64,000 nt of DNA, taken from Hyphomicrobiales bacterium (lineage in GTDB: Bacteria > Pseudomonadota > Alphaproteobacteria > Rhizobiales > Devosiaceae). The stretch lies in contig WFXU01000024.1 of NCBI GenBank assembly GCA_015490455.1, forward strand, positions 13,663 to 77,662. The letters are read 5' to 3'. Made by a program: the position numbers and the translations under genes. Positions 1 through 64,000 of this stretch are shown here, piece after piece; within the stretch, counting starts at the first letter, position 1, and each line of letters opens with the position of its first letter. Below the pieces are notes generated by a model. That model had not been told where the DNA came from. It saw nothing but the letters and a program-made list of their open reading frames with translations, and ran no database searches.

Positions 1-648
1 AAATTGCTTATAGCCGATATGGATTCAACCATGATTGAGCAGGAATGTATTGATGAATTGGCAGATGCTTTAGGCTTAAAAGAAAAAGTTGCCGCTATTA
101 CCAAACAGGCAATGAATGGAGAATTGGATTTTGCTCAAGCGCTAAAGACCAGAGTAAAACTGCTTAAAGGGCTAAATAAAAAAATTATTGAAGAAGTGCG
201 AAATGAAAGAATAAGTTTGACCAGCGGGGGGCGCGCTTTGGTGCAAACAATGAAGACCTATGGCGCTCATACTATATTAATTTCCGGAGGATTTACTATT
301 TTTGCCGATTATATTGGCAAGCGAATAGGTTTTACGGAGATTATTGCCAATCAGTTGGAATTTAGCGGCGATATTTTGACCGGCACGGTAAAAGAGCCAA
401 TTATAGATTCATCTGCAAAATTATCCCATTTACAAAATATTGCCAAACAAATGAATATTTCGCTAGAAGACACGCTGGCAGTTGGTGATGGAGCCAATGA
501 TCTACCAATGATAAAGGTAGCCGGATTGGGGGTAGCAATGCACGCTAAACCAATAGTTGCAAAAGAGGCTGACATAAGAATAAACCACGCAGATTTAACC
601 GCCCTATTATATTTACAAGGCTATAATGAAGAGGAAATCATCAGATAG
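1..648 (+). CDS. serB: Phosphoserine phosphatase (HAD superfamily), 5' end cut by the window edge
   Basis: The frame is open to nt 1. HAD motif I DMDST is near the start and motif III GDGANDLPM near the C-terminus. Size and tail fit SerB. Confidence 0.85.
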   Translation, partial: KLLIADMDSTMIEQECIDELADALGLKEKVAAITKQAMNGELDFAQALKTRVKLLKGLNKKIIEEVRNERISLTSGGRALVQTMKTYGAHTILISGGFTIFADYIGKRIGFTEIIANQLEFSGDILTGTVKEPIIDSSAKLSHLQNIAKQMNISLEDTLAVGDGANDLPMIKVAGLGVAMHAKPIVAKEADIRINHADLTALLYLQGYNEEEIIR

Positions 649-679
649 GCCAGAATTATAGCAATATTATAAACGGTGA

Positions 680-877
680 TTAAGCCGAACCAAAGCCTTT
701 TAACATATATAAAACCAATAAGCCAATTGCAGCAATTATCAGAGCAAAAATACGCACCTCTGAGTTCGGGGCTTGCAATATTTGTCTAATTGCTCCCTTC
801 ATTTGTTCTGGAAAGGCTGCATAAAGCAGCCCTTCAATAATCATAATAAGCGCCAAAGCATAAAATAAATCATTCAT
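680..877 (-). CDS. Small membrane protein, DUF2065/YjeT-like
   Basis: 65 aa with two hydrophobic helices. It lies immediately downstream of hflC and shares 1 nt with it, the same position YjeT holds in hflK-hflC-yjeT operons. Confidence 0.55.
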   Translation of the reverse strand: MNDLFYALALIMIIEGLLYAAFPEQMKGAIRQILQAPNSEVRIFALIIAAIGLLVLYMLKGFGSA

Positions 878-1767
878 TATCGTCCACTCAATGAGGATGA
901 GTCACCCGTTGAACCACCAAAATATTGGAAAAACTCACTATCGGGCGATAAGAGCATAGTAGTATCTTTACCCAAAGATTGACGATATGATTGCATAGAG
1001 CGATAAAATTCAAAAAACTCTACATCTTTAGAAAAAGCCTCAGCGAAAACAGCATTTCGTTGCGCATCACCCTCACCGCGAATAATCTCACTATCGCGTC
1101 GAGCCTCAGCGACAATTTCAACCGCTTGCCTATCGGCAACAGCGCGCAACTTTTGCGCCTGCTCTCGTCCACGAGCACGTAATGCTGCCGCTTCTGCCAA
1201 ACGCTCTGCCTTCATTCTATCGTAGGTTTGTGCAGAAACCTGCTCGGTTAGGTCGGTGCGTAAAATTCTAACATCAATAACCTTAATGCCAATTTCAGCC
1301 AGATCTGGAACTATCAAATCACGTGCTTCGCGCATCATTTCAGTGCGCTGTTCAGATAGAGCGGCATTAAAATCACGCAAACCATAAACACGACGAAGCG
1401 CCGATTCTAAACGAGTATTAATACGCTGTTCGGCTAATCTGAGGTCTCCTAAGACAGATTCACGAAATAATTGAGGATTGATAATGCGATAGGTAAGAAA
1501 AGCATCAACTTTATAGAATTTACCACCCTTAACCTGTAGTGTAATATCCTCAAGATCATAACGAATGAGTCTATCCTCAATAATCTGCACATTGTCAACA
1601 ATGGTAGTTGGTAATTTGAAATAAAGTCCTGGCTCTGAATGAACCTTTGTTATTTCGCCAAAACGTGTAACAATTGCCTGCTCCCTTTCATTCAAAACAA
1701 AAATTGAAGAGAAAAATAAATAAGCAGCGCCAACGAGGATAATTCCTAAAACAACTAATTTATTCAT
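877..1767 (-). CDS. hflC: Protease modulator HflC (SPFH/band-7 family)
   Basis: N-terminal TM helix, SPFH core and a coiled-coil Ala/Arg/Glu-rich tail. It directly follows hflK. Confidence 0.9.
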   Translation of the reverse strand: MNKLVVLGIILVGAAYLFFSSIFVLNEREQAIVTRFGEITKVHSEPGLYFKLPTTIVDNVQIIEDRLIRYDLEDITLQVKGGKFYKVDAFLTYRIINPQLFRESVLGDLRLAEQRINTRLESALRRVYGLRDFNAALSEQRTEMMREARDLIVPDLAEIGIKVIDVRILRTDLTEQVSAQTYDRMKAERLAEAAALRARGREQAQKLRAVADRQAVEIVAEARRDSEIIRGEGDAQRNAVFAEAFSKDVEFFEFYRSMQSYRQSLGKDTTMLLSPDSEFFQYFGGSTGDSSSLSGR

Positions 1768-1769
1768 AA

Positions 1770-2837
1770 TTAATTACTCCCCTCTGTTTTGCGCAATTCG
1801 TTTAATGGCAAATAAGGAACAATACCCGAACCGCTAGTTCCATCTTCTACAATTATTTTGTTTGAATCGCCAATTACCTCTTCCATCGTCTCAAGAAATA
1901 AACGCTTGCGCGTAACATTTGGAGCCTTTTTATATTCCTCAAATACGGAAAGAAAACGCTTAGCCTCACCTTCCGCTTCTTTTACTACCCTATCCTTATA
2001 GGCGGCAGCTTCCTCACGTAATTGCGCAGCCTGCCCGCGCGCCTCTCCCAACAAGGTTGCAGCATATTGGCGTGCCTCTTCTTGGAAACGATCTTCATCT
2101 TGTTCAGCCCGCTGCACCTCATCAAAAGCATCGGCAACTTCAGCAGGAGGAGCAACATTCTCAATAGAGATAGAACTAATCGTTATTCCAGCCTTGTAAG
2201 TTTCCAAAATTGATTGAGCAATTTCCTTTACCTCAACGGCAATGCCTGCGCGGTCATCACGAAATACATCTTGCGCGGAACGGCGACCCGTAACTTCACG
2301 CATAGCGCTTTCTGATACTTTTCTGACCATCTCGTCTGGGTCTCGCACATTAAATAAATATTGCTGCGGATCGGTAATTCGCCAAAGAATGGAAAAAGCC
2401 ACATCAACAATATTTTGATCTCCCGTCAGCATTAATCCTTCTCCAACTCCTCTACCTCCGCCAATAGAAGATATGCGGGTTTGATTTTCGGTTATCATCA
2501 CTTTTTCAACCGTTTCTAAAGGCCAAAAATGAAAATGCAAACCGGGCTGGCTCAATTGCTGTTTTGGCTTCCCTAAAAATAGCTCTACACCAACCTCCTG
2601 CGGAGCTACAGTATAGACCGACTTAAACAGCCATAAAACTATAACCGCAAGCAGTACACCTATGAAGAAAAATTTTCCACCCGGTAAATCTCCCTTAAAT
2701 TGTTCACGTCCCTTATTTAGTAATTCTTCTAAATTTGGTGGATTAGAACCACTCCGACGCGGACCACCGCTGGAAGGTCTTTTTGGTCCTTTTGGCCCCT
2801 GACCCCATGGGCCTCCCGAATTATTATCCCAAGACAT
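1770..2837 (-). CDS. hflK: Protease modulator HflK (SPFH/band-7 family)
   Basis: Gly/Pro-rich N-terminus (MSWDNNSGGPWGQGPKGP), one TM helix and an SPFH domain. It is paired with hflC. Confidence 0.9.
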   Translation of the reverse strand: MSWDNNSGGPWGQGPKGPKRPSSGGPRRSGSNPPNLEELLNKGREQFKGDLPGGKFFFIGVLLAVIVLWLFKSVYTVAPQEVGVELFLGKPKQQLSQPGLHFHFWPLETVEKVMITENQTRISSIGGGRGVGEGLMLTGDQNIVDVAFSILWRITDPQQYLFNVRDPDEMVRKVSESAMREVTGRRSAQDVFRDDRAGIAVEVKEIAQSILETYKAGITISSISIENVAPPAEVADAFDEVQRAEQDEDRFQEEARQYAATLLGEARGQAAQLREEAAAYKDRVVKEAEGEAKRFLSVFEEYKKAPNVTRKRLFLETMEEVIGDSNKIIVEDGTSGSGIVPYLPLNELRKTEGSN

Positions 2838-2906
2838 ATATGCCCCTTTCTGTTAAATCTATGAGCAGATATATAGGCCTAAAACGCCCATCTATCAATG
2901 AGTGAT

Positions 2907-3416
2907 TTAAGATTTCCTACTATATTCAATCACTTTATATTCAGCATTATCCTTAGCCGATTTTCTTATAGCTATTTCTTTTTGAAAAGGCCACTTAGCT
3001 TTTTCAATTTTTGGAAAAAAACTATCGCCCCTTGGCGTTAAATCAACATGGCTAATATATAATCTATCCGCTATTGACATTGCTTGTTCATATATTGTCG
3101 CTCCGCCAATAATCATAATTTCTTTTTGTTTTGTGGATTTTGCAATAGATTTCGCTCTTTTTATGGCTTCCTCAAGTGAGTTAACAACTATTGCCCCTTC
3201 AGGTTGATATTTATTCTGTTTACTAATGATAATATTAGTTCGCTTCACTAATGGCTTACCTATTGATTCAAATGTTTTGCGCCCCATTATTATCGGCTTA
3301 TTAATGGTTATATTCTTAAAAAAGGCAAAATCCGACGGTAAATACCAGGGAATTTCCCCTTTCCAGCCAATTACACCATTTTTTGCCACCGCTGCAATCA
3401 GCACTATTTCACACAT
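2907..3416 (-). CDS. folA: Dihydrofolate reductase
   Basis: 169 aa. It has the motifs VAKNGVIGWKGEIPW and GRKTFESIG and lies next to thyA. Confidence 0.9.
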   Translation of the reverse strand: MCEIVLIAAVAKNGVIGWKGEIPWYLPSDFAFFKNITINKPIIMGRKTFESIGKPLVKRTNIIISKQNKYQPEGAIVVNSLEEAIKRAKSIAKSTKQKEIMIIGGATIYEQAMSIADRLYISHVDLTPRGDSFFPKIEKAKWPFQKEIAIRKSAKDNAEYKVIEYSRKS

Positions 3417-3523
3417 TAGTCACTTTTCTCCTAACCCTCACAAATACGCAATTTGGTTATTTATTATTTATATTAACTGCAAATAATTAAGTTGCCAGAG
3501 ATAAAATCGCTAAAATCAGCCCA

Positions 3524-4318
3524 TTATACAGCTATTGGCGCCTTTATGCTTTGATGTGGATTGTAATCAATAATTCTAAAATCCTCATATTTATAATCGG
3601 TTAGTTTAGTATGATGATTTAGAATCTTAAGTTTAGGCAAAGCTCTTGGCTCTCTTGATAATTGTAATTTCGCCTGCTCAAAATGATTAGAATATATATG
3701 TGCGTCTCCCAATATATGGATAAATTCGCCAACCTTTAGCCCCACAATATCGGCAATCATATGGGTTAATAGAGCGTAAGAGGCGATATTAAAGGGCACG
3801 CCCAAGAAAATATCCGCTGAGCGCTGGTAAAGCTGGCAACTTAATTTGCCATTTGCAACATAAAATTGAAATAAACAATGACAGGGAGGCAATGCCATAT
3901 TATCTATTTCGGCGGGGTTCCAGGCACTTACAATATGGCGGCGGCTATCCGGGTTAGACTTTATTCCAGCAACCAATTTTTCTATCTGATCAATCGCTCC
4001 ACCCTTTCCATCAGGCCAGGAGCGCCATTGAGAACCATAAACCGGCCCCAATTCTCCATTTTCATCCGCCCATTCGTCCCAAATAGTAACGCCTCTTTCT
4101 TGTAACCATTTTACATTTGTTTCACCGCGTAAAAACCATAAAAGCTCATAAATAATGGATTTAATATGTAAACGCTTAGTTGTAACTAGGGGAAAACCTT
4201 CGCTTAAGCAAAAACGCATTTGATAGCCAAAAATAGAGCGTGTGCCAACTCCTGTCCTATCGCTCTTATCATGGCCATTTTCCAGAACAAATTTTAACAA
4301 ATCAAGATATTGTTTCAT
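3524..4318 (-). CDS. thyA: Thymidylate synthase (ThyA type)
   Basis: 264 aa with [15 protein letters not shown] and the catalytic-Cys motif [13 protein letters not shown]. Confidence 0.95.
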
Positions 4319-4424
4319 GCCAAAAGCAATAAATGATTCTTTTATTTATTGCGAGCAATTGCATTGCCAAAATATATTATCTCTAGCTTTATATTCATTT
4401 ATAACTATCCCACATTATCAAATA

Positions 4425-5876
4425 TTAGCTTTTGCTGATTTTACCCTGAAGCGGGATTTGCTTTATCTCTTCTTCTAGTAATTTATAAATTTCACTATTT
4501 TGCAGTTTTTCAGCAACTTTTTTTGGCATGGATAATAGAACAAATTCATCATTATTATCAGCACCAATATGTCTAATTTCCTCACTCTTAGAACTTATCA
4601 TACCGCCGGCAACCGTATGATTATTTTCCGGATCTATAATAATAAATGCCCCCATATCGTCATTTTCTTCATAACTATCAAAAATTGCTATTTCATCAAA
4701 ATGCAATTTAACTTTACCAATATTATTTAACTCAAGTCGCTCAACGTCGTGAAAAAGACCGGTTCTGAAATCCACCGCGCTATAAGGTTCAACCATAACT
4801 TTTTGGCGACGACAGGCTGATTTGAGCCAATAATATTTATTTGGAACCAGAGCATTTTCACTTAAGACAATCACATTGGCGTCAAAATGATAGCCCATCA
4901 TTGGCTTTGCCTCAATTGAGGAAATTATATCACCGCGCGCTATATCAATATTTCTATCTAAAACTAAAGTAACAGCATCTCCAGCAACCGCAGCATTACG
5001 CACCAAGTCAAAAGTGACAATCTGTAAAATATTGGCTGTTTTTTCCGATGGCAAAATAATAACACTATCACCCGGCTTTACCGCTCCACCCACTAATGTT
5101 CCCTGATAGCCACGAAAGCTCTCATTTGGGCGGCAAACACGCTGCACCGGCATACGTAAACCAACCGATTGTTTTGATTTAACATTGGCAAGTTCTAATG
5201 TTTCAAGCAGGCTGTTACCCTCATACCAGGCCATATTTTCATAATCTTTATTTACCACATTTTCTCCCTTTAAGGCAGAAATGGGAATGGAGCTAATGTT
5301 GGTTATGCCAAGAGAGAGCGCAAATTCACTAAATTCACGCGCAATATGTTCAAAACGCTCCCTATCATAATCTATTAAATCAATCTTATTAACCGCCAAA
5401 ATAAATTGCTTAATCCCCATCATAGAGCCAATCATTGTATGGCGCTTAGTTTGCTCTAAAATACCTATTCTGGCATCAACCAATAAAACAGCTAAATCTG
5501 CCTTAGTAGCACCTGTAGCCATATTGCGTGTATATTGTTCATGACCCGGACAATCAACAACAATAAAGCTACGCTTATCGGTTGAAAAATAGCGATATGC
5601 CACATCAATAGTAATGCCTTGCTCTCGTTCTGCCTGCAAGCCATCAAGCAATAGGGCAAATTCAGGCAAATTTAATTCGCTATTATTTCTTCTTCCATCT
5701 CTATATAATTTTTCTGCCTGATCGCTCTTAACCGCCTTACTATCCCATAATAGGCGACCTATTAGGGTAGATTTACCATCATCAACCGAGCCACATGTAA
5801 TAAATTTTAAGGGGCTTAATTTTCTATTTTTCTCACTTGTTGCAACCAGCTCTTTTGTTAAAGTTAAACCAGACAT
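4425..5876 (-). CDS. cysN: Sulfate adenylyltransferase subunit 1 (GTPase), no fused APS kinase
   Basis: G-domain motifs GSVDDGKST, DCPGHEQY and NKID. At 483 aa it has no CysC extension. Its start shares 1 nt with the cysD stop. Confidence 0.9.
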   Translation of the reverse strand: MSGLTLTKELVATSEKNRKLSPLKFITCGSVDDGKSTLIGRLLWDSKAVKSDQAEKLYRDGRRNNSELNLPEFALLLDGLQAEREQGITIDVAYRYFSTDKRSFIVVDCPGHEQYTRNMATGATKADLAVLLVDARIGILEQTKRHTMIGSMMGIKQFILAVNKIDLIDYDRERFEHIAREFSEFALSLGITNISSIPISALKGENVVNKDYENMAWYEGNSLLETLELANVKSKQSVGLRMPVQRVCRPNESFRGYQGTLVGGAVKPGDSVIILPSEKTANILQIVTFDLVRNAAVAGDAVTLVLDRNIDIARGDIISSIEAKPMMGYHFDANVIVLSENALVPNKYYWLKSACRRQKVMVEPYSAVDFRTGLFHDVERLELNNIGKVKLHFDEIAIFDSYEENDDMGAFIIIDPENNHTVAGGMISSKSEEIRHIGADNNDEFVLLSMPKKVAEKLQNSEIYKLLEEEIKQIPLQGKISKS

Positions 5877-6802
5877 TAAAAATACCCCTCACGTTTTTTC
5901 ATTTCCATAGATGCCGCCTGATCTTTATCAATCATTCTGCCCTCTCGTTCTGAAATTGTGGCACTATCAATCTCTGCAATTATATCGTCTAAAGTTCTTG
6001 CTTTAGATCTGACCGCTCCACTAAGTGGAAAACAGCCAAGCGTTCTAAAGCGAACATCTAAATATTGCACTTTCTCATTGGGAGCTAATTTTAATCTTTC
6101 ATCTTCTGCTAAAATTAACATTCCATCGCGCTCGACAACCGGGCGTTTTTTAGAAAAATATAAAGATACTATCGGGATATTTTCTTCCTTTATATATCGC
6201 CAAATATCAAGTTCAGTCCAATTTGAAAGAGGAAAAACCCTTACGCTCTCACCCCTTTTTATCATACCATTATAAATATTAAATAATTCGGGGCGTTGAT
6301 TGCGCGGATCCCAACGATGATTTGCTGTCCTAAAAGAATAAATCCTTTCTTTTGCCCTTGCTGGCTCTTCATCTCGGCGCGCTCCGCCAAAGGCGGCGTC
6401 ATATTCGCCAATATCCAACGCCTGGCGCAATGCTTGAGTTTTCATAATGTCAGTATAAATTGCCGAACCATGCGTGAATGGGGTTATTTCTTCTGTTTTT
6501 GCGCGCGGATTAGTATAAGCGACCAAATCAAGCCCATATTGCTTTACTATTCCATCGCGAAATTTAATCATTTCCTTAAATTTCCAGCCAGTATCAATAT
6601 GTAATAGGGGGAAAGGAATTTTGCCCGGAAAAAATGCTTTACGCGCCAAATGTAGCAAAACCGCAGAATCTTTACCCACAGAATAAAGCAAAACCGGCCT
6701 TTCAAACTCTGCCGCAACCTCGCGAAAAATAAAAATAGCCTCATTTTCAAGAGCTTTTAAGTGCGGATCAAGGGGCGGTTTTTGTTTTATATCTTCACTC
6801 AT
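5876..6802 (-). CDS. cysD: Sulfate adenylyltransferase subunit 2
   Basis: PP-loop motif SVGKDS, 308 aa, lying between cysH and cysN with overlapping junctions. Confidence 0.92.
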
Positions 6803-7587
6803 AATTTGCCCATTTTTTTAATTTCTTTTATTTTGCTATCAGTGGGAAAAATGTCGGAATTTTTAGGGGTAAAATGTAACCCGCACTCCTTCTTATCATC
6901 ATTTTCCCACCACCAACGCCCCGCCCTTTCACTTTCGCCATTCCTTATGGCTCGCGTGCATGGTTCACAACCAATTGAGGGATAGTTTTTTTTATGTAAT
7001 GGATTTATCGGAATATTATTATTCTTTATAAATTCATCCATTTTGCCTTTTGTTAAATCGGCAAGCGGACTAAATTTTATCAAATCATATTCATAATCAT
7101 AAATGGCAAATTCTATGTTTGAGCGTATATTAGATTGTCCAGAACGCAACCCCGTAATCCAAACATCAGCCCCTTTAAGCGCCCTTTTTAACGGCTCAAT
7201 TTTGCGCACAAAACAACATGCTTTTCTCGCTTTTATGCTCTCATAAAAACCATTCAAACCATACTGCTTGATATAATCATTCAGTAATTTTTCATTAGGA
7301 GCAAATTCAATAATATTTATATTCAATTGTTCCTTAGTCGTTTTGATCAGCTCAAGCGTTTGCGGAAATAGCCTACCAGTTTGCAGGGTAATAATTTTTA
7401 TTTTTTTCCTATTTTTTTCTTCCTTTGCAATGAAAAAGCTAATCAGCTGATCTTCAAGCCCAAGACTTGTGGTAAAAATTATATTTGCAAAATTTTCAGC
7501 GATAAAATTTATGCGCTGCGAAATAGATAAATTCTCAATTAGCGAACTTAATTTTTGCGATAAATTTATTTTGTCTTTTTTATTCAT
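6799..7587 (-). CDS. cysH: Adenylyl-/phosphoadenylyl-sulfate reductase, Fe-S (APS reductase-like) type
   Basis: C-terminal ECGLH signature plus cysteine pairs KACCFV and GCEPCT, which are typical of Fe-S APS reductases. ATGA overlap with cysD. Confidence 0.85.
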
Positions 7588-7846
7588 TTTGTTTACTTAT
7601 TTTACGACACTTGCCCCCATTATCTAAAAAAAATACTTCTCTGATAAGAAACAGTTTTCTTTTTTTCACTCCCTAACTAAAAGAATCTTTTCTAATTGGC
7701 GCAAAAAATAGTTTGAATATTCTGATTTTTTAATTTTGCCACATTGTAGAAAAATAATTTCTAATTAAGCGGATAAATTTGGAATGATACGCCATGACAT
7801 TTCTAATTCCTGCTATATAATAGAATAATATTCTAAGAATAGAAAT

Positions 7847-8170
7847 TTGGTAAAATCAATGGCAAAGAAATTAGCAGCAAAAATTGTCACAGCAAATAAT
7901 CTGCTTGATGGAGAAGTTGTATATTTTACGGCCAATTTTGACTGGTCAAAAAACTATAAGGAAGCAATTATTGCATATGAAGAAGGGGAGGCAGAAAAAT
8001 TATTAGCCAAAGCAGAACTTCAACAGGATAAAATTGTTGGCGCTTATCTTGCCGATATTTCTTTTACTGCTGAGAGAGAATTTTATTTAACGCATTTTCG
8101 TGAAAAATTTAGAGCAAATAGAGATCAAATTAACTGCGCGCCAGACAAATTTAGTGCGGCAAATGGTTAG
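7847..8170 (+). CDS. DUF2849-like small protein preceding sulfite reductase
   Basis: About 105 aa (an ATG at 7859 is an alternative start). It holds the position and size of the DUF2849 gene upstream of cysI in alphaproteobacteria. Confidence 0.55.
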   Translation: MVKSMAKKLAAKIVTANNLLDGEVVYFTANFDWSKNYKEAIIAYEEGEAEKLLAKAELQQDKIVGAYLADISFTAEREFYLTHFREKFRANRDQINCAPDKFSAANG

Positions 8171-8196
8171 ATTTATACCAATGAGAGCAATGTATA

Positions 8197-9867
8197 ATGT
8201 ATATTTATAATCAGTTTGATAGGGAATTTATTGCAAGGCGAGTTGAACAATTTAGAGGGCAAATAGAAAAGCGCCTCAACGGCAGTTTGACTGAAGATGA
8301 ATTTAGACCATTACGCTTAATGAACGGTCTTTATTTACAATTACACGCCTATATGTTGCGCGTTGCAATCCCCTATGGGAGCTTAAATTCAGCGCAAATG
8401 CGCCAATTAGCCCTCATTGCCGATAAATGGGATAGGGGATATGGGCATTTTACTACCCGACAAAATATCCAGTTTAATTGGCCAAAACTTAAAGATGTTC
8501 CCGACATTCTACATGCATTAAGCCAGGTTGATATGCATGCTATTCAGACCTCCGGCAATTGTATAAGGAATATTACCAGCGATCATTTTGCTGGAAGCGC
8601 AAAAGATGAGATTGAAGATCCCCGTCCAAGCGCCGAATTATTACGCCAATATTCCAGCGATCATCCTGAATTTCAATTTTTGCCAAGAAAATTCAAAATA
8701 GGCATAACCGGCTCAAAAAATGATAGGGCTTTGATCAGATCAAATGATATTGGCATTCAGATTGTTAAAAATAAGCATGGGGAAATTGGCTATAAAATCT
8801 ATGTTGGTGGCGGTTTGGGGCGCTCTCCCTTTATTGCAAAAACTATCAGGGATTTTCTACCAAAGGCAGATTTATTACCCTATATTGAAGCTATTTTACA
8901 TATTTATAATGTTCATGGCAGGCGCGATAATAAATATAAAGCGCGGATTAAAATTCTAATCCACGAGGTGGGAATAGAGAAAATCCGCGAACAAGTAGAA
9001 GCCATATTTCAAAAACAAAAGGCAATTTTTAAGCAGCCCTCAGATAGGTTGTTAAATGAAATTAAAACCCGCTTTAGACAACCAGATTTTATAAAAAGCT
9101 CTTTTGCAAATTATGCAACAGAATTAAAAGAAAATCTGCTATTTGCTTCATTTATCAGACAAAATACAAACGAACACAAATTAGAAAATTACGCTATTCT
9201 AACCATATCATTAAAAAATATAGGTGCTGCGCCAGGTGATGCAACCTCTTCACAAATGCGAATAATTGCTGATATTGCCGAAAAATATGCCCATGATGAA
9301 ATACGTATAAGTCACGAGCAAAATATAATTTTACCGCATGTGCAAAAGACCCATTTGCCCACAATTTATGAAATGTTAAAACAGGCGGATTTAGCAACGC
9401 CAAATATTGGTCTCATATCCGATATTACCGCTTGTCCAGGATTGGATTATTGTGCCCTTGCTACTGCCAGATCCATTCCCATTGCTAAAAATATTGCAAC
9501 TTATTTTCATGAACAAAATTTAGAAAATAAAATAGGGCATATTTCCGTTAAAATTTCTGGTTGTATAAATGCTTGTGCTCACCATCATGTGGGTAATATT
9601 GGCATTTTAGGATTAGAAAAAAGTGGTATTGAAAATTATCAAATCACGCTTGGCGGAAAAGATGCTCTGGAAATGCAAATTGGGAAAAGAGCAGGAAAGG
9701 GATTTTCTAAAGCAGAAATATTGCCGGCCATAAAGCGCCTTATTGATTCTTATTTGGCGCTTAGAAAAAATGAGAATGAAACTTTTTTGCAATGTCTAAA
9801 TCGTTTAGGCAAGGTGCCCTTTATTGATGCGCTTTATCCCAAAGAGGAACAAAAAAATGTTGCTTAA
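8197..9867 (+). CDS. cysI: Sulfite reductase hemoprotein (nitrite/sulfite reductase family, siroheme-4Fe4S)
   Basis: 556 aa. Cluster-binding motifs TACPGLDYC and SGCINACAHHH. It sits in the cys gene neighbourhood. Confidence 0.88.
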   Translation: MYIYNQFDREFIARRVEQFRGQIEKRLNGSLTEDEFRPLRLMNGLYLQLHAYMLRVAIPYGSLNSAQMRQLALIADKWDRGYGHFTTRQNIQFNWPKLKDVPDILHALSQVDMHAIQTSGNCIRNITSDHFAGSAKDEIEDPRPSAELLRQYSSDHPEFQFLPRKFKIGITGSKNDRALIRSNDIGIQIVKNKHGEIGYKIYVGGGLGRSPFIAKTIRDFLPKADLLPYIEAILHIYNVHGRRDNKYKARIKILIHEVGIEKIREQVEAIFQKQKAIFKQPSDRLLNEIKTRFRQPDFIKSSFANYATELKENLLFASFIRQNTNEHKLENYAILTISLKNIGAAPGDATSSQMRIIADIAEKYAHDEIRISHEQNIILPHVQKTHLPTIYEMLKQADLATPNIGLISDITACPGLDYCALATARSIPIAKNIATYFHEQNLENKIGHISVKISGCINACAHHHVGNIGILGLEKSGIENYQITLGGKDALEMQIGKRAGKGFSKAEILPAIKRLIDSYLALRKNENETFLQCLNRLGKVPFIDALYPKEEQKNVA

Positions 9868-10249
9868 AGAAGAAACAATATTTGTGCGAAATGGGAATTT
9901 TGCAAAAGAAGATATCTATAGAGATGAAAAATCTATCACTATTGAGCCTGAGCAAAAAATAGAGGAAATTAATTTCAACAGGGATAATATTACACTGATA
10001 ATAATAAATTTTCCCCTTTTTTCAGATGGCAGAGGCTTTTCTCTTGCCAAAAAATTGCGGCTAAACGGTTTTAGGGGGATTTTACGCGCAAGGGGGCATA
10101 TTATCGCCGATCAATATCCTCTTCTCTTACGTTGTGGCTTTGATGAAGTGGAAATATCTATTCAGCTTTCTAAGCGAATTCCAGAGCAACAATGGAAAAA
10201 TGCTCTAAAAAGAATTAAAAACACCTATTTAGAGCGGCTGCAAGGATAG
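9857..10249 (+). CDS. DUF934-like protein following cysI
   Basis: About 130 aa. The ATG at 9857 overlaps the cysI stop by 11 nt; the track ORF starts at 9824. This matches the usual DUF934 partner position after alphaproteobacterial cysI. Confidence 0.55.
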   Translation: MLLKEETIFVRNGNFAKEDIYRDEKSITIEPEQKIEEINFNRDNITLIIINFPLFSDGRGFSLAKKLRLNGFRGILRARGHIIADQYPLLLRCGFDEVEISIQLSKRIPEQQWKNALKRIKNTYLERLQG

Positions 10250-10364
10250 TAGAGCACTTCCTGATTATTTTGCGCGGTTGCTTTAAGACATTATAAAAAG
10301 CAAAATATTTTCCAAATATATATTCCGCCAAATCAATTATCAGCAAATAAACAGTAGCAAATTA

Positions 10365-11165
10365 TCATCTATTATATATATCCATATTTAATTTATTAAT
10401 TGCCAGAACCAGATTAGCCACCTGTTCTCCATTACTAACGGCCATTTTGCCATTTTGAGTTAAATGATTATTTTCAAAACCGATCCTGCAATCAAAGCCC
10501 AATTTTACCCCTTCAATTAAACAATTTTGTTCATTTTGCCCAAAAGCGCAGAGCATAATTTTTGCCCTCTTACTAAATTTTGTCTTTTCCAACTCTTTAA
10601 TAAAGGGAATTAAATCTTTGGGGGAAGCGTCCATTTTTTTCTTATATCGCCCCAATACAAATAGGATAGAAATATTTTTGTCCGGTATAATCTTTTCCCT
10701 AATTAAACTATCTAAATATAATATTTCCTCTGGCGAATAAATTATATGTTGTAACTCTATTTGATTTTCATATGCCGACCAATAAAATTTTCTTTGCCTT
10801 TTTTCATTCTTATCACTTAACATTTCCCTTAAAGCAACGGAAACAGCCTTTGGCTTAACCTGCTCTACTATTTCACATTGCTCAGCCGGACTATAGCGGC
10901 CAAGCGATTCTGTTGTAATTTGCACCAGCATATCAGGCAATCTGATCGCTAATTCATCAATCAACTCCCTATATAACCCAGCATCAAGCACATGTTCTCC
11001 CCGCTTATTTCTGACATGAGCATGAATTGCATCAGCGCCCTGTTTTTTGCAGGAAATAGCGCATTTAACTATTTCGCTAATAGAAATTGGCAATTTTGGG
11101 TGATCTTTTTTACTCTTTCTTGCTCCATTTGGCGCAATCATTATTAGCGGTTTAATAGATTTCAT
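10365..11165 (-). CDS. BKACE family enzyme (3-keto-5-aminohexanoate cleavage enzyme-like, DUF849)
   Basis: 266 aa. The N-terminal MIAPNGARKSKKDHPKLPISISEIV ... DAIHAHVR pattern is typical of the BKACE TIM-barrel family. Confidence 0.7.
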   Translation of the reverse strand: MKSIKPLIMIAPNGARKSKKDHPKLPISISEIVKCAISCKKQGADAIHAHVRNKRGEHVLDAGLYRELIDELAIRLPDMLVQITTESLGRYSPAEQCEIVEQVKPKAVSVALREMLSDKNEKRQRKFYWSAYENQIELQHIIYSPEEILYLDSLIREKIIPDKNISILFVLGRYKKKMDASPKDLIPFIKELEKTKFSKRAKIMLCAFGQNEQNCLIEGVKLGFDCRIGFENNHLTQNGKMAVSNGEQVANLVLAINKLNMDIYNR

Positions 11166-12508
11166 AAAACACCAATTTTCTCCAGTGAACTATTTATAGC
11201 CCTATCAAGCCTATCAATAATTATCTCAATATGTTCTTCATTGATAATGAAGGGTGGGGCTAATAAAATATGATCCCCAATCTTACCATCAACAGTCCCA
11301 CCAAATGGATAGCAAACCATTCCCTCTTGCATAGCGGCTGCTTTAATTATCTTATTAAGGCCTAAACTAGGGTCAAAAGGCTCTTTACTTTCTCTATTTG
11401 CAACCAGTTCTAACCCCCAAAATAGCCCCCTACCCCTAATATTTCCAATATAGGGATGTTGTGCAAATTTCTCATTGAGCGCTGCGTATAATTTTGCACC
11501 CATCTTTTTTACATTATCAAGCAAATTATTATGTTCAATCTCCTCTATGACCGCCAAAGCTGTCGCAGCGGCAACGGGGTGCCCCATATATGTATGTCCG
11601 TGCTGGAAAAAACCGCTACCTTTTCTTATTGCCTGATAAATCTTATCTGAACTTATCATCGCCCCAATTGGCTGAACTCCAGCCCCTAACCCTTTGGCAA
11701 GAGTGACAATATCAGGAACAATATCCTCTTGTTCGCTGGCAAAAAATGTTCCCGTTCTACCCGCCCCGCACATAACTTCATCAAATATTAATAATATTCC
11801 ATATTTATCACAAATTTGGCGAATACGCCTAAAATATCCCCTAACTGCCGGCACTGCCCCCATTGTCGCCCCAACTATAGGCTCGGCAAAAAAGCCAACC
11901 ACATTCTCAGCCCCTAATTGCAATATTTTTTCCTCAAGCTGGTTGGCTACCCTCTGACCATAATCATATTCGCTTTCTCCCTTTCTGGCAAAACGCCAAT
12001 AATGACAAGCATCAATCTGGAACATATTAGCAGAAAGTAACGGTTCAAACTGTGCTCTTCGCCATCTATTACCTCCCGTTGCCAAAGCCCCAAGCGTATT
12101 GCCATGATAGCTTTGCCAGCGTGAAATAATATATTTTCTTTCCGGCTCTCCTATTTCCAAAAAATATTGCCTGGCTAATTTAATTGCTGCTTCTACCGCC
12201 TCAGAGCCTCCCGAAACTAAATAAATTCTATTAAGCTCTTTGGGCGCTAAAGAAGCCAATTTATCGGCTAATTTTTCTGCTGCATCAGAAGTAAAAAAAC
12301 CAGTATGGGCATAGGCTATTTTGTCAAGCTGAGCTTTGGCGGCATTGATTACATATTGGTTTGAATGCCCAAGCGAAGAAACTGCCGCCCCACCAGAAGC
12401 ATCAATATAATATTTGCCATCACTATCAATTAACCAAACCCCATCGCCCCCACTAATTGTGGGCAAATCCGCACCTATTTGGCGGGCAAAAATATAACTA
12501 TCTTTCAT
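11162..12508 (-). CDS. Class III (omega) PLP-dependent aminotransferase
   Basis: 448 aa with SGGSEAVE, DEVMCGAGRTG and the PLP-lysine context TLAKGLG. ATGA overlap with the BKACE gene. Confidence 0.85.
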   Translation of the reverse strand: MKDSYIFARQIGADLPTISGGDGVWLIDSDGKYYIDASGGAAVSSLGHSNQYVINAAKAQLDKIAYAHTGFFTSDAAEKLADKLASLAPKELNRIYLVSGGSEAVEAAIKLARQYFLEIGEPERKYIISRWQSYHGNTLGALATGGNRWRRAQFEPLLSANMFQIDACHYWRFARKGESEYDYGQRVANQLEEKILQLGAENVVGFFAEPIVGATMGAVPAVRGYFRRIRQICDKYGILLIFDEVMCGAGRTGTFFASEQEDIVPDIVTLAKGLGAGVQPIGAMISSDKIYQAIRKGSGFFQHGHTYMGHPVAAATALAVIEEIEHNNLLDNVKKMGAKLYAALNEKFAQHPYIGNIRGRGLFWGLELVANRESKEPFDPSLGLNKIIKAAAMQEGMVCYPFGGTVDGKIGDHILLAPPFIINEEHIEIIIDRLDRAINSSLEKIGVL

Positions 12509-12514
12509 AAAACT

Positions 12515-12949
12515 CTACTGATCACGAATTACATATACTGACTGTTTTGCGTGGCGCACAACACGCGCGGCGTTTGGGCCAAGCAGATAATCTTTAAGAT
12601 CCGGACGATGTGCTTCCATAATAATTAGCGAGCAACCTAATTTATCAGCCGTATTGATAATTTCATCATAAATAGAACCTTTTACAACTATTCGCTTAAT
12701 TTTTTCCGGATGTTTAGCATAGGTCTCAACTTCTTTTTTTAAGGCCTCTTTAGCTTCCTCAAAATGTTTTTCTTCAAAATCCTCAGGAAAATAACCTCCA
12801 ACAATCGGCATTGAAAAAGTAGGAACAACAGTCATAATATGTAAAGTTGCGCCATCATTTTCCGCCAATTTCTCAGCTATCTCAATAGCCCGTTTATTAG
12901 AGCCCGATTTTTCACTAATATCAATCGCTAACATATAATCATTTGACAT
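12515..12949 (-). CDS. Universal stress protein (UspA family)
   Basis: 144 aa with an alpha/beta USP-like pattern and a C-terminal GPNAARVVRHAKQSVYVI motif. Confidence 0.7.
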   Translation of the reverse strand: MSNDYMLAIDISEKSGSNKRAIEIAEKLAENDGATLHIMTVVPTFSMPIVGGYFPEDFEEKHFEEAKEALKKEVETYAKHPEKIKRIVVKGSIYDEIINTADKLGCSLIIMEAHRPDLKDYLLGPNAARVVRHAKQSVYVIRDQ

Positions 12950-15614
12950 TGGCTTTCCCCCAAAATGCCGGCACTGTCTGACGGCGCCGTTGGAAAATTA
13001 CAACCACACCTAATAATAATAGAGCCGGAATATAGAATAACTCTTTAGGCATGCGTTCTGCTGGTATTTTAACCTCAGCAATTACAACAGGTTCATCACC
13101 ATAAAAATCAAACCCGCCAAGTTTTTTGGCATAAGTTGAACCTGGAAATGGCTCATCAAGTAACACTTTGCCATCTTCAACCATTATCATCAAACCTACT
13201 TCATCTAGACGACTAACACCGTCCCCTTCACCTTCAATCGGCAAAATGATAGTTTTGCTCGTAATTTGCGCAGTGTCAAAATCAGGTCCACTAACGACTA
13301 ATCGCATATCTGTGCCCGCTGGAGCTGCACCTATTGTTTCCTCAATTTGAACAGGGTCAGTCTTTATATATGGATCCTGCACCAAATCCAAAAAGAAGCC
13401 CGGACGGAATAACATAAATGCAATAAAAATTAGCATTAGCGATTCCCATAATCTAGATTTGGCAATGAAATATCCTTGTGTTCCCGCAGCAAATAATAAC
13501 ATTGCAAATGTTGCAATGATAAATATGAATATGCCCTGCATTAAGCTGACATCTAATAATAATAGGTCCGTATTAAAAATAAATAAGAAGGGCAGAGCCA
13601 CTGTCCTTAAAGAATAAAAGAAGGCAACAAAACCCGTCCTTATTGGATCTCCCCCCGAAACAGCCGCCGCCGCGAAGGAAGCCAGACCAACGGGGGGCGT
13701 AACATCGGCCATTATGCCAAAATAAAATACGAATAAGTGCACCGCTATGAGTGGCACAATAAGGCCATTAGCCGCCCCAAGCTCAACCACAACACCTGCC
13801 ATTAAAGAAGATACAACAATATAATTGGCAGTTGTTGGCAGCCCCATGCCCAAAATAAGACTTAAAATACCAACAAAAACAAGCATTAAGATGAGATTGC
13901 CACCTGAAACAAATTCAACTAATTCGGCCATAACTTGACCAACACCGGTAAGAGTAACCGTGCCAACAATTATGCCCGCAGTGGCCGTTGCAATGCCAAT
14001 ACCAATCATATTGCGTGATCCAGCAATCATGCCTTCAATAAGGTCCATAAAGCCACTTTTTATTTCGGCCATATAGTTCCCTGATTTTCTGAAAAAAGCC
14101 TTTAAGGGCTTTTGAGTCAGCAAAATAAAGATTAATAATGTAGAAGCCCAAAATGCTGATAGTCCGGGAGATTTTCTCTCTATCATCAAAAACCAAACCA
14201 GAACTACAATTGGCAATAAATATTGCAAACCAGTAGTTTTAACATCGTCATAAACGGGTAATTCAACTATCTCGGCATTTGGATCGTCCATTTCCAGATC
14301 GTCTTTTTTCGCGGCAATCTTTATTAAAACAATATAAATAGCTAGCAAAAACGCAACCAAAATTGGCGCCGCTGCCTCTCCAAATATATCTCTTGTCCAG
14401 CCTATGCCGTAATAAATGCCAAAGGCCAAAGCACCAAATATGGCAAAGCCCAAAAATGTTGATAATAAACTTTGTAAAAGAGTCTTAGCCTTAGTGACAG
14501 GCTTAGGCAATGCCTTCATTCCCTGTTTTAGTGCCTCTAAATGCACAATATACAAAAGGGCAATATAGGATATAGCAGCGGGTAGAAAAGCGGCTTTAAT
14601 GACTTCAACATAGGGAATACCGACATATTCAACCATTAAAAATGCTGCCGCGCCCATAACTGGTGGCATTAGCTGACCATTTACCGAAGAAGCAACCTCA
14701 ACCGAACCTGCTTGTTCGGCACTAAAACCAACACGTTTCATCAGCGGTATGGTAAATGTTCCGGTGGTAACCACATTTGCAATGGAAGAGCCGGAAATAA
14801 GACCTGTCATGGCAGAGCCGGCAACCGCCGCTTTGGCCGGACCACCCCTTAAGTGACCCAATAATGAAAATGCTATTTTAATAAAATAATTTCCAGCACC
14901 CGCCTTATCAAGCAAAGAGCCAAATAAAACAAACAAAAATACAAAACTAGCCGAAACCCCGAGTGCAATACCAAACACGCCTTCAGTAGTCAGCCACATA
15001 TGGCTCATAGTTTTAGAAAAACTGGCGCCCTTCCATTTTATCACATCGGGAATAAAATCTTGCGAACCGAAAAACACATATATCATAAAAACAATAGCAA
15101 CTATTGCTAAGGCCGGACCTAATGCCCGTCTTGTTGCCTCCAGCAATATGACCATTCCAACCCCAGCCATGATTAGTTGATATGTCTCCGGAATTCCTTG
15201 TGAACCGGTATTTGCTAATGTCTCATAAGCATAAAATGCGTAGCCAGCGCATATAGCGCCAACAATCCCAAACACCCAATCACTAATGGGAATTTTTGTG
15301 CGTGAAGAATTCTTAAAAGCAGGATAGACCATAAAGGCCAAAAATATTGCAATGGCTAAATGAAATGAGCGGGTTTGCGTATCATTTAATACGGGTATGA
15401 AAGAACTAAAAAATGGGGTAAAGGGCAAAGGAGAAGCTATCCAAAGCTGAAAACTAGCCCAAACCAAAGCGACTCCGGCAATAAGTTTGCCAACTGGGCC
15501 TATTGGATTTCTGGCGCCAGAATCAGTTGAGGCAACCAACTCTTCTAATTCTTCATCAGTTAACTGGCGCTTTTCCTGCTCGCTATCCTTGACCATCTTT
15601 CCCCCCAAAAACAT
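12939..15614 (-). CDS. TRAP transporter fused permease, TAXI-associated type
   Basis: 891 aa and highly polytopic. It is adjacent to a TAXI-type binding protein. An alternative start is Met7 at 15596. Confidence 0.85.
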   Translation of the reverse strand: MFLGGKMVKDSEQEKRQLTDEELEELVASTDSGARNPIGPVGKLIAGVALVWASFQLWIASPLPFTPFFSSFIPVLNDTQTRSFHLAIAIFLAFMVYPAFKNSSRTKIPISDWVFGIVGAICAGYAFYAYETLANTGSQGIPETYQLIMAGVGMVILLEATRRALGPALAIVAIVFMIYVFFGSQDFIPDVIKWKGASFSKTMSHMWLTTEGVFGIALGVSASFVFLFVLFGSLLDKAGAGNYFIKIAFSLLGHLRGGPAKAAVAGSAMTGLISGSSIANVVTTGTFTIPLMKRVGFSAEQAGSVEVASSVNGQLMPPVMGAAAFLMVEYVGIPYVEVIKAAFLPAAISYIALLYIVHLEALKQGMKALPKPVTKAKTLLQSLLSTFLGFAIFGALAFGIYYGIGWTRDIFGEAAAPILVAFLLAIYIVLIKIAAKKDDLEMDDPNAEIVELPVYDDVKTTGLQYLLPIVVLVWFLMIERKSPGLSAFWASTLLIFILLTQKPLKAFFRKSGNYMAEIKSGFMDLIEGMIAGSRNMIGIGIATATAGIIVGTVTLTGVGQVMAELVEFVSGGNLILMLVFVGILSLILGMGLPTTANYIVVSSLMAGVVVELGAANGLIVPLIAVHLFVFYFGIMADVTPPVGLASFAAAAVSGGDPIRTGFVAFFYSLRTVALPFLFIFNTDLLLLDVSLMQGIFIFIIATFAMLLFAAGTQGYFIAKSRLWESLMLIFIAFMLFRPGFFLDLVQDPYIKTDPVQIEETIGAAPAGTDMRLVVSGPDFDTAQITSKTIILPIEGEGDGVSRLDEVGLMIMVEDGKVLLDEPFPGSTYAKKLGGFDFYGDEPVVIAEVKIPAERMPKELFYIPALLLLGVVVIFQRRRQTVPAFWGKANVK

Positions 15615-15705
15615 GTTACTATATTATATTTATATGGATATTTCCTATATATAATGCGTAGGGCAATGGCACAAATTAAGCGCCATTACCACGGTTGAAC
15701 CAAAA

Positions 15706-16671
15706 TTAGTCTAGACCATTTTCGGCATAATATTTTGCTGCACCAGGATGGATAGGTGCGCTTAAACCATCTTTTGCCATTTGTTTTGGATCAAGATTGG
15801 CAAAAGCTGGGTGTAGTTTACGGAATGCATCAATATTGTCAAACACAGCTTTAACTACAGTATAAACAACTTCGTCAGAAACAGCAGTTGAAGATACAAA
15901 TGTTGCACCAACACCGAATGTTTCAACATCATCTGGATTTCCACGATACATTCCACCTGGAATTACCGCTTTACGGTAATATGGGTTCTCTGCGACTAAT
16001 TTATCAATCGCCTCTCCTGTCACAGGAACAAGAACTGTATCGCATGATGTTGTTGCTTCAGAAATTGAGCCAGATGGGTGCCCAACTGTAAACACCATTG
16101 CATCAATTTTATTATCGCAAAGTGCTTGAGATTGTTCAGATGATTTTAACTCAGATGCTAGAGCAAAATCGTCATTTGTCCAGCCAAGCGCTTCCATAAC
16201 AACTTCCATTGTGCCGCGCTGACCTGAACCCGGATTACCAATATTAACCCGTTTTCCTTTAAGGTCTGCGAAAGTTTTAATTCCGGAATCAGCCCGCGCT
16301 ACAACAGTAAATGGCTCTGCATGGACTGAAAATACTGCACGCAAATCTTTGAATGGACCCTGATCCTTAAATTTAGAAGTTCCATTATAGGCGTGATATT
16401 GCCAGTCGGATTGGGCAACACCAAATTCAAGTTCGCCTGCACGAATTGCGTTAATATTATAAACAGAACCACCTGTTGATTCTACAGCACAACGTATGCC
16501 ATGTTCTTTGCGCCCTTTATTAACAAGGCGACAAATAGCGCCACCTGTTGGATAATAAACGCCCGTAACACCACCAGTGCCTATAGAGATAAATTGTTGC
16601 TGCGCCGAAGCAGCAAAGCTCAATCCACTCATAGCCACTGCGGCTACGGCTCCAATAATAAATTTTTTCAT
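15706..16671 (-). CDS. TAXI-family TRAP transporter solute-binding protein
   Basis: 321 aa with a signal peptide, [17 protein letters not shown] and C-terminal HPGAAKYY motifs. Confidence 0.85.
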
Positions 16672-16851
16672 TAATTTCCTCCTAATTAAAATACACCATT
16701 ATGATTATATGATTTGGCGTAGCCAATTCAGCGCATCAGCGCGCCGAACTGTCAAGTATTTTAGAACATTTTTTTGGGAAAAAATAAGGAAAAAAAGAAA
16801 AATTTTACTTTTAGAGCAAAAATAGCGGGTAATTTTGTGCTAATGGTTAAT

Positions 16852-17841
16852 TTAGTTAGCCCTATTATAGAGTTTTGCTAAAATTTCCACTTCCTCTTTA
16901 GAGCCAAGAATTACCGGTACCAGCTGGTGCAAATTTGTAGCCACTACATCCTTAATTGCAATTTTAGACGAAATCGCTTTACCGCCGGCATTTTCCACCA
17001 ACATAGCCATAGGATTGGCCTCATATAAAAAGCGCAATTTACCATTTTCGCTACCCGGTTTTTTAAGCGCTGGATAAATAAAAATACCCCCATTCATAAA
17101 TATTCTATAAACATCTGCAACCATTGAACCAGCCCAGCGCATATTAAATCGCTTTTTTCTAATTCCATTTTCTCCGGCTAAACAATCAGCAATATATGTT
17201 TTTATCGCCTCATCCCAAAATTGCTGATAGGACATATTAATGGCAAATTCATTGCTCTGTTCTGGAATTTTAATATTATTCCTTACCAGCAAAAATTGCT
17301 GACTCATTTCATCAAACGCAAATAGAGCTACATTTTTTCCTACCGTAAGCACAAACAAACAAGCCGGACCATAAAGAATAAATCCGGCTGCGCGCTGATT
17401 TTTACTAGCCTTTAATATTTGGCTTTCCTTAATATGTAAATCAGTTTCATTTAGCTGCAATATTGAAAAAATTGTGCCAATAGTCGCATTTACATCAATA
17501 TTGGAAGAGCCATCAAGCGGATCAAAACAAACAACCAAATCAGCTTCTTGCAAATGTGGATTTTGAATAATCTCATCCATCTCTTCAGAAACCATTGCTG
17601 CGATTGAATTTAGCTTGCTTAATTGTTCAACGATTATATCATTGCTAATTATATCAAGTTTTTTTTGTTTTTCTCCATGTTTATTTTGCGAATCACTATA
17701 TCCGGTTAATTCTCTTAAAGGCGCTTGCCTCACAATTTCAGCTATTTTAACCGCCGAAAAAGCTATATTTTCTATAATATCAGAAAGATTTTTTTCTATC
17801 TTATTTTCAGCCAACCAGCCAGTTAAATCTTTATTTTGCAA
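16852..17841 (-). CDS. fbp: Fructose-1,6-bisphosphatase class 1
   Basis: 329 aa. Metal-site motif DPLDGSSNID and GKLRFLYEANPMA. Confidence 0.9.
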   Translation of the reverse strand: MQNKDLTGWLAENKIEKNLSDIIENIAFSAVKIAEIVRQAPLRELTGYSDSQNKHGEKQKKLDIISNDIIVEQLSKLNSIAAMVSEEMDEIIQNPHLQEADLVVCFDPLDGSSNIDVNATIGTIFSILQLNETDLHIKESQILKASKNQRAAGFILYGPACLFVLTVGKNVALFAFDEMSQQFLLVRNNIKIPEQSNEFAINMSYQQFWDEAIKTYIADCLAGENGIRKKRFNMRWAGSMVADVYRIFMNGGIFIYPALKKPGSENGKLRFLYEANPMAMLVENAGGKAISSKIAIKDVVATNLHQLVPVILGSKEEVEILAKLYNRAN

Positions 17842-17877
17842 TCTGTTTAACCCATTATTTTAGATTTAGATTATAGT

Positions 17878-18936
17878 CTATTTTGCCTTATATACACCAT
17901 TGGCATAGCGATCTGCCATTGCGCTTAATGAGACGGGCTTAATCTTGTCAGCCATTCCAGCGCAGCCAAATCTCTCAAAACGTTCAACACATAATTCGCT
18001 TGCCCGCTCACGCGCAGAAGATAAAATTGCTCTTACGTCAAAGGAAGATTTATTTTCCTCTAAAAATTTTCTTATAGAACCGGTCATAGCCATACGAATA
18101 TCGGTATCAATATTTACTTTTCTTACGCCAGATTTTATACCGCGTTCAACCTCCTCTAATGGCACTCCAAATGTTTTTGGAATAAGACCACCATATTCAT
18201 TTATGAGCTGCTGTAATTCCTCCGGAACACTGGAAGCTCCGTGCATAACTAAATGAGTATTAGGTAATTTTTCGTGGATTTTTTCAATAACATCCATTGC
18301 TAAAATATCGCCACTAGGACGACGACTAAATTTATAGGCCCCATGCGAGGTTCCAACTGCAACGGCTAAAGCGTCAATATTTGTATCTTTAACAAAACGG
18401 GCGGCTTCATCAGGATCTGTAAGTAACATATTTTTTTCTAATTTTCCTTCAAAACCGTGCCCATCTTCCTTTTCGCCCTCTCCGGTTTCTAACGAACCCA
18501 AAACACCAATTTCACCCTCAACAGAAACACCGCGCGCATGGGCAAGTTCAACCACATTTGCTGTAACTTCAACATTATAATCATAGTCTGATGGAGTTTT
18601 ACAATCGGCTAATAATGATCCATCCATCATGACAGAAGAAAAGCCAATATCCATTGCCGAAACGCAACAATTTACGTCATTTCCATGATCTAAATGTAAA
18701 CATATTGGCAAATGGGGATAGCGCTCTATTGCCCCCAAAAATAAATTTTTTAACAAAATATCATCAATATATTTTCTTGCCGAACGCGACGCTTGTATTA
18801 ATACCGGAGAATTTGTTTTATCGGCTGCCTGTAATACTGCCTGTAAAGTTTCAAGATTAGTAATATTGAAGGCGGGCATTCCATAGGAATTTTCAGCGGC
18901 GTGATCTAATAATTGACGAAGTGTGATTAGGGACAT
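17878..18936 (-). CDS. fba: Fructose-bisphosphate aldolase class II
   Basis: SLITLRQLLDHA N-terminus, HLDHG and MHGASS motifs. I chose the ATG at 18936, which is preceded by GGAGAG; the track ORF starts at a TTG at 18948. Confidence 0.9.
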   Translation of the reverse strand: MSLITLRQLLDHAAENSYGMPAFNITNLETLQAVLQAADKTNSPVLIQASRSARKYIDDILLKNLFLGAIERYPHLPICLHLDHGNDVNCCVSAMDIGFSSVMMDGSLLADCKTPSDYDYNVEVTANVVELAHARGVSVEGEIGVLGSLETGEGEKEDGHGFEGKLEKNMLLTDPDEAARFVKDTNIDALAVAVGTSHGAYKFSRRPSGDILAMDVIEKIHEKLPNTHLVMHGASSVPEELQQLINEYGGLIPKTFGVPLEEVERGIKSGVRKVNIDTDIRMAMTGSIRKFLEENKSSFDVRAILSSARERASELCVERFERFGCAGMADKIKPVSLSAMADRYANGVYKAK

Positions 18937-18950
18937 TTTTCTCTCCAATT

Positions 18951-20558
18951 CTAAGCAACTTTACGCCTTTTAGGACTACCAATAGCAAAATCGCTATTTT
19001 CTAATCCTAATTTAACAAAATTATCGGTAAATAGCTGTGCCAATCTATTTGCCAGCTCATCATAGGCTTTTTCATCATTCCAGGTTGAGCGCGGATTTAA
19101 TATTTTGGGGTCAATTCCGTTAATTTCTAAGGGAACTTTTAGGCCAAAATATTCATCATAGCGATATTCAACATTATCTAACTCACCACTTAGGGCCGCT
19201 TCTAACATTGTTCTGGTATCTTTTATTGCCATACGTTTGCCAACTCCATAAGAGCCGCCGCTCCATCCAGTATTGAGCAACCAGCAATTAGCCCCGCTTT
19301 TTTCCAACCTTTCTTGCAATAATTTTCCATAAATTGTTGGCATGCGCGACATAAAGGGCGCACCAAAACATGTTGAAAAAGTAGCTTGCGGCTCGGTTAC
19401 TCCACGTTCGGTTCCGGCAACTTTTGCTGTATAGCCAGAAAGGAAATAATAGGCTGCTTGCTCTTTAGTTAAGCGAGCAATGGGCGGCAATACGCCAAAA
19501 GCATCTGCTGTAAGCAGAACGACATTTTTTGGCGTCGGGGCAATTCCGCTTTCTACCCTGTTAGCTATCGCATTTAATGGGTAAGCAATGCGGGTATTTT
19601 CAGTAAGACTATCATCACTATAATCAGGCTCGCCAGTCTGCTCATTTATGATTACATTTTCTAATATGGCGCCATCATATTGAGCAGCGGCATAAATTTC
19701 CGGTTCGGACTCCTTACTTAAATTTATTGCTTTAGCGTAACAGCCGCCTTCTAGATTAAAAATACCATCTTTGCTCCAACCATGTTCATCATCGCCAACT
19801 AAAGCGCGATCAGCAGAAGCTGAAAGAGTTGTTTTTCCGGTTCCTGAAAGACCAAAAAATAATGTACTATCACCATTTTTCCCTATATTTGCCGAACAAT
19901 GCATCGGGAAAATATCATCATCTGGGGCGTGATAGTTAAATAAGGAAAATACGGATTTTTTAATCTCGCCAGCATATTGTGTGCCGCAAATTACCACAAT
20001 ATTACGAGAAAAATCCAAAGCAATACATGTCTCGCTCTTACAGCCATGTATATCTGGTGAAGCCAAAAAGTCAGGTGCATGCACAATGGTTACATTGCCT
20101 GAAAATTTCTTTAATTCAGACTGTCTTGGCCTAATGAGCAAATTACGAATAAATAAAGCGTGCCAGGCGCTGGGAGTAAAAACCTCAACATTATAACGAT
20201 AATTTGCATCTGCACCGGCAAATAATTGTTGCACAAAAATATGCTGTCCTTCTAAATGCTTCAGCGCGTCGCTTAACAAGCGATTAAAATTATCCCTTTG
20301 CATGGAATTTGTATTATCCCACCATACTTTATCTATGGTTTCTTCATCTTTTACAATAAATTTATCTCCAGCTGAACGGCCGGTAAATTTCCCGGTTGTA
20401 ACGACAAGTGCACCGCTTGATAGCTGCCTTACACCCTGTTTTTTTGCATAGCCAATAAGCGACGAAGTCACATTATTTTCATAAACTCTTGCAGCATTTT
20501 GTTTGATTGATGCAGCTACAACACCATTATTAAATAACGCACTCATAATAATTTCCAT
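18951..20558 (-). CDS. pckA: Phosphoenolpyruvate carboxykinase (ATP)
   Basis: 535 aa with the kinase-1a loop GLSGTGKTT and typical PckA length. Met5 at 20546 is an alternative start. Confidence 0.95.
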   Translation of the reverse strand: MEIIMSALFNNGVVAASIKQNAARVYENNVTSSLIGYAKKQGVRQLSSGALVVTTGKFTGRSAGDKFIVKDEETIDKVWWDNTNSMQRDNFNRLLSDALKHLEGQHIFVQQLFAGADANYRYNVEVFTPSAWHALFIRNLLIRPRQSELKKFSGNVTIVHAPDFLASPDIHGCKSETCIALDFSRNIVVICGTQYAGEIKKSVFSLFNYHAPDDDIFPMHCSANIGKNGDSTLFFGLSGTGKTTLSASADRALVGDDEHGWSKDGIFNLEGGCYAKAINLSKESEPEIYAAAQYDGAILENVIINEQTGEPDYSDDSLTENTRIAYPLNAIANRVESGIAPTPKNVVLLTADAFGVLPPIARLTKEQAAYYFLSGYTAKVAGTERGVTEPQATFSTCFGAPFMSRMPTIYGKLLQERLEKSGANCWLLNTGWSGGSYGVGKRMAIKDTRTMLEAALSGELDNVEYRYDEYFGLKVPLEINGIDPKILNPRSTWNDEKAYDELANRLAQLFTDNFVKLGLENSDFAIGSPKRRKVA

Positions 20559-20650
20559 TTTGAGATTTGATTAGAATTTTTAGAATTAGCCTTTCTGATT
20601 TACCAACTCCCACCAGCCAATTTACCTCTTTTGATTTATTTACTCAATTA

Positions 20651-20743
20651 TCCTCTCTGCCCTCTTTATCCTCTACCTCTTTACCTTCCTCTGCCCCCTT
20701 GTCTTTCCTCGCCCCCTCTCTTCCTCTACCCCTTTTCTGCCCC
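20651..20743. repeat. Polypyrimidine (plus) / polypurine (minus) tract with reiterated CTCTRCCC motifs and four C4-5 runs
   Basis: About 90 nt are almost purine-free on the plus strand. C-runs lie at 20694-98, 20712-16, 20729-32 and 20740-43. Confidence 0.8.
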
Positions 20744-20744
20744 A

Positions 20745-20760
20745 TTGCATGCGTATGCAA
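20745..20760. promoter_or_regulatory. Candidate LacI-family operator, imperfect palindrome TTGCATGCGTATGCAA
   Basis: 16-mer one mismatched pair from dyad symmetry. It lies upstream of pckA, just downstream of the LacI-type gene. Confidence 0.45.
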
Positions 20761-20787
20761 AAGTTAGCGCAGACTAAATAGCGGGTT

Positions 20788-20803
20788 TTGCATGCGCATG
20801 CAA
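20788..20803. promoter_or_regulatory. Candidate LacI-family operator, perfect palindrome TTGCATGCGCATGCAA
   Basis: Perfect 16-bp dyad, 43 nt centre-to-centre from the first copy. Confidence 0.5.
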
Positions 20804-20853
20804 TAAAAAAATAATAAAATTCTTAATTGTTAATAATATTGTTAATCTAAATA

Positions 20854-21885
20854 TTATCTCCTTGTTGAACCACGAATAATAAGCTCTCCAGCAACTTCAG
20901 TCCTTATAGCCCTACGATTTGGATTGGCAATCATTTTATCAACAATTGAAATTGCCTCTTTCGCTAAAGCAGCAGCGGGTTGAGAAAAAGTCGTTAAATC
21001 ATAGGCTGAATGGCTGGCTTCAGGAACATCATCAACACCTATAATAGCAACATCGATTGGAATTTTTAGAGCAAATTCGCGCCTTGCTACTTCCAACACG
21101 CCAAAAGCCATATAATCTGAGGCGCAAAAAATGGCGTCAGGAGGATTTTTGCTGTTAAATAATTTTCTGGCAGCATTTGCCGCGCCTTCAAAACTATATT
21201 CCCCATAAACAATTTGCACATTTTTTATATTATTTTTGGCCAATGTTTCAATATATCCTTGTTGGCGCATATGGCTGGTGCTAGAAATTTTTGTGCCGGC
21301 AACAAAGGCGAAATTTTTATGATTTTTTTTTAGAAAATGACTAGCTGCAACTTTGCCAGCACGGTAATTTTCTCCCCAAACAGTAGAAACTCCGGCAATT
21401 TTACTTTCACGATTTATTTGCACAATTGGCACGCCCGCCTTCTTAAACTGATCTGCCAATTGTTCGCTGGCTTTTGTAGCGGTCATAATTAGCGCATCTG
21501 CCTGATAGCTGAGCGCTCTTTCTAACATTGGATCGGTTTCATCATAAATGGAGGAGGTAAATAATAAAATATGCCGTCCTGTTTCACGTAATTGCGCGGA
21601 TAATTGCTGCGCCACCTGCGCGTAAAATGGATTTTCAAGATTTGCAATGGCTAAAGCAATAATATTAGAGCGACGTGTAGCCAAAGAGCGAGCTAATAAA
21701 TTTGGGTGATATCCCAATTCGCGCGCAGCGGCGATAATTTTCTCACGTGTTGCTTTGGCAATGCTTGCTCCTTTCGTAAAAGCGCGCGAGACAGCTGATT
21801 GAGAAACTCCTGCCAGCCTAGCAACATCGCTTTCGGTCGGGGCGCGTCTGATTTTTCTTTTATTTGTTGTTTTTTTCTTATTCAC
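20854..21885 (-). CDS. LacI-family transcriptional regulator (PckR-like by position)
   Basis: N-terminal HTH VARLAGVSQSAVSRAF and a periplasmic-binding-protein-like effector domain. It is adjacent to pckA-fba-fbp. Confidence 0.85.
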   Translation of the reverse strand: MNKKKTTNKRKIRRAPTESDVARLAGVSQSAVSRAFTKGASIAKATREKIIAAARELGYHPNLLARSLATRRSNIIALAIANLENPFYAQVAQQLSAQLRETGRHILLFTSSIYDETDPMLERALSYQADALIMTATKASEQLADQFKKAGVPIVQINRESKIAGVSTVWGENYRAGKVAASHFLKKNHKNFAFVAGTKISSTSHMRQQGYIETLAKNNIKNVQIVYGEYSFEGAANAARKLFNSKNPPDAIFCASDYMAFGVLEVARREFALKIPIDVAIIGVDDVPEASHSAYDLTTFSQPAAALAKEAISIVDKMIANPNRRAIRTEVAGELIIRGSTRR

Positions 21886-22022
21886 AGCGAACCCAAATAT
21901 AGTTGACCCAATAAAAATCTAATGCCAATGGTTTAAGTTCAAATATATAAATTGTAAATGGCTAATAGTTTGTTCATTAGAAAATGATGAATAGTTTGGT
22001 CTGATATTTACTTGGCAAACAA

Positions 22023-22856
22023 ATGATAGATGAGGAAAAGGTGCAAATAAGTGAATTTTCAACATCCCTGTTGGAGTGGCTAAGCGCCAACTCTTGGGGA
22101 ATAATAACCGCCCTTATAGTTCTTATTATTGGTTGGATATCTTCGCGCTATTTTGCTTCAATGGTTAGGAGATTAATTGAACGAACACCAAAAATTGATA
22201 AGACAATAGCCCCCTTGCTCAGTCAGCTTGTTCGCTACGCCATTTTAATCGTTACTATCATTATTGTATTAAACCAGTTTGGCGTTGCAACTAATTCCAT
22301 GCTGGCAGTATTGGGCGCTGCTGGCCTTGCTATCGCTTTAGCCTTACAGGGCACTCTTTCTAATGTCGCAGCGGGTGTAATGCTAATCTGGCTACGTCCA
22401 TTTTCTATAGGAGATTATATAAAGGTTGATTCTATTGAGGGAACGGTAAAGGAAATAGGGCTTTTTTCTACCAAATTTGAAACCGCCAATGGGGTTTATA
22501 TATTTGTTCCTAACTCGCAAATTTGGAGCTCTGCAATAGTTAATTTTGATAAGGAGGAAAGACGACGGGTTAATATAAAGGTGGGCATTTCATATGAAGC
22601 AAATATTGAAGAGGCGCGTAAAATTTTACTAAAAATAGCAAAAAATGATGATCGTGTGCTGGATAGGCCAGAGCCGGCTGTTTATGTTGATAGTTTAGGC
22701 GATAGTGCGGTTATTTTAACATTTCGTGCTTGGGTAAAATCCAGTGACTATTATAAAGTGCAATTCTTTTTCAATGAGCAAATTAAGCTGGAATTTGATA
22801 AGGGCAATATTGAAATTCCTTATAATAAGCTTGATGTTAACCTCATCAAGAATTGA
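22023..22856 (+). CDS. mscS: Small-conductance mechanosensitive channel (MscS family)
   Basis: 277 aa with three N-terminal TM helices, a pore-helix-like LQGTLSNVAAGVMLI segment and a beta-domain. Confidence 0.85.
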   Translation: MIDEEKVQISEFSTSLLEWLSANSWGIITALIVLIIGWISSRYFASMVRRLIERTPKIDKTIAPLLSQLVRYAILIVTIIIVLNQFGVATNSMLAVLGAAGLAIALALQGTLSNVAAGVMLIWLRPFSIGDYIKVDSIEGTVKEIGLFSTKFETANGVYIFVPNSQIWSSAIVNFDKEERRRVNIKVGISYEANIEEARKILLKIAKNDDRVLDRPEPAVYVDSLGDSAVILTFRAWVKSSDYYKVQFFFNEQIKLEFDKGNIEIPYNKLDVNLIKN

Positions 22857-22907
22857 GTATGAGAATTAACTAATTTGATTAAGGGGCTGACAAAATATAT
22901 TTATATA

Positions 22908-22958
22908 TAGTCGGCCGTGAAAATTTTATCGCTCGGAAGTCAGAAGTTAGAAGTCGGA
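22908..22958. repeat. Dispersed intergenic repeat, copy A (contains a GAAGTYR heptad x3)
   Basis: AGTCGGCCGTGAAAATTTTATCGCTCGGAAGTCAGAAGTTAGAAGTCGGA aligns to 51774-51816 at 36/43 positions, plus one 7-nt indel. Confidence 0.75.
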
Positions 22959-23081
22959 GATATATTAGTTTCAATTTGTAGGAGTGGGTGAAAAGGGTAG
23001 AGGCAATTCTTTCAATGCCTTTGCGTTATACTCGCATTGGTGCTGTTTCTTTGGCATCTTTGCCAATTGGCAATCCCTCTT

Positions 23082-23105
23082 AATATGTTATGAAATATGT
23101 TATGA
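23082..23105. repeat. Perfect tandem duplication of the 12-mer ATATGTTATGAA
   Basis: Read directly from the sequence. It lies about 25-50 nt outside the left edge of the GC-rich segment. Confidence 0.9.
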
Positions 23106-23129
23106 ACAAAAAGACTATCTCCAAATATA

Positions 23130-26100
23130 ATCGCAGCCACCCTCTAAAAGCAGGGCAGAGGAAAGCCGGGACCTAGTAGCTGTCATCCTCTGGCAGTCGT
23201 GGGACTCTCTAAGCGTTAAGAGGGTTAGGTATGAGGGCGATTATAGGTTGAGGGTCTTAGTAGCGTGCCTTTACAGTGCCGGTATCATTCCACCTCCGCC
23301 ACAATATGCGCTATTGCCAATTCCTGAGCCGGGCTGATTGGGAAGCCGCTCCCGCCCACTGGCGCATTTCCCGTTGCGGAGATGTTGCTACTGGCAAAGC
23401 CTTCATTTTGGAAGCTACGCACCGCGTCCCACAGCGCACCCCCCGTCTCCCAAAGAGACCAGCCGGTTGAAATCGGGTCGCCTATAGCCTCCTTAGTCTT
23501 ATTGATGCCGTAGTTTCGCGCCCATTCCTTTACCGCTTTGCGGGCGCCATCGCGCAGCAGATCACCATTTTCGGCACCACCAGCCCCGCCCTCAATTTTA
23601 CACAGACGCGCCGCCTTTTCGCGAGCCGCATTGACATTGCGATTGAGTAGCGCTTCTTCGCTTTCAATTGTCTCGCCAACTTGTGCCAGCATCAGGGTTG
23701 AGTAACACCACAGCTTATTTTCGCTCTGTTTGAAGGCAACAATGGCTCCTAGTTCGGCGCTAGCAAATGGGGTGAGACCCGCAAAATTGCCATAGGCCGT
23801 CCCATAGAGCGCTAGTAATTTATCAATTTTGTTGAACTGTTGCGCGATCTGCTCTAGCGAAGCACCTTTGGCAAAATTGTCACGGTCTAGATAGAAGGTG
23901 CGAAAGCGATTGCGCAATAATAGATCATAGCTAGTGTCAATCTGCCATAGCCATTGCCGAACTCCGGGTATGCGAACCAATGTTGACCCCTCCCAGCCCG
24001 GAGTGATTGCGGAAAGAAAGCCGGGCGGATAATCCTCGCCTGATATAGCTTCAGAAAGCGGGATAAATTGCAAGGTAGAGCCGGCATCCAGCAGCGCCGA
24101 GATTGCATCTGTTCCACCCAGCAAGCGACCTTCGGCGATGCTGGCGGCTATTTCGCCAGCCATAGTGTCACGGTTCCATTCGCCGCTATTTAGCGGGCGA
24201 GCCGGGCGCAAAAGCACGTCAAAAGCCTCGCGGCGCATCATCTGTTGCCTAGCGCCTAAATCTTGCGTAAGTTCAGCGCGGTGTAAATATAGGATCGGAC
24301 CGGGAGCAGGGCTCACCAAACCGCGTTCGGTGTCAATGGTAGCAAATGCGCGATAGCTATTAACCAGTCGCATCCGCGCTAATGAAGGCCAGCGGCGCGC
24401 CTCATCGTTCAGCCATTGATCCATCGGCTGGGGCGGTGGCGCTTCAGGCGCGGTCTTAATCTCGGTCGGTGTGCGCACCCCCAAAAGGCGCAAAGCATCA
24501 ATCCAACGGCTGAAATAGCGAATTAGATAAGCACGTTCGGGATAGGCACCCAAATCCCCGATTAGCGACCATGTGCCAGTCAAGCGTAGCGCCGTATCTG
24601 CTTGGTCAAGCCGCAACAAAACCCGACGCGCCCGATTATGAACGGCATCATAACCACTAGCCTGTGTAATAACCTCAAGATAGAGATGTGGCACCGCCGG
24701 CGAGCGTGTTCGGGTCGGGGGAATATAGCTACCTTCCGCCGCAAGTGTAGTATCGCGTAAGACTACCGTAATTTGCCGCTCGCCCGAACGTAAGGTGGAA
24801 CTCTCAGAATTGCCTGTCTCTGCCGCTATGGGCGTTTCCATCGCGCCAGATATATTCCCATCGAGAGCGGGTTGTGCATCTGTGTCTACATTCTCATCTA
24901 TCCCAGATTGCACCCGATATTGTAGCTGAACCTGACTAGATATTTCGGCTCCTATCCGGCGGAACAGCGCCTCAAGCCCCTTCGCATCACCCTGATAGGC
25001 TACCTGTCCGCCAGTTTTTTCGGCTAGGCGGGTCAAAAGCGCCGCATCGGCTTCTTCGCCCAGCGGGATTGCATAGATCTTGATTCCAGCCTGTTTTAGC
25101 CGATCAATTATCGCGGCCTCATCTCCGCCCACATTGTCTTCGCCATCGGATAATAGCAGCACGACCCCGCTCGTCAGCGCCTCATTGCGGCTCGTTCTGT
25201 CCAGCGCCCGAAGGATTCCTGTATAGCTATCTAACACCATCGCTTCTACCCCAGCAACAAAATTATCGCGCTCACTCAGAGGCGCCAGCGGCACCAGTTC
25301 ACTCGGCTCAAGGGCAAAGCTAGTCAGACCCACCGGCTGCCCCTCAGAAATTAGGTCTAACAGCGATAGGATTGCGCGCTTGCTGGATTCAAAGGCATCG
25401 GTATCACCCATTGACCAACTGACATCGGTCAGAATCAATAGCGGTCGGGCGCTCTGCCCCACCGACAATAGCCGTAGCGGATAGGCGCGCCCCTGATCGC
25501 GCAATAGAAAATGATCGGGCAGCCATAATCCGCCACCGCTGGCCTTCACCGATAAGCCGACCCGCACCAACGGCCAGTCGGCGCTATCAATCTGGGTGAT
25601 GTCCAGTGCCGTTGCGCTCGTAGGATTGGCAGGGGTGAGTTCATCAGACGCAGTAATGGGCGGACGTAAACCTACTGTGCTGGTGGCTCCGCCAAAGGCC
25701 AGCGAGAACGGCTTGCCCGTTATCTGGCGCCCATTCACCCGCAAATAGGGTTGCCACTGATCCACCTGTTCGGGTTGCGTACCATCGCGCAATTTCCCCA
25801 GAGGATCAATTGCCGGAAGAAAGCGCAGTTCTAATTCTTCTACGGCGGGGTTACCGCTCCATTCAATCAGCGTCTGCTCAAGCCCGCTACTATCTACCAC
25901 GCCCAGTCGTAAGGTGATCGGCACGATTTTAGGCATGTCAAACGAATAAGAATAAAAATCCCACCGGATCTGATCCATCGCCGTGTCCTTTAGCCCGGCA
26001 AGACCTTCTTCTAGCGTTGGATCGTTTCCATCATGCAGCAGGTCAAACACCCGCCGCCTGCCGTCCCGTTCGGCCACGACGACATAGCGTTTCAGCAGTC

Positions 26101-26830
26101 CGTATCCCTCAATGGTGTTGTAGTCATTATAATTGGGATAGTTCAGGCCGGGGCTGTTTTCGTCGGTTTCAAGAAGCTCCAGCGTCTGCTCAACAGTTGC
26201 CGCAATCTCGGCTCTGAGCTCGTCGCCGGCGCTACTTCGGGCGGCGGCTTCTGCTTGCGCCTGCATGTCGGGCGGCAAGGTGACCTCTTTATCCAGAAAC
26301 CGGCGCAGGGCGGTCAGCGCGGGGCTATTCTCGTTTGGGGAACGACCGACCGCCAATGAAGCGTCAGGGAGCGGGGTGAGCTGCAAATAACGGATTTCCC
26401 AACCCATTTCCTCCAAGAGCGTTCCAAATAGCACCGCCCTATCTAGCGGGTTGGCCATACGGGTTGTTAGCACCTGTTCGGGGGTCTGGCGGCGATCCAG
26501 ATAGGGAACCAACGCTATATCTTGCATTATAAAGGAATAGGTAGCATCAGCATCGCCAAGTGTTTTGGCGGCTTTTGTAATGGTGCGACCGGGTGCTTCC
26601 AGTTCGGCGCGGGCATCTTCTAAAAGTTGCAACAATCGCCCGGCAGGATCCTCTTCGCGCCCCAGCAATGACCATAGTAAAAACAATATGAGCGCCAAGA
26701 GTAGCGCTAAAATTGCGCCGATTATCCGCTTGCGGCGAGAATTTTGCGAACGATCTCGGCTCAATAGGCTAACCATCTATCCCCCCTACCTTCACCCCCG
26801 CTATTTTGGGCATATGGGTTATGGTTTAAT
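23130..26830. other. Compositionally foreign GC-rich segment carrying one gene
   Basis: Hand counts on 60-nt lines give 43/60 G+C at 25441-25500 and 35/60 at 24361-24420. The flanks give 16/60 at 26821-26880 and 21/60 at 23041-23100. G/C-ending codons and many spurious antisense ORFs occur only here. Confidence 0.85.
23285..26776 (-). CDS. Large membrane-anchored vWA-domain protein of unknown function (degenerate transglutaminase-like core + vWA + unassigned C-terminal half)
   Basis: An uninterrupted 1163-codon ORF with G-rich SD-like AGGGGGG just upstream of the ATG. Basic N-terminus plus TM helix IIGAILALLLALILFLLWSLL. MIDAS residues DVSWS...SYTG...SDGED. Confidence 0.8.
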   Translation of the reverse strand: MVSLLSRDRSQNSRRKRIIGAILALLLALILFLLWSLLGREEDPAGRLLQLLEDARAELEAPGRTITKAAKTLGDADATYSFIMQDIALVPYLDRRQTPEQVLTTRMANPLDRAVLFGTLLEEMGWEIRYLQLTPLPDASLAVGRSPNENSPALTALRRFLDKEVTLPPDMQAQAEAAARSSAGDELRAEIAATVEQTLELLETDENSPGLNYPNYNDYNTIEGYGLLKRYVVVAERDGRRRVFDLLHDGNDPTLEEGLAGLKDTAMDQIRWDFYSYSFDMPKIVPITLRLGVVDSSGLEQTLIEWSGNPAVEELELRFLPAIDPLGKLRDGTQPEQVDQWQPYLRVNGRQITGKPFSLAFGGATSTVGLRPPITASDELTPANPTSATALDITQIDSADWPLVRVGLSVKASGGGLWLPDHFLLRDQGRAYPLRLLSVGQSARPLLILTDVSWSMGDTDAFESSKRAILSLLDLISEGQPVGLTSFALEPSELVPLAPLSERDNFVAGVEAMVLDSYTGILRALDRTSRNEALTSGVVLLLSDGEDNVGGDEAAIIDRLKQAGIKIYAIPLGEEADAALLTRLAEKTGGQVAYQGDAKGLEALFRRIGAEISSQVQLQYRVQSGIDENVDTDAQPALDGNISGAMETPIAAETGNSESSTLRSGERQITVVLRDTTLAAEGSYIPPTRTRSPAVPHLYLEVITQASGYDAVHNRARRVLLRLDQADTALRLTGTWSLIGDLGAYPERAYLIRYFSRWIDALRLLGVRTPTEIKTAPEAPPPQPMDQWLNDEARRWPSLARMRLVNSYRAFATIDTERGLVSPAPGPILYLHRAELTQDLGARQQMMRREAFDVLLRPARPLNSGEWNRDTMAGEIAASIAEGRLLGGTDAISALLDAGSTLQFIPLSEAISGEDYPPGFLSAITPGWEGSTLVRIPGVRQWLWQIDTSYDLLLRNRFRTFYLDRDNFAKGASLEQIAQQFNKIDKLLALYGTAYGNFAGLTPFASAELGAIVAFKQSENKLWCYSTLMLAQVGETIESEEALLNRNVNAAREKAARLCKIEGGAGGAENGDLLRDGARKAVKEWARNYGINKTKEAIGDPISTGWSLWETGGALWDAVRSFQNEGFASSNISATGNAPVGGSGFPISPAQELAIAHIVAEVE

Positions 26831-27208
26831 TTGAGGCATATAAATTTAAGCCAGATATATTTTAATCGGCTCTATTTTGATACCTAATTATAGGACTATT
26901 CTAGGTCATAATACATAAAATTACCAGCCATATTATTATCAATTCGCGTGATGCTGATTGTTTGACCGGCAAAGACTTGGCTATGGGCAGAATAATTGCG
27001 GTTCATCCAGCGGCCAGATTCAAGATGACCAATTACCATTTAATAGCTGAACTTTGTCTCATATAGCCACTATAATTGCGAATAGTCTTTCTAGATTGCG
27101 GGTTAAAGTTACCGATTTACGGTTTCCGCAAATATCAATATGTTAAAAATTCTTCCCGAACGAACATTTAACAATCTTCCTTAGTTGCTCTGTCCCAATG
27201 CACAACGC

Positions 27209-27241
27209 AACTTAGAATCTAACTTATAATCTAACTTAGAT
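27209..27241. repeat. 12-nt tandem repeat AACTTAGAATCT / AACTTATAATCT / AACTTAGAT
   Basis: Read directly from the sequence: 2.75 units, one mismatch, about 45 nt beyond the erpA stop. Confidence 0.85.
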
Positions 27242-27286
27242 GTTCAATTTTAGTCATTAGAATGCGCTGACCAAAGCATCCCTATA

Positions 27287-27631
27287 TTAGAGGGAAAAAC
27301 TAGATCCACAGCCACAGGAAGCAACTGCATTTGGGTTGTCAATCTGGAAAGATTGTCCTGCTAATTCGTCAATAAAATCTATTTTGCTGCCTTGCATAAA
27401 TTGTAATGAAAGCGAATCGATTAAAATTCTTGCTTTTTCATTACCTAAAATAAGGTCATCTTCATTTGGCTTTTCTTGCACTAAATTATATTCATAAGAA
27501 AATCCTGAACACCCTCCTCCAGTAACAGAAATACGTAAAACAGTTCCCTTTGGCTCTTTAGCAATAATTTTGGCTATTTGTTTAAGGGCGCTATCAGTTA
27601 CCGTAATTTTTGCCATATTTTGTTCGTTCAT
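27287..27631 (-). CDS. erpA: Iron-sulfur cluster insertion protein (IscA/HesB/ErpA family)
   Basis: About 114 aa with GGGCSGF and C-terminal CGCGSSF cluster ligands. I chose the ATG at 27631; the track ORF begins at a TTG at 27646. Confidence 0.85.
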   Translation of the reverse strand: MNEQNMAKITVTDSALKQIAKIIAKEPKGTVLRISVTGGGCSGFSYEYNLVQEKPNEDDLILGNEKARILIDSLSLQFMQGSKIDFIDELAGQSFQIDNPNAVASCGCGSSFSL

Positions 27632-27712
27632 TTTCTTACTTTCCAAATTAATATCTCTAAGATAGGTTGATAAAATAAAATTGCAAAGGGAATATAAAGG
27701 GGAATATATTTA

Positions 27713-28864
27713 ATGAGCATGTTAGCAAAATATGCAACCCTTGCTCAATATTCACAAGGGAGAAAATTTACAACCGAAAACAGCCCTACAAGAACCCAAT
27801 TTCAGCGTGATCGCGATAGAATCATCCATTCAACTGCCTTTCGCCGTCTCCAATATAAAACACAAGTATTTGTGCGCCATGAAGGAAAGCACTTTAGAAC
27901 CCGATTAACCCATACATTGGAAGTTAGCCAAATTGCTCGCTCAATTTCGCGTGCTTTGAAGGTTGATGAAGATTTAGCCGAAGCAATAGCTTTAGCTCAT
28001 GATTTAGGTCATCCGCCATTTGGTCATGCGGGTGAGAGGGTGTTGGATAAAAAAATGCAAATTTGGGGAGGATTTGAGCATAATTTACAGTCTTTACGCA
28101 CAGTTACAAAATTAGAAAAACGTTATGCCGAACATGATGGATTAAATCTTACTTGGGAATGTCTTGAGGGGATATTAAAACATAATGGACCGATAATAAA
28201 TGAAAAAAACAAGGAGAAACTAAGTTTTATCAATTATTTAGAGCCAGAAACTTATGCAGGTTTAGAGGCGCAAATTGCTGCTATTGCCGATGATATAGCC
28301 TATAATGCTCACGATATTGATGATGGTTTAAGGGCGGGTTTGATTAAATTAGGAGATTTAATGGAAGTAGAAATATTAGCACCAATTGTCAAAACAATAT
28401 TGCATCAATGGCCGCATATTTCGGAGCAAAGACAGGCGCATGAGGTGCAGCGCCGCTTAATCACTGCTACAATTGAAGATGTTATTACTAGTTCAAGAGA
28501 AAATATTATTCGATTAAATCCGCAAAATGTTAATCAAGTGCGCAATGCAGGTAAGCAAATAATTATTTTTTCTGAGAAATTTACAAAATTAGAAAAAGAA
28601 TTAAAGCAATTTATGTATAAAAATATTTATAATTCCAGCGAAGTTAAAAAAGATGCCAGAAGGGGCGAAAAAATAATAGCGAAATTATTTGATTTTTTAA
28701 TCCAAACACCCATTTTGCCAAAAGATTGGCAGAATAAATTTGATTTGGCAAAGAATGAGAAAAAACGGGCAAGAATAATATGCGATTATATTGCCGGCAT
28801 GACAGATCAATATGCAATTGATTTATATGAGCAAATATTTGACGAGAAAGTAAAATTGAGCTAG
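27713..28864 (+). CDS. dgt: dGTP triphosphohydrolase-like HD-domain protein
   Basis: 383 aa with RTRLTHTLEV and HDLGHPPFGH motifs. Confidence 0.85.
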   Translation: MSMLAKYATLAQYSQGRKFTTENSPTRTQFQRDRDRIIHSTAFRRLQYKTQVFVRHEGKHFRTRLTHTLEVSQIARSISRALKVDEDLAEAIALAHDLGHPPFGHAGERVLDKKMQIWGGFEHNLQSLRTVTKLEKRYAEHDGLNLTWECLEGILKHNGPIINEKNKEKLSFINYLEPETYAGLEAQIAAIADDIAYNAHDIDDGLRAGLIKLGDLMEVEILAPIVKTILHQWPHISEQRQAHEVQRRLITATIEDVITSSRENIIRLNPQNVNQVRNAGKQIIIFSEKFTKLEKELKQFMYKNIYNSSEVKKDARRGEKIIAKLFDFLIQTPILPKDWQNKFDLAKNEKKRARIICDYIAGMTDQYAIDLYEQIFDEKVKLS

Positions 28865-28917
28865 TGCGCTTGGCAAATTATTGCGCCTGGCGCATCAGCT
28901 CTGAAGGTTTGGGACAT

Positions 28918-30672
28918 ATGGATATTTTTGCAATTTTTTCTGATAAGATAAAAAATACGCTAAAAGAAATATATGGCGAAGAAATATTGGACAATGAATT
29001 GCTTGCAAAAATAGCGGTTGAACCTCCACGCTCTCTCGCTCATGGCGATATTTCCACCAACGCTGCAATGGTCCTAAGTAAGAATTTAAGGCAAAATCCA
29101 CGCGAAATTGCTACAAAAATTACCGATTATTTCAAAAATGACAAAAATATTTCTTCTATAGAAATAGTTGGACCTGGCTTTATTAATTTTCGCCTCAAAA
29201 ATAAAATATATCACTCTCTTTTATCATCCATATTGAGCCTGGGTGAAAATTACGGCAAAGTAGATATGGGGCAGGGGGAGAGGGTTAATATTGAATATGT
29301 TTCCACTAATCCAACAGGGCCTATTCATGTTGGGCATATAAGGGGGGCTGTATTTGGCGATGCGCTGGCAAGTTTAATGGAATTTGTTGGCTATGATGTG
29401 GTGAGAGAATATTATGTTAATGATGCTGGCGGGCAGATCGATATTTTGGCAAAGTCTGCATTTTTACGTTATCGCCAGGCTTTGGGTGAGAAAATTGGGG
29501 AAATAGAAAAAGGCCTTTATCCGGGCAAATATCTTGTTCCTATAGGGCAGGATTTAGCAGTCAAATTTGGCGATAAATTATTAACAAAACCAGAAAAAGA
29601 AAGTTTAGAAATTATAAAGCCAATTGTTCTTAAAGCTATGTTGGTTCTGATAAAGCAAGATCTGGCCAAACTTAACATTAGACATGACATATTTTTTTCT
29701 GAACAGAGTTTACATGGTAAGGATGGGGAAATAGAAAAAACACTTAGCTGGCTTAGAGAAAAGGGGCTTGTTTATCAGGGTAAATTAGAGCCGCCAAAGG
29801 GTAAGTTAAGCGATGATTGGGAGGATAGGGAGCAAACCCTATTTAGGGCAACAAAATTTGGCGATGACAGCGATAGGGCTCTGGTCAAGTCAGATGGTTC
29901 TTACACTTATTTTGCTTCAGATATTGCCTATCATAGAGAAAAATATTTGCGCGGATTTAATAAGCAAATTGTAGTGCTTGGGGCGGATCATTCCGGCTAT
30001 GTAAAGCGCTTAAAGGCTGCGGTTAAGGCTATTTCTGATGGCAAGGCCGAGCTGGATGTAAAAATCTGCCAATTAGTGCGGCTTTTACGCGATGGCAAGC
30101 AGGTAAAAATGTCAAAGCGCTCAGGAGAATTAGTAAGTTTGGCTGAAATTGTTGACGAGGTAGGTCCGGACGCTGTGCGCTTTATTATGTTATTTAGGCG
30201 TAATGATGCTCCGCTTGATTTTGATTTTAATTTGGTAAAAGAAATGAGCCGCGAAAATCCGGTTTTTTACGTGCAATATGCATATGCGCGCAGCTGTTCA
30301 ATATTTCGCACCGCGAATCGTGAACTGCCAGATTTGGATCTTTCTATAGACGCACTAAGAAGGGCTGATATTTCTTTATTGACAATAGAGGAGGAAATTG
30401 CCCTAATAAAATTACTTTCAACCTGGCCGCGTGTCCTGAAAGCAGCCGCCAAAACACATGAACCACATAGAATAGCCTTCTATCTTCATGAGCTTGCGGC
30501 GGGGTTTCATGGTTTTTGGACAAGGGGTAAAGAAAATCCAGATTTACGGTTTGTTAACCATAATAGTTTGAGTGTAACATTAGCCAGAATGGTTTTGGTA
30601 AGATCAGTTCAACAGATTTTAGGAACTGGTTTGAGAATTTTGGGGGTTAGCGCACCCAGTGAGCTTTCATAA
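28918..30672 (+). CDS. argS: Arginine--tRNA ligase
   Basis: HIGH-type motif PTGPIHVGHIRG and KMSKS-type KMSKRSG. I preferred the ATG at 28918 over the GTG at 28864, which abuts the dgt stop. Confidence 0.95.
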   Translation: MDIFAIFSDKIKNTLKEIYGEEILDNELLAKIAVEPPRSLAHGDISTNAAMVLSKNLRQNPREIATKITDYFKNDKNISSIEIVGPGFINFRLKNKIYHSLLSSILSLGENYGKVDMGQGERVNIEYVSTNPTGPIHVGHIRGAVFGDALASLMEFVGYDVVREYYVNDAGGQIDILAKSAFLRYRQALGEKIGEIEKGLYPGKYLVPIGQDLAVKFGDKLLTKPEKESLEIIKPIVLKAMLVLIKQDLAKLNIRHDIFFSEQSLHGKDGEIEKTLSWLREKGLVYQGKLEPPKGKLSDDWEDREQTLFRATKFGDDSDRALVKSDGSYTYFASDIAYHREKYLRGFNKQIVVLGADHSGYVKRLKAAVKAISDGKAELDVKICQLVRLLRDGKQVKMSKRSGELVSLAEIVDEVGPDAVRFIMLFRRNDAPLDFDFNLVKEMSRENPVFYVQYAYARSCSIFRTANRELPDLDLSIDALRRADISLLTIEEEIALIKLLSTWPRVLKAAAKTHEPHRIAFYLHELAAGFHGFWTRGKENPDLRFVNHNSLSVTLARMVLVRSVQQILGTGLRILGVSAPSELS

Positions 30673-30740
30673 TTGTGGCACATTGCTGTGCCAAGAACAA
30701 AATTAGTATGATTTAATTATGAAAGCCAGGGTGGTTTCAA

Positions 30741-32792
30741 ATGGGTAAAGCACATATGTCAAAAGATTTTGAGCAAAATAGTGAGACAGATGATCTAATT
30801 GCAGAATTGGCGCGCATGATGGCGCAGGACGCTAAAAAAGGTAGTGAGGTGAATATATCATCACCTCAATCTGCGGCAAATGATGGATCTGCTAATATAG
30901 AGCAAAATCCTTCAAAAGATAAAGATGAAGGACAACAAGGAATTACAAATTTTCAGCTGCCGGAAGAATTAAAAGACCCAGCGCAAATGCGGGAAAATCT
31001 TGACAAAGTGCTAAGCGCCAGCGAGAGGCTAAGCGCAACCCGTTCGGCAAAAAAATTTTCTCAAGAGCAAGGGGGGGAGCATAGCCAAATTGAAGAAAAT
31101 TTGCCAAATATGGAATATGGTGAATTAAGCACCAATGTTTCTTCTGAAATAAGAGAGGAGGTTCCTCTTGCTGAGGAGGGGCAGAATAATTTAGAAAATT
31201 CTCAACTGGCTGATGATCCAATTGCAAGATTAATTGCTCAACAATTAGAAGAAGAAGAGCTTAGTGAAAATGAAAATAGGCGAGTAGGTGAAAGCGGAGA
31301 TGTTTCTGTTTCCGAAAATTCGCAGTTTGCGCAAATACAAAATAATAATGCGCAGCCGGATAGCAATTTACAAAACGATAATGTTCAGCCACAAAATGAA
31401 AATAGTGGAGATAGGTTTGAGAGCGCGCCAATTTTCGGGTTGGGGGGAAATGGAAATGTTTCTCCTACTGCCCCACAGGCTAACTATGCCACAAAGGGTA
31501 ATGATTATCCAGAAGATATGGATCCGCTTGAGGAAATAGAAAGCCTTATTGGTGAGGCGGTGCGTGATAGCGCCAGAGCAAAGCAAGATAGATTATCCGA
31601 CATTGGGGAAAATATGTCGGAAGAAACTATTTCAGTTGATGAGGCGGCGAAAGCGGCTGAATCTAAAATTTTAGCAGCTGCTATTGATAGTCAAAATATT
31701 AAGCAAAATAATGATAGGGTAGCGGAAAATATAAATATTGTCCCAGAGCAGCAACCAGAGCTGCAAAATATGCAAAATGAACAAAAATCTTCATTTTTGC
31801 GTAAATTTCTAGGTCCTGTCGTTGCTGGCTTATTTTTCTGGATTGTTGGTTTTGCCCTTTATTATTATTTTGTTGTTGTGCCCAAAAATGATTCAACTAA
31901 TGTGGTGCCGGTGCTTAGCGCTGAAACAGAACCGGAAAAAATTATCCCCTCCACTCAGTCTGACGAAGAAGAGCAATCTGTAGTGATGAATGAACTTGGA
32001 GGAGAAAAAAATACCCCGCAAAATGAACAGCTAATTTCGCGTGATGAAAGCCAAAATAATGATCCGATTGCCAGAGTCATTGAAACTAGTGATAATGGAA
32101 ACACACAAACGACTCTTACTAATCGCAAAGTAAAAACTGTTACCGTTCGCCCGGACGGCACAATTATCAGTGGTGACACGGCAAGGGCTGGGAATGAGGC
32201 ATTGCCGATCGAGCGGCCAAATGTTCCGAATTTGCCCGCAAATTCAACTAATGAAGCGGCTCTACAGGCTAATCAACCCGTAATATCTAACCAAAACCAA
32301 CCTTCTCAAACACAGGTTCAAATTGCAACTGGTCCTGCGGGTGCATCCTCGTCAGACCCGCAAACTTCTTCATCTTCTGGGGCAAATATTCAGACCTCCA
32401 CAAGTCCTTCTGCTTCTAATTCGGGTGCAGTTGATTTATTAGCTAATTCGGCGAACGAGGCAGTTACACAAATCCAAACCGGCCCGGCTACAAATGATTC
32501 AGCCACGAGCGTGGCAAGCCAGAATGGAGCAAATAATCTAACAATAGCACCAGCCTATGTGCAGGTTGCATCGCGGCGTGAAGAACAGAATGCACAAAAA
32601 TCTCTTATTGAAATTAAAACAAGATTTGCTTCAATAATTGGAGATAGAATTATGGAAATTCAAAGAGCAGATCTTGGCGATAAGGGTATTTATTATCGTG
32701 TTAGAATTCCCGCAGATTCAATAGAAAATGCTAATCAAATATGCAATAGTCTAAAGTTAGCAGGTGGTGACTGTTTTGTGCGCACTGATTAA
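30741..32792 (+). CDS. SPOR-domain protein with a long low-complexity region and one TM helix
   Basis: 683 aa, rich in Q/N/S/E. TM helix VVAGLFFWIVGFALYYYFVVV. C-terminal SPOR-like YVQVASRREEQNAQ...YYRVRIP. Confidence 0.7.
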   Translation: MGKAHMSKDFEQNSETDDLIAELARMMAQDAKKGSEVNISSPQSAANDGSANIEQNPSKDKDEGQQGITNFQLPEELKDPAQMRENLDKVLSASERLSATRSAKKFSQEQGGEHSQIEENLPNMEYGELSTNVSSEIREEVPLAEEGQNNLENSQLADDPIARLIAQQLEEEELSENENRRVGESGDVSVSENSQFAQIQNNNAQPDSNLQNDNVQPQNENSGDRFESAPIFGLGGNGNVSPTAPQANYATKGNDYPEDMDPLEEIESLIGEAVRDSARAKQDRLSDIGENMSEETISVDEAAKAAESKILAAAIDSQNIKQNNDRVAENINIVPEQQPELQNMQNEQKSSFLRKFLGPVVAGLFFWIVGFALYYYFVVVPKNDSTNVVPVLSAETEPEKIIPSTQSDEEEQSVVMNELGGEKNTPQNEQLISRDESQNNDPIARVIETSDNGNTQTTLTNRKVKTVTVRPDGTIISGDTARAGNEALPIERPNVPNLPANSTNEAALQANQPVISNQNQPSQTQVQIATGPAGASSSDPQTSSSSGANIQTSTSPSASNSGAVDLLANSANEAVTQIQTGPATNDSATSVASQNGANNLTIAPAYVQVASRREEQNAQKSLIEIKTRFASIIGDRIMEIQRADLGDKGIYYRVRIPADSIENANQICNSLKLAGGDCFVRTD

Positions 32793-32946
32793 TTATCAGC
32801 TTATTGAGTAACAGGGCAGCCTTTTGGATAAAAAAGTTAGACGCTGCCATATTGCTGATGGTGAATATTTTATGGCGGGCTTGACCTTTTTTGCTCTTAA
32901 GGCAAATCTGTTTTGTAGGGCAAATATAATTTATTTGGCGGTAAAT

Positions 32947-33744
32947 ATGGATGAATTTGATGATGGCTTGCTAAATCTAAGAGAAAAAGATTCTGATAAT
33001 GCCAATAGAATGTATGTAGATATAAGGGGATATGAGGGGCCGCTTGATCTTTTACTGGATTTGGCGCGCAAACAAAAGGTTGATTTAGCCAATATTTCTG
33101 TTTTGGAATTGGCTGAGCAATATCTTGAATTTATTGAAAAAGTCAGAAAAAACCGCATTGACATTGCTGCTGATTATTTGGTTGTTGCCGCCTGGCTTGC
33201 CTATCTGAAAAGCCGCCTTTTAGTGCCACATAGAGATAGTGATGAAGAGCCCAGCGGTGAAATGATGGCGGCGATGTTGCAATTTCGCCTGAAAAAATTA
33301 GAAGCAATGCGTAAAGCTTCTGAACAATTAATTAATCGTCCAAGATTGGGCAGGCAAATTTTTGCTCGCGGTCAAATTGAACCGGTAAATATAAATATTT
33401 CAGTCAAATTTAAGGCAAGCCTTTATGATTTATTAAAAGCCTATGCCACACAGAGAGAAAGAACAATATCAGCGAATTATGTTCCTTCAAAACGCAATGT
33501 CTGGTCTTTACAAGAGGCTGTAAACATATTACAGCGCCTTATTGGTAATAGCGTAGATTGGGTGCCATTAGAAAAATATCTGCTGCAATATTTATCTGAA
33601 GATGAAGATAGAAGCTCGGTAATTGCCTCTAGTTTTAGCGCAAGCCTTGAACTGGCAAGACAGGGCCAGTTAGAGTTAAAGCAAATAGCTCCCTTTTCTT
33701 CTCTATTACTTAGAAGACGAAAAGCCAATAATCTTAAGCAATGA
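32947..33744 (+). CDS. scpA: Segregation and condensation protein A
   Basis: FEGPLDLLLDL-type motif (YEGPLDLLLDLARKQKVDL) and scpB immediately downstream. I chose the ATG at 32947; the track ORF starts at a TTG at 32824. Confidence 0.85.
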   Translation: MDEFDDGLLNLREKDSDNANRMYVDIRGYEGPLDLLLDLARKQKVDLANISVLELAEQYLEFIEKVRKNRIDIAADYLVVAAWLAYLKSRLLVPHRDSDEEPSGEMMAAMLQFRLKKLEAMRKASEQLINRPRLGRQIFARGQIEPVNINISVKFKASLYDLLKAYATQRERTISANYVPSKRNVWSLQEAVNILQRLIGNSVDWVPLEKYLLQYLSEDEDRSSVIASSFSASLELARQGQLELKQIAPFSSLLLRRRKANNLKQ

Positions 33745-33759
33745 TATTAACTGATTAAT

Positions 33760-34464
33760 ATGAGTGATGAACTGTTTGATAATGAAGAAAAATTAGAGCT
33801 TGAAGAGAGAAATTTGCGCATAATTGAAGCTCTGATTTTTGCTGCAGATAAGCCGGTTTCGGCAAAAGATTTGCAACCATATTTGAGTGATGGGGCGGAT
33901 ATTGAGCATTTATTAAAAAAATTGGCCGCCCTTTATGAAAATAGGGGAGTAAATTTAGTCAGACGTGAAGATGAGTGGGCTTTTCGTACTGCTGAAGATT
34001 TGGCATTTTTATTACGAAAAGAAGATGAACAAACCCGCCCCCTTTCGCGCGCTTCTTTAGAAACATTGGCGATTATTGCCTATCATCAGCCAACAACAAG
34101 GGCTGAAATTGAAGAAATAAGAGGGGTTTCAACCGGCAAGGGAACTTTGGATATTCTATTAGAAACAGGTTGGATAAAAATGCGCGGGCGCCGGCGCACA
34201 CCAGGTAGGCCTATTACCTATGGCACTACAAAGGAATTTTTAGATCATTTTTCCCTTAGCTCCATTAAAGATTTGCCCGGTCTTGAAGAATTAAAAGGAG
34301 CCGGACTACTTTCAAATAAATTGCCGCCAAATATACAAATTCCGGTGCCATTTGATGGGGCATTGCGTGATGATGAGGATCACTTAGAAGAGGAAGATTT
34401 ACAAGGGAAAATTGTAGAAGAAGAATTTCTATTACAAAACTCTGTTCCCAATGAAGAAAAATAA
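33760..34464 (+). CDS. scpB: Segregation and condensation protein B
   Basis: IIEALIFAADKPVS and LETLAIIAYHQPTTRAEIEEIRGV motifs, with an acidic tail. Confidence 0.85.
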   Translation: MSDELFDNEEKLELEERNLRIIEALIFAADKPVSAKDLQPYLSDGADIEHLLKKLAALYENRGVNLVRREDEWAFRTAEDLAFLLRKEDEQTRPLSRASLETLAIIAYHQPTTRAEIEEIRGVSTGKGTLDILLETGWIKMRGRRRTPGRPITYGTTKEFLDHFSLSSIKDLPGLEELKGAGLLSNKLPPNIQIPVPFDGALRDDEDHLEEEDLQGKIVEEEFLLQNSVPNEEK

Positions 34465-35588
34465 TGAAATTTCGTGCGAAGCAAGTTCAGGATAAAGAAA
34501 ATATCAGAACCAGTTGGGGTCGGCGCGGTACAGCAGGCGTTAGTTTTGCTTCTACCGTTGAATTTAATAAGGTTGATGTAAATTTTGCTGGAAAGAAAAT
34601 ATTACAACAGATTGATTTAACTCTATTTCCTGGCGAGATTGTTTGCTTATTGGGAGAATCTGGCTCAGGCAAATCAACTATTTTACGCCTTATTGCCGGC
34701 TTGCAGCAGGTTAGCGCCGGAACTATCTCAATTAATCATAAGATTGTTGCAAATAGTAATTTTAATTTGCCACCCGAAAAGCGGGCAACCGGTTTAATGT
34801 TTCAGGATTTTGCTCTTTTCCCGCATATGAGCTTAATAGAAAATGTTGAATTTGGGTTGATTAAGCTGCAAAAAAAAGAAAAAAACTATCAGGCAAAAGT
34901 TGCCTTAAAACGAGTTGGGCTTGAGGGAAGGGAACATGATTATCCGCATATGCTTTCTGGTGGTGAACAGCAAAGGTTGGCTTTGGCCAGAACAATAGCT
35001 CCCAGACCAGGCATTATTATGCTTGATGAACCTTTTTCTGGTCTTGATTCGCGAATGCGTGAAATTGTGCGCGCTGAAACAATGGCCGTGTTAAGAGAGA
35101 TAAATGCCACAACCATAATTGTAACTCATGATCCGGAAGAGGCAATGTTATTGGGTGATAAAATAATATTGCTGAGAAATGGGCAAATAGTGCAAAATGA
35201 TATTTCGGCAAATATTTTTCATAAACCAGCCGATATAGGGGTAGCCCGTTTTATGTCACCATTAACTGAAATTGGTGCTATGGTTAAGAATGGAATTATT
35301 GATACGCCCTTAGGCAGAATAAAGGCTGAAAATAAAAAAGATGGCCAAAGGGTAATTATTGCTATAAGACCGGTTGATGCTATTGAAATGTCTGAAAAAA
35401 AACCAGGAATTAGGGGCAGGCTGGTTTCAAAAAGAGAGGCTCTTGGAATTGATATTTATGAAGTTCAGGTTGAAAATATGGAAGGATTAATTAATGTCCG
35501 CCAAAGGTCAAATCCCAAATTTATTGTTGGTGCAGATGTTTTTTTACGCTTAAATATGCAGCATGTTCTTGTTTTTGACCAGAATTAG
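34464..35588 (+). CDS. ABC transporter ATP-binding protein (PotA/FbpC/CysA-like, with C-terminal regulatory domain)
   Basis: Walker A GESGSGKST, signature LSGGEQQR, Walker B IIMLDEP and H-loop THD. There is no permease or binding-protein gene nearby. Confidence 0.85.
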   Translation: MKFRAKQVQDKENIRTSWGRRGTAGVSFASTVEFNKVDVNFAGKKILQQIDLTLFPGEIVCLLGESGSGKSTILRLIAGLQQVSAGTISINHKIVANSNFNLPPEKRATGLMFQDFALFPHMSLIENVEFGLIKLQKKEKNYQAKVALKRVGLEGREHDYPHMLSGGEQQRLALARTIAPRPGIIMLDEPFSGLDSRMREIVRAETMAVLREINATTIIVTHDPEEAMLLGDKIILLRNGQIVQNDISANIFHKPADIGVARFMSPLTEIGAMVKNGIIDTPLGRIKAENKKDGQRVIIAIRPVDAIEMSEKKPGIRGRLVSKREALGIDIYEVQVENMEGLINVRQRSNPKFIVGADVFLRLNMQHVLVFDQN

Positions 35589-35639
35589 CAATATCTATAA
35601 AGAGTAATCATGTAAATTTATGTAAAGTGGAGAATTAAA

Positions 35640-35864
35640 ATGAATCCGGGACCATGGGGTATCTTAATAATTGTCATAGCTATTCTTTTATTATTTGGGC
35701 GAGGAAAAATTGCAGGAATGATGGGAGAAATAGCTAGCGGTATAAAAAGTTTCCAAAAAGGCCTTAGAGATGATGATGAAAAGCCAATCTCACAAATTGA
35801 CGCTAGTGCAAAATCTGAAGCCGAATCTGAAGCTGAAACTGTTAAGAGAAATAAAGATTCTTAA
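35640..35864 (+). CDS. tatA: Twin-arginine translocase subunit TatA
   Basis: 74 aa with an N-terminal TM helix then an amphipathic FG..KI....G..IKSFQKG segment. It precedes tatB and tatC. Confidence 0.85.
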   Translation: MNPGPWGILIIVIAILLLFGRGKIAGMMGEIASGIKSFQKGLRDDDEKPISQIDASAKSEAESEAETVKRNKDS

Positions 35865-35900
35865 TTTTACGGCTTATTGTAAAGCCATGAGGAATAGTTG

Positions 35901-36494
35901 ATGCTAAGTTTTGGTTGGCCTGAAATGCTTATTGTTGCAGCGGCGGCGCTTATTATTGTGGGGCCGCGCGATTTGCCAAAATTACTGCGTAATATTGGTC
36001 GCGTGCTGGGTAAGGTCAGGCGTATGGGAGATGAATTTAAGCGGGAGATAAATAAGGTTGCCGCAATTGATGATATTAAAGAAATTAAATCTTCCATAAC
36101 CAATCCCCTAGAGCAAACTCGCTCTGATATTGAAAGTGAGTTTAATAAAATAACAATTGACGGGGTTGAGCCAAGCGGAGCTATAAAACCGAAAGATCCC
36201 AATGCCAATAATGTCTATGCAGAGATAAAGGCAGCTAGTGCGAAGGTCGGTGAGACTAAAACTAAGGCAAATAGAGTAAATAAAGAAAAAAGCGCAAGGA
36301 GTTCTACTTCAACAACAAAAAAGAAAACAAATAGTGTAGCCTCAGCCAGTGCAGCACAAAAAAGTGCCAAAATAGCAAAAAATAAAACTTCTAAGGCCAA
36401 AGCGGCAAAATTGGCTAAAAATGAGCAGGCTAAAAATGCGCAGACTAAAACGACTAATAATAGCAATAATAGTAAGACAGTAAGGCAAAAGTAA
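35901..36494 (+). CDS. tatB: Twin-arginine translocase subunit TatB with a Lys/Ala-rich tail
   Basis: MLSFGWPEMLIVAAAALIIVGPRDLP N-terminus, lying between tatA and tatC. Confidence 0.8.
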   Translation: MLSFGWPEMLIVAAAALIIVGPRDLPKLLRNIGRVLGKVRRMGDEFKREINKVAAIDDIKEIKSSITNPLEQTRSDIESEFNKITIDGVEPSGAIKPKDPNANNVYAEIKAASAKVGETKTKANRVNKEKSARSSTSTTKKKTNSVASASAAQKSAKIAKNKTSKAKAAKLAKNEQAKNAQTKTTNNSNNSKTVRQK

Positions 36495-36513
36495 AAAATT
36501 AGATAGCAATCAA

Positions 36514-37413
36514 ATGAGTGCAAAGAAGAAGAATAAGCCAGATATTGCAAAAAAATATGATGTGCCAGATAAATCTGTTGCCAAAAAAAGCGCTATGGAT
36601 GAAAAACAGGAAGAGAAAGAAAAAAAAGAAGATGAATTAGCCGCTTCAGAAGCCCCGCTGATAGAACATCTTATTGAATTACGCCAGAGGCTGATTTTTT
36701 CCGTTGTAGCGATTGCTGTTTTATTTGTTATTTTCTTTTTTCTTGCCGATAAGATTTATTTATTTTTGCTTGGGCCATTTGAAAGAGCTGCCGGCTCAAA
36801 CGAAGCTGTTAGGCTTATTTATACTGCGCCGCAGGAATTTTTCTTTACCAAACTTTCGGTTGCTCTTTTTTCGGCTATTTTTGCCGCCTTTCCAATCGTT
36901 GCCGGTCAGCTTTATGCATTTATTGCGCCCGGACTATATAAGAATGAAAGGGGGGCGTTCTTACCCTATTTAATAGCAACCCCAATATTATTTGTTATTG
37001 GCGCTGCGGTTATGTTTTATGGCGTTTTACCTTTGGCGCTAAGTTTTTTTCTGTCGCAAGAAGTTAACTCCGCTGGCGGTGTAACTATTGAAATGCTACC
37101 GCGAGTTTCTGAATATCTTAGCCTTATCATGACTTTACTATTCGCATTTGGAATATGTTTTCAATTGCCAATCATTCTTACTTTGCTTGCAACTATTGAA
37201 CTGGTTGATAGTAAAAAGCTAAAATCTTGGCGCAAATATGCGATTGTGGCAATATTATTTGTTGCGGCCTTCTTAACCCCACCCGATCCTATTTCTCAAC
37301 TTGGCCTTGCCTTACCCATGTTACTACTTTATGAAACTTCTATTATTTCGGTAAAAATAGTTGAACGCCGCCGCGCCAAAAAAGAAGCGGCTTATAAGGC
37401 AAGTTTGCAATAA
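36514..37413 (+). CDS. tatC: Twin-arginine translocase subunit TatC
   Basis: [13 protein letters not shown] motif and six TM helices. About 45 aa of Lys-rich N-terminal extension precede the motif, so Met28 is a possible start. Confidence 0.9.
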
Positions 37414-37427
37414 TATTTAAGGGTAAA

Positions 37428-38705
37428 ATGTTTGATATTAAGTGGATACGCGATAATGTAAATTTATTTGATGAGGCGATGAAAAGGCGCGGAATTGAGC
37501 CGCAGTCAGATAAGCTATTAGCATTAGATGATGAAAGAAAAGCCACTATTCTGGCTCTCAATGAAGCACAAAAAAAGCGTAATACCCTCTCAAAACAGAT
37601 AGGCATTGCCAAAGCAAATGGTGATGATAGAAAAGCGCAAAATCTAATGCTAAAGGTTGCAGAACTAAAGAAAGAGGTGCAAAGGGGAGAAGAAAAGGAG
37701 CGCGAGCAAACTAAAGCGCTAAGAGATGCGCTGGCTGTTTTGCCCAATATTTTAGCCAAAGATGTTCCTGATGGCGAAGATGAAACAGATAATGTTGAAA
37801 TTGATAATTTTGGTGAAAGGGTAGAATTTCCATTTAGGGCAAAGCAACATTTTGAACTTGGCGAGGCGCTTGGCTTGATGGATTTTGAGGTAGCGGCAAA
37901 GATAGCTGGCTCTCGCTTTGTCGTGCTAAAGGGAGCGCTTGCAAGGTTAGAAAGAGCATTGGGGCAATTTATGCTTGACGTGCAAATAAATGAAAATGGC
38001 CGAACAGAAGTAAATCCTCCTCTTTTATTGCACGAAAAAGCAATGTTTGGCACGGGGCAATTGCCTAAATTCAAAGAAGATTCATTTGTTACAACAGATG
38101 GTCGCTGGTTATTGCCAACTTCAGAAGTGCCTCTAACCAATATGGTGCGCGAAAATATATTATCAATTAATGATTTGCCCATGCGCCTAACGGGATTAAC
38201 GCCAAATTTTCGCTCAGAAGCCGGCTCATCCGGCAAGGATACAAGGGGCATGATACGCCAACATCAATTTTATAAGGTTGAAATGGTTACAATTGCAACT
38301 GCGCAAATGGCAGAACGAGAGCATGAAATAATGCTTAAATCTGCGCAAAATATATTAAAAAAACTGAATATTCCCTTTAGAACAATGCTACTTTGTTCTG
38401 GTGATACTGGCGATTCCATGCAAAAGACCTATGATTTAGAAGCATGGTTGCCCGGACAGAACACCTATAGAGAAATATCTTCAGTTTCAATTGCAGGAGA
38501 TTGGCAGGCTAGACGCATGAATGCGCGTTATCGCGATGAGAATGGAAAAGTGCATTTTGTTCATACTTTGAATGGATCTGGTGTTGCGGTGGGGCGGGCC
38601 TTAATTGCGGTAATGGAAAATTATCAGCAGGAAGATGGTTCAATTTTAATTCCGCAAGCATTGCAGCCCTATATGGGTGGCCTGGAAATAATCAGAGCGC
38701 AATAA
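37428..38705 (+). CDS. serS: Serine--tRNA ligase
   Basis: 425 aa with an N-terminal coiled-coil arm and class II motifs ([25 protein letters not shown]). Confidence 0.95.
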
Positions 38706-38718
38706 TGAGCCTGTTAGA

Positions 38719-39489
38719 ATGAAAGATGACCCTTATATTTTAATAAGTAATGATGATGGAATAGATGCGCCCGGTCTAAAATATTTAATAGAAATAGCAA
38801 AAAAAATATCTAATAATATTTTTGTGGTTGCTCCAAAAGAAAATCAAAGCGGGGCAGGGCATAGATTTTCGCTTGGGAAAGAGTTGGATTTAGAGCGGAT
38901 AGAAAATAATATATTTGCAATTAACGGCACACCAGCCGATTGTGTTGTGGTGGGTTGTACAAAAATTATGGGAGATAAAAAGCCCGATATTGTGCTGGCA
39001 GGTATAAATCACGGACAAAATTTAGGGGATATTATTAATTGTTCCGGAACATTGGCGGCGGCGCGCGAGGGGGCGTTACACGGTGCTTTGGGAATTGGAC
39101 TAAGCCAGGCTTATGATTATGATAGTGATAAGGAAATAGATTGGTCTTGCTCAATTAAATATGCCGAAAAAATAATTAGAGGGCTGATAAGAGAACATTC
39201 AAGCAATAATACTTATTATAATATTAATTTTCCAATTAAGGAGCATGCAGAAGAGATAGATGTGCAAATTATTCCCCATCAGCGTTTTTCAACTTCTCCT
39301 TTTTGTTATTATGAGAGCATGAATGAGGGGAAGTTTTTTGTAACAATCCCTAAAACTCCCCTTCCGCTTGATAAAGGGCATGATTTTCATGAATTACACC
39401 ATGCTCACTCTATAATTATTACTCCCTTACTTTTGCAACAAACAGATGAGATAATGCTACGAAAATTACAAGGTAAGATAAAATTATAA
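38719..39489 (+). CDS. surE: 5'/3'-nucleotidase SurE
   Basis: N-terminal ILISNDDGIDAPG motif, in surE-pcm-nlpD order. Confidence 0.9.
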   Translation: MKDDPYILISNDDGIDAPGLKYLIEIAKKISNNIFVVAPKENQSGAGHRFSLGKELDLERIENNIFAINGTPADCVVVGCTKIMGDKKPDIVLAGINHGQNLGDIINCSGTLAAAREGALHGALGIGLSQAYDYDSDKEIDWSCSIKYAEKIIRGLIREHSSNNTYYNINFPIKEHAEEIDVQIIPHQRFSTSPFCYYESMNEGKFFVTIPKTPLPLDKGHDFHELHHAHSIIITPLLLQQTDEIMLRKLQGKIKL

Positions 39490-39556
39490 AGTGATAAGTT
39501 AAAAATCAGCAAATATATGCTAATATATATATAGCGAAAGGAAAAATGGTAAAATT

Positions 39557-40237
39557 GTGAGCGGTGAAAGAGAAGTAAATAATGAGCAGGAAGAATTTAC
39601 TGATTTAATGACGGCGAGGGCTTCTCTCATTCTTTCTTTACGCCAGCACGGAATTGTGAATGGGGCAATATTGCGAGCTTTTGAAATTATCCCACATGAA
39701 GCATTTATTCCGAATGAATATTTAGCCTATGCTTATCGCGATAAAACTTTTCCCCTGCCTCATTCTCAATCAATAACTTCACCAACTCATTTAGCCGATT
39801 TATTAGTGCCGCTTGAAGCTGAGGGGGTAGATAAAATATTAGAGATAGGCACTGGTTCGGGCTATTCGGCCTGCTTATTGGCAACAATGGCGAAACGGGT
39901 TTTTACAGTTGAAAGAATAAGGCAAATAGCTAAATTAGCAGAGCAAAATTGGGCAAAGACGCGTTTTAGCAATATTATTGGTTTTAATCTTGATGGTTTA
40001 TTAGGTTTAGCAGGACATCAGCCATTTGATAGGATTTTATTGGGCGGTTCGGTAAAAGAAATTCCACAAATTCTGCTTGAGCAGCTAAATGAGGGTGGAA
40101 TTTTGGTTGGCGCTGTTGGGGCAGCTAATGATTTACAAATTATAACAAGAGTAGAAAAAATTGAAGATAATTTTATTTATAGCGAGCACGGATATATCCG
40201 CTTAGCGGCGCTGATCATGGGCAAATATCGCCAATAA
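39557..40237 (+). CDS. pcm: Protein-L-isoaspartate O-methyltransferase
   Basis: SAM motif ILEIGTGSGY and the substrate motif TSPTHLA. GTG start. Confidence 0.88.
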   Translation: MSGEREVNNEQEEFTDLMTARASLILSLRQHGIVNGAILRAFEIIPHEAFIPNEYLAYAYRDKTFPLPHSQSITSPTHLADLLVPLEAEGVDKILEIGTGSGYSACLLATMAKRVFTVERIRQIAKLAEQNWAKTRFSNIIGFNLDGLLGLAGHQPFDRILLGGSVKEIPQILLEQLNEGGILVGAVGAANDLQIITRVEKIEDNFIYSEHGYIRLAALIMGKYRQ

Positions 40238-40366
40238 TGGCAATTAATATTTATAATTAATGAAATTTACCATTAATTAATCCTATCTCTTAAACACATT
40301 TTTACCTTAACAGATTATGCTCAAACTAGTTCTAAATTTAGTTTGAGTAAAATTTGAGTAAAATTT

Positions 40367-41653
40367 ATGAATATTTACGTTTTGCGGAGCAGAAATATCA
40401 GGCATCTGGCTAAGAGGGCTATTTCTTTTTCTGCTCTGTTAATTGCGGCGAGCGCGCTTTCCGGCTGTGTTTTGGTTGGTAGCCAGACTGTGGGGGGTAG
40501 GGATTTTGACTATAATATTTCTACTGCTGCCACAAATACTGCGACTAAAGCAAATTTAACTCAGCCCATGCCAAACCAGCTTTCTAAAGCCGATAATAGT
40601 TTCCCCAATAGTTCCACTTCCTTAATATCCGAAAGGGATATTCAGGTCGCTAGCGGTCCAGCCAAATATTTACCGCCCGCAAATATTGGCAATTCAGCAA
40701 ATATTCAAAATGACATAGTAACTGTCCCCACAGTAAATAATTCAAATATTGTTGCAAATAATTTACCACCTTTACCTAAAACCTCCACAATAGGGAGTTC
40801 AAATAATATGTCCGCACAACCAATGGCAAAACCAACACCACAACCAACAACAGTTTCAAAAATTTCCCCCAGCACGAATGAAACAGTGAATGTTAAAGAA
40901 GAAAATCTTTATTTCCATACTATTGAATCGGGCGAATCTCTATTTTCTATTGCTCGTAAATATGGAGTAACAGTTGCAGCAATAGTTAGCGCTAATAATC
41001 TGGCCTCAGCCGATAGAATTGGCGTTGGACAAAAAATAGCAATTCCAGGTCGCTCCGATCTTGTTATAAAAAGATCTGCTTCCTCTGTTGCAGAAGAGCC
41101 AAAACAAGAACAACAAAATATAAGAACACAAAATGTGGCTCGCGCATCAAAATCAGAAAATAGCGCCAGTCAGCCAAGCGCGCCAAAGCCAGCGCCAAAG
41201 GTGGAAAATAGTGGGAATAATAGCGCGCCAACAAAAATCGCCGCCATTAATAATAATAGTGTAAATAAAACTAGTGCAAATAATGAACAAAATGGCTTTA
41301 TTTGGCCAGCAGAAGGTGAGGTTATTTTGGATTTTGCCGGTACAAAAGGCACTGGAATAAATATTGAGTTGGCAGAAGGCACACCGATTAAGGCTACCTC
41401 AGGCGGCAAAGTAATTTATGTTGGCAATGCTGTTGAAGGGTTTGGCAATCTTATTTTAATTAAGCATGATAATGGCTATGTTTCTGCCTATGCTCATCTT
41501 TCACAAACTAATGTTACTAAGGGAACTATAGTAAGGAGCGGAGAAATAATAGGGCTGGCAGGAAAAACCGGATCAGTCACTAGTTCGCAATTACATTTTG
41601 AATTGCGAAAAGGAGCAACACCGGTTGATCCGCTTTCGCTTCTTGCTGGCTAG
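40367..41653 (+). CDS. LysM + M23 peptidase lipoprotein (NlpD-like)
   Basis: Lipobox LSGC, LysM YHTIESGESLFSIARKYGV and M23 motifs HDNGYVSAYAH and QLHFELR. Confidence 0.85.
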   Translation: MNIYVLRSRNIRHLAKRAISFSALLIAASALSGCVLVGSQTVGGRDFDYNISTAATNTATKANLTQPMPNQLSKADNSFPNSSTSLISERDIQVASGPAKYLPPANIGNSANIQNDIVTVPTVNNSNIVANNLPPLPKTSTIGSSNNMSAQPMAKPTPQPTTVSKISPSTNETVNVKEENLYFHTIESGESLFSIARKYGVTVAAIVSANNLASADRIGVGQKIAIPGRSDLVIKRSASSVAEEPKQEQQNIRTQNVARASKSENSASQPSAPKPAPKVENSGNNSAPTKIAAINNNSVNKTSANNEQNGFIWPAEGEVILDFAGTKGTGINIELAEGTPIKATSGGKVIYVGNAVEGFGNLILIKHDNGYVSAYAHLSQTNVTKGTIVRSGEIIGLAGKTGSVTSSQLHFELRKGATPVDPLSLLAG

Positions 41654-41657
41654 AGCC

Positions 41658-42566
41658 CTAATTTAGCGATATGCCTTTTTGGCCGGCAAGATGTCTGACA
41701 AATTGGATAGCGATACGTCCGGATCTGGCTCCGCGCGTTGTAGCCCATTCAATAGCGCGCGCTTCTAGTTCTTGCTTATCTATGTCAATATTATAATATT
41801 CAATATAATTATTGACCATTTTAAGATAGGTTTGCTGATCGCAATGATGAAAGCCAAGCCAAAGGCCAAATCTATCTGAGAGGGAAATTTTTTCTTCCAC
41901 CGTTTCGGACGGATTTATTGCGCTAGATCTCTCATTCTCAATCATTTCGCGTTGCATTAGGTGACGCCTATTTGAAGTCGCATAAAATAAAACATTTTTA
42001 GGCCTTCCCTCCAATCCGCCATCAAGCACGGTTTTTAATGATTTATATTCTGTTTCTCCCTGCTCAAAACTAAGATCATCACAGAAAATTAAAAAATGTG
42101 CCTCAATTAAAGATATAGCGCGCATTAATATTGGTAGGGAAGATAGGTCTTCTCGATTTATTTCAACAAGAATCAGTCTTTTATCGCCCTTTTTTAGCTG
42201 GCTAGATATTTCCAAATGCACAGATTTTATCAAAGAGCTTTTCCCCATTCCCCTAGCGCCCCATAATAGGGCATTATTCGCGCTATAGCCAAGAGCAAAT
42301 TGTTTAGTATTCTGTAGTAAAATAGAGCAAATATTATCAATTCCAACTAGCAGCTTTATAGGGATAGAATTAACATTTTTGATAGGAATCAATGAGTTAG
42401 CTTTGGGATTCCAACTATAAGCATTTTCCTTTCCAATAAAAATTTCTTTTTTGTCATTTTCTTTGCCCAATTTTTCAATATTATTTGCTATTTTTGTAAG
42501 CACCGAAACTATCTTCTTTAATTTATATTTTTTTCCCATTAAATAACCCTGTTGATTTTTTTTCAT
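41658..42566 (-). CDS. P-loop ATPase, DUF815-like
   Basis: 302 aa with Walker A LLWGARGMGKSS and Walker B-like LIFCDDLSF. It is divergent from yajC, as in many alphaproteobacteria. Confidence 0.65.
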   Translation of the reverse strand: MKKNQQGYLMGKKYKLKKIVSVLTKIANNIEKLGKENDKKEIFIGKENAYSWNPKANSLIPIKNVNSIPIKLLVGIDNICSILLQNTKQFALGYSANNALLWGARGMGKSSLIKSVHLEISSQLKKGDKRLILVEINREDLSSLPILMRAISLIEAHFLIFCDDLSFEQGETEYKSLKTVLDGGLEGRPKNVLFYATSNRRHLMQREMIENERSSAINPSETVEEKISLSDRFGLWLGFHHCDQQTYLKMVNNYIEYYNIDIDKQELEARAIEWATTRGARSGRIAIQFVRHLAGQKGISLN

Positions 42567-42698
42567 ATTTGTTTTGCAAAATTAATTAAGCGCGCTTATA
42601 TATTTCAAGCTCTAAAAGAATAGATTTATTCTGTCAAAATCATTAGTTTTTCTCTATATGAGTAAAATCATATTAATTGATAAGCAAAGGAAAGAATA

Positions 42699-43028
42699 AT
42701 GTTTGTAACAGCTGCATATGCACAAGCCACTGGAACGGGCGGAGCGGGCGATTTATTTGCCAGTCTTGCGCCAATTTTTATACTTATTATAATTTTTTGG
42801 TTTTTAATTTTCCGTCCACAACAAAAGCGCGCAAAAGCTCATCAGGAAATGTTAAATGCCATTAAACGCGGGGATACTATTGTTACAAATGGTGGCTTAG
42901 TAGGTAAGGTCATGAAAATTATTGATGATAGTGATTTAGAGGTTGAAGTTTCTAAGGGCGTAAAAGTGAAGATTGTCCGCTCAATGGTTGCCGATGTGCG
43001 ATCAAAATCAACTAGTGCCACTAATTAG
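42699..43028 (+). CDS. yajC: Preprotein translocase subunit YajC
   Basis: 109 aa with a single TM helix and the RPQQKRAKAHQEML motif. It precedes secDF. Confidence 0.85.
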   Translation: MFVTAAYAQATGTGGAGDLFASLAPIFILIIIFWFLIFRPQQKRAKAHQEMLNAIKRGDTIVTNGGLVGKVMKIIDDSDLEVEVSKGVKVKIVRSMVADVRSKSTSATN

Positions 43029-43054
43029 TCTTATTTCTCATAAAAGAGTATAAA

Positions 43055-45601
43055 ATGCTACAATTTTCCCCATTTAGAGCCTTTATTGTAACCATTGTTA
43101 CTATAATGGGGATATTATTTACCCTGCCAAATCTATTGCCAAATAATATTTTAAGCACAATGCCGGACTGGTTTCCGAAAAACAAAATTGTGCTTGGACT
43201 TGATTTGCAGGGAGGCTCTCACCTTTTATTACAGGTGAATAGAGAGGAGATAATTAGCGAAAGGATTAAAAATCTAAGACGCGATGCCAGATCAATTTTG
43301 GCCAATGATTATTCTATCGGCAATTTAATTACAACAAAAGGGGACGGCATAATTATTGAGCTGACAGATCCTGCTCGTTTAGATGCAGCTATTGAAGCAT
43401 TAAAAACGCTGCAAGTGCCAATTTCTGATAGTATTTTTGCCGGCGGCGCGGTGCAGGAGATAGAGATAGATAAGAGGGAAGATGGTAAAATAGAAATAAC
43501 CCTTACCAAAGAGGGGATAGATCAGCGTGTTTCCTCTCTTGTTACGCAATCTATAGAGGTTATTCGGAAAAGAATCGACGAATTGGGCACAACTGAACCG
43601 GTAATTCAGCGTCAGGGAGTTGATAGGGTTTTAGTGCAGGTTCCCGGTTTTGATGATTCTGCTCGACTGAAAGAATTAATCTCAAAGACTGCCCGCCTTA
43701 CTTTTCATATGGTTTATTCCGGACTAACTCCAGAGCAGGCGAGAATTCAAGGACTGCCAGTTGGCACAATGATTTTGCCCTCACAAGATGGGGGAGAGGA
43801 GCTAATTTATGAGGATGTGGCTTTGGGTGGTGAATCTTTAGTGGATGCGCAGCCAGGTTTTAATCCGCAAACTAATCAGCCAATAGTAACTTTTCGCTTT
43901 GATACGAGGGGAGCAATTATATTTGGCGAAATTACCACTGAGAATGTTGGTCGCCGTTTTGCTATTGTGCTTGATAATGAGGTTATTACCGCCCCCGTTA
44001 TACAATCGCCAATTCCCGGAGGCACGGGACAAATTGAAGGTTCTTTCACCCCCCAGAGCGCCAATGATTTAGCAGTTTTATTAAGGGCAGGAGCGCTGCC
44101 AGCCACATTGGACATTATTGAAGAAAGAACGGTTGGGCCAAGTTTGGGAGCAGATTCGGTTGCGGCAGGATTAATGGCAGGGATAGTTGGTGCTATTGGG
44201 GTTATATTATTTATGCTTATAGCCTATGGCCGTTTTGGGGTAATTGCAACTATTTCTCTTTTAATAAATGTTACCCTGATTTTGGGCGCTCTTTCTATGC
44301 TTGGGGCAACTCTTACCTTACCCGGCATTGCTGGTATTGTTTTAACTATTGGCATGGCGGTTGATGCAAATGTTTTGATTTTTGAAAGAATACGCGAAGA
44401 AATGACGGCAGGAAGAAGCGTCTATCAGGCGATAGAAGCTGGTTTTAAGCGTGCTTTAACCACCATTATTGATGCTAATATAACAACTCTTATTGCTGCT
44501 ATTATCTTATTTTTCTTGGGTTCTGGGCCAATTCAGGGCTTTGCCGTCACCTTAAGTTTGGGTATAGTTTCAACCCTATTTACCGCCTATTTAGTAACCC
44601 TATTTTTGGTATCGCGCTATTATGCAATTTTCCGCCCCAAAAAGCTCAAAATTCAATTATTAAGAATAATCCCCGATGGCACAAAAATTCCATTTATGGA
44701 TTGGCGCAAAATCGCCATAATTATTTCAACAGTTGCAATTATTGGTTCTTTGGGTCTGTTTTTTGTGCAGGGTCTTAATCTTGGTATTGATTTTAAGGGT
44801 GGATCGGCAATTGAAGTGCAGGCAAAAAATGGCAATGCAAATATTGCCGAAATAAGGGAGCGTTTGAGCGGATTAAATTTGGGCGATGTTTCGGTGCAGG
44901 GATTTGGAACGCCAAAAGATGTGTTAATTCGCATTGAAGAGCAACCCGGAGGTGACAGTGCACAACAAGAAGCGGTTAAAGCAGTATATCAGGCTCTTGG
45001 CGAAACCGATTATGAAATAAGAAGAACTGAGTCGGTTGGCCCTACTGTTTCTAGTGAATTGGCTATTGCTGGCGCTATTGCGGTATTTTCTGCGCTCGGG
45101 GCGGTGTTGGTCTATATTTGGTTCCGTTTTGAATGGCAATTTGCCATTGGCGCCATTATTGCCCTATTTCATGATGTTATATTAACTATTGGTCTTTATT
45201 CATTAGTAGGGTTAGAATTTAATCTTTCCTCCATTGCTGCTATTCTGACCATTGTTGGCTATTCTCTTAATGATACGGTTGTCGTCTATGACCGGGTGCG
45301 CGAAAAATTACGAAAATATAAAAAAATGGAAATAAAGCAATTACTGAATTTTGCTATAAATATGACCCTTTCGCGCACAGTCCTTACCTCTATAACTACT
45401 TTGATAGCTCTATTATCGCTGGTTATTTTTGGTGGGGAGGTTATTCGCGGCTTTACAATTTCAATGACTTGGGGTGTGTTGGTTGGAACATATTCCTCTA
45501 TTTTTATTGCCGCTCCAGTATTGCTCTATCTAAAGGTTAAATCGCGTGAAGATGTAGCAAAGGAAAATGTAGAAAAACGTGAAGATGGTGCCGCCATATA
45601 A
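43055..45601 (+). CDS. secDF: Fused protein-export membrane protein SecD/SecF
   Basis: 848 aa. It has a SecD periplasmic domain plus 6 TM helices, then a SecF-like repeat (LGIDFKGG) with 6 TM helices. Confidence 0.92.
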   Translation: MLQFSPFRAFIVTIVTIMGILFTLPNLLPNNILSTMPDWFPKNKIVLGLDLQGGSHLLLQVNREEIISERIKNLRRDARSILANDYSIGNLITTKGDGIIIELTDPARLDAAIEALKTLQVPISDSIFAGGAVQEIEIDKREDGKIEITLTKEGIDQRVSSLVTQSIEVIRKRIDELGTTEPVIQRQGVDRVLVQVPGFDDSARLKELISKTARLTFHMVYSGLTPEQARIQGLPVGTMILPSQDGGEELIYEDVALGGESLVDAQPGFNPQTNQPIVTFRFDTRGAIIFGEITTENVGRRFAIVLDNEVITAPVIQSPIPGGTGQIEGSFTPQSANDLAVLLRAGALPATLDIIEERTVGPSLGADSVAAGLMAGIVGAIGVILFMLIAYGRFGVIATISLLINVTLILGALSMLGATLTLPGIAGIVLTIGMAVDANVLIFERIREEMTAGRSVYQAIEAGFKRALTTIIDANITTLIAAIILFFLGSGPIQGFAVTLSLGIVSTLFTAYLVTLFLVSRYYAIFRPKKLKIQLLRIIPDGTKIPFMDWRKIAIIISTVAIIGSLGLFFVQGLNLGIDFKGGSAIEVQAKNGNANIAEIRERLSGLNLGDVSVQGFGTPKDVLIRIEEQPGGDSAQQEAVKAVYQALGETDYEIRRTESVGPTVSSELAIAGAIAVFSALGAVLVYIWFRFEWQFAIGAIIALFHDVILTIGLYSLVGLEFNLSSIAAILTIVGYSLNDTVVVYDRVREKLRKYKKMEIKQLLNFAINMTLSRTVLTSITTLIALLSLVIFGGEVIRGFTISMTWGVLVGTYSSIFIAAPVLLYLKVKSREDVAKENVEKREDGAAI

Positions 45602-45984
45602 TGAGTATAGTGGGAGATAAATCTTTTCCTGAACAGGTTCCCATTGATGAATATGGGGATTTGGGGTTTCGCTTTAAGCATCTATCGCATAGAGGCTCTA
45701 TTTTATCTTTACCTTCTGGTATTTATGCCTGGAAAGTTAATAATATCAGTGAATTGAGCGCAGCCAGTTTTGCTCCGGTTTTTGCAGAGGCTGAAAAAAT
45801 AGATATTTTTTATCTGGGCTTAGCAAATATTATTCCCTTAAAGAATGAGATAAGAAGGAATTTTGCAAAGAATAATATTGTTATTGAAGCAATAAATTTA
45901 GGATCGGCCATTAGCACCTATAATATTTTATTAAGCGAAAAACGCCAGGTGGCTGCCGGCTTTATCGTGCCGAAAATTGATTAA
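45601..45984 (+). CDS. Mth938/DUF498-like small protein
   Basis: 127 aa. ATAATG overlap with the secDF stop. The call rests on size, position and weak motif resemblance only. Confidence 0.45.
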   Translation: MSIVGDKSFPEQVPIDEYGDLGFRFKHLSHRGSILSLPSGIYAWKVNNISELSAASFAPVFAEAEKIDIFYLGLANIIPLKNEIRRNFAKNNIVIEAINLGSAISTYNILLSEKRQVAAGFIVPKID

Positions 45985-45985
45985 A

Positions 45986-46837
45986 ATGAGAAATAAAAAT
46001 ATTGCTTCTCTATTAAGAGAAAAACATAAAGAACGTTATCTAGCTTCCATTTTTATTGATAAAAAATATCGCCATTTTATTCAATCACTTTTTCTGTTTG
46101 ACGCTGAAATATCTGCAATTTCCCATATGGTGAAAGAAGCACAATTGGGAGAAATTCGTCTTAGCTATTGGCGGGAAATTTTAGAAGGTAAGCGTATGGA
46201 AGAGAGTAAAAAAAATCCGATTGCAAAAGCGATTTTACTGGTTTTAAGAAAATATAATTTGCCCCCTGACGCTCTTATCGGATTGCTGCAAGCGCGGCGT
46301 TTTGATCTTTATAGCGATAAAATGGCGAATATGAACAATTTTGAAATTTATGCAAATAAAACCGTTTCAACAATTTATCGGTTGGGTATAATAATCATGA
46401 ATGAGGGTAAAGAATTAGCAAATAATAGGGTAGCAGAATATTTGGGGATAGCCGAAGCATTAATTGGGCATGTTCGCGCCTTTGCCTATAATAGAAATAG
46501 GGGACGTTTATTTTTGCCGCAAAATATATTTATTGCTGCGGGTGTTGATGTTGAACAGATTTTTACCACTAAAAATTTAACGCAAATTGAAACAGCTCTA
46601 AAAGAAATTATAAATTTAGCCAGTGACTATTCACAAAAGGCAAAAATGGAGATTGCAAAATTGCCGGCAAATATTCGCTCCCTTTTTATTTTGCTGGCAA
46701 TTTTAGATAGGCAAATAAGTATAATAAAAATGGCCCATCCTAATTCTCATTCTAATTCTATTGCAAGGGCTAATAATATGAAGGATTGGCAAAAATTATG
46801 GCTTATGAGCAAATGGATGCTGAAAAATAGCATGTGA
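45986..46837 (+). CDS. Squalene/phytoene synthase family protein (NDUFAF6-like)
   Basis: About 283 aa and all-helical, with an RRFDLY segment. It holds the conserved position after the Mth938-like gene. ATG at 45986; the track TTG is at 45977. Confidence 0.5.
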   Translation: MRNKNIASLLREKHKERYLASIFIDKKYRHFIQSLFLFDAEISAISHMVKEAQLGEIRLSYWREILEGKRMEESKKNPIAKAILLVLRKYNLPPDALIGLLQARRFDLYSDKMANMNNFEIYANKTVSTIYRLGIIIMNEGKELANNRVAEYLGIAEALIGHVRAFAYNRNRGRLFLPQNIFIAAGVDVEQIFTTKNLTQIETALKEIINLASDYSQKAKMEIAKLPANIRSLFILLAILDRQISIIKMAHPNSHSNSIARANNMKDWQKLWLMSKWMLKNSM

Positions 46838-46981
46838 AGAGGCAGAACTAATGGGCTGAAGGGGTGAAGGGAGAATGAGAGGGATGGGGAGAAAAGTCCC
46901 TCAACTGAATTTAACCTGACAGACAACACCATCAAATTCGTTAACTGTCAGATTAAGTCTGAACCACTACATTCAGAAATA

Positions 46982-47809
46982 TTATGATTTATTTTCATTT
47001 TTCTCGCGCCGACGTATTTCGTTCCAATATTTATCCAAAATCTTTAAGCCAGCCTTCTCTAATTCTATAGAATCTTCTTTAGCGCGTCGCTCCACATATT
47101 GAAAGCGGCGAACAAATTTTAAATTTGCCTCCCTTAATGCGTCTTCGGCATCAATATTTAATTGGCGTGCCAGATTAGCAAGCGCAAGCAAACTATCGCC
47201 AATTTCTTCCTTTATTGCTTGTTTTGATTTATTTTTTTTGGCTGCCTGATATAATTCTTCTAATTCTTCAAGACATTTTTGATAAGTTTGCTGCCAATCT
47301 GGCCAATCAAAATTAGCTTTGGCAGCTCTATTTGCTAATTTTTGCGCTCTCTTTAGGGCAGGAAGATTATTTGGCACTTCATCAAGAATTGAATTTATAG
47401 CCTTATTTTTATTATTTTTTATCTCCTTTTGTTTTTCTGCTTCCCATATTAATTCAACTTCTTCTGGTTTTTTTGCATTTTTTCCCGCAAAAATATGTGG
47501 GTGACGACGAATTAGCTTCTTAGTAATTGAATAAATTACCTCATCTATATCAAAATATCCCTTTTCCTTTGCCAATTGCGCCATAAAGACCGGCTGCATT
47601 AATAAATCTCCAAGTTCATCTTTCAGACTATCATAATCTTCTCTTTCTATCGCGTCGGCAACCTCATAGGCTTCTTCTATGGCATAATGTCTTAGCGAGG
47701 ATAAATCTTGCTCTAAATCCCACGCGCAGCCATTTTGGGGATCGCGCAAGTGAGCAATAATTTCAATTAGACGAGTAATATTTTTTGCCGGCTGCATGGA
47801 TTTCCTCAA
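46982..47809 (-). CDS. mazG: Nucleoside triphosphate pyrophosphohydrolase MazG
   Basis: 275 aa with two MazG repeats carrying EExxE-type motifs (IEEAYEVADAIE; LEELEELYQA) and RRHPHIF. Confidence 0.85.
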   Translation of the reverse strand: MRKSMQPAKNITRLIEIIAHLRDPQNGCAWDLEQDLSSLRHYAIEEAYEVADAIEREDYDSLKDELGDLLMQPVFMAQLAKEKGYFDIDEVIYSITKKLIRRHPHIFAGKNAKKPEEVELIWEAEKQKEIKNNKNKAINSILDEVPNNLPALKRAQKLANRAAKANFDWPDWQQTYQKCLEELEELYQAAKKNKSKQAIKEEIGDSLLALANLARQLNIDAEDALREANLKFVRRFQYVERRAKEDSIELEKAGLKILDKYWNEIRRREKNENKS

Positions 47810-48031
47810 ACTGATTCGAATATAGAATTAGACTTTTGGCCATATGTAATTATATTATCAACTATTCTAAATATTAGCGATAATTATATTTACCGTTTTG
47901 CTAAGCAAAATAAAACATAATGTATGAAATATCAATTTTACCGGAATTACCGAACATTTCTTGACAATATAGTAGCTTATCGTAAGCATTTATAGCGAAT
48001 CTTTACTTAAATATTAATAAGAAGCCAATAT

Positions 48032-48499
48032 ATGCTAAGCATGAAGCGGATTATAGAAATATTTTTTATTATTATCCCCCTAGCCCTGTTAGCTGCCTGT
48101 GCAAATGAAAATACAGCGATTATTCGCACAAAAGATGGCAGGGAATATAAATTTAATATTGAAATAATGGATAGTCCGGAAGAACGGGCTAGGGGAATGA
48201 TGTTCCGGCAGGAGATTGATCCGGATTTTGGCATGTTGTTTGACTTTTTTGAAGAGCGACAAGTTGCCTTTTGGATGCAAAATACATTTGTTCCCCTTGA
48301 TATGATTTTTATTAGTGCAGATGGAGAAATTAAAAATATTTTTGTAAATGCGCGCCCGCTAGATACTAGTTCTATTCCTTCTAATGGGCCAGTGCGTTTT
48401 GTTTTGGAGGTGGCAGGAAATAGAACATTAGAGCTTGGCATATCAAAGGGCGATAGGCTGGAACATCCAAGAGTGCAAAAAACAGAAGCGCAAAAATAA
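48032..48499 (+). CDS. DUF192 family lipoprotein
   Basis: Lipobox LAAC and an FWMQNTFVPLDMIFI motif typical of DUF192. Confidence 0.65.
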   Translation: MLSMKRIIEIFFIIIPLALLAACANENTAIIRTKDGREYKFNIEIMDSPEERARGMMFRQEIDPDFGMLFDFFEERQVAFWMQNTFVPLDMIFISADGEIKNIFVNARPLDTSSIPSNGPVRFVLEVAGNRTLELGISKGDRLEHPRVQKTEAQK

Positions 48500-48707
48500 A
48501 GTGGGAATTAAAGAGATAGGCGAAATTAGCGTTTGATCAACGAGGATACTATAAATTTGAAATTTTACCGCATATTGTTTATGAGAAATGAACCAAAGCA
48601 CCAGTTCAATTAAAAGTGAAAGGTTAAGCTAGCCGTAATTTTGCTAAGTTTAGAAAATAATGCTATAACCATAATCCATAGGGAGGATATAATTTAGAGG
48701 GGAGATT

Positions 48708-49676
48708 TTGTCCAATTTTCGCCAGCATGCGGAATTGATAGAAAATGCGCTTGCCGCTGATAAAGCAGCAAAGAGTCCGCTTGTTGCTTCCTGGCAACGC
48801 TCAAAACTGCTCTATAAACTTAACCCCGATAAATACCGTCCCCCCGAAAGGCTTTCTCAATATGAACTGGAGCAAAGAAAAGAAAAAATTGGCTCTTTGC
48901 TTCATATAGCCAATCCTCGTCTTGACAGGCTCTATATGGCGTTTGGCTCTTCGGGTTGTTGTGTATTGCTGGCTGATGAAGATGGTGTGCCGGTCGCGCG
49001 TCGTGGTTCAGATCCGGATGATAAGATATTTAACAGGCTTGGTCTATGGACTGGAGCTTTGTGGAATGAGCAAAGTGAGGGGACTAACGGTATTGGAACT
49101 TGCCTAATTGAAAAACGCGCCCTAACCATCCACAAAGAGCAACATTTTCATACAAAGAATGTCGGTTTTTCATGTTCGGCGGCACCAATTTTTGATCATA
49201 AGGGCAGGATAATAGCGGTTTTAGATATTTCTTCTTGCCGTTCTGACTTAACAAAGGGCTTTTCCAGGCTAATTGAAGATAATGTAATCAATGTTGCTAG
49301 GCAAATTGAAGCCGAAAATTTTTGTCAATATTTTAGCGGCAATAAAATTATTTTAGCCGATAATATGCATGCTGAAACAGGCGTAATTTATCAGGGAGTT
49401 TCACTTATTGCACTTGATAATGATGATATGATTATTGGCGCAACAAGGGCTGCGCGCCGGTTTTATAATTTGGGTGAGGGTGAATTTTCACCTCTGCCTC
49501 TGTCATCATTAAAGGGCTTTAATGTTAATATTGGGGCGGATTATATGAGCGCGGGCAAAAGGAGCATAAAACAGGCACTGGCTCGTTTTAACGGCAATAA
49601 GAGCAAAGTGGCTAAAGCGCTGGGGATAAGTCGGGCTACCCTATATCGCAAAATAAAGCGACTTGGAATAAAATAA
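48708..49676 (+). CDS. AcoR-like GAF-domain regulator with Fis-type HTH and no AAA+ module
   Basis: SWQRSKLLY N-terminus, a GAF-like core and C-terminal HTH KVAKALGISRATLYRKIKRLGI. TTG start preceded by GAGGGGAG. Confidence 0.7.
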   Translation: MSNFRQHAELIENALAADKAAKSPLVASWQRSKLLYKLNPDKYRPPERLSQYELEQRKEKIGSLLHIANPRLDRLYMAFGSSGCCVLLADEDGVPVARRGSDPDDKIFNRLGLWTGALWNEQSEGTNGIGTCLIEKRALTIHKEQHFHTKNVGFSCSAAPIFDHKGRIIAVLDISSCRSDLTKGFSRLIEDNVINVARQIEAENFCQYFSGNKIILADNMHAETGVIYQGVSLIALDNDDMIIGATRAARRFYNLGEGEFSPLPLSSLKGFNVNIGADYMSAGKRSIKQALARFNGNKSKVAKALGISRATLYRKIKRLGIK

Positions 49677-49805
49677 TAGGATTATTTGTCCAATATGTCG
49701 CAAAATTGAGACATTTTCCAAAATAATATAATTAGTGCTAGGTGACAATTTGCAATGGCTGGGTATTCTTGCCTCCTAATTTCAGAACATGATTTTGAGG
49801 AGGAA

Positions 49806-51299
49806 ATGATGACATTCAAATTTAAGGAAAAATATGGTAATTTTATCGGCGGTAAGTGGGTTGAGCCAATAGATGGGCGGTATTTTGATAATATCTCGCC
49901 GGTAAATGGTAAGGTCTTGTGCCAAATACCACGTTCAAATGAAAAAGATATAGAATTGGCACTAGATGCAGCGCATGCGGCAAAAGAGGCTTGGGCTGCA
50001 ACCAGCGTTACTGAGCGCTCCAATCTCTTATATAAAATCGCTCAAATAATGGAAGATAATTTAGCGACCCTAGCAGAGGCAGAAAGTTGGGATAATGGCA
50101 AGCCAATCCGCGAAACAAGCGCTGCCGATATTCCGCTTGCGATAGATCATTTTCGTTATTTTGCCGGCGTTATAAGGGCGCAGGAGGGATCAATCAGCGA
50201 ATTAGATGTTGACACGGTCGCTTATCATTTTCCAGAGCCGCTTGGGGTTGTGGGACAGATTATTCCTTGGAATTTTCCAATTTTAATGGCAGCGTGGAAA
50301 TTGCCACCCGCTTTGGCTACTGGAAATTGCGTTGTGCTTAAACCGGCCGAGCAAACACCGGCTTCAATTTTGGTTCTATTAGAGCTAATTGCCGATATTT
50401 TGCCGCCCGGTGTTGTAAATATTGTTAATGGTTTTGGGCTTGAAGCGGGTAAACCGCTTGCTACTTCCAGTAGAATTGCAAAAATTGCCTTTACTGGTGA
50501 AACTACAACCGGTCGTTTAATCATGCAATATGCTACACAAAATCTTATTCCTTCAACTTTGGAACTAGGTGGTAAATCGCCAAATATTTTCTTCAAAGAT
50601 GTAATGCGGGAAGATGATAATTATCTTGATAAGGCGATTGAGGGTTTTGTTTTATTTGCCTTTAATCAGGGTGAGGTTTGCACATGTCCATCACGCGCGC
50701 TTATTCATGAAGATATTTATGAAGAATTTATGGCGCGTTGCTTAGAGCGCACCAAAGCGATTATTCAGGGAAATCCGTTAGATTCAAACACAATGGTTGG
50801 CGCGCAGGCTTCAAAAGAACAATATGAGAAAATACTTTCATATTTTGATATTGGCAAAAAAGAGGGAGCCGAACTTTTATTGGGAGGCGAAGCTTTTGAG
50901 CCGGGAGGCGAGCTTAGTGGTGGTTTTTATATAAAGCCGACTATTTTTAAGGGCAATAATTCAATGCGCATTTTTCAGGAGGAAATTTTTGGTCCCGTCG
51001 TTGCTGTGACTACCTTCAAAAATGACGAGGAAGCGCTAGAAATTGCTAATGATACGCTTTATGGGCTTGGCGCTGGCGTTTGGTCACGTGAAATAAATAA
51101 ATGTTATCGTTTTGGTAGAGCATTAAAGGCAGGGCGTGTTTGGACCAATTGCTATCATGCCTATCCGGCGCACGCTGCTTTTGGTGGTTATAAACAATCT
51201 GGCATTGGGCGCGAAAACCATCTTAAAATGTTGGATCATTATCAACAGACCAAAAATTTATTGGTTAGCTATAATCCAAATAAACTTGGCTTCTTTTAA
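49806..51299 (+). CDS. NAD(P)-dependent aldehyde dehydrogenase
   Basis: IIPWNFP, catalytic ELGGKSP and GEVCTCPSR motifs. The ATG at 49806 follows GAGGAGG. Confidence 0.92.
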
Positions 51300-51304
51300 T
51301 TTCA

Positions 51305-51337
51305 AAAAGGGGTGGTGCATTTAGATGCACCCCTTTA
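51305..51337 (+). terminator. GC-rich stem-loop between the aldehyde dehydrogenase and DUF779 genes (possible attenuator or weak terminator)
   Basis: The core stem is GTGCAT-ttag-ATGCAC, flanked by GGGG/CCCC arms, then CCCCTTT. Only a 3-T tail follows. Confidence 0.35.
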
Positions 51338-51343
51338 AGAACA

Positions 51344-51670
51344 ATGAGCGAAAAATTAGTCGCAACAAAGGCGGCGCTAGATTTTATTGAACAATTAAAA
51401 GAGAAACATGGTGAACTTATGTTTCACCAGTCGGGGGGCTGTTGTGATGGCTCCTCGCCCATGTGTTATGCAAAGGGAGAACTATTTTTAGGCGATAGTG
51501 ATATAAAATTAGGCGAAATTGGAGGGGCTGAATTTTATATTAATAAAGATCAATATGAGAGCTGGAAACATACTAAACTCATTATTGATGTTATTGAAGG
51601 AAAGGGAGGAATGTTCTCACTTGATAACGGCACCGGGAAAAGATTTATCACCCGCTCAGAGCTTTTATAA
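51344..51670 (+). CDS. DUF779 family protein (aldehyde dehydrogenase-associated)
   Basis: 108 aa with the HQSGGCCDGS motif, lying immediately after an aldehyde dehydrogenase gene. Confidence 0.65.
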   Translation: MSEKLVATKAALDFIEQLKEKHGELMFHQSGGCCDGSSPMCYAKGELFLGDSDIKLGEIGGAEFYINKDQYESWKHTKLIIDVIEGKGGMFSLDNGTGKRFITRSELL

Positions 51671-51773
51671 ATCAATAATAGCCGCTGTAAAATTGTTACT
51701 TTTATGTAGTATTGTAGCGCATTTACTGATGTTGGACTATCCGTATTGATCAAGCATTATCCTAAATCTATCA

Positions 51774-51816
51774 AGTCGGTCGTGAAGATTTTATTAATCA
51801 GAAATCAGAAGTCGGA
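51774..51816. repeat. Dispersed intergenic repeat, copy B
   Basis: AGTCGGTCGTGAAGATTTTATTAATCAGAAATCAGAAGTCGGA. An inverted partner of its first 18 nt lies at 51908-51924. Confidence 0.75.
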
Positions 51817-51937
51817 AAACGCAAAAATATCTATACAAATTGCAAGAAAAATGCATATGGAGAGATAAAATCTGGCAATATTAAATGCGCAATAAGGGCA
51901 AAATATCAATAAAATTCTTCACGGAGGAATAATTATC

Positions 51938-52468
51938 CTATGCCGCTAAAGAGCTAATATATTCATCATAATTCACATTATTTTGCGCCAAAATATTTTG
52001 TATATGTTTTATGGCAGCTAACATTCCCTCTTTACTATTTGTATAGTTTTTCTCAATTGCTAAAAGCTCATTATAAAGGGGTAAAATATGTCTATCTATA
52101 ATTTTTTTATCCGGTGCATATCGCTCACAGTGATATGCAATTAATTCGTTTTTTGCGTTAAAGGTTGGAACTATATTGGCCTTAGCCCAATAATAGTCAT
52201 TATTTTTGCATTTGCTGACCAGATAAATGAAAATTTCATGTTTTTCCTTGATAGTTGACCATAATAGGGCAAAAATCGATCTGGGCATTTGTGAATGGCG
52301 AACTATTGAATGGGGGCGGCCTATCACCTCACTTTCCTTATAGCCCGTCATTTGCAAAAAATTATTATTTACATATGTTATTTTTCCACTCAAATCGGTC
52401 TTGGAAATAATGATAGTGTCGGAATCAAAAAATTTTTCCTTTCCAACAAGCGCTGATGATTCGTCCAT
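51938..52468 (-). CDS. Stand-alone Aer-type PAS-domain protein
   Basis: ISKTDLSGKITYVNNNFLQMTGYKESEVIGRPHSIVRHSQMP resembles the Aer/FAD-PAS signature. The ATG at 52468 is preceded by GGAGGGG. Confidence 0.7.
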   Translation of the reverse strand: MDESSALVGKEKFFDSDTIIISKTDLSGKITYVNNNFLQMTGYKESEVIGRPHSIVRHSQMPRSIFALLWSTIKEKHEIFIYLVSKCKNNDYYWAKANIVPTFNAKNELIAYHCERYAPDKKIIDRHILPLYNELLAIEKNYTNSKEGMLAAIKHIQNILAQNNVNYDEYISSLAA

Positions 52469-52730
52469 TAAGTTTTCCCCTCCAAAAATATGCACGCAAC
52501 CCCGATCTTAGAAAGGTCTAAGAAATCGCAGCTTTGATATATGCTATATTACTTAGTAAATGCACCCTCTATATATGCGTCCCTATATATACGCACCCCC
52601 ATACGGCGCACCCCCTGACTAGATTTGAGGGGGACGGCTAGCATAAAACAGCATAAATGTCACTAGCTAAATTTTATTATACACATATAATTTTTAAAAG
52701 CTACAATATCGGCTAGATGAGCCGAAATTA

Positions 52731-54330
52731 TTATCTGCCAATAACAATTTCAGGCCCCATTAAAGAATAGGGTAGCCAGGTTGAAAGCCATGGCGTATAT
52801 GTTACGATAATCAAAAATAGCATTAAAACAGCAACAAAGGGCAGAGCTGCCTTAACGACCCTTAAAAGACTCATTCCGGTAATGCCAGAAGTAACAAACA
52901 AATTTAAGCCAATGGGAGGGGTAATCATCCCTATTTCCATATTTACCACCATAATAATGCCAAGATGGATTGGATCTACTCCAAGTTCCATTGCGATAGG
53001 GAAAACAACCGGTGCAACAATTAGTAATAGGCCAGATGGTTCCATAAATTGTCCGCCAATCAGCAATAGAATATTTACGGCAATTAAAAAGGTAAACCAG
53101 TTAAAACCAGCGCTCAGCATCCATTCAGTAATGGCTTGGGGAATGCGCTCAGATGTTAAAACATGGGCGAATAAAAATGCGTTCACAATAATGAACATAA
53201 GCATAATTGTGGTGCGCGAGCTTTCAAATAGAACTCTCTTCGTATCTTTATGGAAAAGTGCAGGAAAGAATTTTTTACCAATTACCAAAAGATTATAACC
53301 CCAAATTGGAAGACCTGCAAAAAAAACTTAGCGGATTATTCTCCCGCTTTAGAAAAGGGTAGCCAATTAGAGTAAGTATGGATAAAGCAAATCCAAGCCA
53401 TATGCGAACAGATCTAGGAGCTTCGGGGAAGAAGAATGAAAGAATTGCCCATAATAAAAATAAAGCCAAAGCATAAACACTTGCCTTAAAACCAATAATT
53501 GCATGTCTTGACGCATTTTCTGGAATCCAAACAATGCCTTCAAGTGGCCCCATATCGCGATAGATAAAAAGCGAAACAAAGCCTGCATAAACTGCCGCTA
53601 CTGCCGCAGCTTCTGTCGGGGTAAATGCGCCGCCATAAATGCCGCCAATAATAATGAAAATTAAAAATAATCCCCAGCCAGCCTCCTTGCCACTATCTAT
53701 TATTTCCTGAAAACCTTTCCAGTCTTCCGCTGGCAGATTTCTAATTCGCGCCACTATATATATTGCAATCATTAACATGGCACCGGCTAATATTCCCGGA
53801 ATAACGCCAGCCAAAAACATTCGCCCAACCGAAACATCAGTGGCCGCAGCATATACAACCATCACAATAGAAGGAGGAATTAAAATGCCCAAAGTGCCCG
53901 CATTGGCAATAACACCTGCGGCAAATTCTTTTGAATATCCAACCTGCATCATGCCGGCAATAGCAATTGTTCCTATGGCCACAACCGTTGCAGGGGAAGA
54001 GCCGGAAAGGGCTGCAAACATCATACAGGCTAAAACAGAAGCCATTGCTAAACCGCCCCTAAAATGACCAACTGTAGCAATAGCCACCCTGATTATACGC
54101 CTGGCAACATCGCCATTAGACATGAAGGTTGAGGCAAGAATAAAGAACGGAATTGCTAAAAGGGTAGAGTGAGTTTGGGCGGAAGAAAATAGGGTCATAG
54201 AGATGCTAGAAAGGGAGTCATCGGAAAATAGGGCAATCACAATGACGCTAGAAAGCCCAAGGGCAATAGCAATAGGAACTCCCAAAAATAATAATGAAAG
54301 AACCAGTGCAAATAAAATTAATGAAACCAC
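52731..54330 (-). pseudogene. dctM: TRAP transporter large permease DctM, split into two frames at an A8/T8 homopolymer
   Basis: The ORFs 53293..54330 and 52731..53288 are both DctM-like. Removing one T from the T8 run (plus-strand A8, 53319-53326) fuses them: ...SFFAGLPIWGYNLLVIGKKFF... Confidence 0.75.
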
Positions 54331-54346
54331 TATATTATCCCTATAA

Positions 54347-54913
54347 TTATTTAATTATATCTTTATTATCTTCAACCAATTGTTCAGCTTCGTGTGAAGC
54401 AATAATTAATCGCCTTTCACCGCGAATAATTTCAATTGTAGCCTGCAAACAACGATAGGCTAATAGGGCAAGACCTGTGGGTAATATTAAATAGGCGATC
54501 CAGCGATGCATGCGCTCGGGCAGGCCAAATAGGTTTTGTGCCCAAAGGGGATATTTTATATCCTCCATGCCAATTCCAATCTTATATATTAGAGACCAAT
54601 AAGCCAGCGCGCCGCCCTTTGTATCTATGTTAAAATATTGCAACCAATCGGAATAAATTAGCAAAAATGCATAAAGAAAACCCGCTAAGGCACTAAATAT
54701 TGCAACAATTTTGAAAATTTTGGGCGGAAGTAAATTTACGAAAGCATCAACCCCAAGATGGCTGTTAATCTTAACCGCATATGACATACCAAATAGAATA
54801 AGCCAGGCAAATAGGACTGTGGAAATTTCCAAAGCGCCTTCAATCTGCGCATGAAAGCCATAGCGCGCCACAACTTGAGCAAAAGTAATTAAACATATTG
54901 CTGCCATTAGCAA
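54347..54913 (-). CDS. dctQ: TRAP transporter small permease DctQ
   Basis: FAQVVARYGF motif and 4 TM helices, lying between dctP and dctM. The frame stays open upstream to 55045 without ATG/GTG/TTG. Confidence 0.7.
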   Translation of the reverse strand: MLMAAICLITFAQVVARYGFHAQIEGALEISTVLFAWLILFGMSYAVKINSHLGVDAFVNLLPPKIFKIVAIFSALAGFLYAFLLIYSDWLQYFNIDTKGGALAYWSLIYKIGIGMEDIKYPLWAQNLFGLPERMHRWIAYLILPTGLALLAYRCLQATIEIIRGERRLIIASHEAEQLVEDNKDIIK

Positions 54914-55124
54914 CGCTATTATATTTTCTTCTATATTGGTAACAATGTCAGGCCAGAAATATTCGGCAATGAACAGAACCGCAAGAAGAACAATAATTAT
55001 CAGAATAATTGTAAAAATGGCAGTTCTCCCCCAAACTCGGTTTTCTCAATTACCCAATTGTAAATATTTTTTGATTGATATTCTGCTCAAAGCACTCAGC
55101 CTTGAGCAGAATAGTTTAATTTTA

Positions 55125-56126
55125 TTATTCGTTGGCAGCAACAGCTGCTTCAATCATGTCTTTACCAATATCGGCTTCAAACTTAGCCCACACAGGTTTC
55201 ATAACATCAACCCATTGCTGACGTTGTTCTGGTGTTAATTCACGAATTACACCACCAGCATTGAGGATATTTTGCCTATTCATAGCTTCTTTTTCAGCCA
55301 CCGCACTATTTGCTTCCTTTGTGACCTCGTCAACAATGCTTAAGAATTGATCACGGACTGCGGGATCAAGACTATTAAGCCATTCTGAAGACGTAACCAA
55401 TAGATAGGCAAGCAATTGGTGATTTGTTTCGGTTACACCATCTTGCACTTCAAAGAATTTCTTGGTGTAAATATTTGACCAAGTATTTTCCTGTCCGTCA
55501 ACAACGCCAGTTTGCAATGCGCCATAAACCTCAGAAAAAGCAAGTTTTTGTGCAGAGCCGCCAATGGCATTTATCATGGCAACGGCGACATCAGAAGTTT
55601 GCACACGGAACTTAAGTCCCTTAGCATCACTTGGCACAATTAGCGGTTTATTGGCTGAAAATTGCTTTAAGCCTGACATCCAATAGCCAAGACCTGTATA
55701 GCCCACATCATTCATGACATTGAGCAATTCCTTACCCTTATCGCTGCTGGTAAATTTTTCTACCGCATCAAGACTTGAGAAAAGGAAGGGCAAGTCAAAA
55801 AGACGATATTTCAGCGTATAAGCTTCAAATTTTGATAGGGAAGGCGCAGCCAATTGCACATCGCCCAATAATAGCGCCTCAAGCACTTTATTATCGTTAA
55901 ATAGGGTTGAGTTTGGATATACTTCCATACAGGCAACCCCGTTCATTTTATCATTTACGCGCTCAGCCAACAATGTTGCAGCATCACCCTTTGGGTGGCC
56001 TGTTGCCGCAACAACATGGCTAAATTTAATTACAATTTCACCATCATCGCATGGGGAAGCGAAGCTGGCAGAAGTTGTAAGCGCAAAAGCAGTCGCTGCA
56101 ATAGCAGCAAATTTAACTAATTTCAT
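55125..56126 (-). CDS. dctP: TRAP transporter substrate-binding protein DctP
   Basis: 333 aa with a signal peptide and a DctP-family pattern (KFSHVVA..HPKG, GLKFRV). It is first in the P-Q-M order. Confidence 0.88.
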   Translation of the reverse strand: MKLVKFAAIAATAFALTTSASFASPCDDGEIVIKFSHVVAATGHPKGDAATLLAERVNDKMNGVACMEVYPNSTLFNDNKVLEALLLGDVQLAAPSLSKFEAYTLKYRLFDLPFLFSSLDAVEKFTSSDKGKELLNVMNDVGYTGLGYWMSGLKQFSANKPLIVPSDAKGLKFRVQTSDVAVAMINAIGGSAQKLAFSEVYGALQTGVVDGQENTWSNIYTKKFFEVQDGVTETNHQLLAYLLVTSSEWLNSLDPAVRDQFLSIVDEVTKEANSAVAEKEAMNRQNILNAGGVIRELTPEQRQQWVDVMKPVWAKFEADIGKDMIEAAVAANE

Positions 56127-56361
56127 TTGATTTCCTCCAAAAATGCTACGAATTTTTCGTGCTATTTTTTAGAGCAGAGGATTTCATATAATTTCAAGCA
56201 TAAATAGGTCATAATTTGGAAAAAAATCAAAAATTAAAGCAAAATGGGTAATTATAGTAACAAAATGACTTTGCTTGTGTAGAAAATTTCACATTTATTT
56301 TATTTTGTTTTATTTGTTTACTTTGCTTTATTTAGCAGGAACAAATAGAATAACTCCTACA

Positions 56362-57198
56362 TTAATATTTACTAAGCGCTTTGGCCATTTTCAGATAGCT
56401 ATTTAGAGGTAATTGTTCGGCGCGCTCTGTGCCACTAATTCCAGCAATTTTTATTAATTCTTCAGCTGGTATTTTCAATCCCTTTAGGCTTTGGCGCACC
56501 ATTTTGCGCTTTTTACTGAATGCCGCCCTTGTTATATCTTCAAGAGCAGTTATTTGGATAGTTTTATCAATGGGTTTTGGAACTAGCTCTACAAGTGAAG
56601 AAGTAATTTTTGGTTCTGGTGTAAAAGCGCTTTTTTCAATATTAAATAATATTTTTGTATCCGTAAGCCACGCGCATAATATGCTTAAGCGCCCATAATC
56701 CTTATCTCCGAATTTTGCGCAAATACGTTGAGCAACTTCTTTTTGAAACATTAAAGTAAGACTAGAGAAAAAGGGAGGCCAACTTGTTTTTGTTAGCCAT
56801 TTTATCAGCAATTTAGTGGCAATATTATAGGGCAGATTGGCAATTATTTTTGTTGGTCCATTTGCCAAAGAAGCATAGTCAATCTTTAGTGCATCCGCAC
56901 AAATTAACTCAATTTTATTTGGATAAATATTGGCAATATCCATTAGAGCCGGTTTTGCTCTTTCATCTTTTTCAATTGCGATTATTTTTTTTGCACCCTG
57001 TTTTAATAATGCTCTTGTTAAACCGCCTGGCCCCGCCCCAACTTCAATAATTGTAAATCCGCTTAGCTCTCCCGCACTTTTAGCTATTTTATTGGTAATG
57101 TTTAGATCAAGCAAAAAATTTTGCCCCAGATTTTTTTTGGCGCGTAAATTATATTTGCCTATAACTTCTCTTAATGGAGGTAATTTATCATCTATCAT
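56362..57198 (-). CDS. rsmA: 16S rRNA (adenine1518/1519-N6)-dimethyltransferase
   Basis: KKNLGQNFL and SAM motif EVGAGPGGLT. It overlaps the pdxA stop. Confidence 0.92.
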   Translation of the reverse strand: MIDDKLPPLREVIGKYNLRAKKNLGQNFLLDLNITNKIAKSAGELSGFTIIEVGAGPGGLTRALLKQGAKKIIAIEKDERAKPALMDIANIYPNKIELICADALKIDYASLANGPTKIIANLPYNIATKLLIKWLTKTSWPPFFSSLTLMFQKEVAQRICAKFGDKDYGRLSILCAWLTDTKILFNIEKSAFTPEPKITSSLVELVPKPIDKTIQITALEDITRAAFSKKRKMVRQSLKGLKIPAEELIKIAGISGTERAEQLPLNSYLKMAKALSKY

Positions 57199-58198
57199 TA
57201 TTATTGCTCATTAGTTCGGCCATTCTTATTGCCTCAAGCATGGAAGTGATAGAAATATTATTTTTTCCAGCCAAATTTAGGGCGGTTCCATGATCGGGAG
57301 AAGTGCGAATTATCGGTAAGCCAAGCGTTATATTTACTGCTTTTTCAAAGGCAATAGTTTTTATCGGAATTAGCGCCTGATCGTGATAGGTGGCTAAAAT
57401 TGCATCAAATTCCCGCCATTTAGGAGGATAAAATAAACTATCAGCGGGTAGGGGATCTGTTATATTTATGCCCTGCTGGCGCAATTGCGCAACTGCCGGC
57501 TGGATAATATTTATTTCTTCTTTTCCCATTACGCCATTTTCTCCGGCATGCGGGTTTAATCCGGTAATGGCCAATTTTGGCTCTTTAATATTAAAATATT
57601 TACCTAAATCTCTTGCTATAATTTTAGCCGATTTTACAATTAGCGACTTTGTTAAATTTAGGGCTACTTTTCTTAGTTCAATATGTATCGTTAGGGGGAT
57701 AGTGCGTAAATTTTCATGCGCTAACATCATAATGGGGAAGGGGGGGGGATTATTTTTATCCATACATAAATAGCTTAAAAATTCGGTGTGGCCAGGAAAG
57801 TTAAATCCGCTTTTTATCAGGGCGTTTTTATGAATTGGCGCGGTTATTAGGGCTTTACATTTTTTTTCTAATACTGCCTTTGTTGCTAATTCAATGAATT
57901 TTATGGCTAATTGGGAATTTTCCTTATTTATTTTTCCTACCCTATCTATTATTTCGCCGCCAATATTTATTAGAGGCAGGTAAGAAGGAAAATATTTTTT
58001 AGCTTGTGCTGGGGTTGAATGTTTGAATTTAATATTTAGCCCTAATTTTTGCGCTCTTTGCTGTAAAATAGAAAGATTGCCATAAATAATAAAGGGGGGA
58101 GGGGCTAATTTGGCGCGCTCCGCATATATTTTAAGGATAAGATCCGCGCCAATCCCGGCCGGCTCTCCCATAGTGATGGCTAGGGGGAAATTTGCCAT
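57188..58198 (-). CDS. pdxA: 4-hydroxythreonine-4-phosphate dehydrogenase
   Basis: GEPAGIG, FPGHTEF and NPHAGENG motifs. Confidence 0.92.
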   Translation of the reverse strand: MANFPLAITMGEPAGIGADLILKIYAERAKLAPPPFIIYGNLSILQQRAQKLGLNIKFKHSTPAQAKKYFPSYLPLINIGGEIIDRVGKINKENSQLAIKFIELATKAVLEKKCKALITAPIHKNALIKSGFNFPGHTEFLSYLCMDKNNPPPFPIMMLAHENLRTIPLTIHIELRKVALNLTKSLIVKSAKIIARDLGKYFNIKEPKLAITGLNPHAGENGVMGKEEINIIQPAVAQLRQQGINITDPLPADSLFYPPKWREFDAILATYHDQALIPIKTIAFEKAVNITLGLPIIRTSPDHGTALNLAGKNNISITSMLEAIRMAELMSNNNDR

Positions 58199-58203
58199 TA
58201 TAA

Positions 58204-59130
58204 TTAGTGAATAATGATTGTAGCGCGTTCTTTTAGGCGCTGAAGATAAGCATCGGCCTCTTTTTTAACTTTTTCATTTCCGACCTCCTGCCTTAAATTA
58301 TTTTTGATAAAGGTTAGATCGCGCGCCGAATTTTTTGTGCATATTGCGAGCATGGAAACTCCTTTTTCAACCACTCTTGGTTTAGTTATTCCACCAACAT
58401 CAAGTCTTGCTAATTCCTTAGCTATTGGTTTTGGCAATTGAGTAGCATGGCGTCTGCCAACATCAAGCACGGCCACATCACGATATGAAAGGGATAGTTT
58501 TACCGCTCCATCGCAACCATTAAAATTTTTGCGATATTGGTTAGCCTGCGCGGTTCTTCTTGATTTGGAAATATTGGAGCCCTTTGGAATTATAAATAAA
58601 ATTTCTTTTAAGATATAATCATAGGACATGGTTTCTTCTAATTGCTGCTCCGCCTTTTGGTTCAATTCTAAATCAGAAATTTGCACACGCGGCATAATGG
58701 CCATTTTTGTTATTTGTTGCCATGCTATGCCAGCGCGTAGCCTATCTCTTAGGGTTTTCCTGCTAACGCCATTAGCCTTTAATATTTGATTGAGATTATT
58801 AACGCTCATTCTAAGATTTCTGGCTACATTAAGATAGGCCGCATCAACTTGTTTTTCTGTAATTTCTATTTTGAGCCTCTTAGCCTCTTGCAGTTTAAGC
58901 GCTTCTTCAATCAATTCATCTCGCGCCAATTTTAGACGGGCATTATTTGAATTGCCTCTTCTTTCAAGTTTAATCAGAGCAGCGCGCAGGGATATTTCCT
59001 GATCTGTTATTTGTGTGCCATTTACCGTTACGCGCACTTTGCTTGCCATAGCGGGCTGGCTAAGAAAAATAGCAAACAAAATAATAAGAACTGATCTAAT
59101 AGCGGGTGAATTAAGCATATTCGGCCTCAT
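58204..59130 (-). CDS. SurA-like periplasmic chaperone (SurA N-terminal domain protein)
   Basis: 308 aa with a signal peptide. It sits between lptD and pdxA, as surA does in this conserved operon. Confidence 0.7.
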   Translation of the reverse strand: MRPNMLNSPAIRSVLIILFAIFLSQPAMASKVRVTVNGTQITDQEISLRAALIKLERRGNSNNARLKLARDELIEEALKLQEAKRLKIEITEKQVDAAYLNVARNLRMSVNNLNQILKANGVSRKTLRDRLRAGIAWQQITKMAIMPRVQISDLELNQKAEQQLEETMSYDYILKEILFIIPKGSNISKSRRTAQANQYRKNFNGCDGAVKLSLSYRDVAVLDVGRRHATQLPKPIAKELARLDVGGITKPRVVEKGVSMLAICTKNSARDLTFIKNNLRQEVGNEKVKKEADAYLQRLKERATIIIH

Positions 59131-59170
59131 CTTAAATTTATTAATATCTCATATATGATTGCGGCAAAAA

Positions 59171-61456
59171 TTAGAAGCCATAACCAGTCCCATCTGGGCC
59201 TTTTAACTTAAAAGTTACTTTATAAGTCTGATTTGTTGGATTAAGCGGACCGCCACTGGCTCCATAAGATGTCTCAAGAGCAAAATAGCCATCATCATAG
59301 CCAATTATCGCCCGATGATCTATGAATGAATTTGTTCTTATGTTCCAGCCCGCGCCCAATTTTGCATACCAATATTCGCCAAAGGGCACTCTTATTGAAC
59401 CGCCAATATCGTGCTGTTCCGTCAAAGTGCCAAGTAAGGGATCTGGTGCTAAATATGTATAATCGGCATTTAGCTCCCACCCTTCTTTAGCTAACGAAGC
59501 CACTATAGCGCCCCTGTCAATCTGTAAATTATTTGGATTTATACTTGCTTTTGCGCCAGCTCTAAACCCATTGTCGGCAAAAGAGGCCTCCGCCCCAATT
59601 ACTATATTTGAATAGGTAGAACCAAGTTTGGTGCTGGTGCCGATTTGTGTTTCATCGCTTATTGCAAAACTATTAAGCCCGCTAAGCATAATTGACTGCC
59701 CGCCAATCAGACTAAAAAAGCTGCCATTATCAAAATTTGCCAAATATCTGGCGCCGATATTTGCTCTTAAACCTGTCTCTTGCCTGTCGGTTCCTGAAAA
59801 TCTGTTGAAGCTAAAAAGATTTGTTTCATCAAATATGAAATTTTGCGCATTATCATTATTTATCCCCAATTTTGTATTATCTGATCCGCGATAGACCAAT
59901 TGAGCGATTGGCTCAAAAAGAAAAGAAGAGCCATTATCATTTCTTGCAATTAATGGATAGCGTAAATCAATAGCGGCGATTGGCGTTAGTGAAAATGTTT
60001 GAACCGCTGTGGGGTTTAGAGAACTTGCGCCATCATAATAAGAACCATCAGCCCTTAAGGCCAAATAAGGGGTTAGGCTAAGCCCGTTTGTGGTTATAAT
60101 TTGTTTTTTCCAGCTTGCAGCAAAATTTGCATGAATTTTATTACCCTGATAGCCGAAAATATAAGGCACACCATTAATATTTTTGCTGCTATCGGCCAGT
60201 CGGTTAACGCCTAAAATATTACCAGAAAGGGTAATGGTGCCATTATTGTCAGCTAGATCAAAAATTTGTTCATATTGGATATTGGGAACAGCGTTTGCCT
60301 GCATATTCTGAGCCACCTGATTATAATTTCCCAATAAGACATAATCTTGCACTCTAATATTGGCATATTTTTCTTTGCTTAAATATTCTGCATAGATTTC
60401 ATTAGTTGCAGAGCGTTGAATGGGTATATTATAATCGGTTAAAAATGCAGCATCGCTGAAGGTCGTATAAGACCATCCAAATTTCCAATCTTCAATTGGC
60501 GTAAATTCGCCATAGGTCTGAATAGCTCCGCGCCAGTCCCTATCTCCCTCTTTTCCTGCAAAAATACTCCTATTAAATTGGTAAAGTCCTGAGGCGGTCA
60601 AATTGACTTTTCCTAAATCACTAAAACGATGCTCTATAGTTGCTGATAAAAGCGGGCCTTGTAAAAAACTAATAGAGGGCACTAAAATTATATCTGTATT
60701 TTTGCCGGCTGCGTAAAAATAAGGAAATTCCAGTTTTAGGCCAATATCTTCAGAATAAAAATAGCTGGGCATTCTAAAACCATTAGTGCGTGGATTGCTG
60801 GGGTCTGGCAATCTGAGCCAGGGTAGCCAGGCAATTGGCACGCCCAATATTTCTAAAATAGGCTGTTCAAGATCTATTAATTCATTATTTTTATCGTAAA
60901 TTATGGTTTTTGTTCTAACGCGCCAGCCAATTTTTCTGCCCTTAGAATCAACACAATTACCACATGGCGCATAGGTTCCCTTTTGCAATATCGTTTTACT
61001 CTCCTGATCGTGCAAAGTCTTTTCGGCGGTAATCAAAGCGCCATCAGGGGTAATCATAATCATTGAGTTTAATATTGCCTTTTTGAATTTGCCTGTTAAT
61101 TCTACCCTGTCGGCTGCATATTCAATATTATCGGGGCTTCTAATTACCACATTGCCAATTAGGGTCAGATCGCTACTTATTTGGTCAAATTCAATCCTAT
61201 CAGCGCTCGCATAATAGCCCTGATAGGAAATATCAACCTGCCCGTAAGCAATAATCAGGCCTGAGCTTGTTTGCGATAAAAAATCAGCAGCTAGGGAAAC
61301 CTGTCCCTTATTTGCTCTTGGCAATCTATCAAAAAAACCTTCCGGTAACAGCGTAGCCAGTGCGATTTTAGGCAAAAGCAGGCCAGCCAAAATTATGGTC
61401 AGAGCCAAAGCTCTAAGAAAAATATTCCTTTTGCCCTTTATAGCCAAAATACCCAC
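59171..61456 (-). CDS. lptD: LPS assembly outer-membrane protein LptD
   Basis: 761 aa with a signal peptide, an OstA-like N-terminal domain, a large beta-barrel and a C-terminal aromatic residue. Confidence 0.85.
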   Translation of the reverse strand: MGILAIKGKRNIFLRALALTIILAGLLLPKIALATLLPEGFFDRLPRANKGQVSLAADFLSQTSSGLIIAYGQVDISYQGYYASADRIEFDQISSDLTLIGNVVIRSPDNIEYAADRVELTGKFKKAILNSMIMITPDGALITAEKTLHDQESKTILQKGTYAPCGNCVDSKGRKIGWRVRTKTIIYDKNNELIDLEQPILEILGVPIAWLPWLRLPDPSNPRTNGFRMPSYFYSEDIGLKLEFPYFYAAGKNTDIILVPSISFLQGPLLSATIEHRFSDLGKVNLTASGLYQFNRSIFAGKEGDRDWRGAIQTYGEFTPIEDWKFGWSYTTFSDAAFLTDYNIPIQRSATNEIYAEYLSKEKYANIRVQDYVLLGNYNQVAQNMQANAVPNIQYEQIFDLADNNGTITLSGNILGVNRLADSSKNINGVPYIFGYQGNKIHANFAASWKKQIITTNGLSLTPYLALRADGSYYDGASSLNPTAVQTFSLTPIAAIDLRYPLIARNDNGSSFLFEPIAQLVYRGSDNTKLGINNDNAQNFIFDETNLFSFNRFSGTDRQETGLRANIGARYLANFDNGSFFSLIGGQSIMLSGLNSFAISDETQIGTSTKLGSTYSNIVIGAEASFADNGFRAGAKASINPNNLQIDRGAIVASLAKEGWELNADYTYLAPDPLLGTLTEQHDIGGSIRVPFGEYWYAKLGAGWNIRTNSFIDHRAIIGYDDGYFALETSYGASGGPLNPTNQTYKVTFKLKGPDGTGYGF

Positions 61457-62550
61457 TAAACAAACCCATCTTCCCTGTAGAGCAACAGAGTTACCCCAAC
61501 CAAAATCGCTATAATCGCCGGACCCCAGCCGGCAATTAACGGATTTAATATAGCCGACGCCCCAGCCCTATCTGCCATTTCATTCAAAACAAATATAATA
61601 AATCCTAGCACAATTCCACCAATAATTGCACTGGCATATGAAGTTTTTCGCTTATATTTGGAAGAAAATGCAAATGCGATTAACAAACTACCAACAAGAA
61701 GGAAGGGAAATGCTAATAATTTAGCATATCTAGTTGCCGCTTCAGATTGTGCCAATGGATCAGAAAGCCCTTTTGAGAGTGCTTCTTTAAGCTCTAAAAA
61801 AGTGAAATCATCAGTTGAAGAAAATTTAAGAACTAACTCAGAAACCGTGCTTTTTGTGGGTAAAATATATTTTTCCTTCATTTGGGGCGCTTTATTAGCT
61901 GCAATAAGTTCTACTCCTTCTAATAGCCAGTTTTTGTCCTCTAAGATTGCCGATTTTGCTCTTATTTGACTATATTTTTCTCCATTTTCTTCATTTTCCA
62001 GATAATTAACATCAAAATAAATTGTAACATCTCTAAATTTATATTTTTCGCTTGCGGCCTGATAGCCCTGAAAAATATATTTCTCTCCATTTGCATATTG
62101 GACTAGCCATATTTGCCTATCTTTGCCAATTGTTGGATTTGTAGTTTGATAGGCAGGAAAAATAGAGCGGTTCAGTTTTGTAATTTCTGCTTCAATAGCA
62201 AAACTAATTGCTGCGCTAATAATTAAAAGGGTGATGATTGGCGCGCTTAAAATGCGCCAAATTGAAAATCCGCTTGCCTTTATGATGATTAACTCTCGGT
62301 GCGATTGCATGTCCAAAATGGCGATTATGGTGCCGATTAATACGGTAATAGGCAATATTTTAATGCTCCAGCGCGCTCCTGCAGCAAAAATCGCTAGTAA
62401 GGCAACCTCTTCCCCCTGACTATTTGCAACTATGTTATATCGGTAACTATCTAAAGATTCGACAAGCGCAATAAGGCCGTAAAAAATTAAAAAGACCAAA
62501 GCAATTTTTGCAAATATTCTACGTAATATAAGCCAATCAATCCGCCCCAT
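61456..62550 (-). CDS. lptG: LPS export ABC permease LptG (YjgP/YjgQ family)
   Basis: 364 aa with 6 TM helices and a periplasmic insert. It is second of the paired permease genes upstream of lptD. Confidence 0.8.
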   Translation of the reverse strand: MGRIDWLILRRIFAKIALVFLIFYGLIALVESLDSYRYNIVANSQGEEVALLAIFAAGARWSIKILPITVLIGTIIAILDMQSHRELIIIKASGFSIWRILSAPIITLLIISAAISFAIEAEITKLNRSIFPAYQTTNPTIGKDRQIWLVQYANGEKYIFQGYQAASEKYKFRDVTIYFDVNYLENEENGEKYSQIRAKSAILEDKNWLLEGVELIAANKAPQMKEKYILPTKSTVSELVLKFSSTDDFTFLELKEALSKGLSDPLAQSEAATRYAKLLAFPFLLVGSLLIAFAFSSKYKRKTSYASAIIGGIVLGFIIFVLNEMADRAGASAILNPLIAGWGPAIIAILVGVTLLLYREDGFV

Positions 62551-63641
62551 TATGTTGGCTCCACTAATTTTTTATTTTTTAAGGAAAAGAAAGAGCCTTT
62601 ATAGAAAATAATAATAAGCGAGAATATGAATAATATTATACTTCCCACATAGGAACCCGCCAAGAAATATCTCTCCATTATTGCGCTAATTGCCCGCTCT
62701 CCCAGCCCGATTAATAATATTACTGCTTCAAGTGGAACAAAGCTGCGTTTTCTTTTGGCAGTTGGAAAGGCTGCTAATGCTCCAACCAGTAAAATAATTG
62801 CAATAGGGCGTAAAGTCTCGCTAAAGCGTGAATTTAACTCCCTTATAATGGCCGAAGAAAAATTATCCGCATTAATGGAGTTTCTTATCAAATCATAGCT
62901 ATCTAACTGTTTATTTCTAAGGATTATATCGCCCTTTCCTAGCCTTTCTAAACTGATGGAATAGCGGTTAAAAGATAATTGTGATAATTCATTATTTTCA
63001 ACATCAAAAAATTGCACAGTTCCATCAATCAGACTGACATTATAACCATAATCATCATATATTATTTCAGCTTTTTTTGATATATATGTTGTTTCCCTCT
63101 CTTTATTTCTTCTATCATTGGCAAAAAAATCTAATATAAAACCATCATCACTTCGCCCTCCAATCACCACAACTAATGAGGGAACAATTTCAGAAAATCT
63201 GTCTGGAATTAAAGCGCGCCCCAAAATATCCGCAGCTATTTCTTGGTTCCATCGCGCATAGGATTTTTGCGATATAGGGTTAAGATAGTTGGCAATAATG
63301 GCCTGAAAAATAAGCCCACCCAAAGCAAAAATCATAATTGCCTGCCAGAGCTGCTTTACCATATTTAACGAATGAATTGAGTGGAGTTCATAATTTTCCT
63401 GCATTGCATATAGCGCTCTGGCTAATCCTATTGCGAGACAAATTGAAAAAATTGCCATTGCTAATTGTGGGGTGGTAAGAAATGACTGGCCTATTAGGGT
63501 GAACAAATCTTGCCCTTTGACGGTTATCAGATCAAAAAGACGCAATATTTGCGTAATCCACACTAAGAGCGAGGCCACAATAAAAAGAGAAAAAGACTGA
63601 ATAAAGAACCGCTTAATTAAATATTTGCTTAAAATACTCAT
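62550..63641 (-). CDS. lptF: LPS export ABC permease LptF (YjgP/YjgQ family)
   Basis: 363 aa with the same fold pattern as LptG. It is first in the operon and divergent from pepA. Confidence 0.8.
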   Translation of the reverse strand: MSILSKYLIKRFFIQSFSLFIVASLLVWITQILRLFDLITVKGQDLFTLIGQSFLTTPQLAMAIFSICLAIGLARALYAMQENYELHSIHSLNMVKQLWQAIMIFALGGLIFQAIIANYLNPISQKSYARWNQEIAADILGRALIPDRFSEIVPSLVVVIGGRSDDGFILDFFANDRRNKERETTYISKKAEIIYDDYGYNVSLIDGTVQFFDVENNELSQLSFNRYSISLERLGKGDIILRNKQLDSYDLIRNSINADNFSSAIIRELNSRFSETLRPIAIILLVGALAAFPTAKRKRSFVPLEAVILLIGLGERAISAIMERYFLAGSYVGSIILFIFSLIIIFYKGSFFSLKNKKLVEPT

Positions 63642-63770
63642 CTAAAAAATGGTTCTCTTAAATAATTGCATTTTTCAAAATTTCTTTAATTTTGCTTGAC
63701 AATTAGTGATTCATACTGACCAAACTAAACTATTAATTAGCTTTAATTTCGCCTAAAAGGGAAGCAGAAA

Positions 63771-64000
63771 ATGAATATAAATGTTAAACAGCTAAAAAAA
63801 AGTGATTTGGAGCTAAATCATTCTTATATTTTAATTGTGAAGGGGAGGGCTTCTCTAAGCGGAAATGCGTTAAAATTTTGGCAAAAAAGCGGGTTTGATT
63901 TTGCCGCCATTAAACAAAGTGAAAATTTTAATGGCAAAAATGGAGAATTAATAGATATTATCGCCCCGCAAAATATTAAGGCTAACAGAATAATCATATT
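63771..64000 (+). CDS. pepA: Leucyl aminopeptidase, N-terminal part (runs off the window)
   Basis: The frame is open from the ATG at 63771 to the window end. The call rests on its position divergent from lptF and an N-terminal-domain-like sequence. Confidence 0.6.
   Translation, partial: MNINVKQLKKSDLELNHSYILIVKGRASLSGNALKFWQKSGFDFAAIKQSENFNGKNGELIDIIAPQNIKANRIII

Follow-up and report, generated by a model that had tools for sequence, protein, structure and literature searches.

A single gene in the 64-kb window analysed here (the whole stretch of DNA) very probably passed from a high-GC lineage into an AT-rich alphaproteobacterium, where it has been ameliorating under selection at a synteny breakpoint and probably encodes an envelope binding protein. 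The gene specifies 1163 aa and fills a compositionally foreign segment between mscS and erpA. The features of this region are as follows.

22023-22856, plus strand: MscS, the left flank (domain search)
22857-23130: left junction, an AT-rich host-type spacer from the mscS stop to the foreign segment (G+C windows)
23131-26815: compositionally foreign segment, ~3.7 kb (edges from 30-bp G+C windows)
23131-23284, minus strand: GC-rich 3' untranslated tail, 154 bp (G+C 0.47-0.57 in 30-bp windows versus 0.23-0.30 immediately outside)
23285-26776, minus strand: acquired gene, one ORF of 1163 aa filling the segment (ORF list; Pfam VWA)
26777-26815, minus strand: GC-rich 5' leader with a purine/G-rich, Shine-Dalgarno-like stretch (…GAAGGTAGGGGGGATAG-ATG; read from the sequence)
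26816-27286: right junction, an AT-rich host-type spacer from the foreign segment to the erpA stop (G+C windows)
27287-27646, minus strand: ErpA, the right flank (domain search)

A preliminary description of this DNA had reported a jump in G+C over ~3.7 kb, and sliding-window G+C bore this out. The segment has a G+C of 0.55-0.57 (0.546-0.571 in 1-kb windows) versus 0.386 ± 0.026 in the remainder of the 64 kb, where the maximum is 0.442 (1-kb windows); it is the sole 1-kb outlier, at >6 SD. In 300-bp windows, G+C rises from 0.35 at 22800-23099 to 0.52-0.59 over 23100-26700 and returns to 0.36 by 26850. Windows of 30 bp place the edges at ~23130 and ~26800-26830, with values at the 5'-leader edge of 0.57 at 26770-26799 and 0.27 past 26830. 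The reported switch to G/C-ending codons was also evident, as the ORF has a G+C of 0.63, 0.47 and 0.56 at codon positions 1 to 3 and adjoining genes have a GC3 of 0.24-0.35. The ORF is intact and is, as described, the only long one in the segment; erpA lies upstream of it on the same strand. The same description had found long spurious antisense ORFs only here, which did not hold: there are two within the gene (108 and 89 aa), and ORFs of 100-300 aa in antisense or overlapping positions occur elsewhere too (e.g., 5958-6275, 17945-18256 and 37343-38251). The 3' untranslated tail arrived together with the gene and has no similarity to the flanking DNA of homologues. The left spacer has no homology to the DNA downstream of mscS in host relatives, and the minus strand of the right spacer has no promoter-like site scoring ≥9/12.

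The reported lack of mobility genes and tRNAs nearby was confirmed by tRNA, Rfam and domain scans: the 64 kb contain no tRNA or tmRNA (ARAGORN) and no Rfam families, and the ORFs scanned across them have no integrase, transposase or phage domains. The junctions carry no direct repeats, no inverted repeats above noise and no element remnants; the only inverted pair that flanks the segment (23110-23134 / 27066-27090; 25 nt, 76%) is matched or bettered by 54 other pairs within the same 4.5 kb.

Among 5.8 billion proteins, only 5 other 90%-identity clusters come as close as 58-69% identity to the 1163-aa protein; at a looser cut-off (E < 1e-30), the family amounts to ~38 clusters among 1.84 billion representatives. 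In a neighbor-joining tree, the protein groups as (1163-aa protein,(P0002,P0003)) with a bootstrap of 1.0, nested among P0004-6 and P0127, and the contigs of all these homologues have 58-66% G+C. At these loci, the G+C of the gene is mostly near that of its surroundings, with L001 as an exception (~0.69 versus 0.58-0.66), and none departs as the 1163-aa gene does. No AT-rich homologue was found in the databases searched. This nested position in a high-GC clade, together with the absence of the gene at the locus in host relatives, agrees with the earlier claim of a single-gene foreign insertion from a high-GC source and indicates that the gene was acquired horizontally from a lineage of high G+C. 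The homologue search led to the high-GC clade and to no donor, the nearest homologue being 68-69% identical.

The gene had been described as unameliorated and very recently acquired, a view that the composition of its relatives contradicts. Its GC3 is 0.56, down from an inferred 0.72-0.88, the range in the five other clade members and the next outgroup. By parsimony, its branch carries 258 GC-to-AT and 17 AT-to-GC changes, versus 41/24 and 21/35 on control branches; such counts lean toward GC-to-AT when ancestors are GC-rich, and the control branches have no such skew. The AT-ward shift is confined to this branch and reaches codon positions 1 and 2 and the amino-acid composition as well, with 30 G/A/R/P residues lost and 0 gained. 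Values of dS to the two nearest homologues are 1.2-1.4, versus 0.31 between those two, and a dN/dS of 0.15-0.16 against them indicates that the gene is under purifying selection. Together, these comparisons indicate that the gene is neither unameliorated nor a recent arrival. A very recent, essentially unameliorated transfer from an unsampled donor with a ~55% G+C genome would fit the still sharp island edges, the distance to the best match and the remoter family members L182 and L183, which reside in 50-57% G+C genomes with a gene G+C of 0.50-0.53. We nonetheless consider it unlikely, given the nested position of the protein among GC3-rich relatives, the branch-specific shift that extends to codon positions 1 and 2 and amino acids, and the long branch. 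Since the nearest homologue is so distant, an unsampled donor of intermediate G+C could account for some of the lower G+C instead of amelioration in the host, and the gene may have passed through an intermediate-GC stopover host before the present one.

We then consider the encoded protein, in which four regions were distinguished.

26663-26725, minus strand: N-terminal transmembrane anchor, ~residues 18-38, after a basic RRKR stretch (Kyte-Doolittle, AF2)
26030-26650, minus strand: transglutaminase-like (papain-fold) domain, ~residues 43-249, with a disrupted catalytic triad (family alignment)
24941-25441, minus strand: VWA domain, residues 446-612, with a complete MIDAS (Pfam, PDB profiles, Foldseek)
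23288-24776, minus strand: C-terminal region, residues 667-1163, with a beta-sandwich, an alpha/beta domain and a helical bundle (AF2 model)

Kyte-Doolittle 19-residue windows exceed 1.6 only at residues 14-42, consistent with a single transmembrane segment, and the AF2 model (pLDDT 78 and pTM 0.77 overall) has a helix at 12-38; by the positive-inside rule, the topology would be N-in/C-out. The 1163-aa protein itself has no Transglut_core (PF01841) match at E ≤ 0.01, and 12 of the 37 aligned family members do (best E 4.7e-7), as does P0135 (26.1 bits, cut-off 23), so the transglutaminase homology is drawn through the family alignment. In columns assigned through motif alignment rather than structure superposition, the catalytic Cys is P110 (Cys in 2/37), the catalytic His is Arg230 (His in 4/37) and the catalytic Asp is Asp245, kept in 26/37. 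This disrupted Cys-His-Asp triad speaks against an active transglutaminase. A family motif, R106-x-[AG]-N109-x-x-D112, is invariant or nearly so. Foldseek gave no structural match for this N-terminal domain.

For the VWA domain, Pfam VWA (PF00092) matches residues 447-605 with 45.2 bits (gathering threshold 23.8), and every residue of the MIDAS (DxSxS...T...D) is present, namely D451, S453, S455, T519 and D544. D451, S455 and D544 are found in 37/37 family members, S453 in 35/37 and T519 in 22/37. Matching PDB profiles include CLCA1, collagen VI, BatB (3ibs and 4jdu) and integrin I domains, and in Foldseek the predicted domain (pLDDT 85-95) aligns to vWF A3 and integrin I domains with a target-normalised TM of 0.70-0.76 and an rmsd of 2.6-3.6 Å. 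The C-terminal region has no Pfam, PDB or Foldseek match beyond the VWA, and about three quarters of the protein length is without a domain model. C1024 and C1059, both in the helical bundle, are the only cysteines of the protein and are invariant in 37/37. From sequence and predicted model, a lone N-terminal helix would fix the product in the inner membrane, and the remainder is probably periplasmic. The transglutaminase-fold domain, which has no catalytic cysteine, would serve as a binding module and not an enzyme; beta-sandwich spacers and the VWA with its complete metal-ion-dependent adhesion site are further parts of the architecture; and the helical C-terminal domain is probably stapled by a C1024-C1059 disulfide. 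Its likeliest activity would be to bind, in a metal-dependent manner, a ligand that is external or part of the envelope, as a stand-alone factor with no dedicated partner gene, and we regard the product as probably a periplasmic metal-dependent binding protein.

Parts of this architecture resemble described systems. Bat proteins are ~320-340 aa long and are encoded in bat operons with a MoxR-type ATPase. Like BatA and BatB of Bacteroides and Leptospira aerotolerance, the 1163-aa protein carries a membrane anchor at its N-terminus and, after it, a putatively extracytoplasmic VWA with a MIDAS, but it is solitary and has extra N- and C-terminal domains. Neither bat genes nor a MoxR ATPase neighbor it at this locus or in eight homologue contexts. 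BatA/BatB identity was rejected, as the protein scored 15.6 bits with the NCBIfam model NF047508 (cut-off 380) and 15.4 bits with NF047506 (cut-off 350). Pseudomonas TgpA is membrane-anchored with an extracytoplasmic transglutaminase/papain-fold domain. The 1163-aa protein shares the anchor and, by the family alignment, probably the fold with TgpA and Transglut_core proteins, and distant members of its family reach the Pfam threshold; unlike in TgpA, the Cys is replaced by Pro, the His is mostly lost in the family, the domain is fused to a VWA, and no DUF58 or MoxR gene adjoins. Eukaryotic extracellular VWA proteins (CLCA1, collagen VI, ITIH and integrin I) are the best matches for residues 446-612, complete MIDAS included, but this likeness is of the VWA fold alone, at 11-21% identity, and the rest of their architecture is unrelated.

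This uncharacterised family is rare, and its genes are always solitary, as they are in eight different homologue contexts. Some homologues lie beside a type I-C CRISPR-Cas locus (L004/L005) or an RHS/PEGA giant-protein cluster (L008), and some adjoin a DDE_3 transposase, IS21 fragments or a phage portal gene. These neighbors, with the patchy, single-gene distribution, are what one would expect of cargo in defence or conflict islands, that is, of a stand-alone anti-phage or inter-bacterial factor spreading through that role. Against this, four members matched no PADLOC-DB 2.0 defence model at E ≤ 1, searches of viral contigs, phage records and plasmids yielded no homologue, and ribosomal, cell-envelope or sugar-catabolism genes surround other members. 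The protein also combines a membrane anchor, an extracytoplasmic VWA and a Cys pair, with no nuclease, NTPase or other effector domain, and we judge such a role to be quite improbable. A broader and speculative idea, for which we hold only slight expectation, is that these ~1,100-aa pseudo-transglutaminase/VWA/two-Cys proteins form an undescribed family of mobile stand-alone envelope factors that move as naked single genes with no dedicated vehicle, apparently mainly among alphaproteobacteria of environmental metagenomes, and that may take part in surface attachment or in conflicts between cells or with phages. If so, the locus would show such a gene after its fixation in a genome whose G+C lies 17 points from that of its source.

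The surroundings of the gene differ among host relatives. Host core proteins are 53-68% identical to those of Devosia/Devosiaceae, and the three relatives compared, on the mscS side, are fairly distant (MscS 73-81% identical; contigs 0.40-0.42 G+C). They keep LacI-PEPCK-(FBA-FBPase)-TRAP on one side, and downstream of mscS they have an AMP-dependent ligase or an M1 peptidase; neither the VWA gene nor erpA is found there in these three AT-rich relatives. On the other side, 74 of 80 alphaproteobacterial loci preserve erpA-dgt-argS, and neither mscS nor the 1163-aa gene occurs within 10 kb at any of the 80 erpA-dgt loci. The gene thus sits at a lineage-specific synteny breakpoint, where the core blocks TRAP-FBPase-FBA-PEPCK-LacI-MscS and ErpA-dGTPase-ArgS-SPOR...TatABC are joined only in the host lineage. 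The insertion mechanism had been called unexplained. No element remains at the junctions, to that extent in agreement; the breakpoint, and the transposase, IS21 and phage-portal genes beside homologues, explain it in part and suggest that an original vehicle has probably since been lost. Because the junctions hold no repeats or element remnants, we infer this history of arrival on a vehicle and later loss rather than read it from the DNA. In this transfer, the recipient is an AT-rich alphaproteobacterium (~39% G+C, nearest Devosiaceae), and the donor lineage was of high G+C, probably alphaproteobacterial and from a similar type of environment. The gene would have come in on a bigger fragment, mobile or recombining, and a later deletion or rearrangement would have erased the vehicle and the target-site signature. 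The gene has since stayed under purifying selection for the time it took to shed roughly half of its excess third-position G+C.

That a high-GC genome fragment was wrongly joined into an AT-rich contig in assembly or binning, an alternative raised earlier, is suggested by the metagenomic origin of every dataset, the sharp compositional step at both edges and the co-occurrence of high-GC organisms carrying homologues with host relatives in the same runs (SRR33939663 holds both the high-GC homologue L006 and the AT-rich host relative L097), but we reject it as highly improbable because four additional assemblies (ERZ23495399, ERZ23495177, GCA_015491475.1 and SRR10312490), built from different read sets, are collinear across both junctions over 6-23 kb. 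The five assemblies compared (the present contig and L009-L012), which represent one site and nearly one strain, come from different pipelines and at least three read sets and have the same two junctions and the same flanks, at 99.93-99.95%. In addition, the exact gene never occurs in a high-GC context among contigs of the 5.8-billion-protein collection, and its GC3 and AT-biased substitutions are unlike a fresh fragment of any sampled high-GC relative. Ancient vertical inheritance, with high G+C kept by selection on the protein or mRNA and not by history, would accord with the purifying selection and with a GC2 (0.47 here) that is high in all family members, so that part of the G+C is set by an Ala/Gly/Arg/Pro-rich protein, but is scarcely credible, as gene G+C tracks its surroundings (0.50 to 0.64) in most other genomes examined (exception L001), and there is therefore no intrinsic need for high GC3, no AT-rich homologue turned up in the databases searched, and the locus comparison, where a gene shared by all relatives would have pointed to such inheritance, found none beside mscS in the three AT-rich relatives.

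Finally, we place transfer from a high-GC lineage, followed by amelioration, among known cases. Lawrence and Ochman are said to have set out the concept of horizontally acquired genes ameliorating in J Mol Evol in 1997. As in such genes, the foreign composition here is limited to the acquired DNA, third codon positions drift fastest hostward and relatives lack the gene; what differs here is that one gene stands alone, without a tRNA target, an integrase, an IS or repeats at its flanks, and that the 17-point G+C contrast persists despite a long branch, with the donor unsampled. Canonical genomic islands and integrative elements are tRNA-adjacent, bear an integrase and have direct-repeat flanks. 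The segment resembles them as a strain- or lineage-specific compositional island between core genes, but it has no mobility features and, at 3.7 kb and one gene, is far below their typical size. An island with neither integrase nor tRNA need not be mysterious where its site is a synteny breakpoint. This is an ordinary though clean gene transfer, a common outcome, and the protein family merits description while overturning nothing. The locus combines sharp borders and sampled high-GC relatives with an AT-biased substitution pattern that shows in every codon position and in the amino acids used, which makes it a clean case of amelioration in progress with its own internal controls; it could help to calibrate the dating of transfers in uncultured lineages.

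Windowed G+C content bore out the compositional jump reported in the preliminary description, at the position where it had been placed. Using 300-bp windows, we found a G+C of 0.35 at 22800-23099, 0.52-0.59 from 23100 to approximately 26700, and 0.36 again by 26850; 30-bp windows put the edges of this island at approximately 23130 and approximately 26800-26830. At 1-kb resolution, the island has a G+C of 0.546-0.571, compared with a mean of 0.386 +/- 0.026 and a maximum of 0.442 across the remainder of the 64 kb. As also described, a single open reading frame (ORF), 23285-26776 (-), occupies the segment between mscS and erpA; it encodes a VWA protein of 1163 aa. The G+C of this VWA gene by codon position is 0.63/0.47/0.56, and third-position G+C (GC3) is 0.24-0.35 in ten neighbouring genes. 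GC-rich DNA is limited to the ORF, a 154-bp 3' tail, and approximately 40 bp of 5' leader. Two genes flank the island:

22023-22856 (+), MscS
27287-27646 (-), ErpA

Beyond mscS lie LacI and PEPCK, and beyond erpA lie dGTPase and ArgS. Long antisense ORFs had been thought unique to the island; antisense ORFs of 100-300 aa occur elsewhere in the window too. One long spurious example from AT-rich DNA, a 302-aa ORF at 37343-38251 (-) that has no Pfam match and runs opposite tatC and serS, contradicts that remark.

To assess the integrity of the assembly, we compared the window with four other assemblies of the locus (ERZ23495399 and ERZ23495177 from ENA, GCA_015491475.1 from NCBI, and Logan SRR10312490). 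Each encodes the same protein or a one-residue variant, and all four are collinear with the window over both junctions, across 6 to 23 kb at 99.93-99.95% identity. Two false joins would not be expected to recur in five assemblies built with different pipelines from three or more read sets, and this collinearity rules out the chimera raised as an alternative in the preliminary description. Three of these assemblies (L010-L012) differ from the window at five bases, all within one 9-bp cluster at 24134-24142 (CDS 2635-2643), which reads AGC..C..C in the window vs GCT..T..T in the three and encodes Ser879 vs Ala; they are otherwise identical over 6-15 kb save two indels. The fourth (L009) has the same cluster and two further synonymous differences in the VWA gene, at CDS 736 and 741. 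The cluster looks like a multi-nucleotide or micro-conversion event and not like independent SNPs.

Next, we characterized the family of the VWA gene. Among 5.8 billion protein clusters, five others match, at 58-69% identity over the full length; their contigs have 58-66% G+C, and their genes have 0.63-0.71 G+C and a GC3 of 0.72-0.88. Approximately 38 clusters (E<1e-30), mostly of 1000-1100 aa and with the same layout, were found among 1.84 billion cluster representatives, and a word-indexed profile search returned only the six known members and unrelated VWA proteins. In a neighbour-joining tree, the window protein is sister to its nearest homologues, P0002 and P0003 (bootstrap 1.0), within a six-member clade (bootstrap 1.0); the next outgroup, the homologue P0127, comes from a genome of 62% G+C. 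This nesting among homologues on 58-66% G+C contigs supports the horizontal, high-GC origin that had been proposed. In most other genomes examined, the G+C of the VWA gene is near that of its surroundings, with one contig (L001) a mild exception (approximately 0.69 vs 0.58-0.66). Since composition matches the surroundings elsewhere, the high G+C of the window copy is a product of history, not something the gene itself requires, and the same match indicates transfer into the AT-rich host. Contigs of both a high-GC homologue (L006) and an AT-rich host relative (L097) were assembled from sequencing run SRR33939663, so lineages resembling donor and recipient occur in the same habitat. The GCA_0540xxxxx MAG project likewise gives both high-GC carriers of the family and AT-rich host relatives. 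The family seems concentrated in one habitat type; from assembly names and two "hydrothermal vent metagenome" labels, we read the samples as hydrothermal deposits.

To polarize substitutions, we restricted the comparison to positions at which the two sister sequences share their base with two or more of the three outgroups. By parsimony, whose counts are biased towards GC-to-AT when ancestors are GC-rich, the window branch carries 258 GC-to-AT vs 17 AT-to-GC changes (167 vs 4 at third positions), and the control branches carry 41/24 (P0002) and 21/35 (P0003). On the window branch, 30 Gly/Ala/Arg/Pro residues were lost and none gained. When only the 412 amino-acid columns without variation are counted, the window copy has a GC3 of 0.58 and the remaining copies have 0.74-0.91. 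Synonymous divergence from the window gene to its nearest homologues is 1.2-1.4, and between those two it is 0.31; dN/dS is 0.15-0.16. A Muto-Osawa-type codon-position regression for disequilibrium does not discriminate, as the GC1/GC3 gaps of the homologues resemble those of the window gene. The substitution skew, the loss of GC-rich residues, and the synonymous divergence argue against the very recent, unameliorated acquisition first suggested; the VWA gene appears to have been long under an AT-biased mutation regime and purifying selection. Its GC3 is roughly midway between those of the homologues and the host, and a stopover in an unsampled host of intermediate G+C, before the present one, is possible.

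We then placed the host and the locus among relatives. Core proteins of the window are closest to Devosia/Devosiaceae and other Hyphomicrobiales (ErpA up to 68% identity, ArgS up to 64%), and dGTPase scans of genomes and metagenome contigs, run to look for an empty site on the erpA side, gave relatives of 53-59% identity, at most 59% among the matches listed. These identities suggest that the host is an AT-rich alphaproteobacterium to which no GTDB species representative is closely related. Nearer relatives occur in metagenomes, on three contigs (L096, L098, and L099) of 0.40-0.42 G+C whose MscS is 73-81% identical. LacI adjoins mscS in all three, PEPCK and a TRAP transporter are present in L098 and L099, and FBA-FBPase in L098 only; downstream of mscS, the three have an AMP-dependent ligase or an M1 peptidase gene and lack both the VWA gene and erpA. 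The order erpA-dgt-argS recurs in 74 of the 80 alphaproteobacterial loci compared, and in none of the 80 does mscS or a homologue of the VWA gene lie within 10 kb. Taken together, the synteny of the left and right blocks in relatives places the VWA gene exactly at the join of two conserved blocks, joined only in the window lineage. The order erpA-dgt-argS-SPOR protein-...-scpA-...-tatA/B/C at 27287-36500 is partly common to other Alphaproteobacteria, with the SPOR protein in 34 of the 80 loci. Elsewhere in the window, at 52731-54330 (-), a gene for TRAP transporter DctM is broken in two; the break may be real, may stem from an assembly error, or may mark a pseudogene with a frameshift or stop. 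The two parts are adjacent ORFs:

53293-54330 (-), DctM part 1, matching Pfam DctM positions 2-257
52731-53288 (-), DctM part 2, matching Pfam DctM positions 259-413

The reported lack of mobility genes and tRNAs was confirmed: approximately 40 window ORFs scanned with Pfam contain no integrase, transposase, or phage domains, and the 64-kb window has no tRNA, tmRNA, or Rfam family. Repeats at the junctions, whether direct, inverted, or tandem, did not exceed noise; a 25-nt inverted pair at 76% flanks the island, among 55 comparable pairs. Promoter and terminator scans gave matches at chance level. Using tblastn, we found no remnants in the window of the AMP-ligase or M1 peptidase that follow mscS in relatives, and the two AT-rich spacers showed no blastn homology to relatives or homologue flanks. 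Both spacers contain tandem repeats, GAAGTCA x2.9 and AACTTAGAATCT x2.7 (22936-22955; 27209-27240), which have the 8-mer AAGTTAGA in common in inverted orientation. Three of its four copies in the window lie in the two spacers; the sharing could be read as a decayed terminal repeat, and it is probably a coincidence, because the total count equals chance expectation.

Genomic neighborhoods of homologues include a DDE_3 transposase (L001), IS21 fragments (L013), and a phage portal gene (L015), and those of distant family members include ribosomal, cell-envelope, or sugar-catabolism genes. The VWA gene stands alone in each of the eight contexts examined, and no homologues were found in IMG/VR viral contigs, PLSDB plasmids, or INPHARED phages. 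At 1255-8817 of contigs L004 and L005 (MAGs GCA_054046105.1 and GCA_054012615.1), a complete type I-C CRISPR-Cas operon (cas3-cas5d-csd1-cas7-cas4-cas1-cas2) and the homologue P0004 are separated by approximately 1.2 kb, which contains a 162-aa ORF without assigned function. On contig L008 (1-9739), three giant ORFs encode an RHS/YD-repeat protein (>2054 aa), a protein with a PEGA domain (1318 aa), and one without annotation (1599 aa), and the homologue P0006 follows directly downstream on the same strand; together these may form a surface or toxin gene cluster. For the window, we infer as the simplest account of insertion that a larger fragment would have brought in the VWA gene at a junction prone to rearrangement; amelioration implies a long residence, during which all DNA not kept by selection would have been deleted.

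Finally, we examined the protein, whose regions are as follows:

Residues ~18-38, membrane anchor, a basic RRKR stretch and one hydrophobic helix, the sole membrane segment
Residues ~43-249, transglutaminase-like domain (transglutaminase/papain fold), identified via family matches
Residues 446-612, VWA domain (Pfam 45.2 bits)
Residues 626-663, variable linker, disordered in the AF2 model
C-terminal region, a beta-sandwich, an alpha/beta domain, and a helical bundle

Pfam Transglut_core is matched by 12 of 37 aligned family members, one above threshold. The catalytic Cys column holds Pro in the window protein and Cys in 2 of the 37, the His is mostly lost, and a family-specific R-x-[AG]-N-x-x-D motif is invariant or nearly so; this domain is most likely a non-catalytic binding module, judging from sequence. 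The VWA domain matches CLCA1, collagen VI, BatB, and integrin I domains by profile, with a fold TM of approximately 0.7, and its MIDAS (D451, S453, S455, T519, and D544) is complete and conserved across the family. C1024 and C1059, the only cysteines, are kept in 37 of 37 members. Because this pair fits a disulfide in an oxidising compartment, we infer that the protein is periplasmic. The AlphaFold model built with 37 sequences reached a pLDDT of 78.1 and a pTM of 0.77 (pLDDT 46 with six sequences), and whole-chain Foldseek found no PDB or BFVD match outside the VWA domain. No PADLOC defence model matched the protein, and a literature search on transglutaminase-like and vWA proteins found no account of this architecture.

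Like BatA/BatB, the window protein is a membrane-anchored MIDAS VWA protein, but it falls far below the NCBIfam thresholds and lacks a bat-type operon; like TgpA-type proteins, it has an extracytoplasmic transglutaminase fold, but without the catalytic triad. We tentatively suggest, with slightly less than even confidence, that the protein works on its own, anchored in the inner membrane and lying in the periplasm, as a metal-dependent binding or scaffold protein. The locus behaves like other ameliorating horizontally acquired genes and differs from a canonical genomic island, since an integrase, a tRNA target, and repeats above noise were each sought without success. It is an ordinary, unusually tidy transfer of a gene belonging to a rare, uncharacterised family.

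Follow-up and report, generated by a model that had tools for sequence, protein, structure and literature searches.

An intact, horizontally acquired gene for a predicted membrane-anchored envelope protein with transglutaminase-like and vWA domains

The locus and the origin of the gene

In the window, i.e. the whole 64-kb stretch of DNA that was analysed, an ORF runs uninterrupted for 3.5 kb from an ATG to a stop codon and encodes 1163 aa. The first-pass annotation had placed an ORF of this length at 23285-26776 without giving its strand, and both length and position were borne out; the strand is minus. The gene and the features of its product are as follows (residue numbers refer to the protein).

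23120-26810, no strand: GC-rich island (about 0.50-0.62 GC) that holds this gene only, in surrounding DNA of 0.35-0.41 GC
23285-26776, minus: complete ORF, 1163 aa; GGGGGGA, which is purine-rich and resembles a Shine-Dalgarno sequence, lies a few bases 5′ of the ATG
26660-26776, minus: basic cytoplasmic tail and single TM helix (signal anchor, predicted N-in/C-out from hydropathy and charge distribution), residues 1-39
25991-26659, minus: transglutaminase-like (papain-fold) domain, residues 40-262, of which about 136-225 form a helical insert (family-level matches)
25442-25990, minus: conserved region between the transglutaminase-like and vWA domains, residues 263-445, with invariant P321 and W341
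24941-25441, minus: vWA domain with complete MIDAS, residues 446-612 (Pfam and motif)
25412-25426, 25220-25222 and 25145-25147, minus: MIDAS residues, in order the DxSxS motif, T519 and D544
24788-24940, minus: variable low-complexity linker, residues 613-663 (mean conservation 0.17)
23288-24787, minus: family-specific C-terminal region with no known relative, residues 664-1163 (AF2 model and searches)
23666-23821, minus: Gly/Ala/Ser-rich low-charge stretch, a polar turn and then LWCYSTLMLAQVGETI, residues 986-1037
23705-23707 and 23600-23602, minus: invariant Cys1024 and Cys1059, paired in conservation

Out to about 10 kb, the gene is surrounded by TRAP transporter, NMT1, FBPase, FBA, PEPCK, LacI, MscS, ErpA-like, HD hydrolase, ArgRS, SPOR, ScpA, ABC ATPase and Tat genes, and MoxR, Bat, pilus and sortase genes are absent from the same interval. 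Searches for Rfam families and tRNAs found none close to the gene or elsewhere in the window, and promoter and terminator scans gave only chance-level results. The GC skew switches near 27 kb, but an origin of replication there was rejected, as there is no DnaA-box cluster.

The gene has a GC content of 0.553 (55% vs 39%) and a GC3 of 0.557, compared with a GC3 of 0.24-0.34 in the surrounding housekeeping genes. This contrast and the one-gene GC island support the foreign origin that the first-pass annotation had implied. The closest homologues occupy unrelated contexts in DNA of 62-69% GC, and DNA similarity to homologues stops at the ORF boundaries. Close homologues have a GC3 of 0.72-0.88, so the value of the window gene is intermediate and shows some amelioration. 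Judged from composition and homology, the gene probably arrived in this low-GC genome as a single gene from a high-GC marine alphaproteobacterium. Carriage by a mobile element was not supported, since no transposase or integrase gene lies nearby and the window holds no tRNA. An inverted repeat flanks the gene (23110-23134/27066-27090), with 19/25 matches, barely more than the maximum of 18 in 30 shuffles, and about 260 bp separate its right arm from the GC island. A search for an empty site returned one relative, L044 (MscS 74% identical), that lacks the gene beside mscS, but synteny breaks at this mscS and it is therefore not a clean empty site.

Domain organisation and conservation in the family

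From its domain order and conserved positions, the window protein is a member of an undescribed family that joins a transglutaminase-like (TGL) domain, a vWA domain and a family-specific C-terminal domain. The family comprises roughly 40-50 clusters at 50% identity, mostly of about 1000-1100 aa; six close clusters share 58-100% identity along the full length, and a family profile search gave 38 representatives at E<1e-30, the majority 990-1100 aa long. The window protein keeps all 14 residues that are invariant in 37 aligned sequences, and has every mark of the family (N-terminal TM segment, TGL-like helix, MIDAS, 'AKGA' and the 'LWC...LC' Cys pair). Hosts are marine Alphaproteobacteria and some Verrucomicrobiales and Planctomycetota, with Maricaulis maris DSM 4734, Ahrensia marina ac1 and Oricola indica JL-62 as cultured carriers; no member was found in viral contigs. 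A protein first taken for a stand-alone C-terminal domain (P0007) was rejected as such, because upstream vWA and pre-vWA parts lie in other frames of its contig, making it a frameshifted full-length member. A divergent relative, L015, is interrupted by frameshifts. For the window gene, a near-identical protein (single change S879A) is present on five public contigs from five assemblies with unchanged neighbours, and the protein is practically identical among contigs of four samples. Given the intact ORF, the retention of 14/14 family-invariant residues and one varying residue over five assemblies, the gene is judged functional and not a relic. On this evidence, the gene is real, intact and horizontally acquired, and its product is a predicted membrane-anchored cell-envelope protein of a small uncharacterised family.

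Only residues 18-36, near the N-terminus, stood out as strongly hydrophobic in a hydropathy scan (Kyte-Doolittle 2.87), and reading of the sequence placed a basic tail (RDRSQNSRRKR) before this segment and an acidic stretch after it. In agreement with the basic tail and one TM helix initially proposed for this protein, a single N-terminal hydrophobic segment is common to 37/37 family members. The segment is ∼22 residues long in the window protein and lacks an obvious signal-peptidase site. In some family members a Cys directly follows it and could represent a lipobox. The N-terminal segment of some members is possibly cleaved or lipid-modified, so the protein could be released.

The TGL assignment derives from family-level evidence, not from the window sequence alone. 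Transglut_core (PF01841) aligned to residues 67-131 of the window protein below threshold in Pfam (12.7 bits vs a cut-off of 23, E=0.17), and was matched by 12/37 aligned family members (best E=4.7e-7); one relative, P0067, scored 32 bits, above the cut-off. When an N-terminal profile was compared with the PDB, the top matches, which were non-significant, were a transglutaminase-like protein and PeiW. The TGL-like segment without nucleophile described by the first-pass annotation was upheld, as Pro110 occupies the nucleophile position, where only 2/37 members have Cys and 35/37 lack it. The remainder of the Cys-His-Asp triad is not kept either: across the family, W or R mostly replaces the His, and the Asp motif 'FDP' is degraded to 'FDLL' in the window protein. 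Even so, only one 15-mer in the family is more conserved than residues 106-120 (RMANPLDRAVLFGTL).

The last ∼60 residues of the region between the TGL and vWA domains (ITQIDSADWP...HFLLRDQG) correspond to a module that many other proteins also carry ahead of their vWA domains, among them giant multi-vWA/PKD proteins. In numerous unrelated vWA proteins the match to the family profile starts about 55-75 residues before the vWA domain, which gives indirect support to the putative beta-rich character that the first-pass annotation read at residues 280-440. The vWA domain itself was confirmed by Pfam (PF00092, residues 447-605, 45.2 bits vs a gathering cut-off of 23.8, E=1.5e-11), which matched 29/37 family members. 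The five residues of the complete MIDAS noted in the first pass (D451, S453, S455, T519 and D544) are all there, and D451, S455 and D544 are invariant over the 37 sequences.

The C-terminal half had been described as having no recognisable domain, and it indeed returned nothing in Pfam, NCBIfam, PHROGs or PADLOC. A C-terminal profile gave no matches to PDB sequences at E<=10. AF2 modelling of the region was unusable with 6 sequences (pLDDT 43.6) and reached medium confidence with a 25-sequence alignment (pLDDT 68); in the predicted fold, residues 664-725 form a small beta-sandwich, 726-965 are alpha/beta and 966-1125 make up a bundle of long helices. Foldseek searches with this model gave no match in the PDB (best E=0.54) or BFVD (best E=0.19). 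The most conserved segment of the family, LWCYSTLMLAQVGETI, lies in the C-terminal helical region near both invariant cysteines, where a Gly/Ala-rich low-charge 30-mer is followed by a turn and a hydrophobic helix, with GxxxG motifs; its hydrophobicity (median best-18 KD 1.26) does not reach the usual TM threshold. As the first-pass annotation had read from the translation, the protein has no HExxH and exactly two Cys (1024 and 1059). Both are invariant, which would fit a disulfide outside the cytoplasm. The spacing of E882, K970 and C1024 suggested a nitrilase-like Glu-Lys-Cys triad, but this was rejected because C1024 is predicted to lie within a long helix and no CN-hydrolase match was obtained in Pfam or by fold.

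A predicted binding scaffold and its alternatives

The view of the protein as a lone vWA protein stood for the window clade, which has no MoxR, Bat or pilus partner, but did not extend to distant clades, where secreted partners occur. At ten loci in distant relatives, the upstream gene, overlapping or closely adjacent, encodes a secreted Sel1 or F5/8-type-C protein; these partners match Sel1 and F5/8-type-C and have N-terminal hydrophobic segments that resemble signal peptides by eye. A census of 127 neighbours found Sel1 (7), OMP_b-brl (4), Peptidase_S11 (2), DPBB_1 (2) and SPOR (2) among its families, and MoxR was not among the top ones. In one member, P0030, the whole scaffold is followed by DUF6531, RHS and toxin regions, with an overlapping 172-aa immunity-like ORF downstream. 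The P0030 scaffold aligns with the family at an hhalign probability of 99.75% (E=2.9e-27), and carries an added PKD domain and a ∼60-residue Pro/Gly-rich linker between the C-terminal domain and the RHS cage and toxin. This fusion is a single case in about 45 family members, and no immunity-like gene lies downstream of the stand-alone members.

We read the window protein as a type-II (N-in/C-out) membrane-anchored envelope protein that most likely serves as a non-catalytic, metal-dependent binding or presentation scaffold, a tentative reading to which we assign a probability of roughly 0.45. In vWA domains generally, the MIDAS is established to capture an acidic residue of a protein ligand, and the MIDAS of this protein would do the same. 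The dead TGL domain keeps its conserved pocket helix and would serve as a peptide-binding module, and the novel C-terminal domain, probably held by a Cys1024-Cys1059 disulfide, would be the family-specific functional core; its Gly-rich hydrophobic helix-turn-helix may interact with membranes. Binding is favoured over catalysis because MIDAS residues D451, S455 and D544 are invariant and the TGL Cys is lost in 35/37 members, yet its helix is the second most conserved segment. The Sel1/discoidin partners, the outer-membrane beta-barrel genes and the RHS cassette elsewhere in the family suggest that the business of the scaffold is cell surface or envelope interactions. As the window clade has no partner gene, the idea of partner binding derives from the distant clades. 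Since the C-terminal half is the most conserved part and has no assignable fold, a catalytic or membrane-active role is also possible.

An alternative that we consider possible but unlikely is a surface or secreted adhesin, in which the N-terminal segment is an export signal and the vWA and TGL modules bind an external substrate (host, particle or cell). vWA domains are classic adhesion modules, and several of the host genera (e.g. Maricaulis and Robiginitomaculum) are described as surface-attaching marine bacteria. The PKD domain of P0030, the occurrence of the pre-vWA module in giant multi-vWA/PKD proteins, a cluster of giant PKD/PEGA/RHS proteins (L011) and the possible lipobox Cys of some members are consistent with this role. 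The length of the hydrophobic segment in the window protein and its lack of an obvious signal-peptidase site argue against it, as does the lack of an outer-membrane anchor, an autotransporter, a T1SS/T5SS/T9SS signal or secretion genes in the vicinity.

Less probable again is a stand-alone conflict-system component (phage defence, surface exclusion or inter-bacterial competition) that spreads as an accessory gene. Its patchy distribution and clear horizontal acquisition would fit, together with the RHS-toxin fusion and the immunity-like ORF after it, and a type I-C CRISPR-Cas locus, transposase fragments, a phage portal gene and an RHS gene lie near close homologues. However, the window protein matched 0 families in PADLOC-DB v2 at E<=1 and none in PHROGs, and a PADLOC census of the 127 neighbours gave one Cas locus and otherwise generic ATPase matches. 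In addition, the family was not found in viral contigs, many members are located among housekeeping or envelope genes, and no effector or NTPase is obvious in a protein predicted to lie outside the cytoplasm.

The sequence of the most conserved segment, Gly/Ala-rich with GxxxG motifs and within a predicted helical bundle, raises the question of membrane insertion. It is doubtful that the C-terminal domain is an unrecognised membrane-insertion/translocation module and the family a new, horizontally spread, self-contained envelope cargo route, in which P0030 would bear cargo and stand-alone proteins would be cargo-less or self-acting. That the helical domain inserts into membranes as a pore-forming toxin or cargo translocator, with the vWA and TGL domains as receptor binders, is more doubtful still. 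The invariant Cys pair could lock the segment, and in P0030 the RHS cage and toxin come after the C-terminal domain, but hydrophobicity is too low for a usual TM segment, Foldseek found no pore-former or translocation-domain match, the domain is conserved, not polymorphic, and the stand-alone members have no immunity-like gene after them. Finally, a decaying transfer relic, functionless in this host, is very unlikely: the lack of a partner, mobility or regulatory gene around it, the partly ameliorated GC3 and the frameshifts in L015 would fit decay, but the ORF is uninterrupted, the family-invariant residues are all kept and the protein hardly varies between the four samples.

Comparison with known systems

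Membrane-linked vWA and TGL proteins are common in bacteria, and their function is usually discussed alongside the MoxR ATPase. The family described here fuses both modules in a predicted extracytoplasmic protein with no ATPase and a lost peptidase nucleophile, and adds a roughly 500-residue domain with no relative in Pfam, the PDB or predicted viral structures. Were the scaffold reading right, marine Alphaproteobacteria would have a novel type of envelope organiser or adhesion device, encoded by a gene mobile enough to enter, alone, a genome 16 GC points away. If the C-terminal domain is membrane-active, the RHS fusion would indicate a new toxin-presentation route.

The first-pass annotation had allowed for a routine BatA/B- or TgpA-type protein, and this is not what was found. 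NCBIfam scores were far under the cut-offs for BatA (15.6 bits vs 380) and BatB (15.4 bits vs 350), and the scan of the protein gave sub-threshold vWA matches only. With a single TM segment, no nucleophile and no TgpA-related Pfam match, the protein is not TgpA-type. The CLCA model TIGR00868 reached 36.3 bits vs a cut-off of 900.85 with the vWA region alone aligned, and full-length profiles compared with PDB sequences returned vWA matches only. By these scores and its gene context, the protein is not BatA/B, TgpA, CLCA or MoxR-linked.

A close parallel in domain content is the three-gene operon of a MoxR AAA+, a vWA (DUF58) and a membrane-linked transglutaminase-like (YebA/TgpA-type) protein (Zhang and Aravind 2012, PMC3495828). 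Comparative work predicts peptide binding by inactive TGL domains and substrate recruitment by vWA domains (PMC3495828, PMC7159879). Both systems have TGL and vWA domains at the membrane, but the window protein carries the two in one polypeptide with no MoxR within about 10 kb, lacks the nucleophile, has one TM segment instead of about eight, is predicted to be extracytoplasmic and adds a 500-aa novel C-terminal domain. In BatA/BatB (e.g. PDB 3ibs and 4jdu; Borrelia BB0172/BB0173), as in the window protein, an N-terminal TM anchor precedes a MIDAS-bearing vWA domain, and the Sel1 (TPR-like) partner of distant clades recalls the vWA-plus-TPR theme of Bat operons. In contrast, the window gene has no MoxR, DUF58 or BatC-E neighbour, and its product is 3-4 times the length of Bat proteins, which lack the TGL and C-terminal domains. 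The best single-sequence vWA matches were to CLCA (calcium-activated chloride channel regulator; CLCA1 vWA, 6pyo). Its layout of a protease-fold domain, vWA and beta-rich domains outside the cell is loosely alike, although CLCA has an active metalloprotease domain and the window protein a dead TGL domain with no HExxH. Lastly, although the window protein itself has no RHS repeats, toxin domain or immunity-like neighbour, the scaffold in P0030 occupies the N-terminal trafficking/presentation position of RHS polymorphic toxins with non-PAAR N-terminal regions.

Architecture of the window protein

The 1163-aa open reading frame (ORF) proposed by the first-pass annotation is real:

23285-26776, minus strand: window gene, 1163 aa, with an ATG start behind a purine-rich, ribosome-binding-like stretch

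A one-residue variant (S879A) is present on five public contigs (four of the five listed, from four samples), with identical neighbours wherever flanks exist. The source samples are hydrothermal. Hydropathy of the window protein showed a single strong hydrophobic segment after a basic tail (residues 18-36, KD 2.87), in agreement with the annotated basic tail and single N-terminal TM helix, and all 37 aligned members of the surrounding family share an N-terminal hydrophobic segment. This arrangement predicts an N-in/C-out signal anchor. Several family members carry a Cys directly behind the hydrophobic segment and may be lipoprotein variants. The sole above-threshold Pfam domain is vWA (residues 447-605, E=1.5e-11), and its metal-binding motif, MIDAS, is complete (D451, S453, S455, T519 and D544), as had been claimed. 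The annotated absence of HExxH and presence of two cysteines also held, since the sequence contains no HExxH and exactly two Cys, C1024 and C1059.

The protein had further been described as carrying a transglutaminase-like (TGL-like) segment without its nucleophile, a description that stands with the domain call resting on family-level evidence. The window sequence by itself was sub-threshold for Transglut_core (12.7 bits, cut-off 23); in the family alignment 12/37 members matched (best E=4.7e-7), and one relative, P0067, exceeded the cut-off with 32 bits. Two proteins headed the PDB list for a profile of the N-terminal region, one transglutaminase-like and the other PeiW, a pseudomurein endoisopeptidase; both hits were non-significant. 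The PeiW 'NC' motif, taken as bearing the catalytic Cys, aligns with 'N-x' of the family. At the nucleophile position the window protein has Pro110, and Cys occurs there in just two of the 37 members. Trp or Arg mostly stands in place of the His across the family, and where the Asp motif would read 'FDP' the window protein has 'FDLL'. Among the family's 15-mers, the nucleophile-site helix, RMANPLDRAVLFGTL, ranks second in conservation. Loss of the nucleophile from a conserved helix would fit a pseudo-enzyme kept as a binding module, and comparative work has predicted that inactive TGL domains act as binding modules (PMC3495828). P0067 itself (780 aa) has Cys at the nucleophile position (GNCTDQ) and a C-terminal-like domain, with neither vWA nor Cys pair. 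Since its TGL-like and C-terminal-like domains occur without vWA, the modules are separable.

The family and its C-terminal half

Searching 5.8 billion proteins through a word index returned only six clusters, 58-100% identical and all full length. When 1.84 billion representatives were searched exhaustively with a profile, 38 matched at E<1e-30, most of them 990-1100 aa with the N-terminal, vWA and C-terminal parts all matched. We estimate ~40-50 clusters at 50% identity. Scanning one genome per species yielded 28 loci, with hosts in Robiginitomaculum, Parvularculaceae, Emcibacter, Maricaulis maris DSM 4734, Ahrensia marina, Oricola indica, Sphingomonas, other Alphaproteobacteria, Verrucomicrobiales and one Planctomycetota MAG; no member turned up in the viral contigs searched. 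Three of the carriers are in culture: Maricaulis maris DSM 4734 (L025), Ahrensia marina ac1 (L035) and Oricola indica JL-62 (L041). Fourteen residues are invariant across the 37 sequences (A70, F82, Y92, R106, P321, W341, D451, S455, D544, E882, K970, G971, C1024 and C1059).

The C-terminal half (residues 664-1163), said to lack any recognisable motif, was blank in every comparison. Pfam gave 0 matches among the 37 members, NCBIfam nothing outside the vWA region, PHROG and PADLOC nothing for the window protein, and a 25-sequence C-terminal profile 0 PDB sequences at E<=10. An AF2 model from the 25-sequence alignment (pLDDT 68) suggests a small beta-sandwich, an alpha/beta part and a bundle of long helices, for which Foldseek found no match (best E=0.54 in PDB, 0.19 in BFVD). 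This half contains the most conserved segment of the family, ENKLWCYSTLMLAQV (conservation 0.68). In every member the segment comes after a Gly/Ala/Ser-rich 30-mer of low charge and then a polar turn, a stretch whose hydrophobicity (median best-18 KD 1.26) is under the usual TM threshold. The invariant C1024 and C1059 bracket the most conserved C-terminal region and, as the only cysteines of a protein with a predicted extracytoplasmic location, most plausibly form a disulfide. A short conserved motif also marks the extreme C-terminus, 'P.FH.AM' in deeper clades and 'SPAQELAIA.IVA' among the window protein and its close homologues (alignment A4). One 494-aa gene call was rejected as a stand-alone C-terminal domain, being mimicry by a frame-split full member: locus L015:2-2326 holds a divergent relative (~31% identical in the C-terminal part) split across three reading frames, either as a pseudogene or through an assembly error.

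Genomic setting and partners

The window gene occupies a GC-rich island between two neighbours:

22023-22856, plus strand: MscS channel gene, one neighbour
27287-27646, minus strand: ErpA-like Fe-S gene, the other neighbour
about 23120 to 26810: GC-rich block containing the window gene only

On one side lie the genes for LacI, PEPCK, FBA, FBPase and a TRAP transporter, and on the other those for HD hydrolase, ArgRS, SPOR, ScpA and Tat. The order erpA-HD hydrolase-argS-SPOR-scpA-tat may point to an alphaproteobacterium. The surroundings of the window gene are free of MoxR, DUF58, Bat, pilus, sortase, integrase and transposase genes, which upholds its description as a lone vWA gene without MoxR, Bat, pilus or sortase company. 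Its GC content is 0.553, compared with 0.35-0.41 across the rest of the 64 kb. At third codon positions (GC3) the gene reaches 0.557, while its neighbours range over 0.24-0.34 and the five close homologues over 0.72-0.88; therefore, the GC anomaly is not an amino-acid-composition effect. From these values the window copy looks partly ameliorated. DNA similarity to the homologues ends at the ORF boundaries. An imperfect 25-nt inverted repeat (23110-23134/27066-27090, 19/25) brackets the gene with a score barely above chance (maximum 18/25 in 30 shuffles), its left arm at the GC transition and its right arm ~260 bp beyond the island.

Short tandem duplications of 12 nt occur in the AT-rich intergenic stretches to either side of the gene (23082-23105, 27209-27232 and 27685-27708), for example AATATGTTATGA, twice. 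GC skew is negative over 1-27 kb and positive over 28-52 kb, switching at ~27000-28000 by the divergent erpA-like/HD-hydrolase pair, and gene orientation flips where the skew changes sign. As no DnaA-box cluster was found at the switch, a replication origin is disfavoured and the switch is probably gene-strand bias.

The nearest relative found (L044:6938-11084; MscS 74% identical) has no family gene beside mscS. Synteny with the window is kept through TRAP, NMT1, PEPCK, LacI and MscS, with the FBA and FBPase genes missing, and breaks right past mscS, where genes for an acyl-CoA synthetase and a LeuA-like protein lie; we therefore rejected this locus as a clean empty site. The close homologues occupy five unrelated contexts in 62-69% GC DNA, next to transposase fragments, a type I-C CRISPR–Cas locus, a phage portal gene, or giant RHS/PEGA proteins.

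Inspection of homologues' neighbours for partner genes, as the first-pass annotation had proposed, gave a divided answer: when the neighbours at 33 loci were clustered, none proved to be a family-wide partner, and two partners were clade-specific. The first (~430-570 aa) is encoded upstream, in an ORF that either overlaps the family gene or ends shortly before it:

L022, L031, L033, L035-L040 and L042: the ten loci with the Sel1 partner (example L033:6232-7869)

This partner has Sel1 repeats and an N-terminal hydrophobic, signal-peptide-like segment, with an F5/8-type-C domain in the representative scanned (L033, 545 aa). In L033, L035 and L036, outer-membrane beta-barrel genes follow. The second, an upstream protein of 250-280 aa in L025, L041 and L043, has a similar N-terminal hydrophobic segment and no Pfam match. 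Among 127 neighbours, Pfam counted Sel1 seven times, outer-membrane beta-barrels four times, and PBP5-type carboxypeptidase, RlpA-type DPBB and SPOR twice each. The PADLOC census of neighbours returned only the one Cas locus and generic ATPase matches.

The family scaffold also occurs fused to RHS modules. P0030 (2427 aa; L124:1734-9526, also L125) combines a TM segment, PKD and the complete scaffold (BLASTP E=1e-34, residues 48-764; C-terminal domain by hhalign, probability 99.75%, E=2.9e-27), followed by DUF6531, RHS repeats, an RHS core and a C-terminal toxin. Behind P0030 comes a 172-aa ORF that overlaps it and resembles a typical immunity gene; the contig has no T6SS genes. L011:1-13510 encodes, in same-strand order, an RHS protein (2054 aa), a PEGA protein (1318 aa), a 1599-aa protein and the family member P0006; the N-terminus of the 1599-aa protein is a paralogue of the family TGL-like domain with its Cys kept ('AGNSCDQAALL').

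A candidate scaffold and its alternatives

The architecture, topology prediction, conserved MIDAS, secreted partners and RHS fusion together point to a protein that acts outside the cytoplasm, by binding rather than catalysis. We rank first, at a probability of roughly 0.45, an envelope scaffold that is anchored in the membrane and serves metal-dependent binding or presentation. A released or surface adhesin is unlikely. Somewhat less likely still is a component of a conflict system. A membrane-active C-terminal module is improbable. A decaying relic is very improbable.

As to known systems, the routine BatA/B- or TgpA-type membership that the first-pass annotation had set against its own proposal was not found, the window protein failing membership tests for the BatA/B, TgpA, CLCA and PADLOC families. 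Among described systems, the MoxR-vWA-TGL operon (PMC3495828) comes closest. In contrast to that operon, the window protein joins both non-ATPase parts in one polypeptide, lacks the ATPase and the TGL nucleophile, and is predicted to lie on the opposite side of the membrane. It belongs with the membrane-anchored vWA proteins, a known kind, and carries in addition a domain without a known relative.
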